Assembly (NCBI GenBank): GCA_002633005.1
Contig: NMRA01000110.1
Span: 622,448 to 686,447 of the forward strand
DNA: 64,000 nucleotides
DNA from: Phoronis australis
Lineage: Eukaryota > Animalia > Phoronida
Reading direction: 5' to 3'
Under the pieces are notes generated by a model. It did not search any database and was not told the DNA's origin. It saw only the letters and a list, made by a program, of their open reading frames with translations. Below are positions 1 to 64,000 of the stretch, one piece after another; the first letter of the stretch is position 1; the number at the start of each line of letters is the position of its first letter. The position numbers and the translations under genes are program-made.

Positions 1-729
1 TCTAGTGGCAATTTTAGTATTTTACATTGACCTCTGTATTTTCATAGGTCTTCAGGTGTATACTTTGTGTTACTTCGTGACTGTGAAGGAAAAGTTCCAA
101 GTAGAAATTTGTTTCTGGCATTCTAATGCTGTGCTAATCTCGTATGTTGGTAAATTTGTCTATGTTTCTGTGGTGCTTTAAACAACTGGTGTATAGGATG
201 TGCTTGTATTATAAAGATTACTCACATTTTGTCCCTAGCCTATTGAGGAGACAATGACCATGCCTTTCCATTTTGCAAAGTATGCCCTCTACTGGCCACT
301 TTATGGTACCAATAAACAACCCTAGAAGGATACCGTATGCGGTGCAATTGTGGGCGCATTTCAACGCTCCGCGTTGCTCTTGTAATTGTTAAAATCTTTT
401 ATCATAGAAACACGACGTGAGTGTGTATATGAAACGTGCCTAAAAGTCTTTCCCTGTGCCCTTTTCCCGGCAAGTTACGATTTGTTCACGTGCTTGGCGT
501 AATTGTGATATCTCGCGAAGACTTGCGTGATCCTACTTTTTCGTGAATTTCTCGCTTCTATGAAACGCAACCGGTCTAATCTAATCAGAATTTGTGATGA
601 GGTATCCGTTACATAAGTCTACTGACCCATTTTCGATAAACGGCGCGGCTAAGACGCGTTTTCGCAATAACGGCAGTAACCGAGCCTTCCAAACGTTGTC
701 ACCACACCACAGTTGGACAATAGAGCATT

Positions 730-5782
<5,053 letters not shown>

Positions 5783-7542
5783 CATGACAACAAACGATAG
5801 TTTCGGGTGATAAATATGAAACATAATTGTGTGCATTTGCTATGAATGCGTTCTTTATAACACCTACGTTTTATGAGATGTGCCTGTCAAGTTCAACCGA
5901 ATTGAATTAGCAGCTGGCGCGCAGCAGGCCATCACTGGTCTTATGAATTGTCTTTTGTGTTTTGGTGCCATGATGCGTGGTGATAGCTCTATTGTACACT
6001 GTTTGGATTGAGATTTTATGGCCATGATTGCTGGTCCTGATGATTATGTTTTAAACATTGAAACATGTTGAAGTTGAAAATTTTCGTTGTTTTTATTAAT
6101 ATTGTCATTCAACTTGTCTTTGTTGAGACCACTACGAAAAGTAAGTCAAAGTCGAATTTCATGGCCAGGTGCATGGGAACTTTTATAAAACACGTTGGTT
6201 TGTGACATTGGAAATGTCAAAAAAATTGTTGGTACTCGAAATATCAAGTTTCACTCGAGTTTGTGGCTTGATCGTTGTAGCGTACAGTCACACGCACATT
6301 AGATGTCTCTCTTGTTGTTGTTGTTGACCCAGCGGTTTACACGCGTATAATAATAATACCGTAACAGTGGCTCATAAAACTTTATTTATGATATGATACG
6401 AGTAATACTATGATTTACGATTCACGATACGATACGATACGATATGATACGGTTAAACCTGAAACAATTAATAAAGATAATACAATATCTAATACAAATT
6501 GAAGTACCAAATACATCATACTAAAATACAGAAAATTGCATATCTAATAATATTATATCAACTCACAATTTGGCAAACAATAGTCAGCAGAAACTATTTC
6601 TATTACAACGCTTTCTATGAGTTAATCAAATAATCAAAGAACTGAGAATAGTTGTTTCTTAAGTCAAAGTTTATAGTAAAACATCAAGAAACAAAGTTGT
6701 CTCTTACCAACGCTGGGTATCTGTGATATTTTTGAAGCAAGCAGCAGCCTCTCTCCAAGTAATATGAATTCTAGAGTAGCTAACAGAATATTTATACTGA
6801 ACACAAGAAAGGTGGGCGAGATGGTTCAAAACATGAAAACCCACAAACTTCCTCCAAAATGCTAAATCTATTTCCAAAACAATTCTCTGAACAAAGTCAC
6901 TGGTTCCAAAACAATTCTGTGAATCAATCTGCTGGACTCCAGCAATGAACCCAAGTCATTACCAATTATGGTGCAGGACAATCAAGAGTTGAGTAATTCC
7001 GATGGACAAATAACAGATTATTGTTGTTGTCGGAAACGCCTCATCCCAAAGCTGACAAGTTTTCAAAGACTAAGTTACACAACTTGCAAAACAAGGTACA
7101 ATTGTTATTATAAACATCCCACAACTGGTAACAGACATGTGGTGAATCACTTCCCATGAACTCCTAGGAGGTTACAAGTTTTGGTAAACAACCAATATGT
7201 TTAATTAATTATACACTAGTCACTAAAATTGCATAACATTGCTTTTAATTAGACTAATTATCTACAGCATCAAAAAATGTCACCAACAATCGTCTCTAGT
7301 AGAGGTCATCAACTGCGAACCGTTATGTAGTAAAGCTACCAACAATAGAATCTTATCCCGAGTAAAGCATGCCTGGAAATGGCAAAAATAATTTCGAGTT
7401 AGATTTCGATTACGTACATAAGTCCTCAGGTAGGTCTTGGGGATATATACTTTAGGGTTATTTAAAAACAATTATGTGACACCAAAATACCGATGGCACA
7501 AAAGAGCTATTAAAAAGCCTTTCAAGTTGGGTTACACGTGCA

Positions 7543-7605
7543 GATGGCTCAGTGGTGAAGTGGTGCCTTGGGAACAAGAAGGTCCCAGATGGTATTAAAT
7601 CACAA
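7543..7605 (+). mobile_element. Possible tRNA-derived SINE head (degenerate)
   Basis: A-box-like TGGCTCAGTGG followed by a tRNA-like spacer. The B box is degenerate. Confidence 0.3.
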
Positions 7606-8897
7606 GACATCTACCTCTTCACCATAACATCAAAGTATTCAGGGATATTCCTGGGCCGCGCCTTTGCAACATTAGTGCACAAAAAAATAAAAGGTGCTCG
7701 TGCATTGCAGCAGCGTGCGCCCCCCAAGAGTGCATCTTTTAAACCGCAACACTCTTCCAAAAATGTAAGATTATAATCAACTTGCAGCTAAGACTGCCTG
7801 CTTTTTGGTTTGGCATGTCAAATTTTACTGAACACGACTGTGTTCTGATTCCTCCACAGCTGAACAGTCTGCTTGAAGTCTTTGTCAGATTACCTTTTTG
7901 TATGGAATTTTTCAATAAAAACAGAACATTAACACGACTCTGTTCTTATTTCGATTGCCCTTGGGGTTTCTGCCTTGTTTCATATATGTTACCCTTTTAA
8001 TTACACTAAGTCTGCTGGGCGCAACTTTTTGAAAAAAGACACAGTTTTAACATCCGGTTAACCCAAATGACACAGGTTCAAACCCGGTCAGGAATATCCC
8101 TGAGTATTTGAAGGAATTTTAAACTTGCATTCCACAGTAGAGGTCAATATGAAGGTATGAGCGGCCATGGGCACAATCATGTTCAATGTTTGAACCGGTT
8201 GCAAAACAAAAGATGACTCAATGAGATGAAGGTGCAGGGATGTCTTGTAGTTTTATAGTTCTCAGTATTACAGCGGCATACCCAGTCAAACAAAAAATCA
8301 AATTGCAGTCCGTATTTGTACGTTAATATTCACATGTTTTTGAGGCATTCATGAATTGGCTTGATTCGGATAACTCTGTTTTAACTACGGGCTTACAGTA
8401 TCAATGCATAGTCCGGGCGCTAATGCTAAATATTCATCTGATATTTTAATATCATCAGTTTTACAGGTCAAAACCTGTAACGCAATAATTGAACCTGTCA
8501 GTTTCCTCATTACATCGCAGTGTCCACCTAGCGGCCGGGCAAACACAACCGTAGACGTCGCTAGCTACTGTGCTTGTTTTGTAAATCTTTAGCCTATTGA
8601 CTTTTAGGCTTATCGTTAACGTCGTCCTCGTGTTCCTGAGTCATGCACTAACACTGTAGACGTCACTTAATTTTGGGCACTAAGTATACATTACACGTGG
8701 ATTTCAGGCCAAATATTCACAGTTGGCCTATCTATTTACACAATCTGACCTGGTTTTGATCACGTGGTCTTTGTTGTCTCCGAAGTCCCATGACCCGTGT
8801 TTTGAAAAACTCGCAGTAGTAGCACGTCGTGATTTCGCCTGAATTTCAAGCGTTCACTGGGAGTCTTAGTAACAAAAAACATATGTCTGAGGAAAGA

Positions 8898-11791
<2,894 letters not shown>

Positions 11792-12949
11792 CGCACGATG
11801 ATAAATTTAGTTTAAAAAACAGTGCAGTAATATGTGTCTGGTCAAGTGATACTAAATAATTATATCAAAATTTGTGACAAAATAAAACATTTGGATACTG
11901 TGTTAGTCTTATGATGAAGAGTAGAATCCAAATTACTTTCATTGGAATAAGTGAACATATTTGTGCATTCATTCATTAGCTCCTCAATATTGCCACTTTT
12001 CACGCGACCACAAGCTTTCTGGCTCAGAGCACAAGCAACATCACAACCCAATATGCAGCAAATTAGCTAACATACACCTCATACAAAAAGGTCATGTGAT
12101 TAAAGTAAAGACCTTCAAATCGATGTAGAAAGTTCATTCAGCTCTCCGGCTACAGTATGGACCGTAACGCAACAGGACTGTGCGGGGCTCGCACAGAACA
12201 CTTCAGCAGTACACTGATCAGGGCTGGGTTACATAAAACTTCAAAATTATTCGCTGGATAAATGTTTGATTGTTGCATGACGTCAGGTGCATTGTTCAAC
12301 AATAACAACGTGACGCGTGATAATGCGACGTCATTGTTGCTATATGGCGTATAACTTTTATGCAACTGGGCCCAGTTACTTTTTCATTGAATTCTGCCAG
12401 ATGTCTTGCGTCGGCAACACACAGTTCAAAAGAACTGTTTTCCAGCGCACAAAGGAGAATGATGAATCATTCCGTTAAGTGCCCATCACAAGATGTGAAA
12501 CAGTGCGAATATATCACGTGTCCCAACAATGAGCGTCTTTTTGAGAAATAATTTCTTGGCTGCAGATAAATCGATTTTTCAAATTTCTTACCGATGAACC
12601 TCAGAATATCATCAACAATTGTACAACATATGAACCTTAGGATATTGTCAACAATTGTACAACATATGGAAGAGATCTGTGTCCAATTGTGCGAGAACTA
12701 TCGAATTAAAAACAGCAGGTCTAAACGAATTGTCAAAGGGAAGTAGGCTTATTTCATTCTATGCTCAACTTCAGTGTGGCCTCCATCTTCCTCCACAACT
12801 ACAAGTAATCAGAAATGCTTTTCGGTATTTGGCGTCCATCGAGATTTCCTCCATGGCAATTACCTTTTCTTTAAACTCCTGCTCAGTCAATTTGCCTCGC
12901 ATTCCGCGGCAAGCTGATACTTGGGAGTTGACCAGTTGGAAGATTGGCC

Positions 12950-14140
12950 TTTCAAATAAAAACAGAAACTTTAAAATCGAAGACAAGTTTTTCAACCGAA
13001 AAAACCCGTGTTTTTGTGGGGCCAAAATTTTTCTGTCTCCAATTTCAAAAATTCTTTTTCAGATTGACGCAGAATGTTGACAAACCGCTAAAGCCCACCA
13101 AGTTTGAGTTCGATCGGATCCTTGATAAGGTCACGCGGCAAGATCAAAGTTGAAAAACGTCATCCTCAGACCTTTTCCTGCTTGAAAAAGTTTTGACCCC
13201 GATTTCAAAACTTCTTTCATTGTTGGATAGACCTCTACTTACTCACTCCATAAACATAAGTCGCCATTTCTGGTGCGCCCTTATAAGGTCATAGCTGGGG
13301 ATCAAAGTTGAAAGATTGGGGTGAGTCTGGGACTTTGACCTCAAAGTTCGACCTCGAATGAGAGATGGACCTACAAAGACGCGTTTAAAAACTTGTACTT
13401 TACCATGCTTCAAAATGTCACGGTTCGGTAGACTTCAGGTCATTGGTCATGAAGATACAATTTCCCAAACTATGGCTAATTTTGACACAACTTTTCTGAT
13501 ATTTTGAAGTGGGAAGGTCCATTTGGGGCCTCACCTGGGCCCTTACTAAGGCCGGAAAACGTACGATAATTACATTTCTAGAGAGGAGAGACAAGGGGCT
13601 CTCAGATGCACAAATTAAGAATTTTTTGAAATAGAAAACAAAATAACGGGACCCAAAAAGGACCATTGGTTGGGTCACCTTAGTGGGTAATATTGACCTT
13701 ATATAGTGGGCCGATCAAGCTGAAACATGGAGGATGACCAATTGAAAGAACGGCCGTTTAAACAAATACAGAAACTTTAAAATCAAAGAAAAAAGATTTT
13801 CGACCGAAAAAAACATGGTTTTTTGGGGGCCGAAATTTTTTTCATCTCCAATTCCAAAAATTCTTTTTCATATTGACATAGAATGTTGAGAAACTTAAGT
13901 CCACCAAGTTTGAGTTCGTTGAGATCATTAACCCTTATCCGGCGCTAGGCGTGGTCAGCCGCGGAAAGATTAAAGATGAAAAACGTCATTTTTAGACCTT
14001 TTCGCGCAAAAAAATTTGAATCCCGATTTCACAGCTTCTTTGAGAGTTGAATAGAATCTTTACTTACTGACTCGAAAAACTTAAGTCGCCATTTATGGTG
14101 AGCCCTAATGAAGTCACAACTGGGTATCAAATTTGGTAAA
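12950..14140. repeat. Diverged direct repeat of ~370 bp (about 12950-13315 and 13765-14140), period ~810 bp
   Basis: Both copies start acagaaactttaaaatc...ccgaaaaaa...ggggcc(a/g)aaattttt...ctccaatt...ccaccaagtttgagttcg...aagtcgccattt. Probably a large satellite or TE fragment. Confidence 0.7.
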
Positions 14141-14532
14141 TTGGGGGAGTCTGCACCTAGAACATTTTGAGAATTAGCTGCAATCTACGCATTAACTTGG
14201 TAAAAAGTGTAATGTTTTATTTGTTGATCAATTACGAAGTTTGGTTGTAAGTGAAAGTTGATCTAAATCCAGCATTTATTAAGAAGTTTATAAACTTATA
14301 AGTAATGATTTTCTAAAACCGCTCTGAGGTGGTGTCGCGTTACAACTATTATTAAAATCTCTAGGTCTATTTACAGCGACCACTTGTCTATTTACATATT
14401 TGTCACTACGTTTCAGTCGGTCTATTCTTCGACCACCGTCAGGTGTTCCTGCGTTCTTAGAAGAACGAGCACGGATATGTGGCACGAATTTGTGACACAC
14501 TCATCCTGGTGTTATTTTTTTGACTATTCTAT

Positions 14533-14615
14533 TGTCCGAGGAAGGATTTGAACCGACGACTTCTGTAACTACAGATATTTTGAGTCCACCACCTTAACCA
14601 CTACACCATGGAGTC
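14533..14615 (-). pseudogene. tRNA-like sequence (Leu-CAA-like pseudogene or SINE head)
   Basis: Minus strand GACTCCATGGTGTAGTGGTTAAGGTGGTGGACTCAAAATATCTGTAGTTACAGAAGTCGTCGGTTCAAATCCTTCCTCGGACA. A box, B box (GGTTCAAATCC) and a long variable-arm hairpin are present, but acceptor and anticodon stems pair poorly. Confidence 0.55.
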
Positions 14616-15694
14616 ATCCATTTATTTAGAGGGAATTTAATTATACATTGAGCCAAGTATCACTTGGCTGTTTGCTTGGCTTACTGAAAACATTGCCTTG
14701 TACCTTCTCTGGCTCCCCTGACCACACCCAGTAGAGCAAACCTGTCAGACGGCCATTTCCAAGAATGAGGATACACATATACCACTGTGGTACCAAGGAA
14801 ACTGGCCACCTTTTCATGCCCAAAAAAGCTCTGGGATTTCGGTCTAAAATAACTTAAACTTATAGAAACTCGTATGCGTAAACTATTATGTATCCGAGCA
14901 CAGTCTAATAACCAATTATCTTGAGTTCGCTCTAAAGTAGCAGAGAAATTCCCAAAAAAAGATTTCGAGTTCGTTTCTAGAACAACGATTACATTCTGGG
15001 CCCAGACCTTCTAGTCCGAATAAAGACGTAATGTCGAAAAAAAAAAGAAATTGAAGAAATTGGGACAACTTTCGTTAAGAGAATTAAACTTATGTTATAA
15101 GAACTGTGATCATGAGAAAAAAATAAATGTCTGAGGTTTTGGAAATAACGTATAACTGTTGATTCCCAAAGAAATATGTGTTTTGACTAGGTCTGAAATG
15201 TTGACACTTTTATAGCATAAAGCATTAACGTTTGTGAATTAGTATCGCCGGGTATGTAAATCAGGGTATTGAATGAGCAGTCAATTGCAAGTCACATATC
15301 ATATGAGAATGAAATCGTAATTATCATCAAGATATAACACAAATCCGAAATCGTACAGAATGCCACAAACAGTCATGAAGATGTTAAATCTCATGAGTCA
15401 ATAATGCCACGGGTAATAAAAATAATTTTTCAAATAATCAAACGCAATAACGATAAAAATGCCCATAAAATGGACTACTTTAAAGAAGACATTAAATCAG
15501 GGTTTGAACAAGTAGTCCATTGCTAACTCACATATCACATGATTACAAAAATGGCTAAGTACGCATGCGTAGATTCCAGAAACACTGATTGAGATAATTA
15601 ATCTCGTGAAACAAAGATTTTTAAAATAATCATATGCGCCAACCATAAAACCACCCGTAAAACAGCCGTGGATTAGCGCATTAAGCGAGTAATG

Positions 15695-17830
15695 TTACGC
15701 TAACTCAACTCTCCCCGTTTTGATGTAAGCTGATGCTGTACCAGCACAAATGTGACTTTTGCATTTGGATATGTTAGAACAGTGTTGCACCCTATCAAGA
15801 GCTGTGAAATAGTATTGCAGTGATCGACTGGACTCGCCTATTTTGCAGTTCTGCAACCATTTTGAATTTATACACAATACGATCTTGAAAAAGACGCTTA
15901 GCAAAAGCACGTGGCTTAAACTCTTACTCTATCGAGTCTGGTTGACAATCCTTTTCAGCACAAAAAAATTTGGAAGTATGATGGAACCACAGGCGCTTGG
16001 GTTTATCTGTTCCTCGATCGCAAATGACGTCACTCAATAATACATGTTTTCTTATATATATATTATTGAGTGACGTCATTTGCGATCGAGGAACAGATAA
16101 ACCAAGCGCCTGTGAATGGAACAAGCTATTGTATTTGTCCGTTATGACTTCGGAGCGGGTGTCGCAGTATTTATATGATTTGTTGAATTTACTGCCAAGT
16201 TCAGTGACTCCAGTTGATATTTTAAAGAACAATTGAACTCGTGTTCCAAATCACAAAAGATTGCGATTTTCTCTGCCGTTTCTAAGTTCAATTAGAAAAT
16301 ACATGTAGCTAGTCTTATTATGCAAAATGCAACCAAAATACATCATTGCTTTGTCGAGGTCTTCTGGTAAAAAGTGAAGGAGCATTGACAGGACTAAAGC
16401 TAGATCGGCCGCTTGTGTCAAATAACAATATGATGGAAATATGCTAAGTTTTTTTCCTAACAGTTCTTTAAATTTTCTTTCATCGCGCGGTGATGGCAAT
16501 TCATGGAGGTTTCACTCAATATGAAAAATTATAGCAAAATATTTTTCATATACTTGCCAAATCTTTGAATGAAGATCCATACTAAGCTCGTGATAACCCA
16601 AGGAAAAACTTATCATCTTCATAAAAGACAAAGAGGACATAATATACGGATCAGTGGCGTCATAGAAAATTTGTTTTTCTTGATAGTAAAAGCTTCCACA
16701 GAACACCCCACAATACCGAGGCTCTTTTGTTTTGGCGGCCCACATGTTGTCAAGATGTCGGACAAACTTGTTAAGAGCATTTTCCAACGATAGCACTTAC
16801 AATCTCTATTATACCTTCTAGCTATAGAAACTCTGTGCAGTAAAATTGGGATTACCAATTTGAAATTTGTGCAGAATGTAGTTGACGAAAGGGATCACTG
16901 TAGAGAAATATCTAGAGCACCAATTTGCTTTCTTGAACGAAAAATACATGTTTATGACGAGCCCAGACGCCCTGTGGTTGCACGCTCATGAATTCATTTT
17001 GCCGCGACTTGTTGTTGTACAATGTACATCACAAGTGTGTTACTATGGATGTTGCAACTTCTAGCTTGCGTCCTGATTGCTCTGCAATAATTCCCTCTCT
17101 GACCATTTCATCAAAAATGTCCCACGGAGTACTGGTGTTCAGAGAATGAATTTTAAACAAACTGATTACGAGGCTGGGTAACCTGAACATCCCTTCTTTA
17201 ATGTCGAAGACATCCCCATCACGAACAAAACTCAGGTGTGGTAAGTATCTTCTCACCATGTCCGCCATGTCATTGTGCTCCTGCAGGTCTCGTCAAATTC
17301 CGTCAAATTTCGTCTGTAAGAGTAAAACCCTTCAATCAGTCTATCCGCCTCTTTGGTTCCGCCAATTTTGACTACATATGCTAATATGCGATCACTATCA
17401 TAACCTTCCTTCAGAGCTGTATCGCATTCCCAAAGCTGCGCTATACGTTGAGGTGTTCTGATATTAACTCTATTACTTTCCTCGTTGGTCTATCAGGACG
17501 ACCAAGCGGTGTGTGGCAGGCAGATGTCGCTGCGCTGACGAACTGGAAACCGCGGGGAGTCACTATGTCTTCGAACCAGTTTCCTCTAGGTTTGTCGTTG
17601 GCGTTCAGTGATTTAATTTGTATCGATTTCAAAACAGTTTCTATTAAATTATAACAAATAAATCGGCCATTCCCACCAAATTCCTAAAAATATTCAATAT
17701 TGCTTTCATCTTCAACAAGAATGCACCACTCAATGTCGGAATACGTTGTCGTTTCCCTTCTAGCCAGAGAACCTAACCCTAAAACTGCAAACTCCAATCC
17801 ACCTCCAGCCTTCCCCCATTGGGGGTGCAT
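15695..17830 (-). pseudogene. Decayed gene of an animal Pol-beta-type (GlnD/DUF294-like) nucleotidyltransferase + helical substrate-binding domain family
   Basis: Frameshifted minus-strand segments: EFAVLGLGSLARRETTTYSDIEWCILVEDESNIEYF / RNLVG / ETVLKSIQIKSLN...WFEDIVTPRGFQF...ACHTPLGR...ELI / VFDIKEGMFRLPSLVISLFKIHSLNTSTPWDIFDEMVREGII...THL*..LYNNKSRQNE. GS..SDxE is the Pol-beta NTase motif. Multiple stops and frameshifts, a MITE insertion, and no introns evident. Confidence 0.8.
15988..16114. mobile_element. 127-bp hairpin MITE with ~54-bp TIRs and 7-8-bp TSD
   Basis: cacaggcgcttgg(g)tttatctgttcctcgatcgcaaatgacgtcactcaataata and its reverse complement, flanked by gatggaac (15980-15987) and aatggaac (16115-16122). 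Confidence 0.85.
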
Positions 17831-17941
17831 CATAGCTGGCTGGTCCTCTTAATTCAATGGTGCACACTCCATGATCCGTTAAAGATAAGATATAGATGGA
17901 CAATAACAACCACATTTGTTGCAACTACAGGTACCACTAGC

Positions 17942-18260
17942 CAGTGGCAGATTGGGGGGGGGGGGGNNNNNNNNNNNNNNNNNNNNNNNNNNNNNNNNNN
18001 NNNNNNNNNNNNNNNNNNNNNNNNNNNNNNNNNNNNNNNNNNNNNNNNNNNNNNNNNNNNNNNNNNNNNGGGACGGAATGCACAATGCATAGCTTTGAAC
18101 AAACCGCGTTTCACGTTTTTTGTTAGTAATAAGGTCCACAAACCCAAAAGTTCAAGACCCCCTACATCCGTACATTTTAGGCTGGGTGCGTGCATGTGGC
18201 GAAATTCTGGTCATTCCTGTGTCCTGACACCCCTGACTCAAAATCCTGGATCCGCCCCTG
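17942..18260. mobile_element. MITE, CAGTGGCGGAT family, 5-bp TSD (ctagc); spans the N gap
   Basis: CAGTGGCAGAT...GGATCCGCCCCTG with ctagc at 17937-17941 and 18261-18265. Confidence 0.8.
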
Positions 18261-18274
18261 CTAGCTACGATGAT

Positions 18275-18430
18275 AACTAAGTCAGTAACAAATTAAAATT
18301 TGCTTCCGATTCAAAGCGCTTCACGTAATCAGCGTGCCGTTCCCTGACAACTTCGCCCGAGTGGTGACACGATCTTGCGGACGAGTAGAGGAGGCTTTGT
18401 ATTATTTATTGGCATTGAACGCTGCAGTGT
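18275..18430 (-). mobile_element. SINE/LINE 3' tail fragment
   Basis: Reverse complement matches 45230-45380 (aaagcctcctcta...caccactcgggcgaagttg...tgattacgtgaagcgctttgaat.ggaagcaaatt). Confidence 0.6.
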
Positions 18431-19385
18431 CTACACCGTAGGATAGTAAGAGAGTCTAAAATTGAATGTCTATACCTAGCTAAGCTATATAGCAGCGAGA
18501 GCTCCCAAAATGTAGTGCGTTGTGAATGTCTTAAAATCGACCGAGAAACAGCAGCAAATAGCTATAGCATATATTATCTATTATTTTGGTACTTGTTACG
18601 GTAAAGTGCGGCATTTTCAAATTTCGAATTGACAGTGATCGTCAAATATGTTGTTCATCGGGTGTCCACTTTGACTGTGGAATAGTGGATTGACATGCAT
18701 GCATGTACACATGTGTGCGTTTATCTTCTTTTCAATTCAGTACACGTCGATGATAAGTTCAGTACACATAGAGGAACTCTTCAGTCCTCGCTCAAACATC
18801 AGACATTTCACTACCGTATTTTCTTGAACTGAGAAAACTCCGACGAGCATGTTCACATTATTAGGAAAAGTAGATCTAGCCCTAAAAAACGTTGATCAAT
18901 GGAGAAAGTCTTTTTTGTCAATCAGTCATGATGCACATCCTTGCAGACGTGATGGAAAAGATTTCCAACGTTACATATCACTATTCCGAAGGTTCATTAA
19001 CCTTAAGGTCCGCTACTCTGAAGATACACTATAACTCTGAATTTTCACTACCTTTGAAAGTTCACTATTTCGAAAGTCCACAATTCGGAAACCAGAACTC
19101 CGACAATTCATTACTCTAATTGTAAGCTAATAAGCCTGAGCTGACATGAATACAATATTGTATTTGTGTCGATTTAGTAACCATTTAAAGTGAGTGTAGG
19201 AGTTAAATACTTTAGTCTTAAAACATTGATTGCAATTTTTACAAATGAGTCCAGATACAATTATCATCAATCGTGATTCTTGAATCTGACTAAGATCAGG
19301 ACTGCGGCGATCAAAGGCGGTTTTCAATTTGAAGAAGACTGAAAGGGACTTCATGAAGACTGGCAAGGACAGGGTAGCCTACTAA

Positions 19386-20760
19386 CTACTCTGATTTAGT
19401 TTCGACCTGTCCGTGCGCGTGGTTCCGACGGGTGAGCCTGAGGCGCAGCGGCCATAAATTTTCCAGTCGCGCTGTGAAATTATGTGACATTGGCATGGAT
19501 TTGATGAATGTATCATGATTGATAATCCATCAATATTCCTACTTCGCATTCTTTTAGAACTGCAAGTACATACTTATGTACTCATTTTTCCGTGTTCGCA
19601 AGGCCTTCGGGCAATTTCGCATGCGCATGATAGCCACACAAAATGTTTTAGTGCCAGAGCGTTCTTTTTCGGTATAGGTATACAACTCAGTGCATTTGAT
19701 AACTGACCAATCGTTTATTTTTGCATTTAAAAGTATAACAATTACACCCGAGTCCGAAATTTTATATATTTTCGAAGTAGTAAACCTTTAAAGTAGTGAA
19801 CCTTTGAAGTTGTGAACCTTCGCAATAGTGAACCATAGGAATATTGAACCTTCAGAATAGTTGATTGTTCCCATTTCCAGCGATGTAAGCAACTTAAGCA
19901 ACACTCAAATCTACAACCAGATAAAAAATTTCGTCCAGTCACTCTGCAACTAAATACTTTAGTCCGAGAATGTAATGAGGCGTAACCACTCATTTAAGCA
20001 CGCCTGATTTGAAAATTTTTCAGGAGGTAACGTGAGAACGTTTTCTTTCTGGACCACATTTTATCCGAATTTGTGTCCCTTTCTTTGGGAGCAACCGTCA
20101 CGGCATCTTTAATTCTGGTATTACGAATTCCATCTCATCTCAGGAACATAGAGGTGAGACATTTTGTTGTGTATACAGATTTCTTTTCACCCTAATTAAG
20201 CTGTGTCCATTGCCTAACCGAAAACTCTACAGTGTCGACGTTTGCAAAATATCAAAATGTCCACCGTTCCAGAAATTCGAACCATCCCCCCAGGAAATGG
20301 CTGGCTACGGGCCTGATCACTCATCCGAAATACCTCAGGTTTTTTCTTAGTCTCAAATTTTTGTGCATGTTAGAATTTCAATCATACTGCAAATAATGAG
20401 ACTGAAAAACAGGTGACTGAATTTCTACATAGCGTGGGTCTCAGATGGTATTTGTTGGTCCCAGGAAGCTGGAATTTAGTTTTGAGACCCTGGAATAGGA
20501 ACACTACACGTTTAACATTTCAAATTAAAGCTATTTTTCTTACGTAAGAAAACGATGTTTTCAGACATTTCCTTCTCCACTCATACAATTCGTTTTCTTA
20601 TCTTCTTTGAAATTATCAGCAACTCATTACCTGTAGCTTCTTCTTGAGATGGAGGTGAGAAAGTTGTAGATGATGTCACCACGGCAGCGACATAACAACA
20701 AGCCAGGGAAAGGTACATACAGCAGCGAGCGCTCGTTTGCCAAATATTCAGCGAAAACAT
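19386..20760 (-). CDS. Candidate small secreted protein; coding exon 20760-20631, tentative last exon 19471-19386
   Basis: MFSLNIWQTSARCCMYLSLACCYVAAVVTSSTTFSPPSQEEAT ends at a G|gtaatg donor, with an upstream acceptor ttttgtctttgcag near 20895. A phase-compatible acceptor (atttcacag) adds ARLENLWPLRLRLTRRNHAHGQVETKSE*. No homology recognised. Confidence 0.3.
19745..20042 (-). repeat. Dispersed repeat homologous to 43320-43520, with ctattctgaaggttca subrepeats (also 18980-19085)
   Basis: Reverse complement aligns by eye with gaacgttctcacgttacc...gcgtgcttaaat...ttttatctgg...tcgctg.aaatgg...ctattctgagggttca at 43320-43520. Confidence 0.65.
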
Positions 20761-23700
20761 TTAAAATTCGTTTAGATGTGTGGCCTGTTCGTAAAATCCA
20801 CTAGTAGCAGCCCTGACTCTTCAATGGTGAGTAAAATTCCATAACAGATCGTATTGATGTTCAACTATAAAATCGATGCGAGCAGTAATTAGATCTGCAA
20901 AGACAAAATGAAACAATAAACGTGTCCAAAAACTATCACCCTGAAACAAAAGACAGTGCAAAGTTAACGTTTCGGAGAATCTTACGCGAGTCTCAGGCTT
21001 GAGACATGGGAAAAACCGCTTGGAAATTTCGTCAAAATCCTGTAGGATTTGTTATATAACATGAACCCTTTTTAATTTTTATTTGACAAGACATCGCAAA
21101 CAATTATTTTCGTAGAGTTACCAATCTTTCTTCTTTGCTTCAGTTTAAGATGAATACGATTCTTTTGTCTAAAAATGTACCTAAAGTTTAGTTGCAACAA
21201 AGCAGTTTTTGCAAAATCCTAATTCTGCCGGCGTTCGCTAGATATCATCGAAATAGAATGGATTTTTAACAGATACGATTTTATTTTAAATTTTTTACAC
21301 GCTTAATTTACATGCATCTATTTATTTCGAACTCCAAATAAACTTCGCATTCTAAGAGATGACCAGTTTTTGAAGGAGTTAGTAGAAACTACATTTTCAC
21401 AATCAATATAATTGAAACGTTGCCTTTTTGAAATATCTAAGTAAAAATCGACTGTCAATAAAAGTATAAAATGTCGGAAGCTATTAGTCGAGACAAATCT
21501 ATTCAAGTCATTCTGGTGGAAATGTCGTTTTTTTGAAATGTACGTTGATAGTCATTTCAAAAGCATTTATCAAACTTCCTGTATTAAACTTTTGATAAAA
21601 TTGCTTGAAACTGGCCAAGGATTTTCCACAACGTTCATCGAGGTTTTTCTTAATCGTGAAGTTACGTTCAGCTTTGATGAACACTTCCTACAAGTTCAAC
21701 TAGACGGACGAGTCAAGTTACTAAATTATCGAAAGCAGAGTTGCACTAACAAAGAGCCTGGAAATGGAAGCTCATGGGTTTCTCAGCAAATAAGATTTTA
21801 AAATCAAGATAAAATACAGCATTAGTTGAAATTTCCTCGGTCATTAAACGGAATTTTTGTATCTTCTCTGTAGTATATGCTCCATTAGCCTAAACATTCG
21901 AAGCTGTGGCAATATCCGGACTTAGTAGGGACCTTTGGCAATTACAATTACCCTTTAGCTACGACTGCCCCTTACTAGGTCACCACTAGTCTGAGGGGCC
22001 CCAGCAGCAACAAAACCGTGTCTCAATTGTCATTGCGCCTGATTGTCACTATCCAACGACTTCCGTCTGAGACATCCTTTGTGACGACGAGACGAGGCAC
22101 CTGTTTCGTGCGAGGCCCTACTAAGCTGCAGCATTTTACACTAATGGATGGCCCATCATCCGGGCACCACAAATTTTAAATAGCCTCAAGCTGTATGAAC
22201 GTGACGAACGTCCCTAATCAACTTGTTATGGTTAATCAGGCACTTAAGACAAATCTAAAATTTTGCACGATTTGTTCATTGAAAGAGAGTATGGCTGAAT
22301 AGGAAGTCTCGTTTACCACCTTTGACCTGCCGGTACTGCCTACAGAGACAAAGCTGTAAACTACACTCTTTCACAGTGCAACGAAAGGTAATTTCAATGA
22401 GATAAAAATAACTCATGGGGTAATTTTCAGTACAGGTGGCGCTGTGTCAAAGAGTAAATTGTGTTGTATACAAAAAATCTTCCGGTTTGTGTAGGCCGTA
22501 CTTCATTCTCGTCTTTGGTAAAGGAGAATTAATTGTAGGTTTGAAATAGAAGCTGATTCGCAAATCTTTTTGTAATGATAGACAAACCGAGGTTTATATT
22601 GTGGTATTATTGCCCACGGTCGCCTAAAACCAGGCCGGTCTTGCTAAGTGGCCAGCGCACTGACATGAAAGTGATGAAGAAAGAATACAGACAATAGGCT
22701 AATTATTTTCATCGTCGTCAAGTTCAAGATTTCTAATGTTTGCCTGTGACTTGCCGACATTGGACCCTTCATGTATCTGTTTTTAGCTCATATCGGCAGT
22801 GGCAGTTTTGCAATATAAATACTAAAAGTTGTGTTTTGTAATTGTGAGAAATGACGTAAAAACAACTTGAACTTGATCATAAACCCCGCATGAGCTGTTG
22901 CAATTAATTTGTGGTTAATTTTCTGTTATGTCATGGATTTTAACATTATTTTCTTGTTGATAATGTATTTTTTCCCTTCCGTTATGTCTCAGAGATTTTC
23001 TCAGTTGAGGCATTGTCACGGTTTGGTTGGCTGGCCTACAGGGGCAGGAAAGCGAGTAGTCAGGGGACATAAATCTTAGTCACTATTGGTGACTGCATGC
23101 AGATGTGAGGATGACCAACGGTCTCGTTAGGGAAGCCTATGGAACTATTAATGACTGCAAACTAGGAAGAACACCACTTTCATTAGTACCAGTCGACAAT
23201 ACGTGCTCGTTTAGTTTTTTGTACGTGATCACTTCAGTGTATTATCTTACTTAGATCCGGTCAGACTTCCTCAAGCGGGTTTTTGACGTAAAACCGGACA
23301 TTATGCTAGTTGTAAATTTATAACATGAAAAAAATACCACGAGATCATTCCAGCTTTTAATAATTGGTTTTCTTCCTTGAGCTAACTCTCGAACTGATGG
23401 TCTTGTCGCCTAAAGACGTACTATACAGAAACAGCGACCGCCAGAGGGCACCATCTGACGGCGAAGCAATAACGCGGGAGAGCTTGTTTTCTGAGATGTA
23501 CATAATTGTTAGTTTTTGAATTTGACTGCAGTTATTTGCGTTAGAAGCATCGGTAGCAAGCGGGTTGGCTCGGATTCCTGCTGTGGTTATAGTTGGTACA
23601 ATGAATCTCGCTTTCCTTGCATCTGCAAGGAGTTGTGTAGGCTGCAACTCGATATCCGAGCACTTTCTTCGATCACACATTTGGAAAATCGCCAGAGCAA

Positions 23701-25077
23701 TATGAGTCATTGCTATGAATAAACGCGCGTGACGCTGTTAGCGCAGACAACGAAGGTATTCGATAGCTGTCGGACGTGTCGACAGAGCTCCCTATTCAGC
23801 GTTAGACGGGAAACTGCCGACACTCGTTTTGTTTCAGTAAGTTTACGCTATCACTAATCTGAAATGAAACTTTGTAAAGATTAAGTTTGAATCATGTTAT
23901 CATCCACGATACTGTTTTAAGCTGCACCGATCTTGAGACTTCTACTTTGGAATTAACTGAGGAACAATGTTGCAGAGGAACGCGTACGCGTTGCCCCCAG
24001 GTGTTGTATAGGCCTATATAGAAATGTTTGTTGAAGAATGCTGTCAAGTTTTTCGAAAAGTAGAATGTTCCTTTCAGAGTTGTATTTTGTGTATAACAAT
24101 GTCTTTTGATAAACGAAGTAAGAGTGTGAATTTCATGTGTTGCGTCTTTCTACATGGGTCATGGTAGGCCCTATTAATTTTGTACTTTAATAAGTAACTA
24201 GTAGGCCTACTTGTGTTAATGTTGTTTTCTTGTCCTATTTTCCTGTACCGATGCATAGTAAACATTTTATTTAGTTGCTTACTTTCTAAGCCTTATTACA
24301 AACTAGCTAGCCTTGGTGTAAAGCTGTTTGTCTTCATAGTGCTAGTTGTCTTGGTGGCTAGACGTAACTTACGTGCAAATTAAAGATATTACACTTCATG
24401 CACTGTTAGGTATTGATTCAAAATGTTCCACTTTTGCATCAGGGACTGTCAAAAAGCAGACTGATTTTTGTGAAATAATCACAGTTGCATCAAATGAAAA
24501 GGAAATGATAATTTAGAAAATAACTATGACAAAGATTTTGAGATTTTATTTGTAGCATTCATATCATACTAAATTTAATCATGTTATGTAATTGATCGCG
24601 TGGTTTTTCTTTGAATGTACTTTCCTTTTGTTCTAAATTTTACAATAAAAGCATAATAACTTGAACTTATTAATGGCAGATTGGTTAAAGTCAGCAACTA
24701 AATTCAATTTAAATTCTGCTTTCAGAAAATATACACTTTCGCTGAGGGTTAAATTTTACAGTTTTACAGATATTTGGCTAAATGTACAGATATGTCAATA
24801 GGGTCCTATATAACCTTAAAATGGTTGTTGTTAAATGTTAATAAGAACGAATACAAACAACAGTCAACGTTTTGCTCTGATAAAAAACCGCAGCCGTTGA
24901 ATTTGCATTAACTTGCCTAGGACTGTTTTAGTCCCACGTACGACGAAGTGAATGACCTTTGATAATGATAAGCCCCAGTTTAATGTCTATCGCTTATCAA
25001 AGGTTAGTTCATTGAAAAACACAGGTATGATGCTGAAATATGTCTTGAGTGATTATAATTATTTTTGTCTACAGGGC

Positions 25078-26676
25078 ATGGCGTCAAACGATCCAGTTGC
25101 CCAGCTGCGTCGACTGGTAGAGTGCCCCGTGTGTTTTGAGCGATCCAGTGATCAGAGGGTTTTGCCATGTCTTCACTCATTCTGCAAAGACTGCTTGAAC
25201 AGTCACATGATAGAACAGGGGCGAAGTGGTGAATTTCCATGTCCGCTGTGCAAAACAAAATTTCCTGTACCAAGAGAACTTGCTAGTGGCTTCAAGCATA
25301 ACTTTTTTCATGCTGGTATCTGTAACATTGTTTCGAATTATGACAGCATGAATAAAATGCATTGTTCAGTTCATGGAGACCGGCTTTTGGAAATTTACTG
25401 TGAACAGTGCAAGGTGGCCATATGTTCACGATGCGCAACTTCACGTCATAATCAACACAAACTGAAAGATTTAGACGTTGCTGCAAAAGACGCCATTGAG
25501 GTGATGCGTGATTTGTTGAAACCTTGGCGAGATGTTACGCAGCACTGGGAAATGTTGCGTGATAAACGACAGCAAGTTGCACAAAGTTATGCCCAGCAAC
25601 AAAATGCTTGTAAGAATGAGATAAAACGTGTATACAGTGATTTCCTGGCAGAGATCACTCGTCAAGTCAGGGTTAATGAAGAGAAAGCTATTGCAGAGTT
25701 GGAAAAACAAGTAGAGGCGGCGAGAAAACAGGCAGAAGGTGCTTGTGATGAGGCTGAACTGAACAGGGCGAAGTTTGCTAGAGTATATGATTATGTAAAT
25801 AATGTTCTTGAGTCATGTCATGACGCTGAGAAACTGCAACAATTCAATGAGATTAAATCACTTCTTGAAAACTTGAATATTGATCAAATCCAGAAGCGGG
25901 TTGAAAAATCAGCCTTTGAAATACAACCTGCCACAATTGAAGTTCCAAATGTAGCTGTGAATATTATGAAAAAAATGGAAGACGAAAATATTTCATCCAA
26001 TTTTTTAGAAAATTTTGCCTCAGTTGTTGCAGTTTCCAGTAAATCACCTGTCCACCGTGTGACCCCTCAACTGACTGTTAAACATGTTCAACTTGAGCGG
26101 AGATTTAGCAGTCTGCTTGAGCGGAGATTTAGCAGTCGGCTTGAGCGGAGATTTGGCAGTCGGCTTGCGCCGAGATTAAGCAGTCAGCTTGAGCGGGTAT
26201 TTAGCACTCTGCTTGAGGGGGAGAGGAGAGGCAGTTGTAATGGGCTGGCAGTTGGTGATGGGGTGGTGGTTGTAACGGACATGAAGAACCACGATGTCAA
26301 TGTATTTAATAGAAACAACTTGTCATTCAAATTCACGTTAAACACCGCCCAGCATCAACTGCAGAACCCTCTTGATGTGACATGTAATAGACTTGGTGAG
26401 ATCTTCATCACCCACCGTGGCATTCAGGGTGTTGTGAAGTATAACGCCAGAGGTCAACAGGTGAAGGTCTACCCAGGTGTGTATAAAGGTGAGGGGTACA
26501 TTACATGTCACACAGACCAGCTGATAGTGGCGGATACACAGGGTGGACGGGTGTTGTACACCGACTTTGATTGTGAGGTACATCATGAAATAGACGCCCG
26601 CTCCCTGGGTCTGAGTGAGTTCTCACCATACTATATATGTGTGGATGAAAACACTGGACATGTGGTGGTGAGCCAG
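25078..26676 (+). CDS. Tripartite-motif (RING - B-box - coiled coil) protein with NHL/beta-propeller repeats; 3' end truncated at assembly join n26677
   Basis: RING CPVC...LPCLHSFCKDCL...CPLC, B-box CSVH...YCEQCKVAICSRC..SRHNQH, coiled coil, then NHL-like repeats (NGLAV..GVVVVTDMKNHDVNVFN; NPLDVTCNRLGEIFIT; QLIVADTQGGRV; PYYICVDENTGHVVVS). Acceptor tttttgtctacag ends at 25074, just before the ATG at 25078. Confidence 0.92.
26092..26220 (+). repeat. In-frame 24-bp coding tandem repeat (5+ units, LERRFSSx)
   Basis: cttgagcggagatttagcagtctg variants encode LERRFSSL/LERRFSSR/LERRFGSR/LAPRLSSQ/LERVFSTL. Confidence 0.9.
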
Positions 26677-29600
26677 NTTGTGAAATAAATGCTTGAAATT
26701 CTTGAAGTCTGTATATAACTTTGTGTGCAGATGACAAAGTAATATTGGACGTATTTTATTTAAAATTTCGAATAAAAGTTTGACAAAAATCAGCATATTT
26801 GTACCTGAAGGTCTCGTGCATTTGAATGATCATTGTAGTTACACTGTAAAATACGTGCGTTTACCTTTTTACAGACCCGTTTTACCTGTGCGTAGTTGTG
26901 CGCGGCGACATTTTATCATCTTAAAACGCACTTTCTCACTTCTGTGTTCGAGTGAAACATGTGTTGTAAAGATTGTGCCCTGTTCTCTATTTTCAATACC
27001 AAAATTCTATTCACGACGTCAATAACATCATATTTCTATGAAATAACTGTGATCATAGTGTTCGTTTTCATTGAAATTGTCGCTCTTGAAATTCTTAATC
27101 AATATTATTGGATACTTGAGATTTTCATCATCATCAAAACAAAATCTATCATTTTCTCCCGGACAAACGCAACGTGGGATTGAGTGGGATGAAATTGTTG
27201 AACTTACAAGCTTTAACAGAGCTATGAAACACAAGATTGATCATTGTATTTCACGATTTAATTAGAAATCTCCAATTACCGCCATTATTTGCCAGACATT
27301 CGCTTGAAATACTCTCCCACGTACTGATGCTGGGATGAAGCGCAGCAAACAAAACGTTTGCCTACGACGTTAGAATTTGTAAAGTTCGATTCCCACCTGA
27401 GGCTGATCTCGGAAAGTGATTCTTCTCGACTATAGTGTTATGTTAGTTGTTCATGTGATTAATTAAAATTTAATCGAAAAAAAAAATGTTTTGATTTCAG
27501 AAACGGCCTTGTATCCTTGCACATGAAGTCACACCTCTAAATCAATGAAAAACTGATTATTCACGCCCTTTATCGATTCATTAAAAACAAACGAATTTTG
27601 AACGTCTGGTGAAGTGTAAAGATAATCTTGATTGACATGCGTACTGCTGACAACAAACAAAATTCACTACCTCTTAACGCACCTTGTGGAATGGGCTTCC
27701 ACAGTGGCGGTGTTGGGAGTTTTTATAGGTGGGCCCAGGTGAGAAAATGTACCCCTCATCTACAATGTTTTTTTGCGGCATATCGTGAATATAATCTGCC
27801 AATATTGTCTGGACAGCTTACACGTTACAACAAGCAAAACACAAGGAATCGATATTTTTTTATCCTCCTCAGAGCCAAAAAGGACGCTTCTGGAAATTTT
27901 TGATTGAACACATTGTGCCACCCACTCTATATCCAATCACATATGGAATAATTGTTTGGACAGTTAGAGTTTGCACAAATTTAAAAATGTAACAAAAAAG
28001 CTATACGAAATTTTAACGAATCACCCAAGCTTACCATCTTATGTTGTCCCATTTCAAACTGGACCCTCTCTCGGCAGTTCGGGGAAATCTCCGTTTATCT
28101 CTCTATACATGTAAGTTCAACACTGCCATTCACAAAGGGAAGCTCAGATTCCAAATTTATCAAAAACACATAACGTTCGTGCAATAAATACTTTGCTTTT
28201 TGACTTAGGTAAAAGAATTGCCATTTAAACAAACAAGCAGGAGATCAAAAAAGGAACCTAGTTATGAAATCACGGCAAACGTATTGCTCACTTAATCAAT
28301 TGTTGGTTTCTGATTTACATTTTTATATATCAGAGGCCCAAGTAGCAAAGTTCACTAAACGTTCTTTGTCAATCTGAAATAAGCCCCACACCGATGAATG
28401 TCGGACAGCTCTACAAAGTGTCCCACAATGTTCTCACAATTCAAATGACAATATAATGTTTATTGACTAAGGAACTAGATTGGTGGTATAAATTTATAAA
28501 CCGTTGATCAAAAAAAATTTAAGTCCTTAAATAAATGAAATGAAATTTATTTCTCGTTAGCTTGGAAAAGTTGTCTTTGGGCTTCCTTGATGTTTTTAGT
28601 TGTGTTGCGCAATGATTTTTTGTTCTTCAAAACCGAATCGTTTGCTTGCTATTCCTGTGCATACTACACAGACGGGGCACTTCATGACTGACGCACCCAC
28701 GTTAAAAATTAGATTTAACTATGCAGTAGGCCCACACAGAATCTCAGTGATCCACGAGAACTGAATTTGAACTCCAGGCGTTGAAATACGAACATTTTTG
28801 GGACACGCTCTGTATCATTTTCCCCAGCCACCAAAAACTGGACTATTGTCCGGTTTTCAAAAAGGGATTTTAAAACAGCCCCAAAGGCACTACACCACGG
28901 ACCTCGGAACATCACCTTTTTAAAAAATCCTTCAAAAATGAAGCTTTCCCGAAACTGGATCACAATAAATGCTATTAGAGCCAGCACAGACGGATACGTA
29001 CGAGCTAGGCTACCTGTCTCACGTGAATCATAGCTGAGCTGACCAGCGACTAACTTCAGTTCATAGAGTTTCGCCCTGTCACTCATTTTTTTTCCATAAA
29101 GTTGATTGTTGAACACAAGTTTGGTCAACAAGGCTTCTAAAATTAAAATAAAACCGATTTTTCTACGTTATACATGGAGAGCAATGACGGTCTTTGATCC
29201 TGGTACATAAATCCCTAAAGCTGCGCATCATACCAACAACCGCTGATCAGGTTTCTCGGGGGATCGCAATTAAATTTCAATATTCGCGTGAAACGGCACG
29301 TAACCACCAATTTAGTGCATATAACATAAAAATGGGTGACGAGGCATTTTAAAGCATTCAGCACTCATACAACTGTTGATAACCTAGTTCACACTAATCT
29401 TTGCATATCAGAGAATGGGGGATAAGGCATTTCAAAGTAGGTGGCACTCATAAAACTGTTAATAACCCAGTTTTCTCCAATCTTATCGTTTCGGTACACG
29501 AACAAGTACGAGTATTCCCATAGTCTGAAATAGGATCTTAACAAAAAGTGCTGAACAAATTCCGAATTTTGACCCTTGCATTTATCTTTTTCACAATTAG

Positions 29601-32556
29601 TGCGTTTACTTCAATTTAAAATATGGAAACGATGAATTCAATTATCATATTGAATTAGGGAAGATAATTATAAATTGATTGCAGACACACAGTAAATATG
29701 TTGAACAAATAAGCTGAATAAATTTCACTCATGAACGAATTAATGTTAATTAAATAACAGTAAATAATATGCTACTGTTGGATGAGTAACTAAACTTTTA
29801 CACAGAATTACAAACATAGATGTCAATGGTGTAATCAAGGTAATGATTGGTTCCCTTACCGATATTACAAACAAATCATTTATTGTGTTCGTTTGGTATT
29901 ACGTCGTGTTAACATGGTGTTGGGGGCGAATTTCTGTTTTTGTAATATTAAGACTACGCTGTACAGATATCGAGAGCCAAAATAGACGAGGCAATATTAA
30001 TGGTCTAACTTTTGAAGACAATTTCCACCCCGGCCAATCCAGGACCGTCAACGCCTGGAAGGCGATGGAGAACGAAATTTGTTGCGAGAAGCGAAGCCAG
30101 GCAAGGTGAGTAAATTTGATGAGTTTTCGTTGTTTTTACTTCCAATGTGAGAACAGAGACATGAGTTCAAGGCGTAACATAATGAGGAAGGAAAGGTAGA
30201 GGTTTACATCAAGCACTATTTTAGTTTCAGATATTTTCATCAATTAATTTATTTTCTTTTTAGGAAACAAGTTCACTGTTATTGGTGTGAGGCGATCTTC
30301 AACGAACACGTTAATCACGGCGTGAACGCACACCCTGCCGGACATATACTTTTAGACGAAACCAATGGGTTCTAAACTAAGACTCACTCAGCAATTGTTC
30401 CATGTGGCGCGTGAGCCAGGAGTAAACAAAGTGTTGCTGCATATGAAAGCGAGTGTCGAATCTTCTTACAAAATTTAATTGTGGCAGCAAAGGAAAAAAA
30501 CAAATACGTTAGTGAAGTCAAAGAATGATGATGAGCTGCCCATGGGGGGGAGTGGGAGAGTAGTGACTCAAAGATTGCCCCTCATGAACGTCTGGGATTT
30601 AAAAAATTGCCAGAAGTTGTGTTAGCTATTTTGCTAATAAAATGGGTGGGATTTCGTTTGATGTTTTACTGATATTATCGATGCATAAATGAACAGATTG
30701 AGTTGTGGCACTGGTGTGGCTTGGATATACAACGTATGGTACATTTTGTTTGACTCTTCTGTTCTGTTCAGTTCATGATCTCCAGTTTAATGTGACATTG
30801 AAAAAAAGTGAGACGCGTAATAATACACCTACTATGTTGTGATTTTCTCAAAAACTTAGTTAAAATGTTGTCTTTAACATCACTTCAAGACACCATGTAG
30901 TGATTACACAGGAAATCAACAACAAAATTAAAGCAATTCTATAATAGTTAATCTTTTATCACACATACCTCAAAATTGGTCATACAGAAAAAAGATGTGA
31001 AATATTGCTTTAGGGAAATCAAGATTACAAATCCATTGCACATTTCCTGCGAGTTATTTTTGAAATGTTTTATACTAAATAATCACTGAATCATAAAAAA
31101 TCGGACTGGTTGATAGTATAAAGTTCTCTCACATGGATCAACAACAATATCAAAGCAATTTCTACAATAATCGCAGACATATAGTTTTCCTTTAAAAAAC
31201 TAATTGGTTATAACAATTGTATGTAAGTATCACCCAATGATATATAGTGTGGCCATTTGAATATGTCCAAACACTATAAAGATGCATTGGTTCTCTCTGT
31301 TGAAATAACACAAATACAAAAAGAAACTTCAGGAAAAAAGGATCACAACAAAACGTCAAAATACTATCACATCAGACAACTACCAACCATAAACTCTGTA
31401 AATCTGAATAAAGTTTAGCGACTTAACAATTTTGACTACTTGACTTAATGATTTCCTTCATGTCGATTCTGGTTCTCATGCCTGTGGAAGAGGGCAAGAA
31501 AAAGAAGTGTACTCAGGCTCACTCTTTCTGTGAAACATTGATCGCAGATAAGACACTGAATCAACTTGATTCCCGAGCACTATGCTTCATGTTGTGTTTT
31601 CTTATGTAGGTAAAAAAATCTTGCCCCATGCAACACGTCAATCACAGGGGTGGTAAAGGTTTTGCTTGCTGCTGAGTGTCACTGTGTTTTATTGTCAAGT
31701 GGTTATACAAAGGTTTCTTCCTGAACGAAGCTCCACAACATGATATATGATTTGTAACATGCAGCAGTTGTTGAAGGACTCGTCGTGTGGCTACAGTTCA
31801 ACTGAAGAATCAAACGCAATTAATCATATTTGTTAGGCTAACTCTCACACAGAAATCATGAAAAACGATGAAAGTATAATGAACAATCGTCCTGTCAACT
31901 AATTCATTGTCCGTATTATTCTACAATTATTGATATAACACCGTGACTTGAACGATTATTTAGGAAAATGCAAATGCCAGGTTCAACAACGATTTCAATT
32001 AATTTGAATCCTTATCCATATTGCCATTGTTATCAATATCAAATCGTAGTTAAATTGAATGTACATATATATTCTTAATTTCTAACGTACAGTTTCTTTG
32101 ACGTAATCTTTTTGAGGAATGAGCATCGGTAGGTTTTACTCTAGTGTTCCGCGTATAATCGACTACATGTACGTCTTACCCGATGAAGGTGTATTTTCAT
32201 ATCCCAACACATGTATAAGCGTTGTCTGACATAAAGTTGGTAATTCTGACTGATGCAACCGGGCAAACTGAATTACTAATTTTTCGCGGCTTGACACGTT
32301 GCACATGTGAGCAACTTTACATTCATTCCCATGTATTCTATCCGAATTTGTCTCCACGTGAGTTTAGTTTTTTAGGCTATTATCCGAACAAGAAAAACAA
32401 ATACTTGAGCACGACATCTAATATGAGTAACTTAAAGGTATATTTCGCTCATTTTATCTTTAATTGCTTTTTTCGCAAAAGTGAAAATTAAACCTACATT
32501 ACGTTCGCTTTTAGGTAATTGTTTTACATGTATGAGCATTTGAGTAGAGGCCACGC

Positions 32557-32897
32557 GTTATGACTATGCCACGGGCCCCGCGCTATGACTATGCCACGGG
32601 CCCCACGCTATGATTATGCCACGGGTCCCGCAGTGGCTATGCCACGTGCCCCGCGCTATGACTATGCCACGGACCCCGCGCTATGACTATGCCACGCGCT
32701 ATGACTATGCCACGTGCCCGCGCTATGACTATGCCACGGGCCCCGCGCTATGACTATGCCACGGGCCCCGCGATATGTCTATGTCACGGGCCCCGCGCTA
32801 TGACTATGCCACGGGCCCTGCGCTATGATTATGCCACGGGCCCCGCGCTATGACTATGCCACGGGCCCCGCGCTATGACTATGCTACGGGCGCCGCA
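32557..32897. repeat. GC-rich 25-bp minisatellite (~13 units)
   Basis: Unit tatgactatgccacgggccccgcgc in direct tandem without spacers. Confidence 0.95.
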
Positions 32898-34217
32898 GTG
32901 ATAGCTGAATCCACCAATACATCAGCTGGAAAGAAATATCTTTCATGTTGAACAGGTAATCAGCTGAGATTGAAGTCCTATCAGGAATGAACCACGGGGC
33001 TTTTTGATCTTTGTACTGGTGTCATCATAGATAAAAAATTAATCTATGGTGTCGTGTTGGTGCCGATCACGAGTTATCAGCCTTGTGACAAGAACAATGT
33101 TCACTGTACAAATCGTGGAAAGATATGCACTGTGGTTTAACCAATGACAGCGCGCATTTGTAACAGTAGACACGTCACTTTCATTTCAAAGTTCGCGGAA
33201 AGATAAAGGAAACTTCAGAATGGTTTTAAAATAATAAATTACATTATTATCTAGTTGGCAATGACTAGATACAGCGAAAATGTGACTGCAGGAATGTAAA
33301 AGACCACCAGAGCGTTTTATCAGATAAAAGCGTCAGTTCTTCGATATATCTAGACCTTAATATCCCTCCAAGTCGAGCCAACCTGTCGAACGCGGTCTCA
33401 AGAAACTGTACATGTACATTCTTCCCAAGAAGCTCAGAAATCAATTTTAATTTCAGTTGAGTCAGTATATAACAGTGGGCAATCTGTATCGAGTTTTTTA
33501 GAAGACAGATTGTTGAACTGAAGTACTGCAATTTTGCAGATTCACAAAAATTTGGTAATAAACGTTAACCAAGGGGAATTGTTTGATTCTTGCACTGTAT
33601 TTCAAAACACTTCTGGGTACAAACTGGGACACTTCTTTAGACTCCACTTGGTGGGGACTGCATTGTAAACTTACGTACTCCCGTTTAGTCAGTAGTCCAG
33701 GCGAAACCGGTTTTCATATTCTTGACATCAATTTTACTTTTGTAAAGCGACATGTTCGTTCTTTTTTGTTATGTCACAAGGCAATCGCCTGCTGAGTGAA
33801 TACACATCAAAACTGTTGTCAAGAAATAAAAAACACATCTCAGCGTTTTGGCTACCATACTTCTTCTGCATAACAAGGATTCTACACTAACCTTTAACGA
33901 GGAATTCAACTTCAGAAGCCAAACACGAGCAGTTTCTGTCCCTGATATTTCAATTCATATCGGTCAGTATTTTAGTGCCCTCCATACATCTTTAATTTAA
34001 TAATTTCTCTATACCACACAATAGTTGCTTAGAACAACTTTTGAGATATCACAGGCAGGCGGCGACACCTAGTGATGAAGAGAAGCAATGACGAACTTCA
34101 ACAACCATAAGATGTCCATATAGTCTGAAAAGTTTGTTTGAATCCGATTATCTATTTCTGAATGAAATGTTCCGAACCATGATAAGTGAATTGTGGACAT
34201 TTTCATGAAGTTACTGG

Positions 34218-34370
34218 CAGTGGCGGATTAAGGGGGGGGGGGCAAGGGGGCCATGGCTCCCCATAAAATTCTCCAAGATTCCATTCGCCAGTTCGGAAAG
34301 TCTGACGGACAAAATCCTGGCTGATACTCTGCCCTGCCAACCCTAACTCAAAATCCTAAATCCGCCCCTG
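34218..34370. mobile_element. MITE, CAGTGGCGGAT family, 5-bp TSD (actgg)
   Basis: CAGTGGCGGATT...AATCCGCCCCTG with actgg at 34213-34217 and 34371-34375. Confidence 0.85.
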
Positions 34371-34952
34371 ACTGGTTACCTATATGGAAATGATTCTGAG
34401 CTGGCCGCCACATTGCCTGTATGGGGAAAAGTAGTACCAATCTAAATCGGCTAAATACGGCTATGTTATTATAGATAGTCTGTCCCGTGTAGACAGCGCG
34501 TACACTGTAGTCGGCCAACATTCCTGGGCAAACGGCTGGTCTTGGTGCACAGGATGACTTGCAATTTCACGCCCGTTGTTCTCTGAAATCTATTACATAT
34601 TATTTTTAAAATGTTTCACTTTTGCATAAGAATGGAAATAGATTATTTAGACAACTACAGCACGGTTTAACATTGATATCAAAGGCAAAATAACCATGTC
34701 ATTATGTATTAGTACATCACATTACAACAGCGATTTTTGCGTCTGCGATTAATAAATAAATAAGAATGGATAAATAAATGAGTAGATAAATAAGAATAAG
34801 TAAATAAATTGAAGTAACATTCAAACAAGTTCTCGTCCATGTCCGTAACTACCAGGTTTTTCTAGTACGTTATGGTGCGACGGGTGTAAAATAAAAAGTA
34901 CTCAAGTTCCTTGGGTAGCATACATGTAGGTAATGAAAGGGCGTAGCACTAA

Positions 34953-35116
34953 CATTGATGGGTGATGTGGGACGTGGCACTCACATTGATGGGTGATGTG
35001 GGACGTGGCACTCACATTGATGGGTGATGTGGGACGTGGCACTCACATTGATGGGTGATGTGGGACGTGGCACTCACGTTGATGGGTGATGCGGGGCGTG
35101 GCGCTCACATTGATGG
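34953..35116. repeat. 31-bp minisatellite, 5 units
   Basis: Unit cattgatgggtgatgtgggacgtggcactca. Confidence 0.95.
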
Positions 35117-36875
35117 CTTTACTAGGATAAGTTCCTAGCAAAAACTTACAGCGTACCATTTCAAAGCAAACTGCTGTGACAGGTTTTACTCTTTGGATTT
35201 GAAGTCGTACCAAAAGCTAGATTTTGCAGCACGACTCCACAAAAGAGTTTTTCGCCTTTAGGTTAGTGGAAAGGCAGCCCACTGTTATGTAGTTAATGTT
35301 TAAGAAATCGTTTTGTGGGTTTTAAAATCCTTAAAAGATTATAACATTATCCACGTGGAAAAACATAAGATGGCTTAAGACTACGCAAACTTTCAAATTG
35401 GGGCGTAGACCAGCTTAAAAATATACAAATATAATAGTATGTTGCAAAGCGCCTCAGTAAGAGGGAACGTCCATAACTTCTTTTCCCGCTGACTTTCAAA
35501 ACACAAACTAGTCGAGTAATGACCCTCTTCCGTTATCTTATTTAATTATCATAAACTAAACATTGTCCATCCCTAGCAATCAACTACTTTTAAAATATTA
35601 GGTCATTTTGCCACTCGTTTAGGGCACTTGTAAACGCCCAGCCCCTACAACGACAAAAAGGGACATATTTATTTAAGAGAAATTATAAAAAATATCATGG
35701 AAATTGTATAATCCTTTATCCTCATTTTAACGTGACTAACAATTACCTCGACAAAAGCTTGGAAATTTGTGTTCACTCGTCCGTGTTTTTATTATTTTTG
35801 GTTTAATTAAATCATATTGTATAGCAATAAAAGGCCCAGTCAATCCCCTTTCCAATGATATCACAGTCCGTCAGTAAATGTTTATGTATTTAGTAACTTT
35901 GCTTTTCCAAAGAGAGCGCTTGGTTTCAAGGTGAATGTTGCAAATTCAGTTGGAGCAAAATGTGGTAAATGTTTGAGCAATCAGGTTTTTCAGTAGCAAT
36001 CACAGTGCTGTTTCCATGGTAATAAAAAATGTATGACAATTTGGCAACACTTAAATACCATATTTATTAAACAACTGCCTGATAGACAATAGTGACAATC
36101 ACAACAAGAGTTAAAAATCACGAATATTCTTTAAACCGTATTTTACACATCGCTTCGCTTAGTTTTGTGAATCCGCAACAGGTGGAGAAAGCGTGGTCAG
36201 TATGCTCCACTACGGTGGGAACTTAAGCAAGTCCATTGAAAAATGCCCAAATTTGGCTAACTCCGAAACAGTGGATCTCAGAAAAGAAGATTGGATTCAT
36301 ATGCCAAACTTTCAGCTACCATTCTGTATACACTGTTCTGCAATATCAATGCGCTTTTAGGGATTGTTTCTAAAACTTGTGTTCCACTTTTACATGAGGG
36401 GATATCAAAAATAGAACTTTTATGGTTTTCACGAACAAAGTAAAAATGAAAGGGAAACAAAATTATACATTAGAAAATTGTAACAGCGTTATTGAGAGAT
36501 CACCAAATAAAGTATGACCATGTTATTGGTGCCGTTGTTTTGCTGTCGATGCTATACATGGCCACGTGACTCATGTACGCAATCGAAAAATCAACTTCTA
36601 CTTACTTTCATTGTACTAGTTTCAAGAGAGTGTGTACTTTTAAAGTATCTAGTTTGTAAATATACGGCTAAATACGCCTAAGTGCCGTTACAGTATCGGT
36701 TTAGCAGTTAGAGAGTGAATTGAACAAAAACAGCACCGCCTGTATAAGGGAGGTCTTCATTACTATAATGTTGTCTCTATAAGGCTTGCTGAATCTGACA
36801 AAGTTGTTAAACCTTGCAGCTGTTTAGAGCTGATTACAACTGTTAATGATAGTTTCGGTGTGTTCAAGGTTTTAG

Positions 36876-36990
36876 TAAGGTCCTAGCGCCAGCCTGGGTC
36901 TTAGCGTAGGTCCTAACGTAACGGTCCTAGCGTAGGTCCCAGCGTAGGTCCTAGCGTACAGGTCCTAGCGTAGGTCTTAGCTTAGGTCAT
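36876..36990. repeat. ~12-bp degenerate tandem repeat (gtaggtcctagc)
   Basis: Repeated gtaggtc(c/t)tagc units. The same motif occurs near 54440. Confidence 0.8.
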
Positions 36991-39054
36991 AGAGTTGCTG
37001 AACTCTTCCCAGCTCTTAATAAATACATGTAGAGTAACAAACAATTAAAAACTGAAAACAGTAGGAAAGAAGAAAGAGGGAAAATTAGTCAACAGCAATG
37101 ATGTAACAGTAACAATAATAACGAGACTGCAGCAACAGCGTTACATAATCGTAATATAAAAAACTGACTTTTCCGAATGTTTATATTCGGTCTTAACTTG
37201 GCCAAATTTCGTAGGAAAAGTTTTGGTCTTCAAGGGGCTTCATTTTCAAATTCCTCTAAAAAACGTACCACTTCGGTTAATCTATGAATTTTCAAGTGGG
37301 CTCAGTCATTAACATAAAACTGAAATACAGCAGAATGGTGTACAACTAAATTGCCAAGAGTAACACAATAAACCTACAGCTTTATGGATAATTTCACGAA
37401 TAAACGAGTGAAAAGGTTACAAAAATGATAAGCTTAAACTAATATTAATAGATTGGTGCCAGGAAGGTAAAGCCCGCCTTCCATCACAAAATCAATTTTT
37501 AAATTGTGTTGAATTGTTGTAATGAGATTGGTCTCAACTTGTGTCTTAGCCATATTATTACAGGTAATTTCAGGCTTTCTAGATAAATTACGGTGTTGGC
37601 TCCGCAAGTAAACTTGTCGCTTGTCTTATTTCACGTGCACAACATGGTGTCAAGGAATGGCGAACTGTCTCTTATGTACCCAGAAATACCCTCTCATCAG
37701 AGTAAAGGCCTTTAGAGCATTGATAGAGCGAAGAGAAGTCAAAAGTTGAAGTTTTGGATAAGTCTCAAGTCAGCTTTCATGAAAGGGCCACTGGCTTTCG
37801 TTTAGAATGTAACGAACTATTTACATATACATAGGGCAAGGGTCAATTATATAAACCTTTTAAAAAGTTCATAAAAGATGTTCAATTGTAGTTAGTGGTG
37901 TTTCTTTTATAATTGTTCATTATACATAACATATCGTGAAAAAAGATTTATTCTGAGTTTAATAAATTTCATGACGCTAATGCTTTCAGAGATCCATACG
38001 GGTAAGTACTTCGTTTAGCCATTTACATCGAGAATTTCAACAAAAGTCTTGAAACTCTTAACATTTTGATTGGTAAATGAGGACAGCCTACTTGGTTTCA
38101 ACAACGCATTTGTTAAAAAGTCACGAATCGGAGCCTAACTTTAGGATACGTGATTCAATGCAACTATTGAAACATTGTTTTCTAATAGTGGCGCTGCAAA
38201 TTATGTTGGATGTTGTTATATTGTGTCCTCGATATAACCATGGTAACAAGTAGGGTCAAAGAAGAGCTTCAACACATGAACTGCAGTGTTATTTTTTACC
38301 TACGGTAACAGAGCGTGGTCAGGTATAGGCCTACGTGGGAATACATTTTTCTGTTACGCAACTTAGAGTAGGCTACCCGTAAGCAGTTTAAACTGAATCC
38401 GAGATTGTATCGAAGTAAGCTTACACGCAAGTGATATCCAGAATTTTTTTTGCTAACACTGTTCGTCTTAGTGGCAGATGATACACGGGACATGTAATGT
38501 TTTCAAATTCATGTTACTCTCATTTCGAACACACAAAACTAGTAAACGTTGTTGCCTGGTAGGCAAAGTTTGACCCGTGACCTCTAATTAAAGGAGCAAT
38601 CTGAAAGAGTAGTGGACAGGTTTTGAAAATGCACAAATCTTGTGACTGTTGTGGTCGCAAAAAGTTTGCCATAAATGCAGCAGAAGTATAGAACAAATTT
38701 TTACTAATTGGAATTCATTGCAGTACAAGAATCGCGATGACTTGAGCAACAATTGGTAGAAGAAAGTGCGGTGTTGTTCAAACAGGACCTTAGGAACGAC
38801 GATCGAACGTGAAAAACACGAGTTGGGCCGAGATCTGGGAATCAGTGGCCAGGCCAGTACAGATGTAAACGGTTTCGCTTTGGCCTCATGTGACGCTGGG
38901 CCACCAACTGGCGTAACTGGTGAAAATGCAGTAATCCTTGAAATGCGACAGTTTGAGCTTCTTAGGTCTACGAAAACTGTGTGAATGGAATGTTGTGACA
39001 ATTTGAGCAGTTCGCAACATTTCATAGTCAAATGCGACCCTCTGGGACCTGAAC

Positions 39055-39121
39055 GGTTTAGTACATGTAGATGCATATAGAGGGAGTCACTCCCTCTATA
39101 TGCATCTACATGTACTAAACC
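39055..39121. repeat. Perfect palindrome, 33-bp arms with 1-nt spacer
   Basis: ggtttagtacatgtagatgcatatagagggagt-c-actccctctatatgcatctacatgtactaaacc. Confidence 0.95.
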
Positions 39122-41434
39122 ACGGTGGACAGAACTGGAAGACCAACACTTTCGCTGGTTTGGTTAATCGTCTAAGTGACTAATTACACAGAAAATAACT
39201 TTGACGTACCTGTATAAACTATATCATTGATCCATTTTTCAATTTGTTTATTCTCCCTGAGCTGACCTCCCTTTCATTACGTAACAGTGAATAATTCAAC
39301 TGAGTGCCATGCGGGAGTGCCACAAACGCGCCGGGGACTCGTCATACCGATCAAAGGTGGCATGCCCAGCTTCCAGTCATCACAGACTCGGACTGCCCTG
39401 AAATTTCCAATCGCGAATTGCTTCAGCAATTAAATGAACATTTGAACAAATTGAGAAATGATTTGTTTAAATAAATGAACATTTGAACAAAGTGAGAAAT
39501 GATTTGTCTAGAGAAATTGATTCTATCGGACTTCAGTATGGTGAGTTGTGAAGAGAGAATGACATGCTGTGAAAACGCCGTGAGCAATCTTGATGACAAA
39601 ATCACTACGCGACATTACAAACGGTTCTTGGAATCAGTTGACGCACATAAATGTGTAGAAAACTTAATAAGAACGGGCACGTGTATCGGAAGAAAACGAA
39701 GATCCTGATATTATTAATGAGTTTGGAACACGATCAGAAGACGACGAGCATAAAATCGTGGCCATTTTTGGACAAGTTAATGTGTCCAATCTCGTTACTA
39801 TTCGCAGCGTTACTCGCCCGGGAACACGCCAAACACAGTGCTTCGGCGGTACCTTTTCTCCCCCGCGCCGGCCCCCACAATCGGCAATGCAGCAAAAAGG
39901 AATGTTGTTTTGAACCAAGCAAAGCATCTCACTGGCACGGAAGACAGACATACCAAAAATGGACAAATGTCACATACATGTACGATCGGCATGCTACGCG
40001 CTCTGTTTTGGTTGATACACGTAGGTTAAAATATGCATTTTCCCCTTATAGTGTGTAGATAGCCTCAAAATACTAACGTTGAACATAAATGGTGCCACTT
40101 CTAAACATGAAGCATCAGACCACCTTAAGCTATTTTCTCAGTATGACACAGTTTGCCTTTGCTCATTTACCTTTTTCGTTAATAGGGTTACATTGGTTGA
40201 GAAGTCGCATTATACCCGGTGAGGAGAACCGTGGGGTGGCGCCTGTGTTTAAGTCCCGTATGTGGAACGAGTTGCATGCAGTGGAATCATTTAAGGACCA
40301 ATTGTGGTTCAAAATATCAAGTTTTCCCTTGACTAGATTTGGGTTTATATTGCACCACGAGATTCACAGTTCCTTACAGACAACTCATTTAACATCCTGA
40401 GATTTACTCACGAACTCGTTTTATCGGAATGTTGAGCATGTGGTGTCAAAGACCCAAAGGTGTCGCGACAATCGATAAAGTTTTCTTCGATAACAAAGCT
40501 TTTGCACATACTTTGCCAGAGTAAGCCAAACTAAACCATCCTATGAACGATGTTTTAACTCTCGTTGAGAGGCTATTACAAACTCCTTGGGGGGCCCAGG
40601 GGCCTCCCCCTTGGCTGCCGCAAGTAAAATGAAACAGCAAAAGCGTGAGGAAATATTGAGTTCAGGAGCTAGGACGATGGGGGAGGGGGGGAGCTTAGAC
40701 GCGGATACACGTTCCCGTTTTTTTTAGTCCACCGGTAGATTTTCTGAAGAGGTCAACATCCTCGGTCCCCGCAACTTTCGGCCTGCCTGTGCAACATACA
40801 ACCGCGCTTTGCCCAATTCCCCGAGGATGTTGAACCCCGCCCCCCCCCCCCCTTATGATGGCCAAACTAACCCATCCTATGAACGATGATAACTCTCGTT
40901 GCAAGGCGATTACAAACTCCTTATATAACGCTTGTTTTACTGCTAGAATTACTGAAATTGCGAGCCAGTTAACCATCAAGGTACACCAAACATGTCTTCT
41001 TGTTGGTGTGGAATAATCTGAACTCTAGTGAGGTATGGAAGGCCATTAACTGGAGTGGGTCATTCGATGCTTCTATAGATGACCTAGACAAACCAACTGA
41101 TGGCCAATTTTGTACCCACTACCGCCACCTTTTGTTTGACGCATAGACCAGTTTTGCAGAAATAGGCGATGTATACGTCCAAGTGTTGGCTGGTTATTTC
41201 ATACCTGACGAGGTGTTTACCCGAATTTGTAAGATCAGTTCAAAAGCAGCGGATACTGACGTGCTGCCACCTGGCGTACTTAAAGCGTTGGTCGTTGCCG
41301 TTCAGTCCGTAGTCCAGACGAAACCAATTTTCCAATGCCTCATATCAATCATAATTTTGTAAAGCACCAGGTTTGTTCTTTTGTCCAATGTCACGAGACA
41401 ATAATGTACGACTCTAAAAGAACACGCATCAACT

Positions 41435-43030
41435 CAAAACTGTTGTCAAGAAATAAAAAACACAACGCAGTAGCGTTTTAGTTGTCGTATTTCTTCGGAG
41501 AAACAAGGATGCTACACTAAACTTTAAGGAGGAATTCAATTTCAGAAGCCAAACACGTTAAAAATTACCAGTTTCTGTCACTAAAATTTCAATTCATTTC
41601 GGCCAGTATTTTATTGCCCTGCATACATCATTAATATATTCCATAATTCCTCTGCACCACCCAATATTCGCTTAGATCAACTTTAGATATATCAGGGGCA
41701 GACGGCGACACCTATTGATGTAGAGAAGCATTGTTGAACTACAACAACCATTGAACTGCTCAGTTTACAAATGATGGCTGACGGACTTGCGTAAATAAAC
41801 AAGAATAAATAAATAAATAAATAAATAAATAGATAAATAAGAATAAGTAATTAAATTGTAGTAACAATCAAACAAGTTCTCACCCATGTCAGTAACTGTC
41901 ATTTTTTCCAGTAGGTTATGATGCGATGTATAAATAAAAATGCTCAAGTTCCTTGGGTACATGGGTAATGAAAGGGCGTGGGGCTCACGTTGATGGGTGA
42001 TGCGGGGCGTGGCGCTCACATTGATGGATGATCCCGGGCGTATCGCTCGCATTGACAGTTTACTAGGCTAGGTTTCCAACAAAACGTACAGTGTACCATT
42101 TCAGAATAAACTCCTGTGACAGGGTTCACTTTTTGGGTTTGAAGCCGTACTAAAAGACAGCTTTTACAGCTCGACTCCACAAAAGAGTTTTTCGTTTTTA
42201 GGTTAGTAAAAGGCAGCCCCAGAGTTAAGTATTTAATGTTTAATAAATCGTTTTGTGAAGTTTAAAATCCTTAAAAGATTAAAATATTATCGACATGGAA
42301 AAACATAACAAGATGGCTTGAGACTATTCAAACTTTCACAAGATGGCGTTGACCAGCTTAAAACTGTACAAATACACTAGCCTGGGGCAAAGCGCCTTAG
42401 CTAAGCGAAAACGTAAGGAACTTCTTTTCCCTTTGACTTTCAAGACTCAAACTAGTCGAGTAATGACCCTCCTCCGTTATCTTATTTAATTATCATAAAC
42501 TAAACATTGTCCATCATTGGCAATCAACTATTTTATACAAATTAGGGCATTTGCCACTTCCTTGAGGCAAAACACCGAAACCTTAGAACGATAAAAAAGG
42601 ACATGTTTATCTAAGAGAAATTATAACCTATCATGGCAATTAAATATTCCTTTATCCACAGTAACTTGACTAATAAACACATCAATAAAAGTTTGGAATT
42701 TTGTGTTCACTTGCCCGTGTTTTTATAATTTTTAGTCCAATTAATTTATATTGCATACTGATAAAAAGCCCACAACCCTTTCCAACGATACCACACAACG
42801 CCAATAACTTTGTTTCCAAAGAGGGCGCTTGGTCTCAAAGGGAATGTAACAAGTTCAGTTGTAGCTAAATGTGGTAAGTGTTTGAGCATTCAGCTTTTTC
42901 AATAGTACTTACAGTGCTGGTTCCATGGCAATAAAAGCGTATGGCAATTTGGCAACACTTAAACACCTTATTTATTGAACAACTGACTGATAGGTAGTAG
43001 TGACAGTCTGACTGATAGACAACAGTGATA
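41435..43030 (+). repeat. Copy 2 of the diverged non-coding duplication
   Basis: Colinear with 33807-36095. It lacks the ~0.6-kb segment containing the MITE and has fewer 31-bp units. Confidence 0.85.
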
Positions 43031-44734
43031 GTCTTCTCAGTTGACGAACCATTCCTAGTCACTACCGAACACCAACACACGTTCGCAAGTTGTTCACTAG
43101 CCTGGTGACGCGTTGCTGTGTGATGGCATTCCAATCCTGAGTCAGTTAGTACCTGCCACAGTGGTTGTGTTGGTCATTCGTGGTGTTCGATAGGGTTCAA
43201 GTCTGGGCTTCGTGTGGGCCATTCCACCGTGATTTGGAACCAGAACACCAGGCGTGCGTTCGGTAACGCTAGGACATACTCTAGAGCCTAGCTAAAACCT
43301 GGCCAAAGTCAGGTGCGAGAGAACGTTCTCACGTTACCCTCCGCCAAACTTTCAAGTCAAGCGTGCTTAAATACATACTCCGACGGATTTTTTAGTCTGA
43401 GAATGACTTGACAAAATTTTTATCTGGTCATATTTTTGCGTGTTGCTTATATCGCTGAAAATGGCAACAGTCCACTATTCTGAGGGTTCACTACTCCGAA
43501 GGTTCATTACACCGAAAATATCTAAAATTTTGATCCCAGGAATAATTTTTGTACGTTTGCATGCAAAAGTAAACGATACTTCGGATATTAGATGCGCTGA
43601 GTGGTGTACCTATACTGAAAACAACGTCCGGTACCTATTGATTTCATGTGCATACGAAAATGCCTGCAAGTCTTACGAATACGGAAAACTACTGATGTAC
43701 GTTCTTGTATTTTTAAAAGGTTATCAAACCCGGATTTGGTTTTTGACTTTCCCATCCAGCTCTTTGAGACAGAATAATACTCTGTAACCATTAACAACCT
43801 TCAAAACTTTGCTGAGCAATTTGGATTGTCCTTTCAAAGTTTGCTGACCGGGCAAGCGTGACCTACGCTTTTTACGAATTACACGACTGTAAGAAAAGTC
43901 CACCCACAAAGGACCATATTGTCCAAACTGTGACATGGGGTTTAGGAATTTTCAACTGAATCCTCTAAACCCTATTTTGATGATTTCAACCAATCCTCGT
44001 TCTCTCACTTGCTGAGGTATTATTGGCGTCACTCTTGGAAGATAAAATAGAAATCAGCTAAGAATTCATACCCACTATATCGCGAATTGTACATTATGGT
44101 CCTTGGTGGGTGGTCGTTTCCCACAGATGCCCTGTAACTCGCTAAAAGCGTGGGTCATGCACGCTTGCCCCTTTAGCAGAATTTGTCATTAGTTTTCTAG
44201 TTTTCTAATTTTCTAACTTTAGAGGGTTGTCGAGACGTTAGAGAACATTTTTTAAGGAATTGGACGAGAAAGTCGTTTTTGTATCCGTTCATAGGACAAA
44301 ACCGGTGTTGGAATACTTTTAACTTGGAAGATTGACACCAGAGATGCATCAGCAGGTGATAGAACGAGGATTGATGGAAATCATCACAGGGTTTACTATC
44401 CGTTCAAAACAATACGAAGTAGGGATATTTGACATCACCTTCAATTCAAAATCTGAAATGCCTGCACATTACCATACTATGTTAGCAAGTATACCAAAAT
44501 AGCAGACAACAAACCTATTTTCTGCTGTTTTGTTTCTCTGTCGATTTCAAGACATTCAAGCTACACTATTTTTGAGAGCTCTTTCGCTGCTCTAAAGCTT
44601 AGCAACACGTAGTTATAGATATTTACTTCTAGAGTCCGTTGTTACTCTATGGTGTATCGTTGGCTAAATGGGTGGACGTTACGCCGTTAATTGTTGGAGG
44701 CGTAATTAATTGCGACGTAAAGAAATAAGTTGTG

Positions 44735-45125
44735 GCGTAAAGTAATTATTTACTGCGTAAAGTAATTATTTACGGCGTAAAGAAATTATTTGCCTCGTAA
44801 AGTAATTACTTACGGCGTAAAGAAACTTTGTAGAGCGTTAAATAATTAATTTCGGCGTAAAGTAACTTTTAGCCTCTCAAGCACTTTACGACGTAATGTA
44901 AGAATTACTTTACGACGTAATGTAAGAATTACTTTACGACGTAATGTAAGAATTACTTTACGACGTAATGTAAGAATTACTTTACGACGTAATGTAAGAA
45001 TTACTTTACGACGTAATGTAAGAATTACTTTACGACGTAATATAAGAATTACTTTACGACGTAATGTAAGAATTACTTTACGACGTAATGTAAGAATTAC
45101 TTTACGCCGCAAATAATTACTTTAC
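44735..45125. repeat. Foldback-like array: ~21-bp cgtaaagtaattattta units followed by an inverted 24-bp array (gtaatgtaagaattactttacgac, ~9 units)
   Basis: The core cgtaaagtaatt on the left is the reverse complement of aattactttacg on the right. Confidence 0.85.
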
Positions 45126-45227
45126 TCCTCTGCCGACAAGAATTAACTTACGCACGTAATTTGATTGAGTAACGTTCAGGCATTTGACTAACGATAATAT
45201 CGACGATAATGGTATAGTAACCACGCG

Positions 45228-45484
45228 CGTCCAATGCCAATGAATGACGTAAAGCCTCCTCTAATCGCCTGCATGAGGATGTCATCTGCGCAAACACCAC
45301 TCGGGCGAAGTTGGGCCCTGGACCCAGGTAGGGCCCTATGATTACGTGAAGCGCTTTGAATGGGAAGCAAATTCTCAAATATAATCGTAGTTAGTAGTGC
45401 CAGTAGCTGCAACAGATTTGTTGTTGTTGTTGTTGTTGTTGTTGTAGTAGTTGTTGTTGTAGTAGTTGTTGTTGTTGTTGTTGT
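45228..45484 (+). mobile_element. SINE/LINE 3' tail followed by (GTT)n/(GTA)n microsatellite
   Basis: Homologous to 18275-18430. The gtgaagcgctttga motif is followed by a simple-repeat tail. Confidence 0.6.
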
Positions 45485-45835
45485 CCATCTATACCCTATC
45501 TCTAACAGATAGGCTGAGGCTGGACCTTTTCCGCACGGGTGGGGGTTCGATCGAACCCCTCGAACCCCCGCTGGCTACGGGCCTGACTGACCTGCACCTG
45601 AAAAGTTTCTACCGTTTTACGGTATCTTATTCAACAGATGTTCATTGACGGGTTACCTACACTCACGAGGTGGCGCTTAGGAAAAATTTTTTTAGACATA
45701 TGAATAGATTAACAGCAGAAAGCATTGAGTGGGATAGCGGTGACCCCACGTGACTACAGAATACATATAAGTAGGATTGTTGCCCTACCAACATCTTAAA
45801 AAGGATATTAAAATCTGTTTTCGGTGAGTTCAAAC

Positions 45836-45994
45836 CAGTGCTGTAGTGGTAAAATTTGAGGTAAGTAGACGCCCAAAACCCAGCTTATCACCTTGAGCAC
45901 TGAACGTAATTACAGTGCGTAGGCGCTACGTTCAAATGCCAAAAGGTGGTTGGCTGCATGCGCCTACGTGCGCCTACGCCCCACTACAGCACTG
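45836..45994. mobile_element. hAT-type MITE, 14-bp TIR, 8-bp TSD
   Basis: CAGTGCTGTAGTGG...CCACTACAGCACTG with perfect gttcaaac at 45828-45835 and 45995-46002. Confidence 0.9.
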
Positions 45995-48840
45995 GTTCAA
46001 ACAGTCCTCGTTCTGTCACCTGCTAAAGTGTCATTGACGTCCCAGCTGAGTGACAAAAGCAGGATTCTTAAATTCGTACTTTCTGCGTCACAGACTGGAT
46101 ATTATGGAGCTTTTTGAGCAGTCTTTTTTGCAGTTATGTAACACGCCTAAAGCGTAAGGCCACGCTTGCTCGCTTACCAGCCTTTGTAAAGACTTTAAAA
46201 TTTTGACCGAAATTTTTGAGGGTTATAGAGTTACATGGAATTATTTGGTTTCAGAGAACTGAGTATGAAAGTCGGTTATAGTATCAGTGCTAGTAGCCAC
46301 TATCAACATTGGTATCGGCCATTCCCGACATGACATCTGCAGGCGCAGTTGAGAAAACATTTAAAAGTGTATTACAATTTTTAAATTATTTTTTTGTGAG
46401 AATTAACTGTTTAACCTATGGATATAAAATACAAGTTTGCCTTAACATAACCTACCTTTTCGTCCAACCATTTTCTTCAACTGTATTAGCCATCAACTTC
46501 ATGACGTCTCCCACGTCCATGTCTTCATAGTCCTCTCTCCTGTAAATCGTTCACTCTTTAACTACGAGCGTCCCGAAATAAAATGTCGATGAATCGATCA
46601 CTCGGATAAAGATGACGTCATGCTATTATGCTTTTTGATGACGTACCTAACTGTACTCACCGAATAATTCTGACGCTTTCTATTTCTTGAGTCATTTTTT
46701 CTTGCATACAAAAGTGGTCCGATCATTACTTTTAATATGATGTAGGACTTTTTTGAAATAATTTCATTTATCTTATCAAACGCTCAGAAAATATAGACAG
46801 ACGGCAAGCAATAAAACTGACTGGAATGATAACGAAAATTAAAAAGATATCTGTTTTCCCAGCCGATCCCATTCACCCATTGCCATATGGTATATGCAGT
46901 CTTCTGCGAACAGAAGAATCATAAGGATCAATGGACTGTTGAAAGCTTTGAGTTGGCAATATTTTTTGGAAAATAAATTTCTCAATTTTGTAATATTCAC
47001 ATACAATTAGTGTTGAAACGTGACAAACTTTTGTCAATCTCGGACGCTATCACCTGATAGAAAAAGAAGGTTGTTAAGAAACGTGTGGTCCTGTGAATTT
47101 GTCGAAGATTATGTCTTCAATACCATAGGTCAGATATCGATACAAACTAACTGTTTGATTTGTCCAATGAAACGAAGAGGACCTAAAGAATGCACGCCAC
47201 ATTTACACGACCACTAGATGTAAACAACTGCCTTTGGTTCTTCCCCTCAAATGCTACTCCAGCTTCCTGTCAGGAGAGTGCTGGTGCTAAGAACATTTGT
47301 TAAACGAAATTGAAACCTCTTTAGTTTTGAATTACTTGTAAATTGGAATTTCACTTACCACTCTTTACTTAAAAAGAGTTTAAAACTTCCATTTTGCAAG
47401 AAATTTTGAAGTTTTGTACAGGACTTAACCAGGCTTACAAACAAGATTTTTCTGGCGTCATTCATGTTTGTCAGAAAATTCATAACATGCAAATATTGTG
47501 CATAAAACTTCCCGCAACACAAGTATCCATTGCAAAAACTCGTTGTTGCCATCGTAGTTCATACGCTGAACAGGAAAGTTCCAAATGCGATCAAAATGCA
47601 GAGGATCGCCGCGGGTATTTAAAAGAATATTCACAGAGAAACTATTTTGCGACACCTGTTAACGAAACAGCGTTACCAAACCAACTCGAAAAGTATACGT
47701 TTTCTGAAAGTAAAATGTGTAGACTTTTTATCGTCAATTGGGTCTCGTGACCATGTCTTTTTAGTAAAATTCAGCAAAGGAAAAAAGGGTACTTTGATTG
47801 CAAACCAACTCAACTTTGTATATCAATAGCAACAGGATCATAATTTCATATCAAAGTCGCAATTGCATTAATTTTTCTAAATTATGATTTCGTTTCCGAT
47901 TCCAGCAACATTTTAAAAACAGAACCAAACAGCGTTTCCGAAAACAGAGCCCAGAACAAATACCGCTATTGCAGAAATGAAACGTGAATCAGATCAACCA
48001 TTTTTCAACTATATATATGACGTTCCGAAAAATGGCGAACGATGTCAAAACACATTGCAACCTTTGTCGGTGTTATCAGACTCGTTATCAGCATCAAACC
48101 TCAGTTACAGTCGGTCGTTGAACGACAAAATGTAACCTGGATTAATTTTTTACGTTTTTTACAGTAAATCACAGGCGTAGCAAGATTTAGTGTGAAGGAG
48201 CGAACCAAATGTGAGCGCACTTCAACACCAGCTTCCGATTTTTGCTCCCGCCACTGGCTTTGCCTTCACGTGCACCCCGTTGACACGAGTCATACTCATA
48301 ACAGTTTCACATGCGTCCCCTTTGTGAAAGTAAAAATTGAGGGTGGCGAATTCGAGTTTGCCAAACTTTTGTGGCGGCCTTTAAAACTAATTCCTTCTTA
48401 TCGCCAGCACTTCAGCTCAATAGGCACCGCAACTTCCGCATACCCCTCGTCACAAGATTACAGACTTTTCTGTTTCGGAGACCATTCCCGTGAAGACGTC
48501 CATCCATAATCTTGGGAATCCACCCTTCAACACATGATTTCGCCACATAGGATCACTGGTCATGGAATTAGTCTCAATTAAACAGGGTCCAACAAATGAA
48601 TCTCGCGGTATTTACCCACAATGCCGCAACATCCGTTGGAGTTTCTAATGTTATGAGTTGTTATTGCCTTGCTTTTTCAATTCTTTCTTGACTTAATTTA
48701 TTCCCGGTATTCGGCTCAGTTTCCAATGCCAACAACGTTTCATTGCTGTGACGCAATTCATACGGTGAGCTGTACGTGATGTAAGGAATTTAAGAAAATT
48801 TCGCTTTAGGTACAAGTACTGAAGGCTCAAAATGAACTAA

Positions 48841-48917
48841 CAATTCTTACTGACTGATATCATGTCAACTCTTACTGATTGATATCATGTCAATTCTTAG
48901 TGATTGATATCATGTCA
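48841..48917. repeat. 25-bp tandem repeat, 3 units
   Basis: caattcttactgattgatatcatgt variants. Confidence 0.85.
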
Positions 48918-50580
48918 TTTCAGCACGTCTTATCAACTGAAATATCTAAATTTGTATTATGAAAACAATAAGAATTCCGTATTTTTTTATTCCTGGACCT
49001 CTGGTAATCCAATTAGTTTTAAAAGTACTTGCTTAAGCTGATTGCGCAATGCGGTACTATTACAGGATAATTAAATTTATCAATTTAGGAATAAGAACAC
49101 CAACTCTTGAATGTTGTCATCTGTTCATAAACGTCAACTGTTACTCATATCACCACATTTTGGATCTTGGCGTGATACACACACAAACTACATGCTCACC
49201 TAGGAGAACCGGTACATTGTTTCATAACATAATCAAACGTCAACATTAACATGACACAGTCATTTGTTTCCAATCATGTGGATTTCAACTCAAGCCTAGC
49301 ATTTTCCAAAGCATGCAACCTTCCTCAACGCACGCCACCCATTCTTTTGGATTTCTCACTGAAACCAAGCTGTTACGCTGAAAACAAGGTCATATCTAAT
49401 ATTTGTCTGGAAGCAAGTTAGTTACTGAAGTCACAATCAGTAAACAAGTACACAGATTCACAACCAATACCTGTAGTTCCACAATGGCATGGTGTTTAAC
49501 GAACTAGTCTCAGGTATAAAAATTAATTACAAACATATTCAGCCTTGAAGTTGGATAATATGCGACTACGCTTATGCGTCGGTCAATGAATGCAATAATA
49601 ATGTCCACCGAGGTTGGATCAGTGCGCTGTAACATGTAACAAAAACGATCGGATATTCTACGGAAGTGTTATTAAGTGAAAAGAAACCCTTTGGTAGAGC
49701 CTTGTTCTGTAAATTCTTGGAATCTGTGGATAAAATCTCTGTGTGCATTATTTCACACGTTGTTTTGAGGAGGGCGGTCTCAAAGAACACCGGTGACGGT
49801 TACTGTAGCATCCTGCCTTGTCGTCAAGGGAAAGCCGGAAAAACAGTTTTTAAATTTATTGGTAGGCCTACATTATTAATTTTCTGAAACCCAAGAAACT
49901 CAAAATTATCTAAAAAAACATACTAAAACACAGCGACCGCTATAAAACCACAAAAAAGATTTTCATCGCATCTGTCAGCATACATGTACGTGTGACGTCA
50001 GCGGTACAAAAGGGCTTTCTGGTCAACATTCACTATCCTGTCTCCAGCGGATGCCGGAGGTCACCTTGGGTAACACTTAGTGACGTATGCCAACAGTATC
50101 CAACCAAAGTGCAGCCACTCGCCAAAGGTTAACCAATCGTAGCCATTCAATGAAATACAGATGAAACAAGAAAATTCGGCGTACTTGATATTCAGTATCA
50201 AACGTTCGAAGAAACTTTTTATTTTATTTTTTAGTTCTGTAGTAATCGCTATTCACTTACTTACAACAATCTTAAGTTGTATTTTACGGGCTTCGTAGTC
50301 CCTTGGAGCTGTTTGCACTTATAGAACTCATATTTTCGATGTGACTGTTTTCAGTCAACCCTGTACGCATTTCCGTGGCTTCTCTCATAGTAAATGTGAT
50401 GTCATTAAGGAGTAGTTTTCAATCAAACCAGTTCCCTGTTCTGTTTATTACAGAAGACTACCACCGGATAGGGAATGTGTTCAAGACTTCCGATAGCCAC
50501 CACCAAAGTCAATTTCTTCCTTGTTTTTCCCGAAATTAAATATAGATTCTATTTATAGATTACTTCATGAAGCCTAGCCG

Positions 50581-50588
50581 TATAAAAG
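50581..50588 (+). promoter_or_regulatory. Candidate TATA box of the GWDS precursor gene
   Basis: TATAAAAG 85 nt upstream of the ATG at 50666. Confidence 0.5.
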
Positions 50589-50665
50589 TAGGAACCCAGG
50601 GCCCAAAGAAATCAGAAATTGAATTGGAATCTTAAGAATAAGAAAAACATTTTGTGAAACTTGCG

Positions 50666-51349
50666 ATGGATTTCAACAAAGTTATATTACTATTATTAGT
50701 GATTGCGTCGACTGTGACATGCCGACCGGTCGAGGAGACACCGACACCGCTACACCGTGTTGTGAGCATAGTAAAACGAAGCAACAACGACCGAGGCAGT
50801 ATTGACGGTTGGGACAGCATTGATGGATGGGACAGCGCAAACGATGCCAAAATGCGAGTAAAACGCGGATGGGACAGTGAGTCAGTGGTTAAACATAGCG
50901 CCGGTTGGGACAGTGAAAGTCGCACCAAACTTAGCGATGATGGCTGGGACAGCGTCAACCGAGTCAAACGCGGTTGGGACAGCTCCCCCGTTAGTCTCGA
51001 CGGTTGGGACAGTTTATTCCACACAGATCGAGTGCAGGAATCCGATGCAAAGCGTGTGAAGAGAGGTTGGGACAGTTCTCCTCTGAGCGCCGACGGGTGG
51101 GACAGCATATTTCATTCCGTGCAAGAATCCACCAATGACGCAAAGCGCGTGAAGAGAGGTTGGGACAGTCATCCTGTTAGTATCGACGGTTGGGATAGCC
51201 GGGGCTCAGACAGCCAGAGAAGCAGAGTTAAACGAGGCTGGGACAGTACTTCGGTTAACGACGAATTGAAAGTTCTGCAGCAGCACGTGCAGAAACGTAG
51301 TGCAGACGGCTGGGACAGCTTAGTTGGCTCGTACAAAGTCCGTGCATAA
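50666..51349 (+). CDS. Secreted multi-copy peptide precursor (neuropeptide/prohormone-like) with 13 GWDS motifs; single coding exon, 227 aa
   Basis: Signal peptide MDFNKVILLLLVIASTVTC|RP. Five RVKR sites plus IVKR and VQKR. 13 exact GWDS with synonymous codon variation (GGN, GAC/GAT, AGC/AGT). Higher GC than the flanks. Confidence 0.9.
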   Translation: MDFNKVILLLLVIASTVTCRPVEETPTPLHRVVSIVKRSNNDRGSIDGWDSIDGWDSANDAKMRVKRGWDSESVVKHSAGWDSESRTKLSDDGWDSVNRVKRGWDSSPVSLDGWDSLFHTDRVQESDAKRVKRGWDSSPLSADGWDSIFHSVQESTNDAKRVKRGWDSHPVSIDGWDSRGSDSQRSRVKRGWDSTSVNDELKVLQQHVQKRSADGWDSLVGSYKVRA

Positions 51350-54300
51350 AGGCCAGTTTTCTAATTAACATTCATTTGGCAAGAACAAAGGGTCATTGTT
51401 CCCAACTTGTCATTTGAAGCGTCCATTTTTCATTATCGTACAACAATGGTGATGTAATCTCACTCCAGTGCTGTAGTGTTTTGGAGTATTTCTCGAACAT
51501 TACGTAGCTTACATTCCAAGGTGTTTTCCTATGGTGAATTATTAGATGAACTCAACGAAAAACTCTGTGATATTTACATGATTGAAAATTCGTGTATTTA
51601 TGAGTATCAACGCTTGATGTAGCCATTTTGACAGACTTTCTTTGTCTTTCAATTCAACATTTTTAGTATTTTGTTTTCCATTATTAACCTTTTCCATTTT
51701 CACTTCACAATGTTATCGTAATTTATTTCCTGTCATCACTTTCAGAAACCGATGTACTAGAATGGTTTCTTTTAAGTATGATATTTTTATTTATTTATTT
51801 ATTCATTAATTATTTATTTATGTATTTATGTAATTAATTCCTTATTTATTCTGTGCGTGTGTGCTTGAAATTGACGTGGGAACGTTTTGATGTTATAAAA
51901 TGTAAACTCGGTGTACTTTCGATTCCAAAATACATATATATTAACAGTACATTGTATTTTCGTGAGTTATAAGCTCAATACTTGTAGAACACTACGCTCA
52001 CCCAGACGTACACAACTCAAAACATGTAGACCCAGCAGTGCGGCGACAGCCACTCATTGTAGCGCTATCATTTCACAGCAGGAGGGTCGTGACACTAGCT
52101 CTAGAGTCACTTGAAAAGCCAACAACAGAAGCAGAATTTGGCACTTTGAAATAAGGAATTCATCATTGACCCCTTAATTGTCTCATCTTCACGGATCTTG
52201 TTCCACTGTGAACTATGTTCGGGACCGCTTCCCAAGTTTGTTCAACAGGACTAGCCGAAGTGAACCTACCCTTTAGACTCCATATTTGGTCCATGGTTAT
52301 ATCATACGTAATAACAGCACAAACTCTTCGTATTAAAAAAAAAACAAAAGAAAGTGCTCCATCTCAAAACAATACATTTCAAAGATGGCGTTGCATGCTC
52401 TGAACTTAAAGGAAATGTTAGTTATCTCTCGATACAAGAAAAAATGCTAATTCTTAATTGCCATCGCACATGATTGCTGTTGCCTGTACTACCCCTAACC
52501 AGCGGTGCCTAGATCCGGTGGATAAAAACCATTGACATCGTAAAATACCCCCATTTTTGGACAATCAAAGTCATGGTGAATTCCAGTGGAACAAACTTAT
52601 TCTTGGGTGGATCTTGCGGGATCAGATTTCTGGGGTGTCCGATTTGTTTTTCTTTCTTAATATTTACTGAGCAAATATATGTATACAAAAAGATAAAATG
52701 AACATCATTCATATCTATACGCACGCACGTAAACACGGGGTTGTGAAATCCAGAGATAGTTTGAGAGAGCATTTTACAATCATCAAATTTCGACAGTTTA
52801 TTTTCGGCAATTTTTTTGAGATATAAAAAGTATTGGGGAACATCGGTGCGAGGAATCATCGGCAACAGAACAGTGGGATGTGGAAATTATGGGAATATGG
52901 GCAAGGCAGGCGCACATTTTCAAACACTAATGATAGACCGGTCACAACTTAACAAGTCAAAATGAAAGCACGCTGACAAATTCGAAGGCAACGGTGAAAT
53001 CTGATCGCAAACTGTATCCCAGTGCGAATTAAATTCCGCACAATCACATACACACAAGCGGCTTTTTCTAGATCAACATGAACGGAGTGAAACTAGTGTA
53101 TTTGAATTACCAAACATAGGCGTTGTGGCCTCGTAGGGCACGTGTCGACAGCACATATGCAGTGTACGTTTGATGCATGTAATGAATCAAAATATGACTA
53201 CTACTTGAAAAAGCAGCATTACACAGAACTCACAGCTGCGTAACACAGGAAACAACAAAACAAGCCGCGATAGCGACAATATCCACGCAAGTGGACCCTC
53301 GATGAACGAGCTAAACATATTGGTTTTTTAGAAGCGGGAATATCCGTAGTGGTGCATGGTTATCGTTTGTAAACTCAGGGTAGCGTCGTCGGATAGTCAC
53401 TGTGCCGGCGATTATATTAACAGCCACGGCTATTTTTAGTCTCTCGGTCCTGTAGTGTTAGTCAGATTTAGATCAAGAAAATTCTGCTAGAATATCATTG
53501 TCCCCAACTGGAGAATTATCTCAACCGGCGATCAACTGTTCAAGCTGTGGTTAGTCCGGAAACGTGCAATCTCACGAAGATGATACAAAATATACCACTA
53601 TTATCAGTCGACGCTGATTGGCCAAGAACATGTGAGAGGGAGTTTCCAAGAACGGAGGCAAAATGAAAACAAAATCGTGGCAATTAATAAGTGGCTGTGC
53701 ATAACAAAACTAAGCAAAGATATGCTGCACAAAAGTATATGTTTAACAAGTCTAAAAGGCATCTGGCCTAGTCGCCCGACTTTATTAAACGAAAAAGAGC
53801 TCAACGGCACCAAAATGCGAGAACATTCCATAATTAGACAAAAATTGACAATTGTTGCAATTAAATTTTCAAATTTCTACCAAAATTTGTGATGATTATT
53901 GGACACAGAAATATGTAGACAATGAAGTAAATAATGTTATTCATAAACATTCTCGTAGATCAAGGTATCAAAATAAACATCCACCTGAAGAATTCTTTAT
54001 TAGTGAATCGACAAAAATGTTGGGGAGTCATAGAAAAACGGGATACTTGTTCTGACGCTTTAAAACTCATGAATTTTTAAATAGTTAAGCCCATCTAATA
54101 CCATTTTGGTAGAATTTCCCGATGACAACTGCCGAGTCTGATAACAAGCTTTCTGTACTCCACAGATTTGCAATGATTTTTCTGTCACATTCCGCACTAA
54201 TGTAATCATAGATCCTCAGGGGGTAATTAAACAATTATCTCCTCAACCAGGACCATAAACCCTTTGTTAAGGTGTGTTTATTTCCACAGTCCAACTGGGT

Positions 54301-54576
54301 CAGTTGTATGGCCAGGGTCCAGCTAGAACAACCCCCGTTCAGTAACGCTAGCACCTCGCTAAAAAGCAAACTTCGCGAGATTGCAGGAGATATTGCAGTG
54401 TATTTTAAGTGAAAATACGTGACTCTGGCTTAATTTTAGCTAGGTCCCAGCGTAGGTCCTAGCGGCGTTTCTGAACGCACACCTACTTTCACTGACCTTG
54501 CATGTCAGTTTTATTAAGTCTCTCGTGTGTGAGCGACACGCTCCCCAAATTTCTAAACCAATGTGGGGACTAGTTA

Positions 54577-54740
54577 CAGTGAAAGATTTAGCGGGAGGCC
54601 AAGGGGACCATTGCCCCCAGTAAAATTCTCCCAGATTCCATTTGGCAACTTGGCAGTTCACGGGTGCAAATGTGTGACCGTTAAAATCTTGGCTAATACT
54701 CTGCCCTGGCCCCTCTTAACTCAAAATCCTGAATCCGCGA
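54577..54740. mobile_element. Degenerate copy of the CAGTGGCGGAT MITE family
   Basis: Shares aaaattctcccagattccatttggca...ctctgccctg...taactcaaaatcctg.atccgc with the other copies. Termini eroded. Confidence 0.7.
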
Positions 54741-54983
54741 CATCTGCATACTTGTACCTATCTAGATTGACTCAATTAGTGTTTTAAATACGTTACAAGC
54801 CAACCTTCTCTAAACAGACTTTGATCTAGTAGACTGTTACCAATAACAACATGAGGTTTGAAATGGTTCTGCTTCCTTTCATATCAGAAGGGATTTCCAA
54901 GTTTAAAGCATGAAATGTTTGGAGCCAACTAGTTGAATCTGGTCTCAATCAGTTACAAAGTGCCAGTTTGTTCTTCACAAACT

Positions 54984-55190
54984 CACAGATCACCTCTGAA
55001 CCCACGGATAACCTCTGACACCACAGATAACCTCTGAACCCACAGATAACCTCTGAACCCACAGATAACCTCTGAACCCACAGATAACGTCTGACACCAC
55101 GGATAACCTCTGAACCCACGGATAACCTCTGAACCCAAAGCTCACATCTAAACCCACAGAACACTCCTAAAGCCACAAATCACCTCTGAT
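54984..55190. repeat. 19-bp minisatellite
   Basis: Unit cacagataacctctgaacc. Confidence 0.9.
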
Positions 55191-55996
55191 CTGAATAAGG
55201 AACAAGGTGAGAAATAGAACTGCAGGAGGCCAAAATCAAAATCTTCTCTCTGACAAAGTCGGTTTATAGCATCTTTAACTGATGTATCATTGTGAAATGA
55301 ATATAGGGTTTAAATAACAGCTCAACATTGTGAAATGAACCTATGTCTATAAATACACTGTTCAAAATCAATAAAACCATTAAAAATCGAATAACAAGGA
55401 GTTGACTTGTTAAATTAAAATTTAAATATGTACATTGCAGGCAGATATAACCAACAGCCCACTTTCCAGTGTCTCCCTCCAGTGAGCAGTAGACACGTCT
55501 TGAGGTCATACATACATTACTGTGTCTCCCTCTAGTGAGTAGTAAATAATTGTCTTGAGGTCATATGCTTTGACCATAGTTATAAAACAATAGAATCTGA
55601 TCCCTTTGTGATTTTATTACAAATCATCAATTCGCAGAGTTGTCTGCAATCAAGGCTGGTGAAATATTTATCAGTTAAATATCTTTGGAACACACTGCCA
55701 CCTGTTATGTGGTGTTGAGCTCTTCCAGCGGCGCATTAAATTACGACCCCAAAAGTAGCAGGCTTGAATCTGAGCTGAAGCTGGTCTCAGTAAATCACTT
55801 TCTCGTTGTTAATGTCCCTCTAACTAAAGCCAATGAAAAATGCACAAAATTTAATTCCCAGTATTTCACCGAGTTCAATTTCTAGGTTAAGACATCCAAA
55901 AACTGTCTCAACGACTTCTCGCTTTGTCACTAAAACGTGACTAGTGCTTGCTACAGACATGCAGCATGCTGAGGTACAGTGGTAGTCTCACTGGAG

Positions 55997-58900
55997 TTAG
56001 GGAAGGATCACGTGCATGAGAGAACACAGCTGACTGTAGACTGGCTCTGGAACAAAGTACACACAACAGATGTACTCACTAATGTAGACACACCTTGGGT
56101 GCAAATTACATAACCTGTAATGTTGCAGGGAAAGGTCCATGTTGTGAACATTCCCCTTACAACAGAATCCTAGACAAGGACCAGTTTCATCCACATTCTT
56201 TCAGGCACAGCTTCTATTGTTAACTATGCAGTATAACTAGTTGGAAAGCCATGTTGGAAATTACTTTCCAATGAATAGCACATGGCTTGAGATTTTGTTG
56301 ACAAAATCCCTTATACTTGATCAGTTGTGAAAATTCAAGAACCCACAGAGACTACTTTTTATTTCTCTAGTCAGATTTTATAGTTACCATAAACATGTTA
56401 TTATTTCAAATGTACTTTTATCGTGGAAATGAACAATTGAGAAGAAAAATAAATAGTGCAGGGTTTCAGGTAGCCTTGTGAAAGAGCTCACAGTCATGTC
56501 AAGTTTAGGGTATACCTGAATGGCCTAAGGCCGCCTTGCATGACTTGACTTCATCTAGTCTGGCTTGGGTACACCCCAAACCATTTTGGGTGTACTCAAA
56601 ATTGTGTTTGTGTATCCATGCAGCTCTCAGGCTTTGAGTACACCCCAAATCATTTTGGGTGAACTCATGAAATTGTGTTTGTGTATTCAGTTTAGTAGCT
56701 CTGGGTACACCCCAAACCATTTTTGTGTACTTATAAAATTGTGCTGGTGTATTCCCAGAGCTGAATCCACAAACACAATTTTATGAGTTCACCCAAAATG
56801 ATTTGGGATGTACTCAAAGCCTGAGAGCTGCATGAATACACAAACACAATTTTGAGTACACCCAAAATGGTTTGGGCTCACAGTCCCTAAACTTGATATG
56901 ACTGTGAGCTCTTTCACAAGGCTACCTGAAACCCTGCACAATTTATTTTTCTTATTAATTGTTCATTTCCATGATAAAAGTTCATTTGAAATAATAACAT
57001 GTTCATAGGTTTTCATGCCCCTGAAAGCAAATGGAAAATAGAGCCTGGATGCTGTTAAGCTTTCTATTTAGACATGATCTTATAAGAGACAGTAATTACT
57101 CTCACTATGTGACCTCAGTACTGAATAGAGTCACTCTATTGATAACTAGCCCCCTATTGTGCATGGAATGTGGATAGAACTGGTCTAGCTAACCATGTGA
57201 CATTGGCGAAATTCAAGATTTCACCAAATCGATCCTTATCTCATTTAAAGAGGACGTTTACCACATGCATTTTATACGCATGTGCAGATCAAAAATTTCA
57301 ACGTAGTTCTAAACAAGAGTGACTGATTATGGACCAACATAGACCTATACTAAAACTATGCAATAGAGTTGAAACAAAAGGAAAAGATAAAGATGAGCAA
57401 AGAGTTAGAGCCAGAAGGGTAATTTTGTTATATGTCCTCGGTACTGGATTGAAAATAACTTTTTTGATCTACTGTCAGTACATAATAAGCATGTACTCTT
57501 ATGTAAAGACACGAGGGCTTTGAATCAAAAAGAGCCTTTCTGATCAATTGTCAGTTGATAAAAGGCATCCATTATCAAAATCAGTGACATGGTAATTGGC
57601 TAAGACCCACCAAATGATGGCGGTGTTGTTTTCTTCAATGCACGAGTGACTGGTAGTCATAGCAACGTTGCAGTCATTGAGCAATCAAAACAGGTCAAAA
57701 GTCAGGACAGGAGTGCAAGAAAATGAAAGAGTATATCTCTTATTTAGTTTCAACTACAGACTACAGTGGTTTCAAAATCCAACAATCAACTGAATCCACA
57801 CACTCACGTCATCTTTTGTTGTGCACCTTGATGGATACATTAAAGGTGAACGAGTCGGCACTAATTGAAATACTAGAATGCAACTACATTGTTTTAGGCT
57901 AATTTCTATCATATTTCTTAAAAAATGTTCCTAATCTAACTTTTAATTCAACTTCATTTCGCACCGTTTCACCCGCTAAAAAGAAAATTGAATTAGGACT
58001 TTCTCTTTCATAAAATTGGGTCTCATAATAATCGTCATGGTGATAGGATTCTATTTCCATTGCAGACAAACATTGAAACCATCAGCGACTCACGAAAATG
58101 CGTAAAAGCTTATACTATAGGGGTCGCCCAACCCTAAAACTGGTCCCTTGAGAATGGCACAAGTATGCACGACTTCAGTTGGCTGCTTCCCAAAAAGTGA
58201 AGGAAATGGAGTGAGTCGGGTTTGACGGCAATTTTGTGGACTAACTGGGAAGTGATTGCCACGGATGGTATCCAGTATTTCCTTGAAGTTGTTTTGAGTA
58301 AATTAAGTACAAAAATTTGTCCCCTTCTCCTAGCTACCAGGATACAGAAGTTTTACCATTTTCAAAGCACATCCCTGTTCAGCGCAAAATTCTTGAGACA
58401 AATACATGAATCTATCAGACGAGTGGAAGTTCACAAAAATTTGGTTGCCAATCGATGTATTTTAATTTAAATTTCTGGAATCAAGAGTGTCACAGCACTT
58501 GCATCATTATATCCCATCTTGCACCGGGACAAATGCGAATTTGCGATTTTAGTTAAAAAAGGACAAAAATGCACTTTTTGACATCTCAATTGTTCCATTG
58601 AGTGTACTTTTTGTAAGTTTATTCAGGTGTCTTGAAAAAGGGTGCAAACAAGGACTTTCATTGATCCAGATAACTCAATTTTCTGTTTCACTTTCTCTCC
58701 ATTTATGAATACACAGACTTTTGCTGACTCCTGTTAGTTGGTTATTGTTGACCCCTGTTAGTTGGTTATTGTTGACCCCTGTTAGTTGGTTATTGCTGAC
58801 CCCTGTTAGTTGGCTATTGTTGACCCCTGTTAGTTGGTTATTGTTGAATGAATGCTATTGCAGTCAATAATCATATGCTTTACTAGGTAACATTTTTATA

Positions 58901-61900
58901 TTCACATGATAAAAGTAGACATGTTCAAGGTTGTAACATTACATGGAGCATAAAATGAACACAGCAGCAGCTGCTGCAAACATCACAGGGGAGATAACCT
59001 ACTCATTGTCTAGTGTCACTGTGAGACTACACTGGCAAGACACTCCCTTAATTCTAGATTATCACTTCATGACTCACAGAAATTCATGCTCTGGCATGAA
59101 TAAGCATCAGGTTTTGCTCTCCAAGAAATGGTCAATGCCTTGTAAAAGGATAGAAGTAAAAAGACAAGTGAGTGTGTGACTGACATTCTTAAGACCACAC
59201 TTACCACTGTCAGGCCCAATGTAGCCGTGTCTTATCAGGAAGTCGAGCATTATCAAGGCACTGTTGGGCTTGAAATCATCTCTCAGCAGGAAGTCACTCA
59301 CCTAGAGTTCCACGAATTAGAAAAACAAAGTTATGTTGGTCGCATTTAGAACATGCTTCCTTTTCAGTGTTTTCTTAGCTAGGCATGCGCAGCCAGATCT
59401 GTAGTTATCCATCCAATGTATTCAGTCTGGCATGCACGGCCAGATCTGTAGTTATCCGTCCAATGTATTCAGTCTGGCATGCATGGCCAGATCTTCAGAT
59501 AACACCACCTCCCCCATAGCGCCTATTGAACTGAGATGTAAACAGTGCTATGTATGCATGGATGAAGTCAACATAGACATACAAATAATTGAGTATGGGG
59601 AGGAACACTCATGTCTTAGGCACGATAAGCAAGCTTATGTGCTTCACAACATGTAAAAATAGGTGGATGCCATGAGCTGCTCGCCGACTTAGTGCACTTA
59701 GTGTGGAATATTCAAAGTTGCTCCCCGAAGGTTTGAAAATTGACACTATTAACACTATTTCAAAAAATTATTTAAGTTGCAGTTCTTAATTGTTAACAGG
59801 TCAAATTACGGTTTAGTATCTTTTAAAAGTACATCTCACCTCCTCTATAGTCATCAAGGTAAACCCCTGAACTTCACCATCATCGTTAACAGGTATGAAG
59901 TCAGAGGGCAGCTCAAGGTCCATTACAAACTCACACTCAGGGAACAGACCCAGCTCATTCTCGAAGAAATAGCTGTGAACACAACACATGACTCATCAAA
60001 GCTCAAATGTAGGGATATGGGAAAATAATTTTAAATTCAACGAAACAATATTATATTGTCATAAAACTAACTGAGGGAACTCATACTAAAACCTGTTAAA
60101 TATTAGCACATGAGCACCAGATGGCAGTATGTACCCACTCATGTATATGTAAGTGCAATATGAACACCAGGTGGCAGTATGTACCCAAATATGTATATGT
60201 ATGTAAGCACAACATGAACACCAGGCGGCACTATGTACCCAAACATGTATATGTACGTATGCTTAATATGAACACCAGATGGCAGTATGTACCCACACAT
60301 GCATATGTATGTAAAACACTAAGTAAAACGATGGCCCAAAATTTATGAAACAAAAATGTATTTTAAATGTGATACAGGTGCAGCTCCATCTATTGATGCG
60401 CATATCTAACTACAGGTGTGTGTATGGTACTATTAACACCATTTGATTTAAAGATGGCATTATTTACTCTCTGATGACGGTAGCCTAGTGCCAGTCAGTG
60501 AAATGATAGTCAGAGGTCCACAAGGTCTTACCAACCCTTCACCTGATACAACCAGCAGCCTTCATCTTGCTGGCGAGACTCTCGGGTATAGACGCCTCTT
60601 CAGCACACTCTTTTATAGCACATCTTGCCACCTTCATCCCCGAGGTTAATCCACCCGCCACCTGGACACAGAAGAGAGCAAGATGAACAACAGGGGACAT
60701 TATGGATTGGATAAATGTTGACAAAACATGAACATTCAAACACATCTTAAAACCAGTGAGGATAACCTTAAATTGCACCATACCAACATCTTAGTTAAAT
60801 TAAGGTCAAGGTCTCAAATAAGGAAACAACCAACAGTACTAGCATCATCTTAAAGGCGAAGGCAACCTTTTTTCATGTCGTTTTGAGCTAAAATAAGGTT
60901 GGTTGGTTATCCTAGACATATTTTCCACTTAATTACAGCTTTTCGTAATTTTATTAGTTACTCGTCCGCTATTCCGGAAGTGACGTTTTAGGAGGCAAGC
61001 GTTTCCCGCCACTTGGTTTTGCGTTGAGTTTACTGTGCGAATCTGTTCTGTTCTACTTTTGTTTTGTGCTGTTTTTCAACAATTGTCGCCACCACTTTCC
61101 ATCGGCGAGTATTCTGCGGCAACATAGGTTAGTAGAGAACTCAACTACGTTGGATTTAGGCATTGTTTAGTGTGTTGTAGGCTGAAAATGGCTGGACTCG
61201 GTAACCCGTATCACAGTGACAGTAATGTGAGTGACGGAGACCTTGTTCACAGCAGTGGTGACGAGGAATTTTTTCACGGACATTTAGTGGGTGGGTACAT
61301 GTTTGAGCCAGAGTATAATGAGGCAGAGTACGCACAGGCACAGACAGCTGTTGAGAGAAACGAGGCGGCTACTGACGACAGACGTGGTGACACATCTTGG
61401 TGCAAATGCACTGTGTGCGTTGTTATGCCTACCTCAATGGAATACTTGTGCTGTTCAGAATTCGACGAGGCCAAGCCACTACTGGACACGGTTAAGTGGA
61501 CCTCCGGCATACCACGGACAGAGGAACAATTGTCCCACTTGCCAGTGTGTCCCGCGACACACTCCCACCGGATGGTGACCTGAGCACCCAAACTGCTTAC
61601 ATCGGGTCGTGTGACTCCCTCGCCACACACCTGGCACCTTTCTAAATAGTTCCAACACTTTAGACAAGTCCACAATAAATTTATCAAAGTTTGGCTCACC
61701 GATCTGTTCACTGGACGACGAACTGTCCTCTTCACTGGGTGTCGAACTGGGCCTGTAATCACTTCCACTACTCAATATCGCTGCAGGGCTGCTTAGAGGC
61801 TCTGGGCTGGAGAAAACAGCACAGGGCGAATCACTACTGGTTCCAGGAATGGCACGCTCTGGGGTACGTTCGGAGGCACGGGTGACAGTAGATGAAGTGC

Positions 61901-63052
61901 CTCCACTGGCTCCAGTCACTGTACTGGCCACAGGTTGCAAGGCTTCTTGCTTCAAAAATGCACTTTTCGGGGGTGGCGACGGGGCACTGCCGGGAATCAA
62001 CACAGACGGAATGACATCCTTCTTCAGGCGTTGTTTTGCAGGGACCTTCATCAGTTCAGCGTACAAATCCCTTTCGTAATCGGACGGCAGAAAGTGTTTG
62101 ACACACACAGAGTAATTCTCGACTGCTTTGTACGTTGCGTGGACGGGTAACGCTGCGTTCTTCACACGAACGTGCCAAGTACAACGAAGTGTGTCGTCCA
62201 TTGGAAAGCGATGCAAAGTTACTCCCAAAGCGCCCGCGAGACGATAATTAGTACATCCCGGTATGTAGCAACAGTGTGGCATGTTGACGTACTAGTAAAT
62301 GAAAGGAAACGACGACGGAACTTAACACAACCGAGGTAGAACAATGACTGACTCAGCAGCTCTCACAGTCAGACTATATGAAAAGAAATTGGCGCGAAAT
62401 GCTTGCCTCCTAAAACGTCACTTCCCGAGTAGCGGACGAGTAATTAACAAAATTACGAAAAGCTGTAATTAAGTGGAAACTATGTCTAGGATAACCAACC
62501 AACCTTATTTTAGCTCAAAATGACATGATAAAAGGTTGCCTTCACCTTTAAAGAGTGATTTCCCAAAGTTTCAGTAGACCCAAAAGTGATTACAAGGTAA
62601 CCAAAGCTCAATAATGTTCAAATATTCCTCAGAGATTGTGAGAGACCCTTGTGATGCATGCTTAAAAACATCCCGGTTTCATAAGATAGGCTAACTATTA
62701 CCGTGTTACACACAGCTGTTACAAAATAACTACTTTTCTTATTAGCATGCTCAATGCAATACATGTGAAGTGGCCATTTTAAGGTATGTTTAATTTCATC
62801 AGTTTTTAACCCAGGAACGTGACCAGTAGCTAAAGCTGTTAGTTATGATATGCCCCATAAACCATCAAGTTTCAGCCTTCCACGGCCGTTCAACATTCAG
62901 ATCATTCCACTCTATCCGTACCAAATTATCGTAATGTCCCGGCCACATCTGCTTCGTACTGGATCTCTGCGCGATCCAGACCTTTGTCTCTCCCTTGGAG
63001 TCTACCACATAGCCATTGATGTGGACACCGAACTGCTTGACACCGAGTAGGC
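55997..63052 (-). CDS. Nudix hydrolase (YJR142W / AtNUDT20-24-like, DUF4743-associated), 3' portion; exons 63052-62922, 60661-60543, 59972-59840, 59301-59205, 56046-55997; 5' exons lie outside the window
   Basis: Spliced: LLGVKQFGVHINGYVVDSKGETKVWIAQRSSTKQMWPGHYDNL|VAGGLTSGMKVARCAIKECAEEASIPESLASKMKAAGCIS|YFFENELGLFPECEFVMDLELPSDFIPVNDDGEVQGFTLMTIEE|VSDFLLRDDFKPNSALIMLDFLIRHGYIGPDS|EPVYSQLCSLMHVILP*. GT-AG sites and phases are consistent. Nudix-like box KECxEEA and family motifs GVHINGY, FKPN..LDFLIRHG are present. Confidence 0.9.
56392..57003. mobile_element. Foldback element / long-TIR MITE in the last Nudix intron
   Basis: ~120-bp outer inverted arms (aacatgttattatttcaaatg...aagtttaggg / ccctaaactt...catttgaaataataacatgtt) plus ~115-bp inner inverted arms built of cccaaa.cattttggg subrepeats. 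Confidence 0.85.
58722..58848. repeat. 24-bp minisatellite, ~5 units
   Basis: Unit ttgttgacccctgttagttggtta. Confidence 0.9.
60110..60315. repeat. ~50-54-bp tandem repeat, ~4 units
   Basis: atgaacaccag(a/g)tggcagtatgtaccca...atgtatatgta variants. Confidence 0.85.
61188..61583 (+). CDS. KolX / P2X7 C-terminal ballast-like Cys-rich protein, truncated near 61495
   Basis: MAGLGNPYHSDS...GYMFEPEY...DTSWCKCTVCVVMPTSMEYLCCSE matches the YxFEP...WCxCxxCxxMPTxxExxCCxE signature. The C-terminal tail is read-through into the antisense of the transposase. Confidence 0.8.
   Translation: MAGLGNPYHSDSNVSDGDLVHSSGDEEFFHGHLVGGYMFEPEYNEAEYAQAQTAVERNEAATDDRRGDTSWCKCTVCVVMPTSMEYLCCSEFDEAKPLLDTVKWTSGIPRTEEQLSHLPVCPATHSHRMVT
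61495..62282 (-). pseudogene. THAP-domain Kolobok transposase N-terminal half; frameshift near 61640, catalytic DDE region deleted
   Basis: MPHCCYIPGCTN...LHRFP...W...VCVKHF...RLKKDVIPSV (THAP), an acidic linker, KFIVDLSKVLELFR, then in the shifted frame CQVCG...VTIRWECVAGHTGKW..SSVRGMP. Confidence 0.85.
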
Positions 63053-63315
63053 CTGATGGAAAATATTTAAAATCTTCAATTAAAAATCAAAGAAGACCAT
63101 GAACCGTAAAACACTTTGCATCAACTTTGATGCCCATCTGTTCGTTTCATCAAGTGTTTTACTTCTGAATGATCAAAACTGTGCACAGCAGTCTTATGTA
63201 GACTAATAACTCTTCTTTGTTTTTTTTTCTTTTTCTGGTACAAGTTTGAAGATAAGCACGCTGCAATGGAGACTTTCCATGTCCAGTCCAGCCAGTTCAG
63301 GTGTACCAATGGGGN

Positions 63316-64000
63316 CACCATACCAACATCTTAGTTAAATTAAGGTCAAGGTCACAAATAAGGAAACACAACCAACAGTACTAGCATCATCTTAAAGAGT
63401 GATTTCCCAAAGTTTCAGTAGACCCAAAAGTGATTACATGGTGACCAAAGCTCAATAATGTTCAAATATTCCTCAGTGGTTGTGAAAGACCCTTGTGATG
63501 CATGGTTAAAAACATCCCGGTTTCATAAGATAGGCTTGCTATTACCGTGTTACACACAGCTGTTACAAAATAACCACCTTTCTTATTAGCATGCTCAATG
63601 CAATACATGTGAAGTGGCCATTTTAAGGTATGTTTAATTTCATCAGTTTTTAACCCAGGAACGTGACCAGTAGCTAAAGCTGTTAGTTATGATATGCCCC
63701 ATAAACCATCAAGTTCCAGCCTTCCACGGCCGTTCAACATTCAGATCTTTCCACTCTATCCGTACCAAATTATCGTAATGTCCCGGCCACATCTGCTTCG
63801 TACTGGATCTCTGCGCGATCCAGACCTTTGTCTCTCCCTTGGAGTCTACCACATAGCCATTGATGTGGACACCGAACTGCTTGACACCGAGTAGGCCTGA
63901 TGGAAAATATTTAAAATCTTCAATTAAAAATCAAAGAAGACCATGAACCGTAAAACACTTTGCATCAACTTTGATGCCCATCTGTTCGTTTCATCAAGTG
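63316..64000 (+). other. Near-identical second copy of 60776-60853 + 62552-63160, probably the other haplotype; includes a duplicate Nudix exon at 63766-63896 (-)
   Basis: Begins directly after n63315. The exon is identical, scattered intronic SNPs are present, and the transposon is absent. Confidence 0.85.

What the first reader, a model, noticed from the sequence alone, without database searches (positions are those of the whole stretch)
50666..51349. Unassigned secreted prepropeptide with 13 invariant GWDS motifs released by furin-type RVKR sites
Seen: signal peptide, 5 RVKR plus 2 further KR sites, and 13 exact GWDS. The motif is invariant at protein level while Gly, Asp and Ser codons vary and spacers diverge, which indicates purifying selection on the tetrapeptide rather than recent slippage. 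All five RVKR sites are followed directly by GWDS. Three units share a GWDS-x6-GWDS double motif (GWDSSPVSLDGWDS, GWDSSPLSADGWDS, GWDSHPVSIDGWDS). There is no G-K/R amidation signal and no Cys in the mature region. Known: this is the architecture of multi-copy neuropeptide precursors and of Kex2-processed repeat RiPP precursors. It does not match Wamide/APGWamide (amidated) and only loosely recalls pedal-peptide/orcokinin FDSI motifs or achatin-type G-aromatic tetrapeptides. Inference: a new signalling, pheromone or toxin peptide family, or a precursor of Trp-modified peptides.
Basis: partly seen in the sequence, partly recalled or inferred. Interest (0 to 1): 0.88.

Follow-up and report, generated by a model that had tools for sequence, protein, structure and literature searches.

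The report
Orphan secreted GWDS-repeat peptide precursor
This invertebrate animal gene encodes a small protein with 13 perfectly conserved copies of the motif Gly-Trp-Asp-Ser; it is predicted to be secreted and cut by furin-type enzymes into short peptides that likely act as a signal, and it matched no protein or described peptide family in the searches run.

Summary
A single-exon, 227-residue ORF (50666-51349, +) has a signal-peptide-like N-terminus, 13 GWDS and 5 RVKR, each RVKR followed directly by GWDS. Selection is strong: between copies, pS/pN is 0.82/0.00 for GWDS and 0.98/0.00 for RVKRGWDS, against pN 0.44-0.66 in the flanks. New here: 7 of the 8 GWDS without an RVKR follow a conserved S-x-D, so the motif sits in two contexts. 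No real homologue was found in 5.8 billion proteins, 1.84 billion representatives, a metagenome scan, or the neuropeptide supplements searched (several only in part). The nearest look-alike is the KR-GFDS start of pedal-peptide/FCAP-type peptides, but that family's C-terminal hallmarks are absent. Against a general neuropeptide: three RNA-seq runs of the same species label gave about 3 fragments near the gene, none on its first 518 coding bases. Best reading: a lineage-restricted, tissue- or stage-specific precursor that convertases cut into seven acidic 16-33-residue peptides with GWDS as the active N-terminal message. Cleavage, Trp modification, receptor, tissue and phylum are all untested. 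It is a real orphan peptide gene of a familiar architecture, with one unexplained feature (S-x-D-GWDS).

The parts
50581..50588 (+). TATAAAAG, candidate TATA box 85 bases upstream of the ATG (function inferred)
   Evidence: regex; sequence. Divergent reads that run across and upstream of it leave the true start open
50517..50640 (+). Upstream stretch with a second, roughly 88%-identical copy in the RNA reads (paralogue, divergent allele or dispersed repeat; unresolved)
   Evidence: 4 X2 reads under 90% alike, 2 starts, 11 listed differences, loose end before 50547 that resembles the window's own upstream letters
50666..51349 (+). Single-exon ORF, 227 aa prepropeptide; ATG in good Kozak context (G at -3 and +4), in-frame stop 9 codons upstream
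50666..50722 (+). Predicted signal peptide, residues 1-19 (cut after V-T-C)
   Evidence: hydropathy; von Heijne rule applied by eye
50723..50779 (+). Pro-segment residues 20-36 plus KR 37-38; no GWDS
50780..50860 (+). Predicted peptide 1 (27 aa, 2 GWDS, both S-x-D-GWDS, an 18-base tandem duplication)
50855..50866 (+). RVKR site 1
50867..50965 (+). Predicted peptide 2 (33 aa, 3 GWDS; contains VKH-SA-GWDS and RTKL-SDD-GWDS, which look like decayed basic sites)
50960..50971 (+). RVKR site 2
50972..51049 (+). Predicted peptide 3 (26 aa, GWDS-x6-GWDS doublet)
   Evidence: 72% DNA identity over 141 bases with the next unit
51053..51064 (+). RVKR site 3 (within KRVKR)
51065..51142 (+). Predicted peptide 4 (26 aa, doublet)
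51146..51157 (+). RVKR site 4 (within KRVKR)
51158..51229 (+). Predicted peptide 5 (24 aa, doublet)
51224..51235 (+). RVKR site 5
51236..51292 (+). Predicted peptide 6 (19 aa, one N-terminal GWDS), followed by KR at 51293-51298
51299..51346 (+). Predicted peptide 7 (16 aa, begins S-A-D-GWDS directly after KR)
51350..51775 (+). Probable 3' UTR; holds the only two sense-orientation read pairs; no AATAAA found up to 53000

Best explanation
This is an intronless invertebrate gene whose 13 GWDS and 5 RVKR motifs are under strong purifying selection; its product is predicted to be secreted and likely cut by furin/prohormone convertases into seven acidic, unamidated peptides of 16-33 residues, whose GWDS motif would act as the message read by a still unknown receptor. 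Steps: (1) Shown: an open, selected reading frame with a hydrophobic N-terminus. (2) Predicted: signal-peptide entry into the secretory pathway. (3) Inferred: cleavage after RVKR/KR and trimming of the basic residues leaves five peptides that begin with G-W-D-S, one that begins S-A-D-GWDS, and one with both motifs internal. (4) Inferred: the eight internal motifs either give a two-headed ligand (W to W 10 residues in three units) or are freed by a second cut after the conserved S-x-D. (5) Inferred: the variable, S/D-rich tails are spacers. (6) Inferred: expression is confined to a tissue or stage missing from the RNA samples laid (gland, gonad, larva or a few neurons). Trp would stand at position 2, where peptide isomerases act, so D-Trp is possible but untested.
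For: Nei-Gojobori counts between copies. GWDS x13: 107 synonymous and 0 non-synonymous pairwise differences (pS 0.82, pN 0.00). RVKRGWDS x5: 49 and 0 (pS 0.98). At least 12 changes are needed among the five RVKRGWDS copies, all synonymous (rough P 1.5e-8); for GWDS alone at least 5 (rough P 5e-5). Flanking four-codon blocks have pN 0.44, 0.61 and 0.66. The S-x-D before 7 of 8 internal motifs has pN 0.19 against pS 1.22. All 5 RxxR in the protein are RVKR, each directly before GWDS. RXXR is treated as a convertase site in 10.1101/802215. Short active sequences between less-constrained spacers is the textbook proneuropeptide layout, and cleavage next to acidic residues without a basic site was seen by MS in Nematostella, though mostly before Q or Pro motifs (PMC11087051). 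The Aplysia isomerase converts Trp at position 2 of GFFD analogues (PMC11277431). No Cys and no real Pfam domain. Neighbouring genes are animal-type: two intron-containing COMTD1-like O-methyltransferases, a TRIM-NHL, and THAP / P2RX7_C fragments.
Against: Hardly any transcript. Of 12.8, 11.3 and 11.0 million records read (about 18-19% of runs X1-X3), about 3 fragments lay on 51184-51775 (2 in the orientation expected for sense, 1 opposite), none on 50666-51183, and none at all in X3 or in the X4 contigs. The tissues of these runs are not given, and the organism's presence in X1-X3 rests on the species label and on stranded depth of about 7 at 55686-56000, not on a housekeeping-gene control. 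No homologue anywhere, so cross-species conservation is not shown. Nothing marks the C-terminal end of a short active peptide: the residue after GWDS is I, A, E, E, V, S, L, S, I, H, R, T, L. The predicted peptides are longer than the usual 3-20 residues. No canonical polyA signal within 1.6 kb of the stop. The motif was chosen for its invariance, so the P values are inflated, and copies are related by duplication, so pairs are not independent.
Confidence: 0.5

Rival explanations
1. A highly derived member of the pedal peptide / orcokinin / FCAP / FDSIG superfamily, in which the usual N-terminal G-F-D-S became G-W-D-S and neighbouring copies fused by loss of basic sites.
For: KR-GFDS starts are common in mollusc precursors of this type (KRGFDS 18, 36 and 36 times in supplement files 1, 3, 4 of PMC6425005; a cephalopod copy begins GFDSID, like GWDSID here). 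A parasitoid-wasp orcokinin-A reads NFDEIDRAGWDSFVK (PMC5831470). The family is unamidated and multi-copy. Two units read W...W-D-S-[LI]-F, close to the pattern of one N-terminal and two C-terminal hydrophobic residues (PMC5814872). VKH-SA-GWDS and RTKL-SDD-GWDS look like decayed basic sites.
Against: 0 of 5 post-RVKR copies have a hydrophobic residue after GWDS (E, S, S, H, T); only 5 of 13 overall. Gly two places after the motif occurs in 1 of 13. 0 of 7 predicted peptides end in the SGFx-type hydrophobic C-terminus (PMC5860471). No such precursor was among the hits. A four-residue likeness can arise by convergence.
Confidence: 0.17
2. A precursor for enzyme-modified small peptides: GWDS (with S-x-D) is the substrate or recognition site of a dedicated modifying or cyclising enzyme (for example Trp isomerisation, halogenation, hydroxylation or cross-linking), giving a RiPP-like animal natural product.
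For: Every Trp in the protein sits in an invariant context, in two settings (after RVKR and after S-x-D), as expected if one enzyme must read each copy. The internal copies are as conserved as the N-terminal ones although no basic site frees them. Near-absence of transcript fits a specialised gland.
Against: No tailoring enzyme lies near it: Pfam on 150 of the 181 listed ORFs of 48 aa or more from 40-64 kb found only THAP and P2RX7_C (repeat-derived and overlapping frames were left out). The two O-methyltransferase genes are about 39-50 kb away and are ordinary COMTD1. The segments between motifs vary from 2 to 20 residues, unlike fixed cores. The likeness to cyanobactin recognition sequences is recalled only; the paper search for it found nothing.
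Confidence: 0.12
3. A non-signalling secretion (adhesive, mucus, tube/shell matrix, egg coat or defensive/venom component): furin cuts it into acidic Ser/Asp-rich pieces in which Trp gives stacking or cross-linking and Asp/Ser bind metal or mineral.
For: Ser 35 and Asp 29 of 227 residues; predicted peptide pI 4.0-5.7. RVKR is the furin-type site typical of constitutive secretion (own knowledge). Intronless, TATA-type layout and absence from general RNA-seq fit a gland product.
Against: An exact tetrapeptide with zero substitutions, not even D/E, S/T or W/F/Y, is tighter than bulk material chemistry usually needs (inference). There is no S-x-E phosphorylation motif and no N-glycosylation site, and no Cys, Tyr or Lys enrichment for cross-linking.
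Confidence: 0.15
4. A recently silenced relic: once a functional peptide gene, now not expressed.
For: About 3 fragments in three runs, in both orientations; no AATAAA.
Against: The 227-codon frame is intact and has no non-synonymous change in any of the 13 GWDS or 5 RVKR copies, so any loss of function must be very recent.
Confidence: 0.06

Closest known systems
Pedal peptide / orcokinin / FCAP / FDSIG-type precursors (PMC5814872, PMC5860471, PMC4990251, PMC6425005 supplements, PMC5831470)
   Same: Secreted, multi-copy, unamidated; G-aromatic-D-S directly after KR (KR-GFDS); GWDSF inside a wasp orcokinin.
   Different: Trp instead of Phe/Leu; no hydrophobic residue or Gly after the N-terminal motif; no SGFx or hydrophobic C-terminus; peptides 16-33 aa with polar tails; RVKR rather than plain KR; internal S-x-D-GWDS copies.
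Patinopecten yessoensis 'GWamide' precursor (PMC5996578; sequence seen in the PMC8557429 supplement)
   Same: Peptides start KR-GW[D/E/G/N], with conservation at the N-terminus; it holds the only GWDS in that 3.9-million-character supplement.
   Different: Several copies end in G-K/R amidation signals, the peptides are short, the motif tolerates substitution, and it has no RVKR or S-x-D. It was not a hit.
Achatin-type tetrapeptides (scallop GFWD, GYGD; Aplysia GdFFD, GdYFD)
   Same: N-terminal Gly followed by an aromatic residue at position 2, the isomerase-sensitive position; acidic; unamidated.
   Different: Asp is at position 3, not 4. No dibasic site follows GWDS in any of 13 copies (one is followed by a single R), so a free tetrapeptide would need other proteases.
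Myoinhibitory peptide / allatostatin-B (Wamide) precursors (nemertean examples)
   Same: KR-GW[D/N] start and two Trp per peptide; the first doublet here has the same W-x5-W spacing as those examples.
   Different: No C-terminal W-G-K/R amidation signal anywhere; the three main doublets are W-x9-W, and the second Trp is followed by long tails.

Membership tests
Multi-copy convertase-processed peptide precursor (architecture) | N-terminal signal peptide | tested here: met
   Hydropathy and -3/-1 rule by eye only; SignalP not available
Multi-copy convertase-processed peptide precursor (architecture) | Repeated conserved motif next to basic cleavage sites, with less-constrained spacers | tested here: met
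   pN 0.00 in motifs against 0.44-0.66 in flanks; 5 of 13 motifs directly after RVKR
Multi-copy convertase-processed peptide precursor (architecture) | Transcribed | tested here: inconclusive
   About 3 fragments in runs X1-X3, none over the first 518 coding bases; tissues unknown
Multi-copy convertase-processed peptide precursor (architecture) | Mature peptides detected, cleavage shown | not testable with these tools
   Needs LC-MS or in vitro cleavage
Pedal peptide/orcokinin/FCAP | N-terminal x-hydrophobic-D-S after a dibasic site | tested here: met
   KR-GWDS in 5 copies against KR-GFDS
Pedal peptide/orcokinin/FCAP | Hydrophobic residue then Gly after the D-S (FDSIG/FDSLG type) | tested here: not met
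   0 of 5 N-terminal copies hydrophobic; Gly in 1 of 13; pattern
Pedal peptide/orcokinin/FCAP | Two C-terminal hydrophobic residues / SGFx end | tested here: not met
   0 of 7 predicted peptides; feature
Pedal peptide/orcokinin/FCAP | Sequence clustering, synteny or receptor shared with the family | tested here: inconclusive
   No family member among the hits, but short-repeat precursors often escape such searches; synteny and receptor not testable
Achatin | Tetrapeptide G-aromatic-x-D bounded by basic sites | tested here: not met
   G-W-D-S; 0 of 13 followed by a dibasic site; examples; the two-sided flanking is recalled
Achatin | D-residue at position 2 | not testable with these tools
   Needs chiral MS; Trp at position 2 is an accepted isomerase substrate in Aplysia
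Wamide (MIP/allatostatin-B, APGWamide/RGWamide, scallop GWamide) | C-terminal amidation signal G-K/R | tested here: not met
   No G-K/R in the protein; family examples
RiPP-like repeat precursors (fungal Kex2-processed, cyanobactin-type) | Tailoring enzymes encoded beside the precursor | tested here: not met
   Pfam scans of 150 and 133 ORFs across the window found no such enzyme near the gene; short exons could be missed, and animals need not cluster such genes
RiPP-like repeat precursors (fungal Kex2-processed, cyanobactin-type) | Modified core peptide produced | not testable with these tools
   Needs metabolomics/peptidomics

The most novel reading that the evidence does not exclude
A new animal peptide class matured by two proteases: furin at RVKR and an unknown secretory protease cutting after S-x-D. 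Together they expose up to 13 G-W-D-S N-termini whose position-2 Trp is enzymatically modified (D-Trp or otherwise), giving a lineage-specific pheromone, neuromodulator or RiPP-like product with its own receptor.
Probability: 0.12. Interest if true: 0.75.

Novelty: new variant of a known kind. Interest (0 to 1): 0.42.

Why it matters
If expressed and processed, it adds an unrecorded, strongly selected peptide motif to the invertebrate secretome and hands over ready-made ligands for receptor deorphanisation. The unusual point is that 8 of 13 motifs are as strictly conserved as the furin-released ones yet have no basic site; 7 follow S-x-D. That predicts either a two-headed ligand or an acid-directed processing step of the sort so far documented mainly in cnidarians. 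Orphan repeat precursors as such are common in invertebrate surveys, so the importance is moderate until a peptide, a tissue or an orthologue is found.

Tried and rejected
Homology: the search for homologous proteins scored 0 of 3,606 candidates at E<=0.001 (124-398 aa only). phmmer over 1.84 billion representatives gave 4 weak hits (E 1e-6 to 2e-4), all rejected on inspection as an ankyrin-repeat protein and three low-complexity GWD repeats with no GWDS repeat array or RVKR. The metagenome scan gave 1 of 112 candidates, a shadow frame opposite a bacterial pilin-like gene; rejected. Pfam MDY2_C (E 1.5e-7, above cut-off, but a 9-residue stretch) rejected as a repeat artefact. The ESM Atlas was unavailable and no whole genome is held, so paralogues outside the window were not searched. 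No RNA holder was listed by the run search; this blank is not used as evidence. The antisense 158-aa ORF (50632-51108) is a shadow: the motif's synonymous third positions change its residues (LSQP/LSHP). AlphaFold2 on the single sequence gave mean pLDDT 46, pTM 0.16, which is uninformative; no fold search was run. Rfam: 0 matches in the window. Lineage: the COMTD1 exon's best listed hits are 78-81% (fish, Lingula and unnamed records; Bugula 76%; 120 of 726 shown) and the TRIM gave only weak hits, so the phylum is unresolved. Earlier scan findings: six look-ups gave nothing relevant; one search returned only glucan-water dikinases. A recalled likeness to cyanobactin recognition sequences was not supported by any search (0 papers). 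One search found no paper on a comparable furin-cut pheromone precursor.

Full report
1. Observation. The + strand holds a single-exon ORF at 50666-51349 encoding 227 residues. It has 13 exact GWDS, which account for all 13 Trp. There are five RVKR, each directly followed by GWDS, two further isolated KR (37, 210), two KR overlapping KRVKR, and one Cys at residue 19. There is no G-K/R, no N-glycosylation site and no S-x-E. Residues 6-16 are strongly hydrophobic (2.99) and the rest is polar; with a basic n-region and V-T-C at -3/-1 this reads as a signal peptide, judged by eye. In 20,000 shuffles of the mature region no 4-mer occurred more than 5 times, and GWDS occurs nowhere else in the window's six frames.

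2. Selection. Comparing copies codon by codon: GWDS x13 has pS 0.82 and pN 0.00 (107 against 0 pairwise differences); RVKRGWDS x5 has pS 0.98 and pN 0.00, with four different Val codons and Arg switching between CGN and AGA. The four codons before RVKR, after RVKRGWDS and after the internal GWDS have pN 0.61, 0.44 and 0.66. As a lower bound, 12 changes separate the five RVKRGWDS copies and all are synonymous (rough P 1.5e-8). These P values are flattered because the motif was picked for invariance and the copies descend from one another: there is an 18-base tandem at 50797-50836 and a 93-base repeat at 50998-51199, with 72% identity over 141 bases. Even so, the repeats are old and protein-level selection is clear. 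The antisense 158-aa ORF changes residue at those same third positions and is a shadow.

3. The motif sits in two contexts. Five copies follow RVKR. Eight are internal, and 7 of these follow S-x-D (SID three times, SAD twice, SLD, SDD); that triplet has pN 0.19 against pS 1.22. The eighth follows H-S-A. The last peptide begins KR-SAD-GWDS, and two internal copies are preceded by VKH-SA and RTKL-SDD, which look like decayed basic sites (inference). Cutting at KR and trimming gives a 17-residue pro-segment and seven peptides of 27, 33, 26, 26, 24, 19 and 16 residues, pI 4.0-5.7, carrying 2, 3, 2, 2, 2, 1 and 1 motifs. A hydrophobic residue follows GWDS in 5 of 8 internal copies and 0 of 5 N-terminal ones.

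4. Context. The window is from an invertebrate-type animal genome: two intron-containing COMTD1-like methyltransferases (about 0.7-5.8 kb and 8.8-11.8 kb), an intronless TRIM-NHL gene (24952-26688), and THAP and P2RX7_C fragments at 61-62 kb. The phylum could not be fixed. Pfam on 150 of 181 listed ORFs from 40-64 kb and 133 of 138 from 1-40 kb found no processing or tailoring enzyme near the gene (omitted frames were tandem-repeat or overlapping ones). A TATAAAAG lies at 50581; no AATAAA follows the stop up to 53000. No whole genome was held.

5. Expression. Three raw RNA-seq runs and one contig set with the same species label were laid. The libraries are stranded (depth about 7 against about 0 at 55686-56000), and X4 contigs match 55610-55904 with no difference. 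On 50000-52200 at 80% likeness, X1 gave 3 reads, X2 8, X3 0 and X4 0, from 12.8, 11.3 and 11.0 million records (about 18-19% of each raw run) and the whole contig set. From the depth table I count about three fragments at 51184-51775, two in the orientation expected for sense RNA and one opposite; 50666-51183 had no depth. Four X2 reads under 90% alike cover about 50547-50640 and point to a second copy of the upstream region. So the gene is essentially silent in these samples, whose tissues are not given. This weighs against a broadly expressed neuropeptide but does not exclude a restricted one.

6. Relatives. None found: 0 of 3,606 candidates; 4 junk hits among 1.84 billion representatives; 1 junk locus among 112 metagenome candidates; no look-alike in earlier scan notes.

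7. Literature. Full-text searches for GWDS with neuropeptide (2 papers), GWDS with precursor and peptide (17 papers, 16 listed) and KRGWD/DGWDS/GWDSI/GWDSL/GWDSS (18 papers, 16 listed) listed no such precursor; I saw listings only, except one passage of PMC5831470. Supplement searches: PMC8557429, GWDS once (scallop GWamide; long lines are cut); PMC3890597, 3 GWDS in a secretome file, 2 seen and unrelated, 5 files not searched; PMC11087051, 1 unrelated hit, files 13-31 not searched; PMC6425005, KRGWD 1, DGWDS 2 and RVKRG hits seen and unrelated, 16 GWDS in file 2 of which 4 were seen, files 2 and 3 cut when stored; PMC9793003, none; PMC6188537, none. Main-text passages were read for PMC8557429, PMC5814872, PMC5860471, PMC5996578, PMC11277431, PMC4990251, 10.1101/802215 (66), PMC6425005 and PMC11087051. 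Subscription papers, unsearched supplement files and bioRxiv supplements could still hold the family.

8. How it most likely works. Shown: intact, selected frame and motif layout. Predicted: secretion. Inferred: furin/PC cleavage after RVKR and KR exposes G-W-D-S N-termini that act as the message, with polar tails as spacers. The internal S-x-D-GWDS copies either make bivalent ligands (W to W 10 residues in three units) or are freed by a second cut after Asp; non-basic, acid-associated cleavage is documented by MS in Nematostella, mostly before Q or Pro motifs. Trp would occupy position 2, which the Aplysia L/D isomerase accepts, so D-Trp is a testable option, not a finding. I give this 0.5. 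Rivals: a derived pedal-peptide/orcokinin/FCAP member 0.17; a non-signalling gland, adhesive or defence secretion 0.15; an enzyme-modified RiPP-like product 0.12; a recently silenced relic 0.06.

9. Comparison with known families. It works like a multi-copy proneuropeptide. It is not filed in any family. Pedal peptide/orcokinin shares the KR-G-aromatic-D-S start but fails the following hydrophobic-Gly and the C-terminal hallmarks. Achatin needs a bounded G-aromatic-x-D tetrapeptide (examples; two-sided flanking recalled). Wamides and the scallop GWamide need amidation.

10. Verdict. A real, strongly selected, apparently unrecorded peptide-precursor gene with a familiar architecture and one unexplained feature. 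Orphan precursors are routine finds (13 new in scallop; 15 new in Nematostella), and here there is no orthologue, no tissue and almost no transcript. Interest 0.42; new variant of a known kind.

Noticed in passing
window 679-5779 (+) and 8847-11788 (+): Two tandem, intron-containing COMTD1-like O-methyltransferase genes with matching exon layout (Pfam Methyltransf_3); the best listed homologues of one exon are only 78-81% identical.
   Followed up: partly
window 24952-26688 (+): Intronless TRIM gene (RING, B-box, coiled coil, NHL-like tail) with no close relative (best E 3e-13, 19% identity). It carries a 24-base tandem insert at 26092-26217 encoding LERRFSS-type repeats, and the frame ends just after an N in the assembly.
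   Followed up: partly
window 61128-62291: P2RX7_C-like ORF (+) and THAP ORF (-) overlapping tail to tail, likely a DNA-transposon remnant; a similar FEPEY-containing fragment lies at 4267-4602.
   Followed up: no
window 55600-56000 and CpG-poor zone 54-60 kb: Stranded RNA reads and exact-match contigs suggest the 3' end of an expressed minus-strand gene; CpG o/e falls to 0.27-0.5 there against about 1.1 in the GWDS ORF, consistent with gene-body methylation of that neighbour. Its coding exons were not identified.
   Followed up: partly
window 50517-50640: The region just upstream of the GWDS ORF, including the TATA-like box, has a second copy about 88% alike in X2 reads: a possible paralogue, allele or repeat.
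   Followed up: partly
window 54334-54369, 54434-54464, 54610-54740: Short, highly repeated elements with hundreds of partly matching reads per run and many loose ends; probably MITE- or SINE-like fragments common in this genome's transcripts.
   Followed up: no
window 44704-45106, 32549-32896, 54980-55189, 56562-56900: Minisatellite arrays (20-25, 19 and 69 base units); the 56.5-56.9 kb array appears to form a long inverted repeat (seen by eye).
   Followed up: no
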